Assembly: GCA_951406725.2 (NCBI GenBank) | Contig: OX597814.1 | Location: forward strand, 92,814,001 to 92,878,000 | Direction: 5' to 3' | DNA: 64,000 nt | Source: Octopus vulgaris | Lineage: Eukaryota | Part shown: positions 1 through 64,000 of the stretch, in pieces | How positions within the stretch are numbered: position 1 is the stretch's first letter | Layout of the letters: each line of letters starts with the position of its first letter | The notes under the pieces: generated by a model | Database searches by the model: none | What the model was told of the DNA's origin: nothing | The model's input: only the letters and a program-made list of their open reading frames with translations | Position numbers and translations under genes: made by a program

Positions 1-2723
1 AGGTGCCATGCAATGGGACTGAAGCTGAAACCTTGTGGTCAAGAACCAAAAAGCTTCTTACCACATAGCCATGCCTGTGTGTCATAGCTACACTTGCAAC
101 TTATAGCCATGCTCATAGCTACGCCAGTGTCTATATTTATACAGATTTCTGCTTGACAAGTTAGAATCCAGAATTCTTCAGTGATGACTTAATTATTTAT
201 CTTTGTAAGGTAAATAAGCTAAATGTCTAGTAAGCTTCAAAGATTTGACTGTTTTTACAAAAACAACCATTTGTATCATAAGTAATTTGGTAGATTTACT
301 AAAAAGTGCTTTCATTCTTGGTAATGAGTTCTGTTTCTTTCTTGTTTTTGTGTTATTTTGACTCTCTAAATCAGTGTTTTCTAACTCCTATTCCATCAAT
401 TCTGAGACCCCCTTCGGTCACGACACAGACCATGGGAATGCACCGAGAAAGTTACCCTTCCAGGCACAAGTCTAGGCAAGGTTGTTTATGGAAGACCAGC
501 AGTTGCCCATGCATACTGGCCTCCCCTCTCCACACCACCAGTGTTATCCAAGGGAAAGGCAATGCCTGATACAGCTTGGCACCTGTGACGTCGCAACTCA
601 TTTCTACAGCTGAGTGGACTGGAGCAACGTGAAATAAATTGCCTTGCTCCATCAATTCAGAGGGGAAAAAAAGAGATCACTGAATAGCTCAATGGCCTGA
701 TATATTTTCACAGAAGATTGTAAACAATGCCTTTGTGTGGAAAATGATTTTGTCTTTAATCAACATGCAAATGTTAAAACAAGAAGACACAAATACTCTC
801 TCACTCATGCGTGTGTACACACATACCCACACATGCACACTTAGACACAGGGCTTGTCTTAGAGTTTTCATCTACCAAGTCACTCAAGGTATTGGTCAGT
901 TCATGGCCATAGTAGGAAACACCAGCTTGTAGCCCCACATAATAGGAATGAACCCTGAACAAATATGTGTGTATGCTGGCAGGTGAGCATGTTTGTTTGG
1001 TTAAAAAATTTGCCTCCCAACCACATGGTTTTAGGTTCAGTTTCACTGCATGACATCATGAGTAACTGTCTTCTACTATAGCCCTGGGCTGACCAAAGCT
1101 ATATGAGTTGATTTTGAGATGGAAACTGAAAGAAGCTTGTTGTGTGTGTATTACAAAACAGCTGTTAACTAATGGAATAAACATCTATTCTCTCACTTTA
1201 CTGCTCATATCCTGTTAGTTTTTATACATACACTCTGCCATTGCAATTCTTGGATCTTGAGAACAACACTGAGGTTACATCCTAGCCTTAACCAGTCTTC
1301 CTTGATTACCATGAACCAAGCAGAGCTTACTGTGACCTCTGTTTGATTCTTGTGTGTGTGTTTGTGTCTCCTTTCTTGATAGTTGTAAATGAGCATCACT
1401 GTCACATAGCTGGTGTCCTTTATTTTCAATCTTCCATGAACACATGTCCAGCCATGGGGAAATATTGCTTTTCTTGGAAACGTGAGGATTAATGATGGGA
1501 CATGCATCTGGCTGTAGAAAATCTGCCTTATTGAATTCTGGCTGATCCATGTGAGCATGGAAAATTGAATGTTAAAATTTTATATATATATATACTAACT
1601 TAAAAGCTGCACTCCTTGCAGATTTTAAAGTTAGCTCCTGTAGAGGGCTAATTGGGCCTGTTGCCCAAAACTAAAGAGAGCTAAATAACATGACTATAAT
1701 ACATCTATAATGACTATATGGTGTTTGGTCAGAGGTTAAGGATGGATGAGAATTAATTCTGTAATGCAATCATTCTGTTGTTCCAATCCCAAGTTGAATT
1801 CCAACTGTTGGCCAGTTTGTCCCAAAGTTCTTATCTCGATATAAAATTAATGAATTGAATGTCGTTTATCTCTCCCTTGATTTCTGACATCATCTGACAC
1901 ATTCCAACCAAGATGGCATGACTCAACCAAGCTTTACCTGCTAGAAATAGCAACCCAAATACTTTTAAATCAGATCCCAATGCTGTATGTTCAAGAACCA
2001 AATGAATCCCAGAATCATCTTGATTCTAAAAAGTATACTATGTCTATGTACAGCAAATGTAGACTGAGATACAGGGGTACCAGATGGACAGACTGAACTT
2101 CACTTTTATTATTATAGATATATAAAATTTAACGCCCATTTTCCATGCTGGTTTGGATTGAATGGTTTGAGTGACAGGATCTGGCAAGCCATAGGGCTGC
2201 GCTGAGCTCCAGTGTCAGCTTTGGCATGTTTTCTATGATTGGGTGCCCTTTCTAATGCAAACCACCTTACAATGCATACTGGGTGCTTTTCTTGATGCCA
2301 CCAACACCAGTGAGGTTGTTGGATAAGCTACAAGATAGAAAAGGACAGGAAAGCGAAAAGCCCCCATGGCTATGTGGGGAGTTGAAGGTTTTATGAAGTA
2401 GGAGGTGGCTTTATGCCTGGTACTGACAGCTAGAGTATGGTAGAGGGACAAGAACAGGTATCTTGCTACAGAGGAAACACATGGCTGCCTTACATTTTAT
2501 AAAGGTGATTAGTAGTAATTAGGGAAAATATAAAGAAGAAAGGTGCTAGTGATGTGCCAGAACAAACTCTCAAGGTAGGTAAGCATATGAGTGGATACTG
2601 ACAGTGGATCAAAGGGGCTCAGATGGGGATAATTTAATGAGAATGTAAGGGGAGAGAGTAACAAATGGTGGGCAGAGGTGAATATATTGAATGATGTACA
2701 AGAGGTGAGGTTTTTAGGAAATA

Positions 2724-3959
2724 CAGAGTGGCCCAAAAGTCACTAAGGGATTTCAAAATTTAAAAACTGTATTTTTCAGTTTAAATTAACAATACCATTA
2801 TATTTTATAGAGTAAATAGGGGAAAAAAAGTACTTGTGAAAGATTAATGTTTCAAGTGGCATCCTTGTTCAGTTTTGCACAAACTTGCTCTTTTGAAGGT
2901 ATTTTTCATCACAGCCCTCAGGTGCTCTGATTTCTGTTTGAACATTGACCATCAGCTGTTGGAGAGTCAGAGGGTTGTTGACATAAACCTTTTCTTCAAG
3001 ATAGCCCCAGAGGAAAAAAATCAGGGCTTGTCAAATCCAGGGAATACAGTGGCCAGTTTATATCACAACCACAAGAAATTATTCTTTCTCTAGAAATTTG
3101 CCCGAGAAGCTGGATTGTGGTGGCCCTTGCCAAATGAGCTGTTACTCCATCTTGTTGGAACCATATGTCAGATTTATTTTGAAGTGATGGCTGATATTGG
3201 TCTCCTATCACAGTAACATGGTTGCAGTATTGTCTTCCAAAAAGTGAGGTTTGATCACCTCATGTTAACCCACACCATACCATATACTTAATGGGGTGCA
3301 ATTCTTTTTGGACAATCACTGTAAGATTTTCCAAACTCCAAATCCTGAAATTTTGTATGTTAAAGCCATTTAAATGAAAATGTGCTTTGTCTGACATTAT
3401 CAGTTTGTGGATTAATTCAGGATCTTCTCATGCTAATTCTTGAATTCTAACTGCATATTGCAGTCTCTGATCATCTCATGGTTTCATGTATAGCACTAAC
3501 TGTATTTTGTATGAAGACAGGTTGATTCTCTTAAGAATTTGTTAGAATGACATCAAAAAGATCTCAACTTATAGAGTCTCCTCAAGTTGATGTGCTTTAA
3601 TCTTCTTTGACTCTCTCTCTTATTCACTCAACTACTCCTTTATTCCTCACTGAACATGGTGTACCACTTTGTGGATGGTCAATTACTGAACCTTTACTCT
3701 CACAATGGTGAATCAAATTCCTAATCATGGAATCACTTGGAGAATCTCCTAATGTAATGGTGATGATATGCTTGTTGAGTTTGAATCATCAATCCTTGGT
3801 TTGGGTAAAAAAATTTCATTTGTGTTCATTGTTTAGTTGTGTATTTTTCCACAATTAATTTCCAAAGCCTCTTTCATAAAATTCCTGAAAGAAAAGGAAA
3901 AAAGTTAATAAACAAAAATATATTAAACAGTCAGACCTTGTAACTTTTGGGTCATCCTG
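2724..3959 (-). mobile_element. Decayed Tc1/mariner DNA transposon, DD41D (rosa/Visitor)-like
   Basis: TA on both sides; imperfect TIRs CAGAGTGGCCCAAAAGTCAC / CAGGATGACCCAAAAGTTAC; transposase relic SDKAHFHLNG...WFQQDGVTAH...WPLYSLDLTSPDFF with ~41-42 aa between the second and third D. Confidence 0.82.
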
Positions 3960-4509
3960 TATCAGTGTGGAGAGGGAGTAAGGTAAGAGAGATTGCAGTA
4001 GCTCAGGAATGAGGATAGATTATAAGATAGGGAGGTAATGTACAAAGTGTAGGAGTGATGTAGACAGAGGTGTGTTTCATGGGTAGACCTGATGGGAAAT
4101 ATGAGAGGGTGTTGAGGATGATAGGTGCAGGAGGTGATAAGCTGAAGTATGGTAGCAGAGAAAGCTATCTGAAGGCATAGAAAGATGTTCAGTGAGAATT
4201 AATTCAATGCTTTTAGCATTCAGATTACTCTGTCAAATGTAATGCCTTTTTATTCATATTGTTTTAAATTAATCATTCATTAGTCCAATAATTTGAAAAT
4301 TTGTTAAGTAAAAGCTGACTGTTCTGTTAAAGGTACCAGTTATTGAAAGGGTTACTGATTTATATCTGACCATGTTAGTGTGCTGTGTTCCTGGTTATGA
4401 GATTTAAAACTTACGTCAAGACTGGAATTTACAAATGAATAATTATATGTATATAGATATATATATACACACACACAGAAGGACACATAATTATTGAATA
4501 TTTTCTTTT

Positions 4510-4700
4510 TCTTTTATTTGTTTAACTGTTGCCATGCTGGAGCACTGCCTTTAGTCGGACAAATTGACCCAAGACTTATTCTTTGTAAGCCTAGTACTTA
4601 TCCTATCAGTCTCTTTTGCTGAACCATTAAGTTACTGGGACATAAACACACCAACATCGGTTGTCAAACGATGGTGGTGGAGACAAACACAGACATACAA

Positions 4701-4755
<55 letters not shown>

Positions 4756-4917
4756 CAACAGGCTTTCAGTTTCCGTCTACCAAATCCACTCACAAGGCTT
4801 TGGTCAACCCAAGGTTATAGTAGAAGACACTTACCCAACCTGCCACACAGTGGGACTGAACCTGGAACCATGTGGTTTCTAAGCAAACCACTTACCATAC
4901 AGCCACTCCTGCACCTA
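4510..4917 (-). mobile_element. SINE family A copy with (CA)n(TA)n
   Basis: Same head, body and tail; further copies at 1-78, ~850-1140, 30345-30752, 39432-39790, 47262-47430. Confidence 0.78.
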
Positions 4918-5635
4918 TATTTCTTAATTTTTGTACTGAAAATATATCAAAATCTCCAATAGACTGCTATCCAAAGAGAGTGATAATCTTTTAAATACTG
5001 TTTTGTGTATAGAAAACTATCATGCAGTGATACCTCTAGGTAACACCAGGCATTATTTCAAATATAGAAAGATAGAGATCTTTATTATTAAAGGCAAAAT
5101 AGTAATAAGGTAAATAATCTTTTGAGAGCATTTAGTTAAAAATTTCATTGATATTATGTTTTATTTATACTTCATCATCATCAGCTTCAGCATCAGCAAC
5201 AACAAAAGAAGCATTGGATTAGCAAAGAAGTAGAAAAAATAGTTTTGTGGAATTTAGTTACATCCCTTTATTCAATTCCTGCCAAAGTTGATATTTAACT
5301 TTCTGTGTCAATACCCTACTGGTTAAGTATTGAAGATAATCTAATTATATCTTTCTGCCTTTGTTAGTTGAGAGAGAGGATGTGGGACTGGCAGAATTAT
5401 TAGAGCATTAGACAAAGTGTATTTGTTCTAGCTCTTTACATTGTGAGTTCAAATCCTGCCAAGATCAACTTTGCTTTTCATCCCTTCAGGGTCATTAAAT
5501 ATAAACTACCAGGTCAGTACTATGGTCCATTTAAATGACTAATCTCTCTTCCCATATTTCTAGCCTTGTATACCTATATTAGAAATGATAGTTGTTATTA
5601 ACACTTTATTCAAGCCAGCCATAGTGGACCCAAAT

Positions 5636-5975
5636 ATTCTACCTGTTTTGTGTTCAAACTGACCAGATCAGGCCTTTCACAACTACCCTGCAATGTTGTT
5701 CTTATTCTAAAAGTAAACAAATATACCATCAAAATCTCAAATCTACAAGATAATATATGATCAATTCAAGGCAATTTGAATAAATAAATGTTACATTTGA
5801 CATTATTCTGTCAAATGTAATGTTTATTTATTCATATTGCCTTGAATTGATCATGTATTATCTTGTAGATTTGAGATTTTGATGGTATATTTGTTTACTT
5901 TTAGAATAAGAACAACATTGCAGGGTAGTTGTGAAAGGCCTGATCTGGTCAGTTTGAACACAAAACAGGTGGAAT
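5636..5975. repeat. 340-bp near-perfect palindrome built from two inverted copies of the TTAA-MITE body
   Basis: Arms 5636-5802 and 5809-5975 with a 6-nt loop and few mismatches. Confidence 0.9.
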
Positions 5976-6056
5976 CAGTGGTGGGTGATGTGATACAAAA
6001 TCCTTTTATGCTTCAGTTGTTATTTTTTTTATTGTTTTAAACATTTTCTTTTTTAG

Positions 6057-6696
6057 GCCGTTGATCTTCATCTCCGCCTGCGACGAGTGGTTGACTTCAC
6101 AGAAGGTAGTATATATGGCTGGATGTCAGACAAAATACATGACTCAACCCTTGCTCACTTAATCGGGCGGTGTACAGAACTGGAATACATTTATGGCTTC
6201 CACCCTCATTACATTGGCCAGCGGAGGCAGCGAGGAGTTAATATGTTAAGTATACCTGGTGTCGTTCATGCCATGTCATCAGCTCCAAAACTGAAAGGGA
6301 TCGAAATTTCAGATATTTTCTTGTTGGAAGCTATTTTGAAATATCTCCCCAAGCTTGAAATTTTGGGCACATTTAAGAACCGTGACTGTTTCTTCCCAAT
6401 TTTCTGCAACAACAAACTGTCCCTGCTTTCAAATCCTTTGATTACATCCTTGCACCTCACTGGAGTTGTCATACCTGAATTACCTCGTATGCAAACTTTG
6501 AAGCACTTGTATCTACGCTTTGTACGGCTCACTCAACACCAACCATTTCGTGACTTTGCTGCTCCTTCCCTGCGGACTTTTGTTATGGCCCATTGTGCCG
6601 GACCTATCAACCCTCTAAGGCATGTCCCGTTGATCACATCTTTGGCTATGGCAAAGTCACTTCAACGTTTGGAGCTACTCAGGGTGCCATTTCTAG
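6057..6696 (+). CDS. FBXO38: FBXO38 exon (AVDLHLRL...RVPFL)
   Basis: ttttag acceptor, gtgagt donor; LRR-like region matching the FBXO38 N-terminal half. Confidence 0.93.
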
Positions 6697-9600
6697 GTGA
6701 GTATTTTTATTTCATGTTTTTCAAAAATTTTTTCTCTGCGAATAATGGAAGTGTGTGTTGCTGGCAATCACTAGACAGATGTCTCTGCTCTTCTGATTTT
6801 GTCAGCTGGATTCTGTTTGTCACCCAAACATATTCGATATATCTATCTGTCTTTCTTTCATCACCTCCATATTTCACATACCAGAACTCAATTTTCCCAA
6901 TCCTTTCTATCAAAATTTGCATTTCTCTGAGGCTGTCTCCTATATATATGTGTACGTATGTATGTATATATGGGCATATATGCATATACATATGCATATT
7001 CAATTGATTCATTGAACTTTAAGGACCAGATCACAAAGTGGTGGTGTCATTATTTATTATATGTATATTTGTGTGGGTGTGTGTATACATGTATGTATGT
7101 ATATATTTATGTCTGTATGCATATAGCACAGGAATATCACTTGAAAAGATATGAATACCATTCAAGATGTTTTGTCTGCAACACCAATAACTGGTAATTA
7201 TTTAGTAAAGGACCAAAATTAAATTTGTTAGAGAATTTTGATATTCTACTCACCTGTACTTTTATAAATGTATCGTCTAATACATTTTTATGTAATTTTT
7301 ATCCTAGGTGGACTAATTCAGCATATTGTGGATGACAGTTGGCGTGTACAGGGCTTTCGAAACCTGCAGGCTATTACATTTGGTGCCTGTAAACATGCTT
7401 TGGAAGTGGATCTTGGTTTTCTAATTATTACCTGTGAAGCAAAGTATGAAACCTTTCTTTCTTTACTTTTTTTTTATTCACTTTTCTTAATTTTCTTATT
7501 GATTAAATGAATTGACTACTTTTTACCTCTTGAGATTATGTACAGGTTTACCTGATTTTGCATGCCATGAACTATAAATTTTTCTAGCTGTTGTGTTTAG
7601 CAGCCCCAGTTCTCTGAGTGACACTAGAGCAGCCCTAGAAACTTCCATCCACATTTGATCAACTTGTCGTAAGTTGAAAGTGGAACATCTACATAGGCAC
7701 TCTGACACTCAAAATATAACAGCTAAATTTTCCTCAAACTTATTATTTTCTTTAGTGTACATGGACCACATTATAGACAGAAATTCTTTAATGAATTATG
7801 TAATTCTAGTCTTAGGACAGTATCTTCAACAACAAAGATGAAATGGCCTCAGTAAGAATGCCAATCATATGGCTCATTGAATCCTTGCTACTTTAACCTC
7901 CATGCCATAGGTTTACTGTAATAGAACTAATTAATGTTGTTTTATGTGAATGTTTAATGGGATGGGTTATTTTTATATGTTGGAGAAATATGTTTTACAA
8001 CTTGGTGCTTTCTTTTTGTTAGCCAACAGTGAAGTAGAATTAAAATTTGTTTTTATCAGACATAACATTTTAAGTTATGTACCTTCCTCATTAGCTTAAT
8101 TTAATGATTCTTGATGGTATGGTTTGAACTCTTAACCATGTAGTCAGTAGTTTAGTATCTTAACCCCCTGTACACAAATGAAATTACTAGTGTTACATAA
8201 AGATATATAACATCTTGTAATTCATCACAGATACTCATTTGCAACAGCTATAGGATGGACTTTTGAAATGTTATATCTACTGATGATAGAAAGGACTGGC
8301 TGTGTGTTTCACTCAACCTGCTAAAAATAGTAGCTAAAGCTCTGCAAGTCATGTTCTACCATAAAGAACACACTGATGAATATGATCAAAAGTATTCTAG
8401 CCAAATAGGTTTGGCTGGAATACTTTTGATCATAGCTCTACTTGATCAAGGTTTACTTTCAGAAATTTGAAGGAAATGAAAGCTGTTGTTTACTTAGGCA
8501 CAGATGATCATTTGTTTCAGACCCCTAGGAAACCAGCCCTTGTGCTCAGTAGCCACATCTATGTCCTCTACCACTGAGACTGATGAGCCAATGAGGGGGA
8601 CATTGCATAATGACTTGACCTGCTAGAAGTAGCAGCCAAATCTTTAAATCACACCCTACAGCTTAAGAACAGGACACCTTCTATAATATAATCCTAGATA
8701 AAATTGGATAGTTGTTAAAGGATAGCTTTTTATCATAGGCCTGCTCAGCTAGGGCTGACATGGAGAGCTAAAAAGCAACAACTATTGGAATTGATTCATT
8801 GAACTTTAAGGACCAGATCACAAAGTGGTGGAACATTATTAATTATGTAATATACTGTTAAGATATTTTATTTCTTACATTTTTTTCCCTACATATTTTC
8901 TTCAATGTTTTAATAACTTTTTCTCCTTCTTTCTAGACTAACCGATCTATGTGTGCAGCCATCTCTAACAAAGGACAACCTCTTCTCTGCTCTCACTATG
9001 GCTGAAGTTACATTCCCAAATTTCAAGTCTTTAACTTTAGGTTTTGTAGACTCTTTCCCTGAACCAGGTAAGCTGACAATACTATTATTCAACCATTCTA
9101 TGAGGCTAGAAATAGAAATAACAGAAAAAATATGACATATGTATACTCTTTAGAATGCCTTCATTTCTATTTCTTTGTAATTTTAATTTTAGATGTAAAC
9201 TATATTTACTTTTTATTTTTTAGGTAAATGGACTGCTGAAGAACTTCTGACAGAAGGTCTGGTTGAAGTACAAGAGAATCCAGCTATGATCACAGATATT
9301 GGGATGAAGGCAGTGGGACGTTGTTTTCCATCTGTTAGCCATATGGAAATCTATAATTGTCCTCACCTTCATTACCCAACTTCTTGGTTTCATCCAGGTG
9401 ATAATATATTTTTTTAATTTAGTTAAGAGGTACAGTGGCTATAAGTTTAAAAGTGTTAGGTTATTAATTAGAATATATTTTGAATTTATTGAACCTTATT
9501 AAATCATCTTATCTATCTTCACAAAAATTGTAATTGTTTTGAAACCAACTAAAATTATCTTAGAATTTAATTTAGTGAATCATATTGTTTTTCAGTTCAA

Positions 9601-12600
9601 CAATAATGTAGAATTAAAACTGAATTTCTTTTTTTATTCAATGATTTTTATTTCTCATAATTTAGCAAAGAAGATTTTATATTATTGTAGTGTCACAATT
9701 TTTCACATTCAGTTTCAAAGATATTTTAAAGCACAGTGAATCTAACATTTGCATTCAGGTATAATGTGAGATAAGCATATTTGAAATCAGTGTACTGAGT
9801 TATCATAAAGCTCACCTTAACATGATACTGTACAAACTTGAGTCCATGTCAAACTCTTGTGTTCTAAAGTAGTTGGCTGCTTTTCAGATTTCCAGGTTCA
9901 TTTCATTTAAATGACCAATGTCCTTTAAAAGACTATGAACATCAACACAATTTCATTTTCACTTTATAACTATTTTCAATTTTTTTTATATGTAATCTAA
10001 GATCTTTAGTGAAATTTGGTTTTATTGTCATGTTATGCAAATATTATGAAAGGAAGTGGAAAAGATTCAAAGTTGTGTCATGTGGCGTAATAGATGGTTG
10101 CCACGATAGACAAATGATGTAAGATGTGAGATGATGTAGTTGTGTTGGATTCAGGCTATGTATAATGAATATACATCTGTGAATGATTAGCAGAACTTTA
10201 TTTCACTGCACAAATAATTTTCATGTTGATCATGAGTTAGAAATTGCAACAACAAAGTTTACACACTGGAAAGAATATTATTTAGCTCTTACAAATAGTT
10301 GATGAATAAGGCTCTGTAGTTAAGCTGCCAAGACAGGAGAAAATATACCATGCTGGATTCAGGTCATTGAACCATTGCAGCATGTCTAGGTTGAGTAAGA
10401 GCCATGATAAGGACTGTTAAAAGCAGCTAAAGCAGTGTGATTAGCTTAGCTGTGACTGACCACAAACTGAAGAGGTGAGATGTGTGAAAGTGAATTGGCA
10501 GGTCTCTGCGCGGATATACCTGATAAGAGTGGAGGTGCATTATCGCCCAGATGTGCTGTTTATAGGCCTTGTTAAGGAACATTTTATAGACCTCTAGAAA
10601 GATGCTTCACATGATGTCTGGGTGCTGGCTGGTTTATAACTCAGAGCTGATCACATGAAAGGCTGTTACTAAGCCGTGATTTTAACTTGGCAGTTTGTCG
10701 ACTCGGTTTCAAATCTTACTACAGTTGAATAACAAATATCAAAAACAACAATTGAAGCATATGAACTGAATTGTAATATTCATAGTTGCTCAACATATTC
10801 ATATGTATACTTATTAATAGTGCAAAGCAATGTTCAGCTGATTTTCTGTCATTGGTTACCTGTATTATACAAAGTCTGAATATTTATGCGTCTTAGTATA
10901 TATAAAACCCATCCTAACATGGTTGTGTAACCTGAATTATCAAACTAAGTACAAAAGCTCGTCAGTACTGCACAGATGTGTCTCTTAAGTAAAAACCTAA
11001 AAGTGTTCTATGCTAATGAGCAGAGACCAACTGAAAGCTTCATGACAACATAAAGAAACAACAAGCTCAGTTCACTGGACACCATATGAAAAGAAAGAAA
11101 AAACCTTGAGGACTTGGTGACAACCAAGAAACTCGAAGGAAGAAGAAATCAGAGAAGACAGAGAAAGAAATACTTTATGACTGATAATTAATGGTTTTAC
11201 CATCTGGTTTCAAAGAGGACCAACCCAATAATATACTAAATTGAGTGTGGGACAGGAGGGCGTGGAAGTCCATGATCATCCATGCCAGTTGGCATAACAT
11301 ATGAAGATGATTATTGATTATAAAAACTCAAGTGCTTCCCATAAACTTTGTTATAGATAGCTTTTAATTAGATGTACTTTTGCATATATTAGTTGATGTC
11401 TTTTGAATTTGTGTAAAAATGCAATTTTTTTTCCCTCCTTTTACTTTTATCAGATACCAATTGCTGGTCAAACTTGAAAAATTTACATCTCAGAAGATGC
11501 CATGCAATACGGCTTGAAGATTTAAATGCATTTATACCAATGCTTCCATCTTTGTTGTCCCTACATTTAGAATTTATGCTGAGAGAACCACCGAAAGGCT
11601 GTGCAAGGTGAGTGTGTTTTTTTTGTACTCATTTTTATCTCCCTGAAATTCCCTGAAATATGTTTCACTTTTTGCTCTTCCCTACAGCAGAATGGTTTAA
11701 AGGATTGTTATAAAATAAAACATAATTTAGTTGGCCAAAAAATGCTTCGTGTATAAATTTGAACAGGTCTAGAATTAATTTTTTTTTTAGTGTCAATGTA
11801 TAATTATAACATTGACAGGATCTCATTCAAATCTGAAGGAAGAGTGTCATCATATTAGCAATAAATGTGCATAAATTAAGTAACTACTAAAGTAACATTT
11901 AGTTATGTCACTTAACCCTTTAGTATTCAAATTACTCTGCCAAATGTAATACTTATTCATTCACTTCGTTTTGAACTAATCATGCATATTAACTTGTAGC
12001 TTTGAGATTTCTATGATGTGGTTGCTTATTTTTAGATGTGAGAGGTCAGATCTGGCTAGTCTGAACATAAAACAAGTAGGGTATTTCAGTCTGATGTAGG
12101 CAGTTTAAATACTAAAAGGTTAAGGTGTTTTTTTGTTTGTTTCTTTTAACAGAGTTGGCCTTAGTGCCGGGACTGGGCTTGGAGTTTCATCTGCTCTTGT
12201 ACAGAATAATGGAGCCGATGCCCATAACCAACCAAATGCTGCAGGTGCTGGGGCTGCAAATAATCAAGGGGACCAACCTCCAGCTCAAGCTGCTCCTGTG
12301 CCTCCAGCAGCAGCGGCCGCAGCAGCAGCAGCAGCAGCACCTGCAGAAGCAGAACCTCAACACAACAATGCAGAGGCTGATGCAGCAGTAGCAGCAGCAG
12401 CAGCATACCCTCCTCCTCCTCCTCCAATGTCACCGCCTCCATTGCCACCTTCACCCCCACCGTTGCCACCTTCACCGGAACAACCTCCACCACCCCTACC
12501 ACCACCTCCTGACCAACTTGCACCATTGGCAACATCAGCACAACCATTGTCACCACCGCTATTGCCTGAACACTCAACTTCACAGTCACCACTCCCGCTC

Positions 12601-15600
12601 TCTCGAGATTCTTCCCCCCATCAATCACCTGTACATTGTTCGTCACATCCCATCTCCACTTCTCAGTGTTGTACACCTTCAACCAGTCACAACTGTGTAG
12701 CCCCATCTCAGCAGGATTGCGCCTCCAATGTTGCCGGTAGCAGTTCTGGTTCAGTTCCAAGACAGAGTGGGAAGAAAAATAGTCTTCTACGTAGTAAAGA
12801 AAATTCTAGCAGCAGTCAGAAATCATGTGAAATCAATGATAAGAAAAGTCAAGACGGTGAGTCATCTTCTGAAGATGGGCAGAGAATTGAACCTGGGGAC
12901 AGCAGTTCAAACAGACATGTGCCTAACCAACTGGCTATAGGTAATAATCACAGTTATCTGACAGAGCAGAACAACTTGTACTCAGCTGTTAAGGCTGGTC
13001 CCTCAGGACTTAATCATACTTGTTGTTGTACTTCTGTCATTGCAAACAAACGGGTCAACCATCATTTTGGTAAGCATTTCATTTTTGTTATTTTGTTGTT
13101 TTTTTTTGTTTTTTGTTTTTTTCTTCTTTTTGTTTAAGAAAGCCCTTTCTGAAACCATATTTCTTACTTGAATATCTCCTGCTTTTGCATTTCTAGAATT
13201 CTTTTAATTCAAGAATTTAAAACATTACTAACTTTATTTATTTATTGAGTCTCACAGAGACGATAGGTGGTGACTAAGACTTTTGGTGGTTTGCTATGCT
13301 TGAGAAGACATTTTGAGCTAAGTGAAATCGTATTCATGGCTAGTGGCATGTAAATGGCACTTATGACATGTAAACAGTACCTGTACTGGTGACACATAAA
13401 AGGCATCCAGTACACTCTGTGGAGAGGTTGGCTTTATGAAGGGCACCCAACCATAGAAACCAAACCATGGTTTGACTATAACTGGTAAGCTGGAGAGCTC
13501 TCTGGCTACCAGTTCTAGTCAAACCATCTAACCTATGCCACCATAGGAAACGGATACTAAATGATGATGATATTAGATGCAGGCATGGTTGTGCCATTAA
13601 GAAGTTTGATTCAAAACCATGTGCTTTTAGATTCCATTCATTGCTTGGCACCTTGAGCAAGTAACTTCCATTATAGCTTTGGGCTATTTGCTGCTGAGTG
13701 TGCTGTGAATGATAAAATTCACCATAAGCAACAACAACTCTAAGACAGATCAGCCTCGTATCTGGAGAAAAAAAATCTTTCATTTGTTTAATGTTATAGA
13801 TACTAGAGCTGAGCACTAACATAATGGATCATTATGATTTTAGATTACCTGTTCTTTTCCCTTATTCTTTAACATTTCTCATCACACAATTGTTTTAGTG
13901 TAGCTTAATTGTGGTAAATATGCATTCAATCTTTACTAAAGTCATTTCATTGTATTAATGAACAGAATACTTACATTATCCTGCTTATCTCAAATCATCT
14001 CATATACAGTTTATTTGATGGTTGAGTGGTTAGCAGTAGGAAGACATAGTAGTGTGTAAATTTATACTAAAGAAAAACCGAATCCTCTTAAAACTTTTTA
14101 TGAAAGCATTAGAGCAAAAACAGGTTAAAGCTTTTATTGAATTCATGATCTCTACCCATACAAAACTGTTTTTTTTTCTATGTTGTCTGAATAGTGGTTT
14201 TCAACAACAGTTCAAGACCACAAAGTGTGAAGAGAATTTTATTTATTTCTTGCACTTGTGTGTATTTTATCAATTTGTTTGGGTGAAAGGCGGTGAGATA
14301 TGAACTCAGACTAAACAGACAGAGCTCTAAATACAACAAAACTTCTAATTTGGTACTTCACTGCCTCTTGCATTTTGGTATTTGTAATGTTGTCTAAATA
14401 CTAAATTTTATTAACTGCTTTAAAATATGTTTTGTATGTATTTTATTATGCAATATAAATTTTATCTGAGAATATTTTGTATATTGACATATTTAAAATG
14501 AAAAAAAAAATGATTATTTAAAAAACAGGTACTCCTAAAAGAATAGAGGCTAGCTAAATACTGTTGCCTCTTTCTCTGGTGTAATTCATCCTCATTCTCT
14601 AGCGTAACACTACCGATGTCTCTCACATAAGATACTTTTGTCTCTACCATAAAACTTTTTCTCTCTCTCTCTCTTGCATAACACTGCCTCTTTCTCTAGT
14701 ATAATACTGCCTCTCTTTCTCACAAACTGTTGCCTCTATCTCTGATATGACACTACTTTCTCTCTTGCAAAGCCCTGCCCCTGTCTCTGACATCACATTT
14801 CTCTGTATATATAACACTGATGTATTTATTTTCTTCATAAAAAAAAAGGATATTATTGAAACAGTTTTGTTGGTAAATTCCACTAGTCAAACGATTATTT
14901 AATTAGAATTTTTGAACCTCATTTCAGGTCATAAAAACACCAAAGTGACAAAGTGTTCTGCAGAGAAGACTAGTAAGCATACCACGAAATCTGACCTGCA
15001 CTCCAAAGGAGCATACACCTGCTACAATCCTTCAGTTCGTGTTATCTCCACAGATACATCATCTGCTCAGCCCTCAACAAGTGGCTTGAATATTTGCAAG
15101 TCTGATTTTGTAAACAACGCTAGCATTCCATCTGTTGCAAATGGATCCTCAGCCTCAAAACAATGCACCCACAGTGGTGGCAGCAGCAGCAGCAGTAGTA
15201 ATAGTAGTAGTAGTAGCAAGGGGAAAGATGGAATAGGTGGTCATTGTAGTAGTAGTAGTAGTAGTAGTAGTAATGAAAACAATAGCATTGGTGATGATTG
15301 TTGTAGTACTAGTCGTAGTAATGTTCGAAATTGTTGTAATAATGTAAGTGATGTTAGGAGTCACAACAGTGCCAATCAGTGGTTACAAGAGAAACACAAG
15401 AAAAACTTAATGAATATGGCTCAGAGGAAAAGGATGAGGGAGCTGGACGATTGCTGTCCTTCATCAGCAGGAGGAGAAACGGAAGGAGAATGTGCCAAGT
15501 CGCGTTCATCTAACAAAGCCTTTTCAGAAAAATTGTCAGCCTCCTCTGCAATTTCTGGAGGAGAGTGCAGCTCAAGCACTACCACCAGCCACATGCACAG

Positions 15601-18600
15601 GTGTAACGAATCCTCATCCGGTAAGAAATATCTTCACAAGTTCCTTTACAAAAAGGACAAACATTCGGCAAATGCAAAATCCTCTGAAAGTTGTTCTCCT
15701 GTCTCTGAACCTCAGCCTTCTACATCATCATCGACATCTTCAGACACGGTGTTCGATGTGGCGCCACCAACCTGTGATAAATCAGCTGATGTCCCGCCAG
15801 CAATAGGGGATAATATGCAATCTTCTGCTGATACCGATGCCTTAGTCAGCGGAAACCATAGCGACAGTAGTAAGTGCTGTACATTCAATGAAAACAACCT
15901 GCCTTCAAGTTCTTGCATCTCTCACTCTGCTGAAGCACACTTGGAAGTAAAATGTGAGGGAAATAGAATTCCGACCGTGTCAACAATGTCACCGAAAGGG
16001 AAGTGCCTTCGGAGTGGTTTCAGAACAGTCCTGAAGAGCAGTGCCAAGATAACAACTAAGTCCAAAAAAGGCTGTGATAGTTCACCCTTACCATTGCTTT
16101 CATCTTCATTACCTTCCTCTTCCTCCTCTACTTCTTCCTCATCATCATCACCATCATCGTCATCATCATCGTCGTCATCATTTTCTGGCAGTGGTCCTGT
16201 CAAAATGAACCAGTCTTGCCAAGCTGTCAGTGAAGAAATTCGAGAGACTACAAAGAAAGCAAAAGAAAATGAGGATGCCACTAAGTCAGCCTCACATTCA
16301 GCTGAGAATGCCAGTGGAAGTGAGAGATCATCATCATCAGCAGCAGCAGCAACTAATAGCAACAATTCTCAAAATACCGGTAGTAGCAGCAGAAGCAGTA
16401 GTTCTGTTCGTGCTGCATCATCATCGTCGTCGTCGTCATCCACTTCAAATTCAGTGCAGTCGGGATGGACTGCTAGATCAGGTCCGAAGTACAGCTATAC
16501 GCGTAAGTCAGTCAAACGTAAAATGAACACCTGTGACCAAGCTACCAGCACCAGTGATCCTGTACAGGAAGAAGATCATATTCAGGTGAGCCATCACTAA
16601 ATACAAATGGTTGTTGTTTAGCTCCGTGTGTTTCCTGGTTGAGCAGGTATATGACTAGATATTCTACTCATGACCCTTCCATCTTTTATTCTGACATAGT
16701 ACATCCCAGCCCACTTCATTTGATGTCTCCATCACCATTTGAAATGTGATTTGGTTGCTAGTTCTGGTTGGAGGAATGACCACCTCGCATTGACATGATC
16801 ATTAGATATGACCCATTTGTGCCTAGTAACATGGTAGAGAAGAAAACATGGGGAATTTCATAAGCCATTTGATCTGTCGAAGGATGCATTACTTAAGTCT
16901 AGGTCTTTATATAATACTAGCACTATGACCCTGCAACGCCGGGTCATAGTGCTAGTGCATGCATATACAGCTGCGTGCGTGCACACATACACGCGAGTAC
17001 TGTCCAAATCTCCGACCAATCACATACAGCTAGCTGGTATTCAATTGGCGTAATTTTGATTGGGTTTTGGATAGAAAATTCACAAAAAAGTCTCTTCTAT
17101 TGATTTTTTTAATGGCTTTGTGGGGGTGACTGGGGAAATGTAAAGATGTGCACGACTTTGAATGACCAAAGAAAGTGCGAGCTCTCTAACTGAAAAATTG
17201 TGGATTTGTATAAAGGACACACATGCAGACATTTTGCCATTTATATATAGAGAGATATTTAAAACAAGACAACATGGTGTGGCCCTGCTTTTTCTAAGGT
17301 TACACTGAATTCAGTGTTATTAGTTAACGAAGCACTTGTCAGTTTTGTTGTATTGATACAACTGATAGCTACAAGATATTCTTATTGTGTAGTACCTATT
17401 TAAAGTTGGAAAGACTGGAATTTTAAACTTCAACAGTGTTGGATACAAACCAGTGCTAAAAACAGGATATGATTTACCAACTTCTCAGTAGAAAATTCAG
17501 TTTTTTTGGACCTAGTTATTTACTTAGCATAAGGAAACATTAGTCTACTGCTCAACTTTAACCTTAAGTAAATGTGAAAGAAATCTCTTCCTAAGATAAT
17601 TCAGTACCCTGTCAGAGACAGACTTTCATCCAGAAGTTGTAATCACTAAAACCAAACAAGTTGTTATCAGTAAAACAATATTGATACATTTGATAAGAAC
17701 TTACCACTTACAAATTGAGAGTCTACCACTATATTAGTGTTTTACCTTTACCTTCGATAGTACCAATCATTCTAACCATTTCAACAAAGCATTTTCTATA
17801 TTGTTGATACATACCCTGCAAGGTGAAAACTGGGAGAGTTCTAATTTCAGTTCTCACTGGCAGAGTTTGCAGTTTGTTTGTGAAAGGGTAGTAATAGGTT
17901 ATTGATAAAATATGGTAAATGACTGAAACAAGTAAAATAAAAGAAAAAGAATAAAAACAATTTATTGGGGAAAGAGTTTATTAACCATATCCTTCACATT
18001 TCACACAAAAAAGGACTTGTGTCTGAGAAAGAAAATCATATAATATATCTTTGCCATTATATTAGTCTCTTTTTCATAGCTTGTAAAATATAAAATGGTG
18101 CTCTCAAAATGTGATATGATTGCTTTTATTTTCTGATATTTTTCCATAGGTACTTGGAGTTCAGTCCAAGACTCTGACAACCCTGACATTGCATATGGTT
18201 GGAATAACAAATCTCTGCCTTCTTGACTGTCCAAATCTGGCTACCGTCTCATGTAAGTTTAGAGCTAAATTACACTTATCTTGTATACATTAATACTGGT
18301 GTATATAAAAGAATGGTGTTTGAATGGTGTTCTCACCTTGTTATTGTCTTAACTCTGTAGCATTTAAACTGGCCAGATTCAGCATCTCACACCTACCCTA
18401 CAATGTCAATTTTAAAATATACAATTACATCATTGAAATCTCAAAGCTATGAGATAATACATGATCAATTATATGAAATGTGAATATATAGGCATTACAT
18501 GTGACAGTAATCTGAACACTAAAGAGTTAATGTTTTAAAATTGTGTCCTCTGCATATTGGTGTTTCAAATTTTGGCACAAGGCCAGCAATTAAGTCAATT

Positions 18601-19243
18601 AGATCAACTCCAATGCTCAATTGGTGCTTATTTTATCGACCCTGAAAAGATGAAAGGCAAAGTCGACCTCAGTGGAATTTTATCTTAGGATGTAAAGATG
18701 GACAAAATGTTGCTGTTTTGTCCGACATGCTAATGATTCTGCCACCAACTCGCCACCTTCCTCAGCATTATAATATAGCAAACTTAAATGCTGTTTTAGA
18801 AATGTCCCTGAACATATGGAAGATTTTACCCAGTAGATGTTATCTATTTACACTAACTGTGTTTACCAACACAGTGGTCTTTCCATCACACAAACAGTGT
18901 TGTCTTTAATGGCCATCTGTTGTTGCACACTTACAAAATCATACTCAGTGGTTATTTTGTAAAGGAAAAGTGGCTACCCTGCTACAAACGAGATTCAAAT
19001 TAATAATACCTGTTAACAGTGGGAGTACTTTCAGCAAAGGAAAACATGGGATATAGTGATGAAGCCTCACAGATGAGATGATGCAGAACCAAAAAGACAA
19101 GTAAAATGCTAAACAATAAACCCTGCCAACCTATGCCAACAAGGAAAAGAAACTGTTGAAAATGATGTTGCTGATAGTTTATAATTACAGTTTATTTCTC
19201 TACAATGACTTAATGTGACAAATACAAATATCCTGTGTGGCTA

Positions 19244-19280
<37 letters not shown>

Positions 19281-22200
19281 GGTGTTAGGAAGGGCATCCA
19301 GCTGTAGAAACACTGCCAGATCAGACTGGGCCTGGCGCAGCCTCCTGGCTTCCCAGACCCCAGTTGAACCATCCAACCCATGCTAGCATGGAAAGCAGAC
19401 GTTAAACAATGATGATGATTTATATATATCAATATCATCATCATCGTTGTTGTTGTCGTCATTGTTTAACATCCACTTTCCATGCTGGTATGGGTTGGAT
19501 AGTTTGACTGAGAACTGACAAGCTGGGAGGCCAGTTGATTAGATCAACCCCAGTACACAACTGGTACTTAATTTATTGACCCTGAAAGGATGAAAGGCAA
19601 AGTTGACCTTGGCAGAATTTGAACTCAGAACATTAAGACAGACTAAGCATTTCACCCAGCATGCTAATGTTTCTGCCAGCTTGCTGCCTTTTTAATACAA
19701 TCTTTCTACTTATTTGTCATCATCATTTAGCATCTGCTTTCCATTCTAGCATGGATTAGACAGCTTCACTGAAACTGGTAAGCTAGAGAGCTGCACCAGA
19801 TTCCATACTTATTAATATAATTTTTTTGTTTATCTTTTAGGTAGTGCATGTCGTGTGTTGAAGAAGATCTCCATTGGGAAGTGTCCCAAGTTGTCCAGGA
19901 TATCTTTTGCACAGTGCAAAAAACTGTTGGAAGACCAGGTTATCAAAGAGCTTTCTCCATTGCCTTCTGATATATCACGAGTTTTGTTTCTCAGACCAAT
20001 GCATCAGGTAAGATTAATATATTGGTTATCGGCAGGTATTTTATTATCATTTTTATTTTATTTATATTACATTTTGTAGTCTTACAAATTATTATATGAC
20101 TGCCTCACTAGTATTGGTGGTATGAATTAAGTATCCAGTACACACTGTAAAGTGGTTAGTATTATGGAGGGCATCCAGCTACAGGAACTACACCAAAGAA
20201 GGCACTGGAGCACAAGGCAGTCTTTGGCCCTATCAATTCCTGTCAAATGCTCAAGTGACACCCATAGATCCCTCAAAGATAGATGAGTGATATTTGTCAC
20301 TGTCTTGTGTGATTCTGTACTATATTTCATAATGTGCAGTAGTTGTATTGCATGCAGTATGGTAGTAATGGTGTGTTGTGTCCACTTTTTGGTCTTTTGC
20401 CAGTTTAACCCTTTAGCATTTAAACTGACCAATATCAGGCCCAAATATTCTTCTTGTTTTATGCTCAAACCAGCTAGATCTGGATTCTCACACCTATCCT
20501 GCTATGTCATTCTAAAAATAAACAATCACATCATCAAAATCTTTAAGTTACAAGATTGTGCATAATAAATTTAAAACCCTATGAGTGAATAGCTATTACA
20601 TTTGCCATAAAAATCTGAATGCTAACGGGTTATATATGAGTCAAAACTGTATAAGTTTTTATAATAAAAAAAAGGGCAATATGGGTGTAATCATAATGGT
20701 GTTTTTCTTTCATTTATTGCTAATCAAATATAGGAAATTATGTAAATTGGTTTTTGCTTATGAAAACTTTTGAAGTTAATTTTCTTTTTTGTGTACTAAC
20801 TCTGTCATTAAGTCCAGTTGGTTTATGTAGCAAGGAAAAGTGGATGTTAAATGATGATTCACTAACAGTATGAAAGCCTGGATTTATGACCCTGTTCTTA
20901 ATGAATGGTTGCTCAATACCTAACCAGATCATGCAAATGGAGTAATATTTAGTTACATTCCAAGTTCAAAACTTGCCATAGTCAACTTTGCCCTACATCC
21001 TTTGGGGTTGATAAAATTGAATGATTGTAATATATTGGGTTAATTTAATCAAATCCACACATCTACTAACACTTGTGGTCTTTTGCTAAAATTAGAAATC
21101 ATTAATTTTATATGTTGGAGTTAAAGAGATTGAGGTATTAGTTTATACCAGTAACATTCATAGTACTTGTTTTGACTAAGCAGATTGTTTGATGTTATGT
21201 AATGTAATTGTCATCAGTAGTGCTGTCTCTCTGCAAGAGATGGAATTTTGGTTTCCACCAAACCTTAGTCACTGTTTATGCTCTTAACACTAGCTTAATG
21301 ATAACTAAGTTATTTTACTAAATTCCTTGTTATATTTTTAAAAAATAGAAAGAAACAGAGCATCTCAAAATAAATATGGTAACGAAATGGTTAAGTCCTG
21401 TAGTGGCCTATATTCAGTGGATGCTGGGATTCTACTTCAAATTAGTGCTATGTCATATAAAAACATTTTAGCTGTTAATTTATATAATATGCACACTATA
21501 TTACATGAAAAGATAGTGTTTTCCTTGGCATTCCTACTGTCTTACTTCATGCATATAAAATACTTTAGCTGTTGATTTATATATGTACACTGTATTGTAT
21601 GGAAAAATGGTGCTTGCCTTTCCAAACACTTTTTATCTTTAAAGACTATAAAGCAGTTTTTTTTGCATTATCAGCTACAGATTCCCATGACATCATTGTT
21701 TGGTCAGGAAGATCATTCTAGTGGCTACCACTGTCTGGTTAAAGACCATTGCAAGCAGCCTTCTATGATGGTGCTGAATAGAAAACGTGCAGAGATTTTG
21801 GTAGATTTACTTCCTAATATTAACAGGTAATTGAACAGCTGTTTACTTGTTTGTTTTTTTGTTCCCTTTTGCACAAATTTCATTTGACTTTGATATCAAG
21901 ATACATACATATTCCCATTCGTTTATCATTTGACTAGTAAAAGCAATGAAAAACCTTCTTTAATTTCCTTTAACTATAAATTGTGTCACTTCCATGATTT
22001 TGAGTGTTCAAGATGAACATGCTGCTTATGGATATACAGTGGTGTCTTGACATCAAGATTTCCATTTCACTATTTTCTGGGGTAGTTTAAACTAGTGTAG
22101 AGCATAGTGTTTGACTACATAAGCTGCTGGAATGAATGACAATAAATAGCCAGTTCAGTCACCTTAGGAATTTTACCTCAGATTTTGTTACAGTTTATTC

Positions 22201-25200
22201 TCTATCATCATCATCATCATCATTTAACGTCCGTTTTCCATGCTAGCATTTTTCAAGGGTAATGATCGAAACAGACCGGTAGTCCTAAATGTCAGTTCTG
22301 TCAGAATCATGAGCATACTGGACAAAATGCTTAACAGCATTTCATCTGGCTTTATGTTCTGAGTTCAAATTCTGCCTAGGTCGACTTTGCTTTTCATCTT
22401 CTCAGGGTCAGTAAAACACATGCTATTTGAACACTAGGGTCAATGTAATCGACAGCCCCACTCACCTAATCTAAAGACTGATTTAAAGCACACATGGCAG
22501 TGCTATGTAAAAGTACTTGTGGTGCCACATAAAAGCACCCTAAAGTAGTTGGTGTTAGGAAGGGCATCTAGCTATAGAAACCTTGCCAAATCAGACTAGA
22601 GTCTGGTGTAGCTCCCCACCTTGCCAGCTCTGGTCAAACCATCCAACCGATGCCAGCATAGGCAACGGACATTAAATGATGATCTGATATGATTATCCCT
22701 ATTGTTAAAAAAGAATTATTATTAGTGAAATATGTCATGCTTTATATAATTTTCTGTTTTTTCTTAGCTGCCTGAGAGAGATTTTAAAATCTCATGAAAA
22801 TGTAGTGGTTCCATTGGAAGAAAAATGTCCAAGATCTATTCACAATTTTGAGGGTAAGAAAACTTTTTACTGTTTGTTACACTATTATAAAAAATTTAAA
22901 AAAACACTTCCTAATAGAAAGCATTTTCCATGTGGTGATTTGCCAAGACAAACTAAGTAAAATTGCTGCCTTCCACACATACAGGCTTGTCCTTTCAGGT
23001 GCCGGTGCCACTTAAAAATGCCCCGTGCTGGTGCTGCATAAACGCGCCCATGCTAGTGGCACATAAAAAGCACTCTGCACACTGTTAAGTGGTTGGCGTT
23101 AGGAAGGGCATCCAGCTATAGGAACCATATCTTTTCGACAAATATAGGTTGTATGTTAAATATTTCACTGCCATTTAAATTGTTTTATAAAAATTTTGCT
23201 TACTGCTATTCAGCCGAAAATAAATCATTCTGTTTGTATCAATTAAACATTGAAACTTCTATCTTATCTCATTTGTTGCTGGCTTCAAACTAATGAGATG
23301 CAGTGAGATTATCATAGGATGTAAAGTATGATATATAACTGACCACTTGTTTGTTTTTGTGTTTTGCTTTAATTTTCTTTTTGAATGGTATTATATTAAC
23401 ACTTTAGCATTCAGATTTTCATGTTAAATGTAATGCTTATTTATTCATGTTGTTTTGAGTTAATCATGCATTATCTTTTAGCTTTGAACTTTTGATGATG
23501 TGGTTGTTTATTTTTAGGATGACATTGTAAGGCAGGTGTGAGAAGATGGATTTGATAAGTTTGAACATAAAACAAGGAGATAATTTGAGCTGGACATGGC
23601 CAGTTTAAATGCTAAGGGGTTAAATAATTATTATTAGTATGCATTGTTCTTTTAAAAATAATAATAACTCTGGAGAGCAGTTTTGTAAAAACCAATGTTT
23701 GTAATTCATTTTACATTGCTGTGCAGCACCCAAACAATAACTTTGTGTTTATAAGATGCAAGTTGATTTTGTGGGGTATTTCTATATGTGTGTTAGCCTT
23801 ATAAGATATCAATAGAGTAGCATTTTTATGCTAATATATATTTATCTCTTTAACATCTGTTTTATAGCTTCTACATCATAACAATACTTGATATCTAAAT
23901 TTAGGAAATTATTAATTTACTCATTAAATTTACATATTTTACAGAAATCAATGAAGATGGAAGTGTATTAGAAGTAAAAACAGACATTCCATGGTTGAAG
24001 TTCTTTTTGCAAAATTATTCTGACCAAAAGGAAAAGGGTACATATCTAATTTCTATTTCATCATGCTTCATCTAATGTGTTTTGTTCATTTATTACCTCC
24101 GCCTTAGCAAAGGCAGAGGTATTGTTTTCAGTCATGTCTGTTTGTCTGTGGATAAGATATCTCAAGAACCACTGGATGGATTCTTGAGATCCAGCAAGCT
24201 GGCAGAATCGTTAGCACACTTTGCTATTAAGCAAAGTGCTTAACAGCATTTCATCCGTCTTTACATTCTGAGTTCAAATTCTGCTGGGGTCGACTTTGCC
24301 TTTCATCTTTCCAGGGTGGATAAATTAAGTGCCAGTTGAGTACTGGGGTCGATGTAATTGGCTTACCTTCTCCCTGAAAATTTCAGGCCTTGTGCCTATT
24401 GTAAAAAGGATTATTATTATGAACTATATATCTAACTTTACACAGCTTTTTTATAACAAGTATGTTTTAGTCTTCTTAATTTTGGACAGCATTAGACATA
24501 TTTATTGTTTAATTTTTTGAATAAAGAAAAATACTGAACTACTTGATTGTGTTATAGAAATGTGGTGAAATATCTCATTATCAAACACAAAATACTTGAA
24601 CAAACTGAAGTTAGAAATGAATTTATCATTAAGCACAATGGCTATAAGTTTAAAGTACTGGGCAACTGACTAATATGATTATAAGTTCATGGTGTTGAGC
24701 TACCAAACAATGTTCATGTTTGTTCTTGTGGTGGCTCTAATTGCTGTAGTTATGTTTGCTCAAGTTGTTTGCATTGCCCTAGTGCAGTGTTAATTACATA
24801 GAAGATTATTGTAAAAATTGTTGACCAAACTTGGATATGATCCACAAATCTATAGCTGCAAATAAACCTATTCTCTATTAGGTTTGCACAAACTGCACTG
24901 ATTGTTGTTGCTTTTATTTAGCTTCTGGTCAGCTCATTGATCTAAAGTGTTCCAGCCACAGTTATCCTGTCTTTTATTGAGACACAATGCCTCTAGGACT
25001 ACATTATCCAGTGTAACTTTCTTTTTTTTTTAAAACAGTAGAATGTGATTGAAAAAAATTTGGTTACTATTTCTAGCAGATCAAGTGACTATATAAAGGA
25101 TCTTGTGCTTGCTACAATTAATTTTATCTGGCAAAGTGTTCCTCTCTAGGCATGTTACACTCTCTCCATTGTCCAGTCTATTTCTGTGTGTCTTGAGATC

Positions 25201-27972
25201 CTGATCATAGCCATAATGGAGCTGGACAAGATAAACTCACTGCAAACATATCTGAAGTTGTTTCTCTGAATTTGTTGGTGTTGTGCATTGCAGTACAATG
25301 TTTGAGATTAATGATGCTGTTGTTTACGTCTGGATGTGTTTGTCTGCTTGGTTGGAGTGGAAGACATAGTATTCCTAGAATACCTATGTAATAGGATTCT
25401 GGATTTGTGTGTATGCATGTATGTATGCATGTGTTTATGTATGTGCTGTCTGTCTCTTTAACTCTTTCTCCTTCCCTTCTGGCCCCTCTAAACTTCTCTT
25501 CACTTTTGAGTCTATATATAGTGATCCCACACATCAAAGGACTTCTTGCACTTAAACACTTTCTGCACCTTTGACCCAACTCCTAACCTGACACCTCCAC
25601 ACTTCTTTGTCTGGCTGAACTTGTTCTCTCCCTCAACTGCTTCTCATTCGCAGGGGATTTTTACCAACAGGTCTCAGGAGCAGCCATGGGAACAAGAGTG
25701 GGGCCCAACTATGTGAACCTGTACGTTGGCTATGTTGAGGCCCAACTATTCTCACAATTCACCGGTCTCACTTCTGAACTATACGATTGTTATACTGATG
25801 ACTGTATTGGTGCGACCTCACTCTCCCATAAACAAATAGATTCTTTCCCCTCTTTTGTCCAATCCTTTCATCCTGCACTATTTTCAACACTTCCATAACA
25901 TTTCTGCCAACATACACCACTCTGTTCTCACTACCTCCATCCATTACAAACACACCGACTCACACTCCTACTTTAACTTCTCATCCTCCTATCCTACCCA
26001 TACCCCGCTCCTCCTGGTCCACAGTTTCTTCTCCAACCCGACCTCTCAGCCTGGCTGGTTCCCCTGCCCCCCCCCCCCATGCTTCCACACTTGCCCCTAC
26101 CTCTCCAACACCACTATCCTCACACATACCCATCAATCATCCCTATCATATCACCAATTCTTTTACCTGAACTTCTAGCAACATCATTTACTGCATCTCC
26201 TGCTCTTTCTGCCCTTCTAATTACATCGGTCAAACAGGATACCACTTGGTTGACTGGTTTGCAGTGCACCTCCGAGACATCAGACTCAGCAATGACTCCC
26301 CAGTCTCATGCCATTTCCACTCTACCAGTCATTCACTACAACTCCTGTCTGTGTTTGGATTGTCTTTGCACAGGGACCATCCTGACTCCTGCCTTCACTG
26401 TGAACAGGAATTAATCTTCTCTCTTCGCTCTGTTGCGCTACATGGGTTCAATTCCCCTCCTCTCCTCTTGACCTGACACCTCTTACCTCACTTTGCTCCT
26501 ACTCACCTCTTTTCTCTTCATCTGACACCTACTTCCTCTCTCCACTCCTACCCACACACTCTCGTCATTGATACCGCCCCACACACTCCACATCCAACCC
26601 CCCATACCACATCACATAACACCACCCCATGCCACTCCACACACACTAACACTGACCACTTCCCAGCACCCACACCATCATCCAAACACCCACACATCAT
26701 CATCAATGCACCCATGCGTTACAGATGCTCACACTTACATATACATCCACACACATTCTCACATACACACACACCTTCGTTTTGGGATCACCAATACTTT
26801 ATTATCTCCCCTGCTTTCATCCTCTTCTGTCAAACCATTTTTTTTCTTACCTGTTACCATGCTTGACCAAGTTTGTTTTCTCTCTCTGTTTATTTTCTCT
26901 TATTCCTTTCTGTTGAAGAGTATAGGCTCAAAATGTAAAAGACTTTCTCACTCTCCTGAGTGTCAAACTAATATGCTTGTGTGTGTGTGTAGTGACAAGG
27001 ACTGTAAGCTTGGAGAGTGCTGCAACATTAAATAGTGCCCTTCGGTGTCCAGGTGGTCTTTTTTAGTGTTGAAGATGAACTGAAGACATGGTATATGTAC
27101 AGCCTGTGTTGGTGCAAATTATGCTGATTTGTGTTCTTTATAATTTATAGTCCTTGTGTAGTGATTGTGGGCCTATTCAAGTGTGGCATTGTATTTATAC
27201 ACTTGTGTTGTTTCTTTGTGTTGGCCAAATGTGGTATTGTGGAGCCATGTGGCTTAGTGGTTAGGGATGTCGGACATATGATCATAAAATTGTGCTTTCC
27301 ATTCCTGGACTGGGTGACGTGTTCCTGAGTAAAACACTCCATTTCACGTTGCTCCAGTTCACTCAGCTGACAAAAGTGAGTAATCCTGCAACAGGCCAGC
27401 GTCCCATCTGGAGGAAGAATATATATATCAGAGAAATTGGGAAACCAGCTCTATGCATCTGTATGACTTTAGAAGGGCCTTTATCCTTATCCAAATGTGG
27501 TTTTTGTGCTGCTGTTCTGAGTACTGTAGAGTAGGAAGAACATCTCACTACAGTTAGCAGCTATAGCAGTCCTGAAAAATTGTCTCATAATATGTAGTGC
27601 TAGGCTTAAAGCCTCCTGTGAACCTAAAGCCTTAGTCTGCAATTACTTGAAAGTATTGCAGGACAAACAACTACCAGCTGTTTGTAAAGCTGAAATTTCA
27701 AAACTATATTTCCATGACTATTCCACTTCTGTGTTTTTTGCATCTGTTTGTGTATGTGTGTGTAATATATGCCTATTTGTTTATTTCTATTCACAGACAT
27801 GCTGCCAAATACTCCTGTTGGTCGAGAACTTGCATCAGAGCGTTTACGACAGTTGGGAGAAAATTTTATCAAAGAAGGCATCCAGGGCGATTATTGGTCT
27901 GACAGTGTATTTCTCGTGTATATAAACATGTGTGACATCTCTGGCCTTCCAACTCCAGACCTTTATGTATGA
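6057..27972 (+). CDS. FBXO38: F-box only protein 38 (FBXO38/MoKA) orthologue, 5'-partial; join(6057..6696,7308..7443,8937..9067,9224..9397,11454..11607,12153..13069,14928..16585,18150..18252,19841..20007,21675..21826,22768..22853,23945..24037,27797..27972)
   Basis: All 12 introns are GT-AG with matching phases, giving 4587 nt or 1528 aa plus TGA. Translation follows recalled vertebrate FBXO38 motifs (LRTFVMxxCAGP, [76 protein letters not shown]). The F-box exon is not in the window. Confidence 0.93.
7308..7443 (+). CDS. FBXO38: FBXO38 exon ([12 protein letters not shown]...)
   Basis: cctag acceptor, gtatga donor; phase 1 to 2. Confidence 0.92.
8937..9067 (+). CDS. FBXO38: FBXO38 exon ([13 protein letters not shown]...)
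   Basis: ttctag acceptor, gtaagc donor; phase 2 to 1. Confidence 0.92.
9224..9397 (+). CDS. FBXO38: FBXO38 exon (KWTAEELL...ITDIGMKAV...YNCPHLH)
   Basis: ttttag acceptor, gtgata donor; conserved [12 protein letters not shown] motif; not in the ORF track. Confidence 0.92.
10930..11310 (+). mobile_element. Decayed RTE-like LINE 3' end (similar fragment on - at ~36300-36600)
   Basis: Degenerate [13 protein letters not shown]...[17 protein letters not shown] motif followed by a TGA/TTA-type tail. Confidence 0.55.
11454..11607 (+). CDS. FBXO38: FBXO38 exon (TNCWSNL...REPPKGCA)
   Basis: tatcag acceptor, gtgagt donor; conserved REPPKGCAR. Confidence 0.92.
11912..12123 (+). mobile_element. piggyBac-like MITE (~220 bp, TTAA target site, CCCTTTAG TIRs)
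   Basis: TTAA-CCCTTTAGTATT...AATACTAAAAGG-TTAA; same family at 18349-18530, 20405-20633, 23396-23623, ~35911-36150, 61500-61728 and partial copies elsewhere. Confidence 0.75.
12153..13069 (+). CDS. FBXO38: FBXO38 exon (VGLSAGTG; Ala/Pro/Ser-rich)
   Basis: aacag acceptor, gtaagc donor; open frame 12133..13137. Confidence 0.9.
14928..16585 (+). CDS. FBXO38: FBXO38 large Ser-rich exon ending [17 protein letters not shown]
   Basis: tttcag acceptor, gtgagc donor; 562-aa open frame with conserved 3' end. Confidence 0.9.
16916..17256 (+). mobile_element. Helitron/Helentron-like non-autonomous element with a perfect 16-bp terminal hairpin
   Basis: ACTAGCACTATGACCC-9nt-GGGTCATAGTGCTAGT at the start; ends with CAGAC...TTTATATATAGAGAGAT; similar termini at ~1590-2120. 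Confidence 0.45.
18150..18252 (+). CDS. FBXO38: FBXO38 exon (VLGVQSKTL...LLDCPNL)
   Basis: ccatag acceptor, gtaagt donor; resembles VLVLKSKNL...GITDLVLKDCP. Confidence 0.88.
18349..18530 (-). mobile_element. piggyBac-like MITE copy (opposite orientation)
   Basis: TTAA ends; body is the reverse complement of 11912-12123. Confidence 0.7.
19841..20007 (+). CDS. FBXO38: FBXO38 exon (ACRVLKK...AQCKKL...LRPMHQ)
   Basis: ttttag acceptor, gtaaga donor. Confidence 0.9.
20405..20633 (-). mobile_element. piggyBac-like MITE copy (opposite orientation)
   Basis: TTAACCCTTTAGCATT...AATGCTAACGGGTTA. Confidence 0.72.
21675..21826 (+). CDS. FBXO38: FBXO38 exon (LQIPMTSLF...LLPNIN)
   Basis: atcag acceptor with an in-frame alternative AG 6 nt downstream; gtaatt donor; phases fit the neighbouring exons. 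Confidence 0.8.
22768..22853 (+). CDS. FBXO38: FBXO38 exon (CLREILK...IHNFE)
   Basis: tcttag acceptor, gtaaga donor; phase 2 to 1. Confidence 0.8.
23396..23623 (+). mobile_element. piggyBac-like MITE copy
   Basis: TTAACACTTTAGCATT...AATGCTAAGGGGTTAA. Confidence 0.72.
23945..24037 (+). CDS. FBXO38: FBXO38 exon ([18 protein letters not shown]...)
   Basis: ttacag acceptor, gtacat donor; DIPWL corresponds to vertebrate DFPWL. Confidence 0.82.
25505..26990 (+). mobile_element. Decayed Penelope-like element (Neptune/Poseidon-type RT + Cys-linker + GIY-YIG) in the last FBXO38 intron
   Basis: Frameshifted fragments [68 protein letters not shown]...YIGQTG...H...VSCHF; internal deletions; decayed ttgaagag-ggctc-aaaat hammerhead-like motif near 26913. 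Confidence 0.8.
27797..27972 (+). CDS. FBXO38: FBXO38 terminal coding exon (...[18 protein letters not shown])
   Basis: tcacag acceptor; C-terminus resembles vertebrate IFIHYCDVNGEPVEDDYI; TGA at 27970-27972. Confidence 0.88.
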
Positions 27973-28023
27973 ACTAATTTTGCCAGTGTGGGCTTGTACG
28001 AGGGATATAGAAATATTTTTCTC

Positions 28024-28063
<40 letters not shown>

Positions 28064-29020
28064 ACACAAACACATACACACACTGGTGTATATATGTTAT
28101 TAAAATAATTGTATATGTATGAAAAAAATAACATCAGAAAAAAAAATGTAAGACAAAATAGTTGATCTGTAAAGACACTTCCTCAGTATATTTTGTATCA
28201 CTTGAAATGTTTTATCTACAATTAACATTTTAGTGAAATTATCTATTGAAAAATTACCTGTTACTTATTGACAATATAGATTTCAGTTTTAGATTTTTGT
28301 TTTTTTTCCTCTTCCTAAACCTAAACTCTTACCAAAAAAAAAAAAAAAAGTAACTTAACCCTTTCATTTCTATATTTCTAACTAAAATACCCCACTATGT
28401 GTTTCTATTAAATTCTACAGTAATCGTGAGTTTAGATGGCTTTCGTAAAAGAACTATAACTTTTATATTTATTAAAATATTAAAATGCTATTTCGAACAC
28501 AACTCAACTGAAAGTTTTTATGTATATTTGTTACAGAATTTTGTGTACCATATGAATTGAGTTATTAACCAAAATTATGTTAACAACCAGTTAGATGTTG
28601 CTCTTCCCTTTCAGCTTTGGGTGCCCACTTGGTCTTGGTGACCAGTAGGCCTCAGCAAATAAATATATATATATATATATGGGTAAAGACCCCTTTGGTC
28701 ATTAATGACCATGGGGTTGCACCTGAGAAGTTACCCTCCAAAGCACAAATCTGAGCAAGGTTGTTTATTGAACATCAGCAGTCGTCCATGCCTACCAGCC
28801 TCTCCTCTCCATGCCACCGATGTTATCCAAGGGAAAGGCAAGGGTTGATACAGCTTGGCACCAGTGATATCGCAACTCATTTCTACAGCTGAATGAACTG
28901 AAGTAATGTGAAATAGTGTCTTGCTGAAGAAAACAACACACAACGCAGTCCTGGAATCGAACCTGCTACCTCATGATTGTGAGCTTGACACTTTAACCAT
29001 TGAGCCATGCACTTTCACGG

Positions 29021-29054
<34 letters not shown>

Positions 29055-29056
<2 letters not shown>

Positions 29057-30270
29057 TCATCATCATCATCATCATTTAGCGTCCGTTTTCCATGCTAGCA
29101 TGGGTTGGACGGTTCAACTGGGGTCTGGGGAGCCCGAAGGCTGCACCAGGCCAGTCAGATCTGGCAGTGTTTCTACAGCTGGATGCCCTTCCTAACGCCA
29201 ACCACTCCGAGAGTGTAGTGGGTGATTTTATGTGCCACCGACACAGGTGCCAGACGAGGCTGGCGAACGGCCACGCTCGGATGGTGTTTTTATGTGCCAC
29301 CGACACAGGTGCCAGACGAGGCTGGCAGACGGCCACGCTCGGATGGTGTTTTTATGTGCCACCGACACAGGTGCCAGATGAGGCTGGCGGACGGCCACGA
29401 TCGGATGGTGTTTGTTACGTCCCCAAAGCACGGAGGCCAGTCTATGCGGTACTGGCTACGCCCACGTTCGGATGATTTTCTTGTGTGCCACCGGCACTGG
29501 TACCACCAAGATACAAATTCCATTGATGTTCATCTATTTTGATTTGTTTTGATTTGATTTGATTTTCACTTGCCTCAACAGGTCTTCACAAGTGTCACAA
29601 GAAGGAAGGTATGCACAGGTGGACTGACTACGTCCCAGGTAGGGGCCACGGGTTATGGCCTGACTAGTCTTGCCGGGTCTTCGGATGGTGTTTTTATGTG
29701 CCACCGACACAGGTGCCAGATGAGGCTGGCGAACGGCCACGATCGGATGGTGTTTGTTGCGTGCCCACAGCACGGAGGCCAGTCGATGCGGTACTGGCTA
29801 CGGCCACGTTCGGATGGTTTTCTTGTGTGCCACCGGCACTGGTACCACAAAGATACAAATTCCATTGATGTTCATCTATTTTGATTTGATTTGATTTGAT
29901 TTTCACTTGCCTCAACAGGTCTTCACAGGTCTTCACAAGTGTCACAAGAAGGAAGGAAGGTATGCACAGGTGGACTGACTACGTCCCAAGTAGGGGCCAC
30001 GGGTTATGGCCTGACTAGTCTTGCCGGGTCTTCGGTTGGTGTTTTTATGTGCCACCGACACAGGTGCCAGATGAGGCTGGCGGACGGCCACGATCGGATG
30101 GTGTTTGTTATGTGCCCACATCACAGAGGCCAGTCGATGCGGTACTGGCTACGGCCACGTTCGGATGGTTTTCTTGTGTGCCACCGGTACTGGTACCACA
30201 AAGATACAAATTCCATTGATGTTCATCTATTTTGATTTGGTTTGATTTGATTTGATTTGATTTTGATTTT
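29055..30270 (-). repeat. (CAT)n-tailed retroposon with nested tandem amplification (~60-bp and ~350-bp units)
   Basis: ~60-bp unit GATGGTGTTTTTATGTGCCACCGACACAGGTGCCAGA(C/T)GAGGCTGGC...GGCCACG x3 at ~29222-29405; larger unit containing (TTTGA)n repeated ~2.6 times; same terminal family at 19278, 40790-41130, 43830-44080, 44430, 45860, 46670, 58030. Confidence 0.8.
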
Positions 30271-30295
30271 ATATATATATATATATATATATATG

Positions 30296-30339
<44 letters not shown>

Positions 30340-33190
30340 CACTTATTCTTTTACTTGTTTCAGTCATTTGACTGCAACCATGCTGGAGCACCACCTTAAG
30401 GAGTTTTAATCGAAGAAATTGACCCCAGGTCTTATTCTCTGTAAGCCTAGTACTTATTATATTGGTCTTTTTGCTGAACCACTAAGTTACAGACATAAAC
30501 ACTCCAACATCAGTTGTAAAACAATGGAGGAGGAGAACAAACACACCAATATATTAAACATTGTGTGTGTATACATATATATATATACATACATACATAT
30601 AAACACATTCACGCATATACACACAATGGCCTTCTCTCAGTTTGTCTGGCTTTGGTCAGTCCTAGGCTAGAGTAGAAGATACTTGCTCAAGGTGCCACAC
30701 AGTGGGACTGAACCTGGAACCATGTAGGTGGGAAGCAAGCTTCTTACCACACGTGTGCTAGTATGGATGTTACTGCATGTGTGAGTTTATGTTTTGACTT
30801 TTATAAGTGTAAATATACATAGTTTTGTATGTAATATATACACATACATACCTCTGGGTACTGCAATTGTATCTTGGCTTAATTTCACTGATCCAACAGG
30901 AACAGCCAATAAAAATTATGGTTTAGGAATCATTTGAGGAGTTTGGGTTCTACTGTACCATGCTGACCCCTTGTATGTTGACACAAATTGATCCATAGCT
31001 TCAAAGCAGTCATATTTCCAAAAGACAGACAATTTCTGCCCACAGCCAGAGATGTTGGCCAACTACAGCTGGCAATATATGTTTATTATAGCATACTAGA
31101 TGCTTATTATATTTATAGCAAAGATGTCTAGTTTCTTATTTTTCCCCTTGTTTGTTTTGTATAGTGATCAGTGTCTGCCATTATTATATGGAACATTTGA
31201 ATTGGAATAAACAAATGTAAATAGTCAGTGGGTTCTGCATCATGGGGATGACTGACTGAATTTGGTTTCTCCTAAACCATCTGGAAGAGATTCCATTCCA
31301 TTTCTTTCTGAAAGTCATTGCTTTTACTGCTGCTGTCCAACATTAACTTTCTCAGAGTATTTGTTCAAAGTCTACCACATAATATGCTTAATATATATTT
31401 GTTGCATTTGAAAATTGCTATTACTAAATCTGAAGCAAATATTTTAAAAGACTAGAACATTATAATGATAAAGAAGAAAAAGACTGATTTGGTAAAAATG
31501 TCCTCAAAGTGCAAAAAATACAAAATTCATGTCATAAAAATGTCAGTTGGTGTGCAGCAGATGTTTGTCTCGTGAAATGACCTGTTACTAAAACATTAAT
31601 GAAATTTTCATTGATATTTTGATTTGAACCTGAATAGGTTAATGATGATGCTTTCAAGAAAGTTGGTATTTTACAATGATAGGCAATAAAGAGGGTTGCT
31701 AGGGAAAGGGTTATGAGCTCGTAATTTTAGAATTTTTTTTTTTGGTCCCAAGGCAAGCTCTAATTATATAACTTGTCTCCTTCTTCTTAGTGGAAAAGAT
31801 AGACGACACTGTTCTTACTTCACTCTTGAGAAATTAGCAACAGGAAGAACATTCAATTGTAACAAGTAAAAATGGAAAAAAGAAAAAGATTAAAAATAGA
31901 CCTCTTCCAATAATGTATGAGTGCCCAAATTTGTGACAAAAAGAGACCTTTAAAAATGGATAAAAAAAAATTACATCTATAAATTTTATTTATATATATC
32001 CACAAAAATATAAAAAAATATATCTTGGTGAAGAAATAAAGCAGTCATGACAGATGAGATGTAGAAAGAATTCTTTCATTTATTAAGCTCAAAAGTTTTC
32101 TTTTTTCTTTTTTAACATTCTTTTCAAAGTGTTATGAAGTGGCTAAATTGCAAAAGTTAGATCAATTTTGTTGCAGTATTTGTTGAGCTAATGATCTAAC
32201 ATATGTCCTTTTATCAATTAATCTTGTACTTTCTTTTTACTACTAATTCAAAGAAGATGAAAGAGCAAATCTGTTTTGAGCAGAATTTGAACTCCAAATG
32301 TAAATGTGCATGAATAACATAGTAGAAGTGTGCTGAGAGAAAAACTGGACATAACTGGAATCATTTGTAGTGTGCAAGAGAAAAGAATGTGTTGATATGG
32401 ACTTGTGGACAGCTGTATAAAGAAGAGCTAATCACTTAATGTGGATGGGAGCTTGCAGGAAGACACGGGACAAAGTGGTGAAGGCTGATCTCTGAACCTC
32501 ATCAAAGAGATGACAAAGGACTGGGGTGACTGACAATAGGTGTTTCTTGAAAAGACCTACCCTTGGTGAAATTGAGATTCTGAAAGCACTATATATCATC
32601 AACATCATCATCATCATACGTCCGTCATCTATGCTGGCATGGGTTGGATGGTGTGACCAGAGCTGACAAGCTGAAGGGCTGCACCAGTCTCCCATCTGAT
32701 TTGGCATGGTTTCTATGACTGGATGCCCTTTCTATAATACCAACCACTTCACAGAGTTTGCTGGATGCTTTTATGTAGCTCTGCTTGAGGACTTTTATGT
32801 GATACTGCACAGATGCTTTTACGTAGTACTGCATGGGTGTTTGTATGTGACACCCCATGCTCAATTTCCTCTCCAAGATGTCCGATCACTCATCATCTCT
32901 CTCTAACTGCAGTCATCTGTTGTAATTAAATGAGAGCAAAACTGCATACTTCACTTGAACTTACTTGATACCACTATCTCACCACCTAGAACCATTTCAT
33001 TTGATAACCACCCTTCATTCTTAATTCTGTCCTCTCCACCCTCGTTTTACATTGATCACCTCTTGAACTACCGCACAACTCTTCCCATCTCCATTCACCA
33101 TGCCTGCCACTCACTTTACAACCTACCCAACTACACATCATCTCTCCTCTCTTCCCTATTCTTCCTTGTCTACTGTGTTGTTATTATTAA

Positions 33191-34466
33191 GGTGGTGAGC
33201 TGGCAGAATCATTAGCACACTGGACAAAATGCATAGCAGCATTTCATCCATCATTCTGAGTTCAAATGCCACTGATGTCAACTTTGCCTTTCAGGCTTAA
33301 TAAAATAATTACCAGTCAAATGCTGTGATCAATGTAATCAGCTTAACTCCGTCCCTAAAACACCTCTGACCTTGTTTCAGAATTTCAAACCATTGCTGCT
33401 GGTACAATCGTTAGCATGTCAAGCAAAATGCCTTGTGGCATTTCTTGTAGCTTGTTCTGGGTTCACATGCTGCCATGGTCAACTTTGCTTCTCAAACTTT
33501 CAGGGTCATTAAAATAAGTTACAGTTGAGCACTGGGGGTTAATGTAATCGCTTACCCCTATCCCTTGTGCCAAAATTAAAAAGAATTATTTTTATTATAT
33601 AAAGGCAATGATCTGGCAGAATCATTAGCATGCTGGGCAAAATATTTAGCAGCATTTCATGTCTTTATATTCTGAGTTCCAATTCCATGGGGGTTGACTT
33701 TGCCTTTCATCCTTTCGGGGTCAATATATTAAGTACCAGTTGTGTACTGGGGTTGATCTAATTGACTGGCCCACCCTCCCCCCATATTTCAGGCCTTGCG
33801 CCTTAAGTAGAAAGGATTATTATTATAAGGCAAGCTGGCAGAATTGTTAACATGCCATACAAAATGCTTAACAGCATTTTGTCTGTCTTTAGATTCTGAG
33901 TTCAAATGCTGCTGGAGCCAACTTTACCTTTCAGGATTGATAAAATAAGTATCAGTTGAGCGTTGGGGTTGATCTAATCAACTTAGCCCCTCCCCCGAAA
34001 TTGCTGGCCTTGTGCCAAACTTTGAAACCATTATTATTACTATTACTAAGGTCGTGAGCTGGCAGAATTGTATGCCAGGCAAAATGCTTAGCAGCATTTC
34101 ATCTGTTTTCACATTCTGAGTTCACATTCCACCGAGGTTAGCTTTACCTTTCTTCTCTTCAGGGGTCAATAAATTAAGTACCAGTGAAACACTGGGGTCG
34201 ATGTAATCAACCAGTCCTCTCCCTCCAAATTTCAGGCCTTGTGCCTTTAGTAGAAAGTATTATTATTAAGGCAGAATTGTTAACACACCTGGTAAAATGC
34301 TTAACAGCATTTCATCCATCCTTATTTTCAGAGTTCAAATTCCACCAGGACCAACTTTACCTTTGGGGTCAATAAGTACTAGTTGAGCACTGGGACTGAT
34401 GTAATCGACTTCCCCCATCCCTAAACTTATTGGCCTTGTGCCTAAATTTGAAACCCTTATTACTAT
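33191..34466 (+). mobile_element. Head-to-tail array of six SINE family B copies
   Basis: ~200-220 bp units (GAGCTGGCAGAATCGTTAGCA...CTGAGTTCAAATT...GACTTTGCCTTTCATCC...GGCCTTGTGCC) separated by (ATT)n; solo or paired copies at ~5388, 18560, 19530, 22305, 24195, 44735-45140. Confidence 0.82.
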
Positions 34467-34967
34467 TCTGCAACTCTTCAGCCCTACTTCCTCCTTTCTG
34501 CAATGTCAGCCATATAGAAGAAAGACAAAATGGTCATAGCTGGAATGCCTTTAATAATGGGTTTACTTGATCTAAGATTAAACAACAACAATGCTGTCTG
34601 ATGGACAGTCATGTACACAATTTTATGAACAAGACTAAGGCAGAAGATAATTGCTAAACTGCCATACTGTGAAGATGAAACTATGTAAGTGATAAAGATG
34701 CAGGTTTATTGCATTCTGTGTCAATGCAAAGCAACATCTGAACAGACAGAGATGTCCTGAACCACAAAAAGGAAAAATGAACTATACTGAGAGATTTATA
34801 TAAGAATTTTAATAATTTTTTTTATTGCTTAACAGTAAAACTAAGATTTTCATTTAGTTTATCATTAAGATGTAAAAATAACAACTTCTTTTCTCATACT
34901 ATGAGAATATTTGTTTAATTCTATTCCTAAGTTGAATATTCCATTCTTCAAACTTATCTTGGTGTGG

Positions 34968-35032
34968 TCAGAGTTCTTCCTTTGAAATGGAACCCATTGA
35001 TGAGGGTGATATCGATTCCTTTGACTTGAATT
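34968..35032 (-). CDS. TXNDC16: TXNDC16-like terminal exon (...SISKEEL*)
   Basis: long pyrimidine tract plus cctag acceptor; KDEL-type KEEL then TGA. Confidence 0.8.
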
Positions 35033-38000
35033 CTAGGAAAAGAAAAAAATACAACAGGCTACTGAAAAGTTCTTGGCTTTGGGTAAAAGAAAATACAGGA
35101 GGATCAGTTAATTATAATTTCATCGAACATATTTCCCTCTCAGATTCACACACTTATTGCGATAGTCCTTTAGTTTTTCTAAGCCTTGTAAGAGAAATCA
35201 GAATATTGGGCCTCCAACCAGGTCTTTTCAGTACTCCATAGCAATGATAAACAATGAAAACTTGTTGGCAAAAATTAGTTGAATGAAGTTCACAAGATGA
35301 ATTAAATTTGTGTTGTGAGGCAGACTTCATGATTTTTTAACTTATTCCATTTTTTTTTTTTAGCTTGTTTTGGTTTTATTACCTTTACATTGCAGGTTAA
35401 CTCTTAACACTGTTAAATATTTTCTGAATCAAAGGCCCACTCCAGTAATGATTCTCTTATAGAACAGAAATGAATGATAGAAGGGATTAGAGTTTTCTTC
35501 TTTACTTTATAGAGATCCTTCTTCAAAATGAATGTAAATAAAGTTAGTATGATTTTTGTGATATTGCTTGTTTCACAACTGACTGATCTATGCAGTCTTC
35601 TATGATACTGTCTTAGAGGACGTTAACAGTTAAATACTTAAAGCTCATAAGACAATTCACCTCCACTAAACCACTACTGCCACTATTGGTAAATCAACAG
35701 TTAGTTGCAGGCTTTTCCCATAAGAGAATTCCCTTCACCAGTGGAATCTAAGAAATTAAATACTTATTTGTGATGGAGTGCTCTCACAGAGTGATATACT
35801 GCATATCTCCTTAGTAATTTGTTTAGCCCAGGGCCTGTTCTGATCAAGTAGACTTCTGATCAACAACATTCTGTCCTTTATTCAGAGGCTGCTTGCTTTA
35901 TCAGTACATTAAGCTCTGTAACATCCAGATTACTCTATCAAATGTAATGCTTACTGATTCACATTCTTTTTAATTAATCATGTATGATCTTGCAACTTCA
36001 AGATTTTGATTGTGTGCTTGTTTTTAGAATGACATTGTAGGGTGGATATGAAAGGCTGAATCTGGCCAGTTTGAAGATAAAATAGAATGTTTTAATTGAA
36101 TATAAAAGTAGAATGTTTGAGCCTGATATGGCTAGTTTAAGTTCTAAAGAGATAAAGTTGTAAATGATTTCAGAACAGCAAGAATATACAAGTATGCATG
36201 TGTTTTCATAACTATTGTTTTTACTTAGTATTTCCTTTTTGATGCTGACATGGGCTGGATGAATCATTCACTAAATAAATACATCAGTACAGGTTTTCAG
36301 CTATTTTTGCATGATGCATCAACCAGCCAGGTCCCTTCCCTGTGACTAGAGGTCAGCTTGCCAAGCTTCTCCAGTTAACCTCTGTATTGTGTTGCATTCT
36401 GACAATCAACCAACCCATTCTTTGATGTTGTCAATCCACAAATATTTTTGATAGCTTCTTGCTCTCTTCCTCTCAACACTTCTTGTCAGGAAGGTCTTGG
36501 GCAATGACTCATGAGGCATAATGCATACAGCTACATCAAAAAACTAAAACTCCTTCTTCTTTACTGTTCCTCTAATAAGCCACTTATTTCATAAATGATT
36601 AACTCACCTGTGAATTGAAATTGGTTGTTCTTCAAAAATTTAATATTTTCTCTTCTTGGTAAACCCATTTCAGCATGTTGCATTTTATCTGATTAAGAAA
36701 GCAATTAAAATCTTTTCTAATAAATGAAAAATCTATAAGACAGACACATGCATTCAATGAGTGTGAAACTACATCGCCTAAGTTCTAATTGCAAGAATAG
36801 AGACTAGAGACAAGAGTTGTTTGAGTATTGTATAGTGAAACTGTACAGCCCTCCCAGTAAAATGTGGTAGTAGCCAGCCATTATAAATAAACCAGTGGCC
36901 GGTCAACAGAAAAAGATCAGAAGAAGGCTGAGGGTACATGTAGATTGTTGATAGTTGTCTCGGTGCTGATATAGTAATTATACTGTGATACTAAATGGAT
37001 ATAATGATCCAACCTTTTCAGGATAATAACACTGTATGACTGGGAGTTGTGCAGTGCCAGATACTAACATCCTGTTGATGACTTCAGAAGATAACAATAT
37101 CTGTCAAAAGACAGATACAACTGTAGCAAAATACTGCTTTATAACAGTGGTGATGAGGAAAAACAAATTTATGCTGAGTGAAAAAAATCATTCACACGGA
37201 GAGTTTAAACTAATTCTTAAGCAAGATACTTTATTCCATGTTGCTCCAGTTTACTGAGCTGTTTGAAATGAGTTGCAACGTCAGTGGTGTCAAGCTGTAT
37301 CAGCTTTTCCCTTGGATGACATTGGTAGCATAGAGAGGGGAGGCTGGTATGCATGGGCGACTGCTTGTCTTCCATAAACAATCTTGTCCAGACTTGTGCC
37401 TCAGAGGGGAACTTTCTTGGTGCAATCCCATGGTCATTCATAACCAAAGGGGGTCATTACCCTTTACAGCGGATTGGATCAATATTTAATTATTTGTCTC
37501 ACTAACAAGTACAATAGAATAAGATAGCTTGTGGAAGTCCCAACACAGTTCTGATTTCTGATAGAGGACAAAGCAGTTACGTCATAAATGCTCTTGAGAA
37601 AGACATGAATAAAACTTAACTTCATACATCTCTATATGTTTTATAGTCTTGTATCTAAGTAAAAAAATAAACATTTACTTGATCATACTTACAAGATGGT
37701 TGCATGGAATGTCTTTGGTTTCTCAGTTCATCAAACCATTTTCTTACAGAATCCACTGTTATGTAACGGTCTTCATAATTATATACTGTATTCTATAAAA
37801 TGATTTTTCTTTAAAATTTGCATATATCAGTTGATTACATTCATATATCAGTTATTTATAACCCCAGGTCAGATCTAATCAGACAGGTCTATAGTTAAAG
37901 GCATTTTAGCCATGACCATTCCATCTTTTTTCCAGACAACATATTCAAAACTATGCATTCAAATTAATATGACCATTTATTTTTAAGATGGCAAAAAGTT

Positions 38001-40306
38001 ATTTGATAGCGTTTTGCTGCTGTTTCTAGTAGATCAAGCCTGTATAGCCTTTCTCATTGATTTGGCATAGAATAGGTAGATAATATGGGTAGCTGGGCTA
38101 ATATTGTAAGTGGAGCCAAATGTTTCATTGTTCTTTGTCTATCACTATCATTCCTTTGAAAATAGTTAATAGGAATTACTATCATTATCATCATCACCAC
38201 CATCTTCATCATCATCATTTTACTGTTCATTTTTCAATGCTTACATGAGTCAAGTGAAATTCTTTGAGGCAGGTTTTCTATAGATTGATGCCCTTCTTGC
38301 CATCAACTCCCTCTCGTTTCCAAGCAAGATGATATATCTCCAAGGCCAAGCATGTTTCCACAAAAGATTATAAAAACAAAGGAGACTGCTTGTATGATAG
38401 TGACACTTATTTACAACTATTGAGCAGTGTCAAGACAAGGGAACAAACACACACACACACATGCACATGCACAAATATATGCTGCAAAGCTTCTTTTAGT
38501 TTCCTTTTAAATTTGCTCACAAGACTTTATTTGGCCTAGGGCTTTAGTAGAAGACACATGCATAAAGTGTCATGCTGTGGGACTGAACTTGAAACCATGT
38601 AATCAAGAACTTAATCTCCTAACTACACAACCATATCTGCGTTATTTAATAACAATTCAATTCAAACCTGAAAAGGAGCTATGTAAGAAAAAAAAACAAA
38701 AACAAAAGCAGGAAAAAAAAACATTCTGTTTCTCTGGTTTTCTCTTCTGCAGCCAACTTCTGTAGGTTCAGTATGGAAAGGTTATAAGGACTCTGATAAA
38801 ATAGCTTGTTGTAGATTCAATTCAGTTTACTATGATGTTTCAGTGGTACTTCAACAGGCTATGGGATAATGGATCATCACCAGAGCGAGTGATTTTGTTA
38901 TTAGCTACATATAAAAAGTAGAAAAAATATCATTGACTTCTTTACCTCATTGGACTGAGGTAATCAAATGAAAAATTCACATATTGTGCCTACTTTTTGC
39001 TTAGTGTTTATTATTAACTCAAACAAATTTATGTAATTTAAAAAAAAATAAAAAGCATTCTACCTATACTAATGTTGTGAAGATACATGGCTCAGTGGTT
39101 ACAGTATCAGGCTCACAATCATGAGGCAATAAGTTCAATTCCCAGACCAGGCTGTGTGCTGTGTTCTTGAGCAAGACACTTTATTTCGTGTTACTCCAGT
39201 TCACTCAGCTGAAGAAATGATTTGCAACATCACTGGTGCCCAGCTGTATCGGCCTTTGCCTTTCCCTTAGATAACCTTGGTAGCATGGAGGCTGTTATGC
39301 ATGGGCGACTACTGGTCTTCCATTTAAACACCCTTGCCCAGACTTGTGTCTCAGAGGGTAACTTTCAAGGTGCAATCCCATTGTCATTCACGGCAGAAGG
39401 GAGTTTTTTTTATTTTACTTATACTAACATACAGGTGCTGGCATAGATGTGTGGTTTAGAAGCTTGCTTTGAAACCACATGGTTGCAGGTTCAGTCCTAC
39501 TACATGGTAGCTCAAGTAAATGTCTTCTTATGTAGGCCTCGGTTGACCAATGCCTTGTGAGTGAATTTGATAGACAGAAAGTGTGGCAGTCCTGTGTGTG
39601 TGTGTGTGTTTGCTGCCTCATCTACTGCTTGACAACAAGTGTTGGTTCATTTTCATCCTTGTAACTTAGTTTAACAAAAGAGACCAATAGAATAAGTACC
39701 AAACTTAAAAATTAAGTACTAGAGTGATTTGTTTGGCCAAAAGCCTTCAAGGTAGTGTCCCTGCATGACCACAGTCCCATGACTGAAACAAATCATAATC
39801 ATCATTACATTATTATAGATTTAAATAGAAATTTGAATTTAAAAATACATACAAACACTGTAGTAGTATGAAGAAACGAGTGTAAACCAGAAAGAAAACA
39901 ACAATTTCTACATACCTCTGAAAAATATACAACAGATAATGCTGGTGTAGATGGATTTTCAAAATATGTTTCCAGTAATTCAGTTCCAAAATTGTTGAGA
40001 GCAGTTCTAATTAGAGAAGAGAAATTTAATGAGGCTGATGAAAATACAAGGATTTGGATTTTTATCTGAATTCTGAAGAAACACTTTAATATCTAAACTG
40101 GCTATATCCAGCCCAAATATCCTATCATAGGCGTAGGAGTGGCTGTGTGCTAAATAGCTTGCTTACCAATCACATGGTTCTGGGTTCAGTCCCACTGCGT
40201 GGCACCTTGGGCAAGTTTCTTCTACTATAGCCTTGGGCCGACCAAAGCCTTGTGAGTGGATTTGGTAGACGGAAACTGAAAGAAGCCCGTCGTATATATG
40301 TATATG

Positions 40307-40359
<53 letters not shown>

Positions 40360-43300
40360 GTGTGTATATGTTTGTGTGTCTGTGTTTGTCCCCCCAACAT
40401 CGCTTGACAACCGATGCCGGTGTGTTTACGTCCCTGTAACTTAGCGGTTCAGCAAAAGAGACCGATAGAATAAGTACTAGGCTTACAAAGAATAAGTCCT
40501 GGTGTCGATTTGCTTGACTAAAGGCGGTGCTCCAACATAGCCACAGTCAAAATGACTGAAACAATAGAGTATCTATTTTCTCTTCAAACTGGCTATATCT
40601 GGCTCCAATATTCTACATGTTTTATGTTCAAACTGGCTATATCCAAATCAAATATTCTATCTGTTTTGTGTTCTGACCAACCATATCCAGCCCAAATATT
40701 CTACCGGTTTTATATTCTGACTGGCCTCTCATACCTACCCTACAATGTTGTTCTACCTCAAGTGTGATCGTTACTTTGAGCGTGATCGTTACCTGCGTTG
40801 CCTTAGCTGGTGGCACATGAAAAAACATTCAAGCGAAGTCGTTGCCAGTACCGCTGGACTGGCTCCTGTGCAGGTGGCACATAAAAAGCACCATTTGAGC
40901 ATGGCCGTTGCCAGTACCGCCTGATTGGCTCTTGTGCCGGTAGCACATAAAAGCACCCACTACACTCTCGGGGTGATTGGTGTTAGGAAAGGCATCCAGC
41001 TGTAGAAACTATGCCAGGTCAGATTGGAGTCAGGTGCAGCCATCTGGTTCACAAGACCTCAGTCAAATAGTCCAACTCATGCTAGCATGGAAAGCGAACG
41101 TTAAACAACAACAACAACGACGACGATGATGATGATCATCATCATGATCATGATCATGATCATGATGATCATCATCATCATCATTTAATGTCCATTATCC
41201 TTGCTTGCATGGGTAGGGCAGTTTGACAGGTGCTGGCCATCTGAAGAGCAGCCCAGGTTCCATGTCTGTTTTGGCATGGTTTCTACAGCTGGATGCCCTT
41301 TCTAATGTTATATATTTAAAAAGCCTGTTTTGTGGTTGTTATTAAAAGATGAAATATAGCATACTTACACATTTATCCAAGTGAAAACCATATCTTGACC
41401 AAGCTTAGACATAGACAACTGCTGAATATTTGAATAAGATTCTTCCTCCATAGATTTTATAAACAGAATTACAAGTGGCTGCCCAGATTGTAGGATCTTG
41501 GGCAAAATGTCTGGAAAAAGTTCCATCTGAAAGTTAAGAGACAAAAAAATGATTATTCACAAAAAAGTAATTGCAAAATATAAAATAGGCTTTGAATATA
41601 TATTAGACATTTTTTGGTGCAAGACAAATGTGGAATTAGACTATGAAATTCCCATTTGGAAAATTCATCAGAAACACATTTTTTTTATATAATTCACTGA
41701 CTTAATTTTTCTTAATGTTCATAATAATAATTATGATAATAGTCATAATAATAATAATAGTAAAGTCTATTTGCTAACCCAATGTGGCAGTCCTATGTAG
41801 GATGATGTTACTACTTTTTAGCCCATGGGAAACATCTTTTCCAGCTGGCTACCAACACATGATCTATATTCGTATACTGTGAGCAAGGGAGTCTACTGCT
41901 GCCTTTCTAGCTATAGAGATACCTGTAGACCAATGGTTTCTGGATAATTTCTCTTCATTGGCACAGGACAACAGATGGCTAGAGATACCAGCCACTAGCT
42001 CTTACTCATAATAATAATAATAATAATAATAATCCATACTACTAAAAGCACAAAGTCGAAATTTTGGGGGAGAGGACTGCTACTTAATTTATCGAACCCA
42101 AAAGGATGAAAGGCTATCTTGACCTCAGTGGAAGGTAGAATAGTGGAGGGAGAGAGAATGAAGGTGGTGGCTGTGGTGTTATGTAAACTCTAGTCAGTCT
42201 TGAGAAGATGAATAATATATAGATTATGTTAGTTTGGACTGGTCTCTAATAGGTAATTGGTCACATGACTTGCTGGTGATCCACTGTAAGATCAAAGGTT
42301 CTTAACCTTACTTTTTTTAACTTTGTAGCCCCCTCCCTCCTTCACCAGCCTTTTAAATAGTCATTATACCTAGCATCCACTTAAATTTACTTCATACTTT
42401 GCAAGTTAATAACTTTACTGAGTCTGATGTGAGAATTTTATTTTTATAACCATTTTATTTTTATGTAATTATACACACACACACACACACACAAAATGGG
42501 CTTCTTTTAATTTCCATCGACCAAATCCACACAGGTTAGCCCAGGGCTATATTTTTATTTTATAACCCTTTTATTTTTATAACCATTACTAATTTTGTTT
42601 CATGGGATAGAAGAGTTGCTGAAGAGGTCACAGATGTGTGATGAAAGATTTCCAGACATTGGACATAAGATAAAATAAGAATAATAACAGAATAAAGAAC
42701 AGATATATAGTGCATGTGTTTATTTGGCAAGAAAAAGAAAACGACCCTCCCAAAATATAACATCGCTAGTTTTATTATGCATAAAATAATTACTACAACA
42801 GGTAAAATTTAGTATGTTAATTGTTACCTCACCGCACCCTAAAGCCTAATGCCCCCTTCGACATGTCCAGTGCCCCCTTGGGAGTGATACCAACCACACT
42901 GAGAATCTCTGGAATAAATGGATAATGATCATCATTAGATGATAATGGATAATTATCATCTAATGATGATAATGAATAGAATTCTACTGTGATCATTAAA
43001 GAATGAAGCTGAAATAAAAAGAATACTTACAAAATGAGATTTATAAGAATTTTTCACAAATGTTGTCATTGCTGGTACAGAAAACTGGTCAACCATTTTG
43101 TTGATTGACAGATCTTGGTTTGTCCACTTGAGAGTCAACACAGAAGGTACAGCCACTTGTTGTAGATGGCCACTGCCAATATATAATAAGTAAATGGAAT
43201 AAATATTTCATCTTTTAATATAATAAGCGCAAATATCAGTGTGTCCACACTTTTTCAACTTTACTCCTAGAGACCATAGCCCAACATATCATACCATTTT

Positions 43301-44051
43301 GGAATCAGGCCGACTCCTTGAGTAAATTAAAAACATTTTGAATTCGATCTCCACCATTCACTATCATTTCTTCCCCTGGCTTACAGCGATGTCCATGAGC
43401 AGGCTAAGATTTCTCCCTTCTTTTTTTCATACATACATACATTTGTCTACCGTTTAAATGTTTTGAACTTATAACCACCAATCTGCTTTGCTTTTCTTTT
43501 CTTTCTACATGCCACCCTAAAAACATCGCCATTCCCGCCCGTTTCTCTAAAGTTCAACCTTCGCATATTCCCGGTGCACCCGCCCTTGCCCACCTCCACC
43601 ACCAATACCGGATATCTCTATATTTTTGTTCCATCTATACCGGATGTCGCTTCTCCCACCACCATTATAGGTGTCTACTCTTCGAACCCCCTCTTCAACA
43701 CGCTATTTCACCATGCATTACCCCTCTCTTGATATCCTACGTTCTACTTGCCTAGAACCTGTCATCATTTCTCTGAACCACCTCTCCCCACTGGTGCTCC
43801 CCTATATATTTCTGCACCCCCCCCACACATAAAAAGCACCATCCGAACGTGGCCGATGCCAGACCCCTCTGGCACCTGTGCAGGTGGCACGTAAAAAACA
43901 CCCACTACACTCGCGGAGTGGTTGGCGTTAGGAAGGGCATCCAGCTGTAGAAACACTGCCAGACTAGACTGGAGCCTGGGGCAGTCCCGAGCTCCCCAGA
44001 CCCCGGTCGAAACCGTCCAACCCGTGCTAGCGCGGAAAACGGACGTTAAAC

Positions 44052-44083
<32 letters not shown>

Positions 44084-45164
44084 GAATCCAGACTCGCAAT
44101 CCTGAAATTTTGGATTCCCAAATTTTCATTACTGCAATTGTTTTTGGAAATTTTTTGCAACAAATTTTTTTGTATGATAACAGTCTTTATAACTTGGAAA
44201 TAAATTTGGGGAATAATCAAAATTAATTCCAAAATCCAGTGATTATTTTGGGGGATTTTTTTTACATGATCTTTTGTGATGAATATTGGGAGTCATCATT
44301 GGGATATGACTCTGGAGGAAGCAATTGCAACAGATTCTTCAAAACAAGTTTACGGACCTTCCCATTCTGGGTCAATGACTTAAAAATCATATGCTAGCTT
44401 AAAATATATTTTATACAACATTCATCATTATCATCATCATCATTTAATGTCCGTTTTCCATGCTAGCATGGGTTGGACGGTTTGACTGGGGTCTGGGAAG
44501 CCAGAAGGCTGTGCCAGGCTCTAGTCTGATCTGGCAGTGTTTGTACAGCTTGAAGCCCTTCCTAACACCAACCACTCCGTGAGTGTAGTGGGTGCTTTTT
44601 ACGTGCCACTGACAACATGTGCCACTGGCAACATGTGCCAGTGGCAACACGTGCCACTGGCAACACCCACGATTGGTTGGTACTTTTTACATGCCACCAA
44701 TAATACTTTCTGTAATTTTGGCTGGGATGGGGAGAAAATGAATTACATTGACCTGAGTAGTTGACTAGTACTTTATTTTATTGACCCCAAAATGATGAAA
44801 AGTCAACCTGACTTTGGTAGGATTTGAACTCAGAACATAAAGAGCTGGAAGAAATATTGTTAAGCATTTTATCTGTTCTAAAAATTCTGCTGGTTCACAA
44901 CCTTAATAATAATAATAATAATAATCCTTTCTACTATAGGCACAAGGCCTGAAATTTGAGGGAGGGGGATAGTTGATTACATCAACCCCAATGCTCAGTG
45001 GATACTTATTTTACCAACCCCCAACAAAATAAAGGGCAAAGTCAACCTTGGTAAAATTTGAACTTAGAACATAAAGATGAAAGAAATGCTACAAAGCATT
45101 TTACCCAGTATGTTAATGATTCTGCCACCTTGCCACCTTAATATGACGACGACGACGACGACGA

Positions 45165-45198
<34 letters not shown>

Positions 45199-48003
45199 GG
45201 TGGTTATGGTGGTGGTGGTGGTGGTGGTAATGATGGTGGTAGTGGTGGTGGCATGACAACGATAATAACAGCAACAATAACAACAACAACAATAATAGTC
45301 TTTCTAATTTTCAGTACAGGTCTTTGATCCAATAATAACTTTCTCGTTTCCTGCCAATGAGAGGGGCCTTGGAAAGTGGTTTGGACACTGCATTTCTACC
45401 ACTGATTAAGGCATCATCCCAAGAACCAATGGGTGGCTTCAGATGAAGCTTTCAGGGATGTTTGGCCTTATGCCTAGCATAAACTGATTAGATTTTGGGA
45501 TTGATCCAGTACTGGGCAAGGATTCTGGATTATTTTTCCATTTTTTTACTTAATTTTTGTGAGTAGCCAGGTTCATTTTTAGCATTTTCATTTGTGAGAG
45601 CAGTCGAGTTTATTTCAGATTTTCTCATTTTAAAAATCATCTCCGGCTACTCGTTGGTGTTGCCTAGGCAGAGGCTTGTGCTCTCTGAGTGCTCTTGTTA
45701 CTTCTAATTTTAGTTTATTTGTCTAAGTTCTTTTGTGGCACATTCTGTGACCTCTTCAAAAACTTTCTGTCCCATATGCCTTATTTTGTCCTGTATATCC
45801 ATTTTGTCTTTCTGACAGATAGACAAAATGGAAATTGGCAAATGATGACCATCCCCATCATCATCCTCATCATCATCGTTTAAAGTCCGCTTTCCATGCT
45901 AGCATGAGTTGGACGGTTTGACTGAGGCTGGCAAACCAGATGGCTGCACCAGGCTTCAGTCTTGATCTGGCAGAGTTTCTGCAGCTGGATGCCCTTCCTA
46001 ATGCCAACCACTCCAAGAGTGTATTGGGTGCTTTTATGTGCCACTGGCATGGGCGCCAGTCAGGCGGTACTGGCAATGACCTCACTCGAATCTTTTTACA
46101 CATGCCAATGGCACAGGTGCCATGTGTAAAAAGATTTGAGCGAGGTTGTTGCCAGTACTGCCTGTTTCAACACACCATTTCATTTCAAGAAACTTGCAAA
46201 ACAAATATGTAAACATAGGAAGAGAGAATGATATGATATAATTTCTTGAGTTTCCAAATGAACAGGTTTTAATAACTTTCAGCAGTAAAGAAATAAAGGT
46301 GATGAGGTCAAGGCCTGATAATTCTACCATTCAATGACTTAATTCATAGAAAGAAAATGTAGCTTATCTTACAAATAAGCTGCATCAGAACCAGTGAGTA
46401 GAATAAACAATGCTGTCCCTTTTTCTGCTTTGGCAACTTTGTAGAATTTCTTGATTTCTGTCAATAAAATATAAATATGAGAAATGGAAATATATGGAAA
46501 TATCACTTAAATATTGATATATTTTGGGATGGTCGTTTTTTTTTTTTTGCCAAATAAACACATGCACTAACTATTCAGTCTTCACTCATTTATTAAAAGA
46601 AAAAAATGAATGTCCTGAAATATAACAATATCTCTTTGAATACACAGATTCATCATCACCATCATCATCATCACCATCGTCATTTAACGTCTGTTTTTCA
46701 TGCTGGCATGGGTTGGACGGTTTGAATGAAAACTGGCAAGTTGGGGAGCTGTACCAGGTTCCAGTCTGATTTGGCATGGTTTCTACAGCTAGATACTCTT
46801 CCAAATGCCAACCACTCCAAGAGTTTAGTGGGTGCATTTTATGTGCTACAGGCACAGGTGCCAGTTACATAACACTGGCACCGGCCATGATTACGGTCTC
46901 ACTTGGCTTGACAGGTCTTCTCAAGCACAGCATATCTCCCAATATGTAAAAAGGGTGCTTTTTACATACCAGTTACTAGACACTGGCACTGGCCATGACT
47001 ATGAACACACTCGGCTTGATGGGTCTTCTCAAGCATGGCATATTGCCAAAGGTCTCAGTCACTTGTCATTACGTACATGAGGCCCAACATTGAAAGATCA
47101 TGCTTCACCACCTTGTCCCATATCTTTCTGAGTCTACCGCTTTCACAGGTTCTGTCCATTGTTCAGCACTTCTTCACACAGCTGTCCTTGTCTATACGCA
47201 TCATACGACCATATCAATGCAGTCATCTCTCTTGTGCACCACATCTGATGCCTCTTATACGATGGGTTTCTTTCAGTTTCCATCTACCAAATCTACTCTC
47301 AAGGCTTTGGTCGGCCTGAGGCTATAGTAGAAGACATTTGCCCAAGGTGCCAAGCAACCAAGCAGTGGGACTGAATCTGAAACTATGTAGTTGGGAAGCA
47401 AGCTGCTTACCACACAGCCATGCCTGCGCCTATATATATATATATATATATATATATACTACAAAATTAGAGAATGGAGAAACATACTTAAATCAGTAAA
47501 ACATCAACTATCCGATGATATTCAATCCATACTTTAATACACCATTACATATGAGTAAAGGCAATATATAAAATGAAATGAGATACACAGTAATAGTAAA
47601 AGTAAAAAGATAAAGAGATATAAGTAAAAAATTTCAAATATAATATGCAAATAAATCAAAACTGACAGCTGTTTCGGCAGTGAGGACAGTCATACCTCAT
47701 TTAACCTATAAGCCATAAAGGCAGGTATAAATGAGGCATTAACAAGGATGCCCCACGGCCTCTTCAGAGAATTAAATTAAATTTGTTATAATAGTGAAAA
47801 ATATTATATAATCATATACATATAAATATAAAAATATAAAAATGTAAAATATAAAAACTTATACATCATAATGCTACACTTATATAATATAATACACATT
47901 TGTACAAAAAGGAAGGTAAACAGAACAAAATAAAACAAAATATATAACAGTGTATATATTAATATTAATAAGTACCGATATTATACATATTTGGCTAATA
48001 GTT

Positions 48004-48038
<35 letters not shown>

Positions 48039-48125
48039 CTAACACATATGGAGATGAAAAATAATAATTAAATCCGTGGTACAGTTCATAAAATTCTAAA
48101 GCTATAAAAGTTAATAAAAATTACT

Positions 48126-48179
<54 letters not shown>

Positions 48180-51100
48180 TAATAATAATAAAAAATACTA
48201 AAAATAGATACAGTTAAGTTAGCACCAAGTCCATCCTTTCAAGATCGAAATAACTATGAGTTAAGAAATGCTGACCACTAGGTAAAGAAAATTTAGATTA
48301 ATTCGATTGGCTATTGGTTTGAAATTTAAATCACAAAAGAAAATTATACGGTTGGTTAGTCAAGGAACGCCAATATTCACACACGCATCTACAGATCAAA
48401 CGCACATACACACATAGTTATATGTATATACATACACTTATACACATACACAATCACAAGCAACAACTAGCACTTAGATAAACAAAAAAGGGAAGCAACT
48501 ATGCTAACATTTAGTCCTTCAAAATTACAACTGAGCCTCAATAACAAAAAAAGAACCATCCATGCATTCTATAAAATATTTAATTTAGATATAAATATAT
48601 TTTTAAATATCAGTATGTTACTAATTCAGATAATTATTTCATGGGTAACTTAAAATTTATAACACCGGTTTGTTACAGAGTAAACATACGGTTGTTAGGT
48701 TTATCGTAAGTTTGTTATGATTTTAAGTACGCTAAATTATAAAATATAAAAAAATATATATTAATTTAAATATTATAAATAAGTCACTTATTAACTTAAT
48801 AAATATAGTGCCATAATATACCAGTTTAGGCATTAAAGAATAGAAGAGGAAGTATTAATGTAAACGCTTATGAGAACATCACAGAAATTTTAAATAAATT
48901 TTATATTATAAAGACTTAAGATGAAAAGAGATGAAATAAATAAAAAGGAATAAATACGAAGGAATAAATACGGTTATATACATAATTATAAGTACAAACT
49001 AGTATATATGTATTCATATATTATTAAAATTAAATAAAAATAAATGATAGATATGTATGTATAAAACTACACCAGTATAAGTAAATAAGTAAAAAATAAA
49101 TAGGTAACAAATTAGATGACTTGATATGTATGTAAACATCTACACTTAAATAGGCAAATAAATAAATGAATAGAAGACTAGATGCAAAGATTGATAATAT
49201 TACAATAAAATGGGAAATAAATAAAAATAAATAAAGTGAATATATATATTTTATATTGTTGAAAGTAAATATGTATGGAAGGATAGTTTAAAGTACAGAT
49301 CCAGAGGACTATAGATATAAACTAAATATATGAGGCTGGTAATAATTATAAAGCAAAATGCATGTAAATGAGAAAATGAAAAAAAATGAAAAAGGTTTAT
49401 CAGTGAATAGCATAAGATACAAATTAAGGTGAGTACAAAAAGACCAAATATATAATAAAAACCTTCCAAATAAACACATACAAGAAACCTATAATCTCAA
49501 CCTAAACCCACCAAACTCACAAAAGGCTCTCATATATTACATATTATACAATATCATTACATTATCTAGAGCTAGGTATCTAACCAAGATATACATATAT
49601 ACTATGCAATATACTATGCAATATTGGAAAACTTCAAAAATCACACATTACAAGGCAAATACCAAAATGAATATGTTATTTTATGTCATATTGCATTTCT
49701 CTTAAAAAAACAAACAAAAACCCACATACAAAAACCAAGAAACCAATAATACTAGACACATCCATTAATTATTATACAAATGTAGCTATAAAAATTATAA
49801 AATTATGAAATTTATAAATTGTATACTTTAGAATTATAGAAGACCACAGGTATATTTAGTTAAAGAAGGGAATTAAAAAAATTAATAATAGTGGAAGTGC
49901 TAAGTTCTATTTGAATCTAGAAAAGGTGAACGGTAGCCTATGAATACAAAAGAAGTTTTTCTCATTAATGTTGTTAATAATTTGCCGACCCGCTTTAATA
50001 ATGAAGAAAATTTCATTAATACATAGAGAGCATTTTTTATTTTTTCCATTATACACAGGTGCTGAAGTTAGTATTTTCCAGTTTAATCTAAAATCTAAGT
50101 TCTTACTTTTAAGTTCCCAAATGTATGCACTTAGCCCTGTAGAGTACATTCTATTTTTATTCCTAAAAGTATATCTGTGATAATTCCATCTTTGTTTTAT
50201 GCTATTCATAGTTGCCCCGATATACACCCTACTACTCAATTGTGTATCTACAGTGCATTGGTAAACTACCTCCTTCCTGAGGCATTGATTACCAAATACA
50301 CATTTATTTTTATTTCTGAAATTACAAAGATTAACAGAATGAGGAAATCTAAGATTGGACACCACCCCTATACTACTATTCACATTATAAGTGTTACAAT
50401 TGTTATCATCATCCAAACCCAAAATCAACGAATGAGTTAATTTCACATTATCGGCTATATTCCTATCACTAGTACTAGTATTGGTAGTAGTAGTATGATC
50501 TATTACATTTATATTATCTCTGACAGGTATGGTGCACTCATTATTAGTAAGGAGGTTGTTCCCATTTGTTCCAAGAAAATTTCTATTCCTATTATTAATG
50601 AAGAGGGGCAAGTTTTCCTGGTCTAAATTCAATTTTCTATCCTTATAGAAGTGATCCAGTTTCTTGTTATTAAAAGAGGAGATAATGGTGGCTAGATTAT
50701 GAGTAATGCTATATCCCACTCTAACAGTACCGTTGTTAATTAAAGGACTAAATTTATTCCTATCCTTACCGAAATGCCTAAAAATAATATTATGCAAAGC
50801 TCTCACTATGTTTGTTTTAATCTGCATTGCATACGGGATAATCAACCAAAGAGTATCCTTATCAGAATTAGGATTGCCTATAGAATTAATGTTATTTGTA
50901 AAAATCCTATTCGTAGACCAACTCATAGGATTACTATTCTTACCACTGTTATTATTATATCTATCTATATCAATATTACCATGGTTATTGCGCAAGTAAA
51001 CTTTACCAATATCATGTCTACCATAAGTTTTAATTCGTATATTATTATTAATATTACTACTATTACCCGTATGCTTAGATCTATTTGAGCTACCGTTCAC

Positions 51101-53605
51101 CTTTCCAAGGTTAACGTCACTTCTACATTTATTATAGGTGTTATCATATATTCTATTTTTACTATTCTTATGTATATTGTTGATTATCCTAAATCTATTT
51201 GTGTTGTTCCTGATAGTTCTACCTCCATTAGGGGGTTCCCCTTAGGTATAAACCAAATCTTACTTTTATATCCTGCCTTAAGTAATGCTGCATTGTATCT
51301 ATCACAGTGTTTGTTAAAAATTTCCTCGTTTGAGGATAAACTAGAAATTCTCTGACTAATGCTACGCACTAGTGCATTTTTAATTTGAGGGGGTGATTAC
51401 TAGAACGGTTAATGTATATTAGGTTAGAATTAGGTTTAATATAGGGTTCATGTAAACCATTAGTAATGTTACAATTAACATCTAAATAATTAGCAGAATA
51501 ATTTTCACTTTCAATGATAATGGATAGGCCGAAGCTTTTAAAAAATTTATTTATTCTTTTTTTCAGAAGATCTAATCTCCTATTTGATGTATTCCTAACA
51601 CAAAATAAGGCGTCATCCCTGTATAATCCACCTTTTAATTCAGGGAATTCCCTACTAAAGTTATCTAATAGATACATCCCAACTAGATCAGTCACCTCCG
51701 CTGAGTCCGGCGATCCCATTGTGATATCGAACAAGTTGGGTGTGTCCTTTCTAGCCCAAAGTTTATTATCAAACTCTATTAAAGTTTTCCTGGCTGTTAG
51801 TATAACCTTAATCTCCCCCATACTTAATTTAGTGTGTTTTCTAGCAAAAATTAAGGACTTATTTAATATAATAGGGTTAATTGAAGTGTAATAATTCTGT
51901 ATATCGAATTGTATAAATTTATTTCTATTATAGCTAAAGTTGTTACTGTCACAGACCTTAATGGCAGAAAACCAATCCAAAGCACCCTGAGTATTCTTCC
52001 AAAGGTTTAGTTTGATTTTATTGCGGATGGTGGGTAGATATTTATCTAGAATGAGTTTACTTAGTCTGCCTAAGTCAGATTTAGTGGGGCAAATTAATCT
52101 GACCTGTGTGTTTCCAAGAAAATTCTCTTTATGATCCTTTAGTGTAATTCTCGGTCTGGATGGGGTGTAGGGTTCCGTTTTTTCTTCTAGGTAGTAGTCA
52201 AATATGATTTCTCTGATCTCCAGGTTCAGTTTTCTAAGTGTACTAGAAGGTACTACTTTGTATTTCTTGGTTATTTCCTTGTGTAGAAGATCATGATATG
52301 CAGTAATGTCAATGTTGTAGATGTTGTTGGTTTTGTCAGAATGTGTTAGAATGCCGCTCTTACCTTTGAGAGTTCTAATTAAGTCTTTCAATTCTCTTTG
52401 GTGCGGGTTATATCTTAAAGGATGATTTCTAAATTTTATGTTTTTTACAGTCTCCCATAATTCTTGTTCAAAATTGTCTAGATGTATATTTGGTGGAGGA
52501 GACTTTCTAGATTTAAATGTAGTGCCTGTTAGTTTTAATATTTCTTCATAGGTGCTTCCAATTCCATTACGGATCGTTTCCCCAGTGTGTTGTTGGTTTA
52601 TTTTATTATTAAAGTTCTCATGGTGGAAAATCCTCCATCTGATCCTATGGATGAATTCATTCATTCTATAAATTAGTTCTTTAGTGTAATGGTCTTTGGT
52701 AGGGATAGGTACATCCTTCATTGATGAATTGATCAGTATTTTCTCCATTCTTCTAGCAGTAATGATCAAAGGAACAAATATACTACACTAGGGTGTATTC
52801 ACATGCACTATTAATATTTAAATCAATAAATGGATGCTTATATTACACCAGTATGAGCAATTCAGGTTCCTCAAAAGATAAATTTAGGTTATAAAATGAG
52901 ATAGGGGTTGAAAATTCAACCCACCATGGGATAATATATATCCAATATACTGCTAGATAGGTACCCAACAAAATTAATACATAGATGTTAAAAATTGTCA
53001 AGCAATCAGTTCATCTATTGTATTAAATGGGTAAAGGTAATAATATTACCGTAAATTAATACTACAAAATTAGAGAATGGAGAAACATACTTAAATCAGT
53101 AAAACATCAACTATCCGATGATATTCAATCCATACTTTAATACACCATTACATATGAGTAAAGGCAATATATAAAATGAAATGAGATACACAGTAATAGT
53201 AAAAGTAAAAAGATAAAGAGATATAAGTAAAAAATTTCAAATATAATATGCAAATAAATCAAAACTGACAGCTGTTTCGGCAGTGAGGACAGTCATACCT
53301 CATTTAACCTATAAGCCATAAAGGCAGGTATAAATGAGGCATTAACAAGGATGCCCCACGGCCTCTTCAGAGAATTAAATTAAATTTGTTATAATAGTGA
53401 AAAATATTATATAATCATATACATATAAATATAAAAATATAAAAATGTAAAATATAAAAACTTATACATCATAATGCTACACTTATATAATATAATACAC
53501 ATTTGTACAAAAAGGAAGGTAAACAGAACAAAATAAAACAAAATATATAACAGTGTATATATTAATATTAATAAGTACCGATATTATACATATTTGGCTA
53601 ATAGT

Positions 53606-53637
<32 letters not shown>

Positions 53638-53728
53638 GGGGCTAACACATATGGAGATGAAAAATAATAATTAAATCCGTGGTACAGTTCATAAAATTCT
53701 AAAGCTATAAAAGTTAATAAAAATTACT

Positions 53729-53775
<47 letters not shown>

Positions 53776-56029
53776 TAATAATAATAAAAAATACTAAAAA
53801 TAGATACAGTTAAGTTAGCACCAAGTCCATCCTTTCAAGATCGAAATAACTATGAGTTAAGAAATGCTGACCACTAGGTAAAGAAAATTTAGATTAATTC
53901 GATTGGCTATTGGTTTGAAATTTAAATCACAAAAGAAAATTATACGGTTGGTTAGTCAAGGAACGCCAATATTCACACACGCATCTACAGATCAAACGCA
54001 CATACACACATAGTTATATGTATATACATACACTTATACACATACACAATCACAAGCAACAACTAGCACTTAGATAAACAAAAAAGGGAAGCAACTATGC
54101 TAACATTTAGTCCTTCAAAATTACAACTGAGCCTCAATAACAAAAAAAGAACCATCCATGCATTCTATAAAATATTTAATTTAGATATAAATATATTTTT
54201 AAATATCAGTATGTTACTAATTCAGATAATTATTTCATGGGTAACTTAAAATTTATAACACCGGTTTGTTACAGAGTAAACATACGGTTGTTAGGTTTAT
54301 CGTAAGTTTGTTATGATTTTAAGTACGCTAAATTATAAAATATAAAAAAATATATATTAATTTAAATATTATAAATAAGTCACTTATTAACTTAATAAAT
54401 ATAGTGCCATAATATACCAGTTTAGGCATTAAAGAATAGAAGAGGAAGTATTAATGTAAACGCTTATGAGAACATCACAGAAATTTTAAATAAATTTTAT
54501 ATTATAAAGACTTAAGATGAAAAGAGATGAAATAAATAAAAAGGAATAAATACGAAGGAATAAATACGGTTATATACATAATTATAAGTACAAACTAGTA
54601 TATATGTATTCATATATTATTAAAATTAAATAAAAATAAATGATAGATATGTATGTATAAAACTACACCAGTATAAGTAAATAAGTAAAAAATAAATAGG
54701 TAACAAATTAGATGACTTGATATGTATGTAAACATCTACACTTAAATAGGCAAATAAATAAATGAATAGAAGACTAGATGCAAAGATTGATAATATTACA
54801 ATAAAATGGGAAATAAATAAAAATAAATAAAGTGAATATATATATTTTATATTGTTGAAAGTAAATATGTATGGAAGGATAGTTTAAAGTACAGATCCAG
54901 AGGACTATAGATATAAACTAAATATATGAGGCTGGTAATAATTATAAAGCAAAATGCATGTAAATGAGAAAATGAAAAAAAATGAAAAAGGTTTATCAGT
55001 GAATATATATATATAAAATGAGATAGGGGTTGAAAATTCAACCCACCATGGGATAACATATATCCAATATACTGCTAGAGAGGTACCCAACAAGACTAAT
55101 ACATAAATGTTCAAAATTGCCATGCAATTAGTTCATTTACTGTATTATGTGGGAAAAGGTAAAAATATTACCGTAAATTAATACTACAAAATTAGAAAAT
55201 GGAGAAACATACTTAAATCAATCAAACATCAACCAACAGATGATACCCAATCAATACTTTATTACACCATTACATAACAGTAAAGGCATTATACAAAATA
55301 TATTGTAAATATAATTAGACAAGGAAATAGAAATATAAAATATAAAATATAATATGTAATTATATCATATCTGACAGCTGTTTCAGCAGTAAGGGCAAGC
55401 ATGCGTCATTTAACCTATAAGCCATATAAGGCAGGTATAAATGAGACATTAACAAGGATGCCCCACGGCCTCTTCAGAGAATTTAATTTATTATAAGTGT
55501 GAAAAAAATTTTTTTTATATACATATAAATATAAAAATATAAAATATAAAAACGTGTGCATAGACACCCATAATACTACACATATATATATATACTCATT
55601 AATACAATAATACAAAATAAACAAAAACAAAATAAAACAAAATATATATTAATAAACACAGTTATTCTACATATTGGGCTAATATATTTATATGTATATA
55701 AAAAAATTTTTTTTCACACTTATAATAAATTAAATTCTCTGAAGAGGCCATGGGGCATCCTTGTTAATGTCTCATTTATACCTGCCTTATATGGCTTATA
55801 GGTTAAATGACGCATGCTTGCCCTTACTGCCGAAACAGCTGTCAGATATGATATAATTACATATTATATTTTATATTTTATATTTCTATTTCCTTGTCTA
55901 ATTATATTTACAATATATTTTGTATAATGCCTTTACTGTTATGTAATGGTGTAATAAAGTATTGATTGGGTATCATCTGTTGGTTGATGTTTGATTGATT
56001 TAAGTATGTTTCTCCATTTTCTAATTTTG

Positions 56030-56074
<45 letters not shown>

Positions 56075-59000
56075 AAAACACATGCATGCATGCATGCAAA
56101 CACACACACGCAATACACACATTCATATGCATCCAGCCATAGAAAAACTGCCTAAATAAATTCTGTCTGACCCATGCAATCATGGAATATTAGACATTAA
56201 AACAGTATTGATAATGATGATTTAAAAGAAGTTTATAACATGTAAGTTTATTGATTCCAGGAATAAATGACTTTGTATGCTGTAAACTTGGCTCTATTTG
56301 CAGAACCTGGCAAAGATGTGAAGAACATCCACATGTTAAGAAATGGTCAAAACTCAAATACCTAATGGTTAATAAAGAAAATGTGAAAGTACTAACAGAG
56401 ATCACAAAATCTGTTTGCCATAAAGTAACAAGTCAATACAGGACTTATATTCAGCCCTAAGCAATAGAAGACTGAGAACAAGAACTTCAAAATTTGCTAA
56501 CTGTACCAAAGTAATTAGCATCAAGGATATTCATATAGTGAATCTATTGTTCAGGTGGCTTGTTAGATAAAGATTATGTTATCAAAGTGACCTAAGTAGT
56601 GATGGGGTTGGCTGCAATAACTGTTTAGAAGATAGAATAAGGAAACCATATAAGATGTCTAGTGAGTTGCTATCTTTATTTGTAATAAATTGTAGACTGT
56701 GTGGTTATTTCTTCTTCTTCCTCAAGTGATTACAACCAAGATGCATTTTATAATACTGCATCAGGAATCCCTGTCTCCCATTGGCTTTAGTAGGTTCTCA
56801 ATTTCAAGTTGTATGTTTCTACTAAAACATTTTAAGCCAAATGAAACCCAATTAAGTTGGACGGAAAATTTTTGGTTATCAAGAGTTATAACTTCAAAAT
56901 TATTTTGGGACTATGATAAATTTATATTGTATTTTCTGGTATACAAGTCAGTGTAGTATATAGTGTAAACATGTAGTGTAAACATTCAAACATTGTCATT
57001 ATCTTTCCAATTTCTGCTGTATTTCATATAGAATTTGATGTGTATGACTACCTTACTTTTTTAGTTGTAAATTCTAGTCTGATGAATTCAACTTGTATGT
57101 TAGAAAATATGGTATCCATTCATAGAATTCATGTTGTTTTATAAAATTCATATTCTCTTTTGTATAATACGTAATTATGAAAAAGAAATATTTTATAACA
57201 TCTTACCAGTGCTTTGTTCAGGAAACAATCCAAGGATACAGATGGATGTTAGGTTGATTGCACTTTGAAATGATCCATCTAAAATATTATTGATGTCTTC
57301 TTTAGTTGCTTGGATTACATCTTCCAGAGAATGACTGAAATTTAAATAAGTGGATATATATATATTTTAAAAATTGAATTTCAGCAGTGTGTGTATATGT
57401 GTGCATATTTATATGTATATGTGTACAAGACTTTTTTTGACTTCTCAGCTTCAGTTATCTTCCCAAAGCTTTTTTAGAAGTAGCAAGTTTCATGAATAGT
57501 TGAAAACATGTGAAATTTCTATACACAAAAGAAGGCAAATATGTCCATGCTCATATATATATCATCATCATCAATCATCATCATCATCAACATTTAATGT
57601 CTGTTTTCCATGCTGGCATGGGTTGGATGGCTTGACAGAAACTACCAGTTCATCCATTATATTCTCTTTTCTTTTCCTCTATCACTATAAATGGAGTGCT
57701 ATTGCCTTTATTGTTAATATCTTCTAACCATGATTTATGACCCCCGCCAAAAAAAATTTTAAACAAAAGAAACAATTTCACTGCATTAAAAAATAGGGCA
57801 ATTTGTTTAAAGGAAATGGCTTGCTTGTTGCCGATCCTGGCAAAGTAAGTGAATCCTACAACAAACTATTGGTTAATTATATGATATTTGTCTTTCACTG
57901 GAAGCTGAAGTGATGTGATTAGAAGTTTGAGTAAGTCTAAAAAGAAAGAAATAGATGGTGCAGACAGTAATTTGCAATTGTGAAGAGAAAAAATTTTTGT
58001 TGGGAAGAGGAAATAAATAGTATAAATAAGGTACTACACTCTCGGAGTGGTTGGCGTTAGGAAGGGCATCCAGCTGTAGAAACACTGCCAGATCAGACTG
58101 GGCCTGGCGCAGCCTTCTGGCTTCCCAGACCCCAGTTGAACCGTCCAATCCATGCTAGCATGGAAAACGGACGTTAAATGATGATGATGATGATGATGAA
58201 GGTCTCCTGTCCTGGAGGCAAACAAATGTAGTTTGCGGAGGGATATCATATTTATTAAAACAAAGTACAATGATTATAAACTTAAATACATGACACTAAA
58301 ATACTAAAGCTTATTAATCACAAAGACAATATTTTGATAAAGTTAGATTCAGCCGTTGGCTGTATCAAGGTACATAACTCTTCTTGGGCAAGGTACACAA
58401 CTCTTCTTATCTAGCTGTCTGATGTGTTTCATCCCTACTGCACAACCGAGTGCATGGGATTAGAAATTGCATCCATTTATACAATCATTTGATCTAGCGC
58501 CATGAAAAATGTTTACATTTTGAGAAATATAAATACATTGTTTAACATGGAAAAAAAATAGATATAAAACAACAAAATTACAGGTATAAAAATTTCATGG
58601 CACTTTTGGCATTTAGAACTCCAGTATAATTAATTATCAAGTCTTGACCATCTTTGCCAGGTGGTTTTCCAAGCAGTTTGATTGTTGGACTGTGCGTAAA
58701 GTTGTATCGATTGCACTCCTCATCCAGGTGTAAGCAGTCGACCATGGCACTAGAAAGATTGGGGTAGTTTTCACCAAACTGAGACTGCCATTGTTCCAGA
58801 AGACGTACAAATGCTATACCAACCGGGTCATCTGTCAAAATATACATAAGATTTATATGAGATTGATGAGTTCCATATATCATATTGAATTACAGTATGC
58901 ATACACAGAAGATGAAATATATCTTGAGCAAACCTGTACATCCATTTTTCAGTTATGTGTTACATGTGCGTTTGACTCCTTTCTTAATTTATCTATTATA

Positions 59001-59139
59001 TACATATATATATATATATCACCGTGATCACCGTGACTGACCAGGCTATCAAATGTTGCTACACATCGCTGGTCACAATGCTCTTTGCATTGTTTTAGCC
59101 TTCAAATGATGCCACCCCGCTGGCTAAGCAAGCAGACCA

Positions 59140-59186
<47 letters not shown>

Positions 59187-59573
59187 TGTGTGAGTGTGTG
59201 TGTGTGTGTGTGTGTATGTTTACATATAAATTTATTAATATCTTTCTTAATCTAAATGTTGTGATGAGTGATGAATTTTTAACATTCCAGGTTGTTTGAA
59301 TCTGTTAAATCATTCAACCCATGCCAGCATGGAAAAAAGACATTAAATGATGATGATGATGATGATGATGATGATGGTGGTGATGGTGATGATGAGGAGG
59401 AGGAGGAGGGCAACAACGACGACGACAATGATGACGACGATGATGGTGGTGGTGGCAGTGGCAGCAGCACTGATGGTGGTTACGATGATGATCGTCACGA
59501 CAACAAGGATGACAGCAGCAATGACAATGATGATGGTGGCGGTGATGATGGGGGGTGGTGGGGTGAAGAGGAC

Positions 59574-59614
<41 letters not shown>

Positions 59615-62600
59615 GGATGATGATGACATATATGTATATTTACATTTGGAGAGAAAAACGATCAATGTATACGTTGAAGAATTTTCAATATCAGGCAGGG
59701 TTTCTTCAGTGAGTGAAGTAATCTTAAATGGTTTACTGAGATAATATTTGGAGCCAAATACAACTTCTGTTACTTCATCATGATCAACAGAATCTGAAAG
59801 AAAAGAAGAAATAAAAGAATATGAGAATAATCGAAGATATTGTGTTGATTAAAAGAGTTAATGGATCACACTAATAATTACACTTCTCTTTCTTTTCTCT
59901 CTTTTACTTGTTTCAGTCATTTGACTGCGGCCATGCTGGAGCACCTCCTTTAGTCGAGCAAATCGACCCCAGGACTTATTCTTTATAAGCCCAGTACTTA
60001 TTCTATTGGTCTCTTTTGCCGAACTGCTAAGTGATGGCGATGTAAACACACCAGCATCGGTTGTCAAGCAATGCTAGAGGGACAAACACAGACACACAAA
60101 CATACACACACACACATATATATATATACTTATATACGACGGGCTTCTTTCAGTTTCCGTCTACCAAATCCACTCACAAGGCTTTGGTCGGCCCGAGGCT
60201 ATAGTAGAAGACACTTGCCCAAGATGTCACGAAGTGGGACTGAACCCAGAACCATGTGGTTGGGAAGCAAGCTACTTACCACACAGCCACTCCTGTGCCT
60301 ATTTTTAAAAAAATTTTGCTTGTTTCAGTCATTGGACTGCAGCCATGCTGGAGTACTGCCTTGAAGAGTTTCAGAGAAATTAATTGGTCCAAGTAATAGA
60401 TTTTTTAAGCCTGGTACTTATTCTGTTGGTCTCTGAGGTGAAACTGCTAAGTCATAAAAACAGAGACAAAATAGCACCAGTTGTCAAGCAATTATGGGGG
60501 ACAAGCACAAACACAGCACACAACACGCATGCAGAGAGAGAGAGAGAAAGAGAGAGGATGAATACTGTAGTAACTGACTATCAACAGTGTATATAGATGG
60601 CTATCTTTATTTAATACTGTTATCAACTGTGTTCACTAGATTTAATATTTTATATAAATCCTTTAAAAAGTGTTTCAGCCTGAAAGCTGCAGCCATGCTG
60701 GGGCACCACCATTGAATGTGCTACACTAGTATGTAAAACCACCTTTGATACGTGGCACTTGGTCAACAAGGGAGTTTCATGCTGCCTGCATCTGTGTTTC
60801 CTGCCGAGAGGTAGGTTCATCTGGAACCCCTGACAAGAAGAGATCCAGTTTAGTTTTAAAGAGACCCACATCAACACCATGCAGGTCTCTCAGACATTTA
60901 GGAAGGATATTGAAGAGCTGTAGTCCCCTGAAACCCAAGCTGTTGCAGTATCTGATCCTGTATTTTGATGGTGGTGTTGGGATCTTTGGCACCATGCAGT
61001 GGCACCCCGTTCTGCTGTTGGGGTAACTTTGAATGCCAAAATTCGGGACAAGACCCTCCAGGATTTTCCTGCTCATAAATTAGATACGTTACCTCTCATT
61101 AACCATAAGATGGGATTATTCATGGTTTATATCATATCACCAGTGTTATATCATATTCCTGCTTGAAAAATACTCCTTTCTTTTGTCTACTCTCTTTTAC
61201 TCTTTTACTTGTTTCAGTCATTTGACTGTGGCCATGCTGGAGCCCCGTGCTTAGTCTAAAGAATTATAAAAATTTTTATTGCTGTTGCTTTTTACTATTG
61301 CAACTTATTTTATTCTTTTACTATTCGATGGAGATGGCAGGTTAAGCCTTTTGATACCAACCTACCTGAGACTGGTTCTCTGGCACAAATTTACTGCTTT
61401 AAAACAATCTAAATTAAAATCTTGCCAGTGGCAGCTAAGCACGATGCTTCTGTGTAACTAAAAATTGTACATTGTTCTCTGGGTAATATACAACTTCATT
61501 TAACCCTTTAGCATTTAAACCGGCCATATCCGGCCAAAAGTATTCTGCCTGTTTTATGTTCAAACTGGCCATATCTGGTCTCTTACACCAACCCTACAAT
61601 ATCGTTTTAAAAATTAACAGCTACCACATCAAAATCTCATAGTTACAAGATAATGCATGATTAGTTCAAAGCAACGTGGATAAAGAAGTATTAATTTTGG
61701 CAGAATAATGTGAACACTAAAGGGTTAAGTGTGACCCATAAGTACTATGTGGGTATACAGTATGTTTTTGCATAGTGGAACTGTGTACATTGCACTCTAA
61801 TTTACAATAGGTTATTGTGTAAAGTGCAGTGTGACATTATGAGAATATTGCATTTTCCTCTCATAACCAGTTCCTTTTGGTATGCCTGTAGTCTTTGATG
61901 AGAACCATGATGAATGTGGGCAAGATGAAATCCATTATATTTATATTGATTTTTACATTTTCTGCTAGAAAGAGCAGCATCATTTCCCTCATATCCAACC
62001 CTACTCACTCAGGAATGTATATGTTGGCTGCAGTCATACTAAATGCACTATATCTGAAGAAAGGTAGGATGGTCATAACTGGAATGTCTTTGATTATAGA
62101 TCTGCTCAATAAGAGATGACCTAGGAATTGCCCATTAGCATTCAACTTATTCTGTGAAATGTAATGCTTAGTTGTTGACATTGTTTTGATTTAATCATGC
62201 ATTATCTCTTTGCTTTGAGACAGTGATGACGTGACCGTTTATTTCTAAAATGACATTATAAGGTAGGTGTGAGAAGTCGGATCTGGCTAGCTTCAACATA
62301 AAACCAGTAACAATCACATAAATATACTATCATTTAAAACAATGTCACACTCAAAGATCATGTTTGTGTCATTCTAATTCTCAGCACATTTGTTATTGTT
62401 GATGTTAAAACTGAGGCCAACCCTGATCAAGCAGGCTTATGATAAAGACATTCAAACCAGGGACTGTCTATCTCGTAGATGTATGTAGGGCTATAGTATC
62501 TAACATGTCCTTCGTTTTTAAAGCTGGTAGGCTGTGATATGATATTTGAAGCTGTTAATAGATCATGTGGTTACATAGAGATTCTTACAATAATGATAAG

Positions 62601-62752
62601 AGAGTTCTTGAAGTGGAAAACTATTCTGAGCACATTAGTATCAAAAACACATTTGAAAATAAATAAATGAACTACATACATTTTCGATCAAAATGTGAGG
62701 ATATTACTCTTTCAGAAGAATCCTTTTGTTCTGCTAACTTAGTCTCAATTGC
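34968..62752 (-). CDS. TXNDC16: Thioredoxin domain-containing protein 16 (TXNDC16/ERp90)-like, 5'-partial; complement(join(34968..35032,36608..36688,37693..37792,39916..40006,41369..41526,43031..43172,46373..46457,57207..57334,58582..58831,59644..59793,62680..62752))
   Basis: 11 GT-AG exons with consistent phases, giving 1323 nt or 440 aa plus TGA. Collinear with recalled TXNDC16 motifs: HDEVTEVVF~DDEVAETVF, LTEET, VDC-x6-C...PTIK...YTGVL~INC...FPIIK...YAGML, ILGLFP~VLGLFS, QPLVILF~KPLLILF, TWIN~CWLN. Ends in KEEL. Confidence 0.82.
36608..36688 (-). CDS. TXNDC16: TXNDC16-like exon (KMQHAEMGLP...FQFT)
   Basis: aatcag acceptor, gtgagt donor; phase 1 to 1. Confidence 0.72.
37693..37792 (-). CDS. 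TXNDC16: TXNDC16-like exon (NTVYNYED...VRKWFDEL)
   Basis: ttatag acceptor, gtaagt donor. Confidence 0.8.
39080..39420 (+). mobile_element. tRNA-derived SINE, family C
   Basis: TGGCTCAGTGGTTA / AGTTCAATTCC head and CTTGAGCAAGACACTTTATTTC body; copies at 405-650(-), 28682-29015(-), 37218-37465(+). Confidence 0.78.
39916..40006 (-). CDS. TXNDC16: TXNDC16-like exon (TALNNFGTELLETYF...PALSVVYFSE)
   Basis: aattag acceptor, gtatgt donor. Confidence 0.82.
40129..40566 (+). mobile_element. tRNA-derived SINE, family A (full length, internal (TA)n)
   Basis: A-box-like TGGCTGTGTG and B-box-like GGTTCAGTCCC head; 3' GGCGGTGCTCCAACATAGCCACAGTCAAAATGACTGAAAC; many copies in the window. Confidence 0.8.
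41369..41526 (-). CDS. TXNDC16: TXNDC16-like exon (MELFPDILP...QPLVILF...FTWIN)
   Basis: tttcag acceptor, gtaagt donor. Confidence 0.83.
43031..43172 (-). CDS. TXNDC16: TXNDC16-like exon (GHLQQVAVPSVL...KSHF)
   Basis: tggcag acceptor, gtaagt donor. Confidence 0.8.
46373..46457 (-). CDS. TXNDC16: TXNDC16-like exon (IKKFYKVAKAEKG...)
   Basis: tgacag acceptor, gtaaga donor; phase 1 to 2 bridges the flanking exons. Confidence 0.78.
47461..49409 (-). repeat. 3' pseudo-LTR of the Naiad-type element (~1.95 kb)
   Basis: By eye identical to 53064-55005 except for homopolymer and (TAA)n lengths. Confidence 0.92.
47661..47770 (-). ncRNA. Type I hammerhead ribozyme motif with extended stem II (3' pLTR copy)
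   Basis: Minus strand reads TCT-CTGAAGA-GGC[long hairpin]GCC-GAAAC-AGCT-GTC-AGT; intact CUGANGA, GAAA and GUH core; palindromic stem-III loop. Confidence 0.8.
49907..52769 (-). CDS. Penelope-like (Naiad-type) reverse transcriptase + C-terminal GIY-YIG endonuclease, ~950 aa, interrupted by two 1-nt frameshifts
   Basis: N-terminal SMKDVPIP...RIRWR; RT motifs KDHKENF, RLICPTKSDLG, FDIQNYYTSI, FDITMGS.DSAEV.DLVG, GLYRDD, YLDV, SSNHP; linker CNFR-x4-C-x5-C; VVY...VYIGAT...R...H; terminal CSLC..E...CIH. Three ORF-track pieces (51369-52769, 51184-51369, 49907-51100) join if one C is restored in each of two C5 runs. Confidence 0.9.
53064..55005 (-). repeat. 5' pseudo-LTR of the Naiad-type element (~1.94 kb)
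   Basis: Direct repeat of 47461-49409 (offset 5603 at the left end). Confidence 0.92.
53264..53373 (-). ncRNA. Type I hammerhead ribozyme motif with extended stem II (5' pLTR copy)
   Basis: Identical to 47661-47770. Confidence 0.8.
55370..55480 (-). ncRNA. Hammerhead ribozyme motif, sister subfamily
   Basis: TCT-CTGAAGA-GGC...GCT-GAAAC-AGCT-GTC-AGA; stem I TCT/AGA; stem II closed by G-U. Confidence 0.75.
55736..55846 (+). ncRNA. Hammerhead ribozyme motif, inverted copy of the sister subfamily
   Basis: TCT-CTGAAGA-GGC...GCC-GAAAC-AGCT-GTC-AGA read directly on + strand. Confidence 0.8.
57207..57334 (-). CDS. TXNDC16: TXNDC16-like exon (HSLEDVIQ...CILGLFPEQST)
   Basis: tttcag acceptor, gtaaga donor. 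Confidence 0.83.
58582..58831 (-). CDS. TXNDC16: TXNDC16-like exon (DPVGIAF...VDCLHLDEEC...PTIK...YTGVL)
   Basis: tgacag acceptor, gtaatt donor; thioredoxin fold with cis-Pro region and no CXXC. Confidence 0.87.
59345..59626. repeat. Compound (GAT/GGT/GAC/GAG)n trinucleotide microsatellite
   Basis: Seen directly; extends from the (GAT)n tail of a retroposon; similar tract at 45144-45297. Confidence 0.9.
59644..59793 (-). CDS. TXNDC16: TXNDC16-like exon (SVDHDEVTEVVF...LTEETL...LIVFLSK)
   Basis: ctttcag acceptor, gtaaat donor; start of a Trx-like domain. Confidence 0.85.
59900..60300 (-). mobile_element. SINE family A copy
   Basis: Reverse complement of the 40129-40566 family. Confidence 0.8.
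60680..61070 (-). mobile_element. 3' end of a CR1/L2-group LINE (second fragment at ~63650-63852)
   Basis: Minus-strand peptide ...YCNSLGFRGLQLFNILPKCLRDL...FKTKLDLFLSGVPDEP is typical of the CR1-group RT C-terminus. Confidence 0.7.
61500..61728 (-). mobile_element. piggyBac-like MITE copy
   Basis: TTAACCCTTTAGCATT...AACACTAAAGGGTTAA. Confidence 0.75.
62680..62752 (-). CDS. TXNDC16: TXNDC16-like exon (AIETKLAEQK...FDRK)
   Basis: tttcag acceptor, gtatgt donor; phase fits the next exon but homology is weak. Confidence 0.6.
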
Positions 62753-63150
62753 CTGAAAGTATTTGTAAAGAAAATAAACATTTATACAAAAACAAAATTA
62801 TAAAAAATAACGACACACATACATATGTATGCCATATCACAACTCCTTAATGGCATTTGCTAGTGAGTGTCATCATAACATACAGCTTGTCTTGGGATGT
62901 CAGAGCCCATCCCTCTCCGGGACTGACCACAATTGATTTATTCTAGAAGGAGAGATAGACAGAAAGAGTTCAAGAAAGAACAGCATTGACCTCAGTACAG
63001 GGCTAGTATTTTATTCATTGACACCAAAAGAATTAAAGGCAAGGTTGGCCTCAGCAAGATTTAAACTTAAAGCACAAAGCATCAGAATAAATGCTGCAAA
63101 CCAATTTATATGACATCTCTATCAATTGAGATTTATATATATATATATAT

Positions 63151-63613
63151 AATTATGTGAAATAGAAAGATGAATAATCTTGTAGTAGATTAATCAAAAG
63201 TTTAACCGATACCTTAGTAGCAAAAATCACAGCAGTAAACAGCACGGTTGGAGGTACAACCATATGGTGTTGCAACCGTGCGTTGGTGCGGATAATTGAA
63301 ATTAAAATATTATTGGTGAATTGAAGAAATGGAGCTGAACGCAGATTGAACAGAAATCGTTTTATTTCATTCTCCACGTGTTTCGCCATGGGCTCTTAGG
63401 AGTCTAGTTCGATTTGTTTTTGCTCTGCCTCTGTTCTGTTTTTGTTTTTTCCAACGGATTTCCTATTTTCTTCCTGAAGAGAAAGACACAATATGGTCCC
63501 ATTATTCAATCGGATTTTGGTAAATTGTGCCTTTCGAAACACGTATAGAATGAAATAAAACGATTTCTGTTCAATCTGCGTTCAGCTCCATTTCTTCAAT
63601 TCACCAATAATAT
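63151..63613. mobile_element. Probable PLE pLTR remnant with ~79-bp inverted repeat and two degenerate hammerhead-like motifs
   Basis: (TA)n on both sides; arms 63307-63385 and 63535-63613; + strand TTC-CTGAAGA-GAAAG...CTTTC-GAAAC-ACGT-ATA-GAA (63471-63550); - strand CTC-CTAAGA-GCC-CAT-GGC-GAAAC-ACGT-GGA-GAA (63369-63402). Confidence 0.6.
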
Positions 63614-64000
63614 ATATATATGATTGATTGATTGATTGATTGATTGATTCCAGTTCCAGCCTATGAGCTGTGGCCATGCTGGGGCACCGCCATTTGGTGT
63701 TGCTACTTGGTTTCACTTCATGGAGGCTTTCTAGCAACTGCTATTTGGTGCATGAGAGAGTTCGATGCAGCTGCCCTCATCTGCCCCTCCTGCCGTGAAG
63801 TTGGTTCATCTGGGACACCTGACAGGAAGAGATCCAGCTTCATTTTAAAGACATCTGTATATATATATATAATTATTATTATTATTTGAGGGAAAAGGAA
63901 AAAGGATTCAATTTAGAAATACTAAATCAAATTCCACACAATATAATATATATATAAAATATTAGAAAAAAACCACCTTTTATCAATTCAAAATGAATAA

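Follow-up and report, generated by a model that had tools for sequence, protein, structure and literature searches.

Predicted hammerhead ribozymes with a long, clade-typical stem II in Hydra-type Penelope-like elements of Octopus vulgaris

Introduction

Penelope-like elements (PLEs) often carry hammerhead ribozymes, whose role in these elements is described as unresolved in the literature available to us. According to the accessible text of Cervera and De la Pena (2014, PMC4209133), the minimal metazoan PLE hammerheads cleave weakly and as dimers, and their stem I is short, with 2 bp in Drosophila virilis. The Hydra clade elements of Craig et al. (2021, PMC8557442) include one Octopus bimaculoides family, and the available parts of the same source mark the long stem II of spike-moss PLE-X1 hammerheads as departing from the canonical structure. 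For one PLE, the accessible sections of PMC11167929 report that cleavage by the hammerhead depends on the protein of the element and that insertion in vitro does not require cleavage. A search of openly accessible article text returned no account of an animal PLE hammerhead with a long stem II.

The DNA analysed here, referred to as the window, is a 64,000-nt stretch of the Octopus vulgaris genome (assembly GCA_951406725.2, contig OX597814.1, positions 92,814,001 to 92,878,000); coordinates below are those of the window.

Results and discussion

Four hammerhead motifs from two insertions

The original prediction, made from the sequence alone, placed four hammerheads with a full catalytic core and a stem II of about 85 nt in the window, and all four were re-found with that core and those helices at 47661-47770, 53264-53373 and 55370-55480 on the minus strand (copies 1 to 3) and at 55736-55846 on the plus strand (copy 4). 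They are present as claimed but are not independent, as they derive from only two insertions. The young subfamily A is represented by copies 1 and 2, which have the same sequence and lie in the 3' pLTR and the upstream pLTR of one element, respectively. Copy 3 belongs to a separate insertion of the older subfamily B, and copy 4, which differs from it by two bases, lies in the inverted arm of that insertion. The window alone thus offers little covariation evidence. We aligned 98 of 102 fetched copies, representing 76 insertion sites and drawn from at least 1377 genome matches.

All four copies fit the type I core CUGANGA ... GAAA ... NUH with A15.1-U16.1. The core halves are separated by 85 nt in copies 1 and 2 (47676-47760 and 53279-53363) and by 86 nt in copies 3 and 4 (55385-55470 and 55746-55831). 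C3 is located at 47767, 53370 and 55477 (minus strand) and 55739 (plus strand), and cleavage is predicted after 47664, 53267 and 55373 (minus strand) and 55843 (plus strand), the predicted cut of copy 2 falling ~520 nt upstream of the first in-frame ATG (52748). The A-U and C-G pairs of stem III were unchanged in all 43 distinct rows of the alignment, in columns partly fixed by the search patterns. Stem II comprises ~31 bp in four segments; its closing pair G10.1-C11.1 was G-C at 74 of the 76 sites, and copy 3 has a G.U as the first stem II pair. Two features had been missed by the original prediction: stem I across the cut site has only 2 bp in copies 1 and 2 and 3 bp in copies 3 and 4, and the fourth stem II pair is a C.U mismatch at 43 of the 76 sites.

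The core-spanning pattern gave at least 1377 genome matches vs none with the reversed control, and the four motifs are not chance. They are complete type I hammerhead cores, for which cleavage is predicted. An Rfam search gave no gathering-score match in the window and no hammerhead family at E ≤10 within 47400-56100, likely because of the stem II insert.

Host element

The proposed association with Penelope elements held, as a Hydra-type reverse transcriptase (RT) frame with a C-terminal GIY-YIG-type endonuclease was located between the tandem hammerhead copies (49907-52787, minus strand). The frame carries two frameshifts, near 51350-51390 and 51230-51240, and intact copies elsewhere encode a frame of 955-962 aa. 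One element unit spans 47456-53058 (minus strand; 5.6 kb, period 5603 bp), its 3' end lies 207 nt beyond the cut site and abuts the (TA)n tract 47432-47457, and ~2.1 kb of AT-rich sequence separates its stop codon from the hammerhead. It is followed upstream by a 5'-truncated tandem copy, the pLTR (53059-55005, minus strand), with 99.6% identity to 47456-49409. Copy 1 and copy 2 lie on either side of the ORF at a distance of 5603 nt, and an 8-nt palindrome occurs at the unstable stem III in both pLTRs. A ~170-nt "tail" (52890-53058, minus strand) lies between the two 3' ends seen among genomic copies of the family, at +206-210 and +374-389 from the cut site. The older subfamily-B insertion (55012-56042) consists of a 3' fragment on the minus strand plus a 360-bp inverted arm (55174-55533 and 55683-56042, 98% identity), with TA repeats at both bounds.

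Among the young-type copies, 57 of 58 had (TA)n 3' ends, 168-389 nt beyond the cut site, and neighbour pairs among the 102 copies were inverted in 20 cases and same-strand in three. The RT motifs were similar to published Hydra sequences when compared by eye: DKT is present, with RWR in the window family and RWK in its sister family L236. The CxCX5C linker, CxxC and CxH motifs and the C-terminal endonuclease are present in two uninterrupted natural copies (L233 and L234); in the window copy, F replaces the second C. Pfam returned no family for either window frame, and a sequence search of these frames against solved structures gave nothing useful. On its motifs and TA targets, the host is assigned as a young Hydra-type PLE, an assignment that compares motifs with published proteins, while our tree holds genome families and database relatives. 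The window elements belong to a recently spreading lineage.

Selection on the stem II hairpin

In a check run against shuffled sequences, the ~85-nt stem II folded as proposed, with z -4.2 for copy 1 (0 of 200 shuffles as good) and weaker values of -2.3 and -1.7 for copies 3 and 4 (5 and 13 shuffles as good). The young-copy hairpin has a folding energy of -38 to -41 kcal/mol.

Covariation of the extension across genome copies, whose absence had been named as grounds for rejecting the prediction, was found. In the alignment, 97% of cells were paired, and double changes occurred in 8 pairs vs 3.5 in shuffles, a number that none of 500 shuffles reached, in a comparison where related sequences can outscore the shuffles without structure, column counts are not independent events and some columns are fixed by the search patterns. 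Two-sided changes in many copies were seen at pairs 8-78, 10-76 and 25-67. Alleles in paired columns that were present at three or more sites kept the pair in 12 cases and broke it in two, whereas rarer alleles kept it in eight and broke it in 13 (Fisher p 0.007); re-polarised counts were 11/1 vs 8/13 (p 0.004). Subfamily-level changes thus keep pairing and private mutations mostly break it, in line with selection on the extension. The substitutions between the two window subfamilies were likewise mostly pair-keeping, as claimed, but the C-C mismatch noted between them (pair 26-66) is private to the insertion of copies 3 and 4 (one of 76 sites). Among seven subfamily representatives, stem II had a single 1-nt indel, whereas the flanks had as many as 92 gap columns per 150 nt. 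Although partly unpaired, the 5' internal loop of 9 nt was almost invariant. These patterns indicate that the stem II hairpin is under selection.

An intron within stem II, the splicing of which would leave a short arm, was also considered. Judged against the splice consensus by alignment inspection, it was rejected: the candidate acceptor AG is missing at 15 of the 76 sites and the donors are weak.

Clade distribution of the long arm

The RT of the sister family L236 is 81-84% identical to that of the window family. In a comparison of one locus, where module exchange is possible, its stem II had 71 of 86 bases (83%) in common with the window family, vs 33% and 51% in the flanks (no better than shuffles) and 78% in the RT-coding DNA. 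The L236 stem II still folds (z -5.7).

In a sample of the RT clade, 11 of 13 elements had an arm of 50-100 nt, and the other two were without a call. The long-arm families and two Argonauta proteins formed one clade (SH-aLRT 100, quick tree), outside which lies another family of the same Octopus genome with a 10-nt arm. Metagenomic relatives had arms of 10-25 nt in 49 of 77 cases, and the remaining 28 were without a call in the first scan. A relaxed scan of these 28 loci added one call (19 nt). It also gave two candidates of 69 nt, but these fell within the RT frame and we judged them to be chance.

Arm length is 50-100 nt across the clade and up to 122 nt in old decayed families; the sequences are unrelated, and no clear common motif was found among the arms of different long-arm families. 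Folding against shuffles was weak in three of ten families (L294, 36 of 300 as good; L247, 29 of 300; L243, 8-12 of 200). Stem I has 3-6 bp in the other long-arm families, so a weak stem I and a long arm are not coupled. Other traits of the clade are long untranslated regions rich in AT and proteins with Asn-rich insertions (778-1090 aa per frame vs 727). For the old families with inserts of 82-122 nt, Hydra-type protein remnants (up to 7 kb upstream, in sense) were found at only 3 of 40 loci, none of the three in the 93-122-nt cluster, and consensus folding failed because the copies are decayed.

The stem II length is atypical, as had been suggested, with 85-86 nt vs 10 nt in the other family of the genome. 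The label "giant" is relative, as the sister family has an arm of 100 nt and a spike-moss PLE one of 53 nt. Judged from the sequences sampled, the long arm marks a whole octopod RT clade and is wider than the window family.

Predicted cleavage and integration template

Of the features of dimer-type PLE hammerheads, the palindromic, unstable stem III fits the octopus motif, but the short stem II (3-8 bp) does not. With a stem II of 85-86 nt and ~31 bp, we consider the motif a variant of the dimer type. The active monomer was 8.7 and 6.7 kcal/mol worse than an inactive rod, and the monomer is predicted by folding to rest inactive, which had been missed by the original prediction. The palindrome dimer was 8.5 kcal/mol better than two rods, and a double hammerhead came within 2.5 kcal/mol of two rods. 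An extended stem I was no better than shuffles in six of seven subfamilies, the exception being D0 (4 of 200). Stem I has 2 bp in the most numerous subfamily, which also carries the C.U mismatch in stem II, and its ribozyme may thus be nearly inactive.

In six of seven matches a 5' junction fell exactly on the cut site, each time in a short 3' piece stopping short of the ORF. At two control sites, such junctions numbered 1 among 3 matches and 3-4 among the 30 inspected from a total of 35, and the difference was not significant (p ~0.12). Genomic copies run 206-389 nt past the cut site, and the integration template is therefore uncut at the 3' ribozyme. After cutting, the arm would sit 12 nt from the new 3' end, without a poly(A) tail.

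Possible roles of the arm

Our preferred explanation, which we advance tentatively and at a little short of an even chance, combines weak, dimer-only predicted cleavage with a selected, clade-typical arm that would likely serve as a handle for the RT-endonuclease. The monomer would rest as a rod in which the core CUG pairs with CAG of the stem III palindrome, and two copies joined via the 8-nt palindrome would free the core, as the folding energies suggest. By analogy with Poseidon of Anolis, the element protein might then bind near the 3' end and help the ribozyme to fold, and occasional cutting, which may not be required for each insertion, could trim tandem transcripts to the 5603-nt unit. 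The component that the long arm is a putative binding site for the element's own protein is held with slightly less confidence. Recognition by the RT was among the second functions suggested in the original prediction; it fits the position of the arm and the literature, and the second function itself is inferred. However, the RT start stem-loop in Anolis is, in the accessible account, separate from the hammerhead.

A broader form, in which the octopod PLE hammerhead is a scaffold and stem II a family-specific RNA domain for a telomerase-like RT-endonuclease, coupling template choice to ribozyme activation, is drawn by analogy and seems doubtful at present. The parallel is with the telomerase RNA stem-loop and the R2 3' UTR, which recruit their RT.

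The arm may instead act within the ribozyme, without a protein reader, if tertiary contacts (bulge-tail docking or packing of dimer arms) offset the weak stems I and III. The near-invariance of the 9-nt loop would suit this rather unlikely reading, as would its potential to pair over 4-5 nt with the tail past stem I in seven of eight representatives, and stem I-stem II pseudoknots are common in natural hammerheads according to the available text of PMC3088659. However, the loop-tail matches are short, G.U-rich and without a shuffle control, and amount to 3 nt in the young subfamily, while stem I of the other long-arm families reaches 3-6 bp. The loop also lies 12 bp from the core, and known hammerhead tertiary contacts lie nearer.

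It is improbable that stem II has no second function and is a permissive site in an expansion-prone clade, with pairing kept only against core misfolding. The AT-rich untranslated parts and Asn-rich insertions of the clade and the varying lengths and unrelated sequences of the arms are consistent with it. It predicts neutral deletions of the distal arm, however, and none was seen at the subfamily level although the flanks are full of indels; moreover, all 11 resolved clade members keep at least 50 nt, and the L236 stem II is better conserved than its RT-coding DNA.

Slightly less probable again is a role in RNA protection or export, in which host proteins would bind the arm after cutting and the arm would promote stability, export or translation. 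A stable hairpin so near the new 3' end would be compatible with this, and hammerhead cleavage in fungal viruses aids translation, as the accessible part of PMC13725137 describes. However, the genomic copies derive from RNA uncut at the 3' ribozyme. Moreover, the viral effect involves the product downstream of the cut, and the corresponding product of the octopus elements would be without stem II.

Finally, the length of the arm and its 16-bp near-perfect segment resemble a pre-microRNA, and one subfamily-level A-to-G change occurs (column 65). The small-RNA precursor and the ADAR-tuned switch offered by the original prediction nevertheless found no support and are highly improbable: none of four arm motifs of 11-12 letters occurred in the accessible content of four PMC9699675 supplements (which contain little text and may omit the microRNAs), A-to-G made up none of nine substitutions in core and stem II at 35 young sites (a sample biased to perfect matches), other families have shorter, irregular arms of unrelated sequence, and the inverted repeat of 360 bp that encloses copies 3 and 4 is much better suited than stem II as a duplex substrate.

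The genome contains both recently active families of one clade, whose arms have 50-100 nt, and an active family whose arm has 10 nt. Exchanging or deleting arms among them would directly distinguish reading by the element's protein from RNA cutting alone. Such motifs are missed by Rfam and would fall outside descriptors that limit stem II to short lengths; counts of hammerheads in cephalopods are thus probably too low.

Comparison with known systems

As far as the available parts of PMC8557442 describe them, the Hydra clade PLEs resemble the window family in their C-terminal endonuclease, DKT, CxCX5C linker, CxxC and CxH near the end, in their TA-repeat targets and in a sense-strand hammerhead near the 3' end with a palindromic stem III. 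However, their units are below 3 kb, with a tail of 30-40 nt and RWK, vs 5.6 kb, ~170 nt and RWR in the window family, and the published Hydra hammerheads have a stem II of 3-7 bp with loops of 3-10 nt vs 85-86 nt. The minimal metazoan hammerheads are likewise of type I, lie in both pLTRs and have a palindromic loop III, but the helix II called "larger than usual" in the accessible text of PMC4209133 has 6-8 bp, compared with ~31 bp in four segments in the octopus.

In Anolis carolinensis Poseidon, the accessible sections of PMC11167929 describe two RT start sites, which give a tail downstream of the hammerhead, an uncut RNA template and an AT-rich target, all as in the octopus elements. Poseidon belongs to another clade, however, its ORF starts within stem II, and those sections do not describe a long arm. 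The spike-moss PLE-X1 hammerheads (PMC8557442, file S2) are alike in their long stem II (53 nt, made up of 9 bp and a loop of 35 nt), but they are isolated table entries from a plant lineage without the endonuclease, for which the available parts describe no covariation, clade pattern or function. What is new here is the clade distribution of the long arm.

Hammerhead motifs and their host element

Four hammerhead motifs were found where the original prediction had placed them, at 47661-47770, 53264-53373 and 55370-55480 on the minus strand and 55736-55846 on the plus strand (copies 1 to 4). In every copy CUGAAGA is followed by an insert of 85 or 86 nt, then GAAAC, an AGCU loop and GUC, and the helices named for stem II were those of the predicted fold in our folding run. 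By sequence definition, these are type I hammerheads with predicted cleavage, and their description as atypical appears justified, since the short stem II of dimer-type Penelope-like element (PLE) hammerheads is absent. The Rfam search at the window motifs returned no hammerhead match. One tandem insertion, whose period is 5603 bp, holds copies 1 and 2, which do not differ in sequence, and an older inverted insertion has copies 3 and 4 as its two arms. Stem I comprises 2 bp in the first pair of copies and 3 bp in the second. Two insertions share one TA target, as the young element lies in a short TA run (55002-55012) that bounds the older subfamily-B insertion on its 3' side.

The proposed Penelope association was supported by the sense-strand frame between copies 2 and 1. 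Two frameshifts break this frame in the window copy; natural copies elsewhere in the genome have an uninterrupted frame of 955-962 aa, with the same ribozyme ~2.1 kb past the stop. The uninterrupted copies carry DKT, RWR, a CxCX5C linker, CxxC and CxH, given as Hydra-clade marks in the relevant passages of Craig et al. 2021 (PMC8557442), and the host element is assigned to the Hydra clade on these motifs. Many other copies of the family have a shorter frame in common, open over 519 or 534 aa, which would reflect either a single break passed on as the family multiplied or repeated slippage at the same position.

TA repeats were found at the end of 57 of 58 young-type copies; relative to the cut site, 29 of these 57 ended at +200-219 and another 26 at +360-399. 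These two 3' ends delimit a tail (52890-53058) of ~170 nt, far longer than the published 30-40, with a GC-rich hairpin directly before its distal 3' end. A database protein with 98% identity over one third of the query is assigned to Octopus sinensis, putting the genome in this genus. All 40 scored genome matches were 100% identical, and a core-spanning pattern had at least 1377 genome matches (0 for the control), which marks the family as young.

Elsewhere in the window, open frames of 316 aa (6057-7007), 337 aa (12124-13137) and 565 aa (14903-16600) had no Pfam match, and there are three tandem copies of a ~345-bp unit (29259-30251) and a fold-back of 167 bp whose arms are 6 nt apart (5636-5975). 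Among the database matches, the retrotransposon proteins P0003 and P0005 carry the source name 'GATA zinc finger domain-containing protein 14-like', probably because of Asn-rich insertions.

Long stem II arms in an octopod clade

Genome protein searches led to 40 reverse transcriptase (RT) loci being fetched, and a quick tree was built from 15 of them and 31 database relatives. One clade (SH-aLRT 100 in this tree) contained 13 of the 15 loci, two Argonauta proteins and three other proteins. Hammerheads with an insert of 50-100 nt were present at 11 of the 13 clade loci, in ten families (85, 100, 56, 55, 56, 50, 60, 57, 60 and 51 nt); the clade loci L305 and L308 gave no intact hammerhead call. 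Compared with shuffles, the arms folded clearly better in seven of the ten families and weakly so in three. An out-of-clade Hydra-type family (L229-L232), with many uninterrupted 727-aa frames, has a minimal 10-nt stem II and provides a natural short-arm control within one genome. Hammerheads were detected in 49 of 77 metagenomic relatives, all nearest to this 10-nt family, and each of the 49 had an insert of 10-25 nt, the detector allowing up to ~190 nt; when the remaining 28 loci were rescanned with relaxed settings, one 19-nt insert was called, and two candidates of 69 nt lay within the RT frame. Together with the short published stems, these lengths identify the long arm as a derived feature of an octopod clade, with scattered precedent in plants. 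Within the papers it covered, our literature search returned no account of a long stem II in animal PLE hammerheads.

Old decayed hammerhead families (L111-L130, L159-L188) have stem III as in the window and 82-122-nt inserts, 28 of 80 of which fall in one cluster; no RT was linked to this large cluster when linkage was sought. Their genome counts in four length classes were 35, 235, 88 and 103. The core variant U4C (CCGAAGA), reported to lower hammerhead activity in vitro (PMC3088659), occurred at all five loci of one family (L248, L297, L298, L299, L304) and in the sister family L236.

Selection on the arm

Stem II was aligned for 98 of 102 fetched copies, representing 76 insertion sites. 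As originally claimed for substitutions between subfamilies, pairing was mostly kept: among alleles of paired columns present at three or more sites, 12 kept and 2 broke a pair, compared with 8 and 13 for rarer alleles (p 0.007), where columns are not independent events and some were fixed by the search patterns. A re-count polarising the C.U change as a break and setting aside two recurrent G-to-A changes gave 11/1 versus 8/13 (p 0.004). Both sides had changed at pairs 8-78, 10-76 and 25-67. A pair count across the aligned copies gave 97% of cells paired and 8 double-change pairs versus 3.5 in shuffles, a comparison that relatedness among sequences may inflate. Across seven subfamily representatives, the one indel in stem II was of 1 nt, and the flanks were gap-rich. 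The sister family L236 has a 100-nt arm folding with z -5.7 and sharing 71 of 86 bases with subfamily D0, its flanks matching no better than shuffles (one locus). Counting against selection, the fourth stem II pair is a C.U mismatch at 43 of 76 sites, in the most numerous subfamily. Overall, the sequence comparisons indicate that the distal arm is under selection.

Predicted folding and possible role of the arm

The monomer is predicted to rest as an inactive rod, in which the core CUG would pair with the palindrome CAG. With core tertiary energy left out, the active monomer was 8.7 and 6.7 kcal/mol costlier than the rod, the palindrome dimer gained 8.5 kcal/mol, and the double hammerhead came within 2.5 of two rods. 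This predicted behaviour corresponds to the dimer mode of PLE hammerheads (PMC4209133). Inserted copies extend beyond the 3' cut site, implying a template uncut there.

The arm may serve as a binding handle for the element's own protein, its most likely role among those considered, at somewhat below an even chance. The distal arm lies <400 nt from RT start sites in the window's family, and arms lie ~35-225 nt from the TA boundary in other long-arm families. Six genomic 5' junctions fell exactly at the cut site, an excess over the control sites (1 and 3-4) that was not significant. An internal tertiary role in the ribozyme ranks next and seems unlikely. It is more doubtful that the arm is tolerated growth, and a role as a 3' stability element is slightly less probable still. 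A small-RNA precursor or ADAR role, suggested originally, is very improbable. A putative protein-binding handle combined with the predicted dimer cleavage is our overall reading, at slightly below even chances.

Comparison with known systems

Hydra hammerheads described in PMC8557442 have a 3-7 bp stem II and 3-10-nt loops, whereas arms in the octopod clade reach 50-100 nt; a spike-moss element with a 53-nt stem II region (PMC8557442, file S2) is a plant precedent for the long arm. The window motifs resemble dimer-type PLE hammerheads (PMC4209133) in their predicted mode but differ in that stem II is not short. In the Anolis element, where the hammerhead reportedly cuts only with the element's protein present (PMC11167929), the template is uncut at the 3' hammerhead, as would be the case in the octopus element.

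Follow-up and report, generated by a model that had tools for sequence, protein, structure and literature searches.

The element in the TXNDC16 intron of Octopus vulgaris is a very young Penelope-like element (PLE) of the Hydra clade, in its usual partial-tandem form. Our best explanation, to which we give an even chance, is that it entered a (TA)n tract of the intron, likely carries its own promoter in its 5′ repeat, and probably arose by repeated reading of a unit-length template, for which we predict a circle cut by the hammerheads and ligated again. In the window (the whole 64,000-nucleotide stretch analyzed), the two flanking TXNDC16 exons at 57207-57334 and 46373-46457 (minus strand) have AG/GT borders and agreeing phases, and are 100% identical to an O. 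vulgaris protein and 88% to O. bimaculoides TXNDC16. These data confirm the original prediction that the element lies on the strand of the gene, within the intron between these exons; such an intronic location is nothing unusual for a PLE. Two insertions make up ~8.6 kb of the 10749-nt intron. The PLE unit, 5603 nt from cut site to cut site (47664-53266, minus strand), consists of a 518-nt leader, an ORF, and a 2.2-kb 3′ UTR with a hammerhead at its end. Its 5′ pseudo-LTR (53059-55005, minus strand) duplicates 47456-49409 with 0 substitutions in 1704 scored sites. The insertion extends 208 nt beyond the downstream cut, and thus beyond the limits originally drawn, as a short tail (47456-47663, minus strand; positions +1 to +208 counted from the cut) that tail mapping places at the 3′ end of the element, abutting (TA)n at 47431-47457. 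(TA)n also lies near 55006, where this insertion meets a second one of subfamily B, and beyond 56042.

The Hydra-type ORF (49907-52748, minus strand; ~950 codons) encodes a reverse transcriptase (RT) resembling telomerase, an Asn-rich insert, a linker, and a GIY-YIG endonuclease (EN). Two frame breaks in the assembly fall at homopolymer runs near 51388 and 51230; both are absent from contigs of three likely-RNA runs (X1, X5, and X9, whose RNA nature is guessed and whose data are contigs), and full-length homologs align across both ORF pieces. The same contigs continue unspliced into the PLE leader, and a leader intron, considered for an AG 4 nt 5′ of the ATG, was rejected as these contigs contain no joint. 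The RT model (pLDDT 89.7) has TERT structures as all of its top 9 PDB fold matches, so the RT is telomerase-related. Pfam searches with both ORF pieces, GIY-YIG included, and a PDB sequence search with the ORF returned no match, and 2 of 56 aligned family members matched Pfam RVT_1, weakly. The RT motifs RWR and SDKT are of Hydra type (DKG is absent in 42 homologs), and the endonuclease motif VVY...YIG stands at the ORF C-terminus. The second C of the CxCX5C linker is kept in 45 of 50 family arms; the TXNDC16 copy reads CxF at 50319, with F also found in 5 other of the 50 aligned arms. CSLC and CIH are present, and no additional C/H set was seen in the EN, i.e., no CCHH. Partial tandem or inverted pseudo-LTRs, a tail, and a hammerhead are all present, and family insertions target (TA)n. 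Judged by RWR, DKT, the linker, CxxC/CxH, and (TA)n, with reference proteins compared by eye, the family belongs to the Hydra clade.

Two identical 104-nt type I hammerheads, 5603 nt apart, bracket the RT-EN ORF as predicted, at 53370-53267 (predicted cut 53267/53266) and 47767-47664 (predicted cut 47664/47663), both on the minus strand. The upstream copy has the core CUGAAGA...GAAA, a long covarying stem II, a palindromic ACAGCUGU stem III, and a 2-bp proximal stem I; the downstream one was located by core match. The sequence features of the type are present (core CUGANGA / GAAA / NUH, G10.1-C11.1, and three stems), with stem III palindromic and stem I weak. At Rfam gathering thresholds the hammerheads had no match. 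They nonetheless exceed chance, because the 17-nt core pattern has 1790 genome matches on both strands against 0 for its reversed control, the fold has a z of −4.4, and stem II shows two-sided changes at 5 of 30 consensus pairs (16 variants). The core is nearly invariant across the family. Stem I strand types could be assigned in 135 of 140 cases, with zero mismatches between the subfamilies, and a strand-swap energy test of stem I gave no discrimination. In the monomer the lowest-energy fold is predicted to be inactive, the active fold being 5.2 kcal/mol higher, and the palindrome is predicted to favor the dimer (−95.3 vs −88.2 kcal/mol). Stem II of the upstream copy looks A-to-I edited at four candidate sites in likely-RNA contigs (53296, 53304, 53305, and 53319, minus strand); among locus-private genomic alleles an A-to-G excess is absent (A>G at 53 of 1818 A sites, T>C at 74 of 1957 T sites). 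The bracketing pair generalizes beyond this intron as the normal form of the family, being common to 24 of 50 loci examined, a non-random set in which tandem loci were chosen by similarity.

A third sense hammerhead had been reported ~2.1 kb upstream. Its core does lie there (55477-55373, minus strand, 2106 nt upstream), but it is part of a separate subfamily-B insertion (55012-56042), ~80% identical to the main PLE, arranged head-to-head with one long and one short tail and no ORF. This third copy has G10.1-U11.1 in place of G-C. A fourth hammerhead, missed earlier, lies on the plus strand, antisense to TXNDC16 (55739-55843, by core match). Together the two form a 360-bp inverted repeat (98%). 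The third is predicted to be sequestered in this hairpin, fully paired with its antisense twin (105/105 nt), which argues against its proposed role as a cis partner in the host transcript.

The proposal that a released monomer would need no promoter of its own fares poorly against the distribution of copy ends. Among the first 100 family arms, 28 end within 16 nt, at unit 5005-5020, and 14 of 27 mapped truncations lie at unit 5010 (8 of these 14 are palindromic junctions with a 2-nt ambiguity). Exact-match counts by unit position fall from 608 (5021-40) to 420 (4980-99) and are then flat (421 at 4940-59). Unit 5010 corresponds to 53853, 587 nt upstream of the first cut, and CCAAT boxes stand at −60 and −53 (53913-53909 and 53906-53902). 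This pile-up behind a double CCAAT is likely the element's own start site, present in the TXNDC16 copy with a putative promoter at 53853-53913 (minus strand), and the PLE would thus be independent of the host-gene promoter. A second copy of the putative promoter, in the 3′ repeat (48257-48317, minus strand), is directed into the remaining host intron and next exon. In 8 of 28 tandem arms the 5′ repeat is too short for the promoter. A promoter within the pLTR has been demonstrated for Drosophila Penelope (PMC2377424).

At the other end, 120 of 123 tails (90 loci) fall into two classes, +208 and +389, with none at the cut, and 34 of 35 inverted insertions join one short and one long tail. A structured leader (52860-53110, minus strand; z = −3.6) lies between the two points where RT starts across the family, +208 (near 53059) and +389 (near 52878). 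Internal RT start has been seen in vitro for an Anolis PLE, and the family tail pattern matches it (PMC11167929).

Duplicated ends diverge by 0.21% inside insertions vs 1.87% between insertions. Of the private alleles at 24 tandem loci, 11 (+11 to +371) occur in both leader and tail and 3 are unshared. Both repeats of the TXNDC16 copy carry all 8 alleles absent from the other 49 loci; at six of its private positions checked, related short copies keep the older allele. At some loci the duplicates differ (L072 by 29, L067 by 16, L059 by 7, and L063 by 5), and switching between template molecules therefore occurs. None of 20 second passes stops at the start site vs 28 of 100 arms (Fisher p = 0.004), a comparison weakened if the 28% arose from short donors, which offer no site for a jump; the absence of such stops in long copies is consistent with either a ligated circle or a jump between ends. 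No donor was found for locating the 5′-to-3′ crossover from donor-daughter pairs. From these patterns, the PLE may have been copied from a unit-length, possibly circular RNA. In the published PLE model, a pair of hammerheads releases such an RNA (Cervera and de la Pena 2014, PMC4209133). The original prediction of such an RNA thus agrees with the allele patterns at the family level, while its host-dependence specifics lack support. A circle junction would be identical in sequence to the genomic tandem junction.

The predicted cut carries no genomic footprint above controls. On the 3′ side, none of the copies terminates there. On the 5′ side, 6 of 8 probe matches end exactly at the cut, vs ~4-5 of 6 and 4 of 6 for matched controls at +8 and +112; the 6 arms that stop at exactly +1 were therefore not accepted as a cleavage footprint left by run-off. 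Four arms had appeared to end at +1: two of these extend upstream, a third has its junction 8-9 nt upstream, and the end of L056 is real. Many templates were copied through an uncut upstream ribozyme. Likely-RNA contig depth, which is not a usable measure, falls 5′ of the cut in 2 of 3 runs, and editing would give the same dip. No RNA end, circle, or cleavage was evident in these contigs, a data type that does not preserve ends, strand, or level. Similar PLE ribozymes cleave poorly (PMC4209133), and insertion of the lizard PLE takes place without cleavage, its RNA-seq data showing no ends at the cut (PMC11167929).

Demonstrated parts of our explanation are the anatomy, the fixed 3′ ends at +208 and +389, the one-of-each rule, the pile-up at unit 5010, and duplicates with common private mutations. 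The remaining steps are proposed as follows. Pol II would start at 53853; the RT-endonuclease would nick (TA)n and begin two cDNAs on a single RNA, within its leader. Where the RNA is linear and uncut, RT would run off at the start site and leave 0.8-1.0-kb copies; where both ribozymes have cut it and it has closed, RT would go round more than once and leave partial tandems like the TXNDC16 copy. Host read-through may supply extra RNA and would not be required. A bolder version, which we regard as quite unlikely in its entirety, holds that the family copies record the whole Penelope cycle: an RT-EN dimer makes two cDNAs per RNA from two fixed points, short copies come from uncut promoter transcripts, all long copies, with their identical pseudo-LTRs regenerated, come from a 5.6-kb coding circle closed by the ribozyme, ADAR editing of stem II acts as a host switch on that step, and promoter-less sense-intron tandems can supply the cycle by way of host transcription.

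Somewhat unlikely, in our estimate, is a scheme with no circle, in which the element's own promoter gives a linear, terminally redundant RNA, RT switches, in the manner of LTR strand transfer, from the capped 5′ end to the homologous copy at the 3′ end, and the ribozymes do no more than trim that end. Allele sharing is accounted for equally well by such a jump, mixed-template loci exist, templates were clearly copied through the uncut upstream ribozyme, ends at the cut are not in excess of controls, and cleavage is dispensable in vitro (PMC11167929). With a jump, however, some second passes should halt at the start site, and none was observed to do so (0/20). In addition, three short copies of the TXNDC16-locus haplotype stop at unit 5009-5014 although the sole promoter-bearing carrier found has the ORF; these numbers are small. 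That haplotype, common to five short copies and with the TXNDC16 copy as the only ORF-bearing carrier found, could be cited for TXNDC16 pre-mRNA as the main source, whose ribozymes would form dimers in cis, release the monomer, and cleave the host intron in a way that affects splicing. The confirmed sense orientation and bracket, the predicted preference for the dimer, and the tandem arms that would need read-through for want of a promoter also favor this host-driven scheme. We nonetheless consider it very unlikely: the TXNDC16 copy contains the putative promoter, the short copies related to it terminate at the internal start site and not in host sequence, and the third ribozyme is predicted to be sequestered. 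The TXNDC16 copy, with its identical repeats, is a recent daughter whose relatives may be sisters, and ORF contigs from the three likely-RNA runs (three studies) have the other allele at both of its private sites, although those animals may lack the insertion.

We give equally little credence to homogenization of the duplicates at the DNA level, through gene conversion or else during assembly, with the ribozyme as a passenger of little activity. Parasitic ribozymes were raised by Craig et al. (PMC8557442), and Naiads thrive without ribozymes. Against this, direct and inverted arms are alike to the same degree (0.21 and 0.23%), shared private alleles are as dense as private alleles in the single-copy ORF (0.12%), and stem II covaries around a nearly invariant core. 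Homopolymer differences remain between copies, and polishing therefore did not merge them. A unit-length template read more than once, predicted to be a circle, remains our preferred reading.

R2 elements, also mentioned in PMC2377424, have an HDV-like ribozyme, a fixed rDNA site, and no promoter. They resemble the octopus PLE in placing a ribozyme at the 5′ border, whereas insertions of the octopus PLE occur throughout the genome and a promoter of its own is likely; the start-site pile-up in the repeat and genome-wide matches on both strands speak against the R2-type host co-transcription once proposed. The parallel drawn with retrozymes holds for the type I hammerheads one unit apart and, as in non-LTR retrozymes, for a proposed circular intermediate (Cervera 2020, PMC7229834; Li 2026, bioRxiv 10.64898/2026.07.22.740005). 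It does not extend to the unit itself: retrozymes are non-coding and a few hundred nt long with demonstrated circles, whereas the octopus PLE is autonomous, codes for RT-EN in 5.6 kb, and has a predicted circle.

The Hydra clade includes Hydra-1_Obim of Octopus bimaculoides (Craig et al. 2021, PMC8557442). The octopus family shares with the clade a single ORF with RT then GIY-YIG, RW[KR], DKT, CxCX5C, CxxC + CxH without CCHH, (TA)n targets, and a hammerhead ~60-170 nt 5′ of the consensus 3′ end. It differs in its 5.6-kb unit (Hydra < ~3 kb), 2.2-kb 3′ UTR, ~85-nt stem II, and tails ~180 nt apart (Hydra 30-40), and it is distinct from Hydra-1_Obim, which has another ribozyme (proteins compared by eye only). 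Drosophila virilis Penelope likewise has partial tandems, a pseudo-LTR promoter, and a ribozyme with a 2-bp helix I and palindromic helix III (Schostak 2008, PMC2377424; Cervera 2014, PMC4209133), but it belongs to another clade, and in the octopus element the leader is without an intron in likely-RNA contigs and the promoter is putative. In Anolis Poseidon PAc, two internal RT start sites also yield a tail, both strands are extended, and targets are AT-rich (Frangieh 2024, PMC11167929); its start sites are adjacent and inside the ORF, whereas those of octopus are ~180 nt apart in the leader, and octopus inverted copies follow a strict one-of-each tail rule. The findings bear on how PLE end repeats are rebuilt and on the role of the hammerhead (PMC2377424, PMC8557442, PMC11167929), and this young, high-copy octopus family offers nucleotide-precise marks of a start site, two RT starts, a one-short-one-long rule, locus alleles, and ribozyme editing candidates.

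The two identical hammerheads claimed by the original prediction, 5603 nt apart within a TXNDC16 intron, are borne out. The 104-nt cores lie on the - strand at 53370-53267 and 47767-47664 with exactly that spacing. The exons flanking the intron are correctly bordered and in phase, and their TXNDC16 matches reach 100% in Octopus vulgaris and 88% in O. bimaculoides. A direct repeat on the - strand (47456-49409 = 53059-55005) is 99.6% identical. The third sense core, expected to act together with this pair, is present as a variant (55477-55373, - strand) but belongs to a separate insertion of the related subfamily B, whose two ends both abut (TA)n. This insertion also holds a fourth hammerhead (55739-55843, + strand) and an inverted repeat (55174-55533 versus 55683-56042, 98% identity). 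In host pre-mRNA its antisense arm precedes the third core, which pairs with that arm over all 105 nt in the predicted fold. Elsewhere in TXNDC16, a 90-codon exon (58581-58850, -) has a match in O. bimaculoides and no counterpart in P0001, the annotated protein of O. vulgaris, likely through an annotation gap. Exons of another gene, presumably FBXO38-like, carry long Ser-, Pro- and Ala-rich ORFs at 6057-16600 (+).

In the assembly the element's ORF (52748-49907, -) is split into two long pieces, both spanned by full-length homologs of 700-800 aa in an alignment using three frames. Both frame breaks fall in homopolymer runs. They are in general likely assembly errors, and may be so in this copy, because the runs differ in length from one assembled copy to the next (4/5/6 in 5/23/5 of 33 copies for the first, 5/6 in 18/18 of 36 for the second) and because long ORF contigs from three probable RNA runs in three studies are free of the breaks. 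The RT half has a predicted fold with pLDDT 89.7, whose best nine PDB matches are telomerase RT, and the ORF motifs are the Hydra clade set as defined in section 11 of PMC8557442. The element is a new Penelope-like element (PLE) of a known kind. Another octopus family, Hydra-1_Obim, appears in the supplement of that paper with a different ribozyme. ORF relatives P0005, P0006 and P0028, under cephalopod 'GATA zinc finger protein 14-like' names or a bacterial MAG assignment, are likely mis-annotated PLE proteins.

Across the genome, the core pattern gave 1790 matches (control 0), the ribozyme region was 100% identical in 40/40 scored matches, and the ORF start had 108 candidates. Among the first 100 core matches listed, four same-strand pairs were 5.4-5.9 kb apart and 18/75 clusters held a head-to-head pair; the order ribozyme-unit-ribozyme-tail occurred in 24 of 50 loci picked by similarity. 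An older subfamily (L095, L106, L107) has the core CCGAAGA (U4C) and a stem I predicted to be longer. Long ORFs from other mobile elements adjoin L027-L028, L031, L033, L035 and L040, and L028 includes a diverged relative (74%) of the family's endonuclease. Listings of the open literature showed no paper on this family and nothing on allele tests of pseudo-LTR (repeated element end) regeneration or on PLE ribozyme editing.

In its predicted folds the hammerhead resembles the weak, dimer-type PLE ribozymes described in PMC4209133. Stem III is the palindrome ACAGCUGU; by prediction, dimerisation gains 7 kcal/mol over two separate monomers, and the monomer's active fold lies 5.2 kcal/mol above its lowest. 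Stem II is an 85-nt hairpin with two-sided changes at 5/30 consensus pairs, counted over 16 related variants without tree correction. Four positions within it, 53296, 53304, 53305 and 53319, show G for A (element sense strand) in the probable RNA contigs (some from one low-depth contig); these changes were absent from a DNA-like run and appear in 0, 0, 0 and 1 of ~159 genomic alignments. Besides these four, 51543 alone among 15 differences checked was absent from genomic copies. All four sites follow a U or an A, the 5' neighbours that ADAR prefers, and are candidates for A-to-I editing.

Reliance on a host promoter, as originally proposed, is unnecessary for this copy, since a putative start site at 53853 (unit position 5010) lies inside it. 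Unit positions are numbered from 53266 (+1), the base that follows the upstream cut. Exact matches numbered 608 for unit 5021-40, then 420 for 4980-99 and 421 for 4940-59. Both upstream probes were missing in 34 of the first 100 arms listed, of which 28 end at 5005-5020, one at 4986, and five are variants running on; 14/27 mapped truncations lie at 5010, and for eight of these the junction is palindromic, which leaves the end ambiguous by 2 nt. The simplest reading is that a transcript would begin at 53853, the uncut ribozyme would be copied through, and RT would run off the 5' end; the same pile-up may instead mark an RT stall site. Two CCAAT boxes precede the putative start, at -60 and -53, and reading them as a promoter leans on the usual CCAAT-to-start spacing. 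It also leans on PMC2377424, where a promoter within the pseudo-LTR is shown for Drosophila Penelope. A run-off footprint at the cut was rejected: six arms end exactly at +1, no excess over the controls at +8 (about 4-5) and +112 (4).

The putative promoter's 3' copy (48257-48317, -) faces exon 46457-46373, and a truncated TXNDC16 transcript could begin there; the unit's 11 sense AATAAA could bring early ends of host transcripts. With exon tethering, splicing is still possible after an intron is cut. Retrozymes are under-represented in Xenopus introns, according to bioRxiv 10.64898/2026.07.22.740005. At 52460 and 52612 this copy of the element differs from 39/39 other copies; because ORF contigs from all three probable RNA runs carry the family allele at both, it is, judged from these alleles, not the main source of RNA in the animals sampled, where the insertion may be absent.

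The 123 tails (element sequence past the downstream cut) scored at 90 loci form two main classes, 67 ending close to +208 and 53 close to +389, with 3 elsewhere and none at the cut; 30 unselected loci gave 21, 8 and 1. Head-to-head insertions (L021-L173) paired one +208 with one +389 tail in 34/35. The subfamily-B insertion at 55012-56042 does likewise, and two tails of the same kind were never seen in it or in those 35. The leader between the two sites is structured (z = -3.6). These classes fit two internal RT start sites with double-strand priming, as PMC11167929 describes, and also the one-ended tail outlined in PMC8557442 and PMC3846280. In two inverted insertions (L074+L073, L082+L081) both arms are nearly full length, and the arms of each diverge at 7/5238 and 1/5060 sites, respectively.

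Duplicates within an insertion diverge by 0.21% (direct, 53 pairs) or 0.23% (inverted, 59 pairs), and loci by 1.87%. At 24 loci with tandem copies, 11 locus-private alleles were common to the leader and the tail and 3 were not, over 5959 sites; UTR repeats had 32 shared and 46 unshared over 28930 sites, 21 of the unshared from two loci. The repeats of the TXNDC16 copy show 0 differences in 1704 sites. Since both carry its newer alleles, the donor that gave rise to it is likely absent from the assembly, each position probably having been copied from one template position. Genome-wide probes for its alleles found five short copies with the older haplotype and five with its own, which may be sisters or daughters; four more matches came from an older subfamily. 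At some loci, L072 and L063 among them, body and 5' repeat differ in alleles, which suggests that RT switched from one RNA molecule to another or that the parts are separate insertions. Second passes stopping at 5010 numbered 0/20 (p = 0.004), which speaks for a circle rather than for a start-site jump, although the 28% first-pass stops may reflect short donors with nothing to jump to and the tandem loci were picked by similarity.

The predicted ribozyme excision and circular RNA gain indirect support from the duplicate alleles and second passes, and none from a footprint at the cut site. Excision with circularisation is an already published idea; the main value of this octopus PLE family lies in its testable marks of mechanism.
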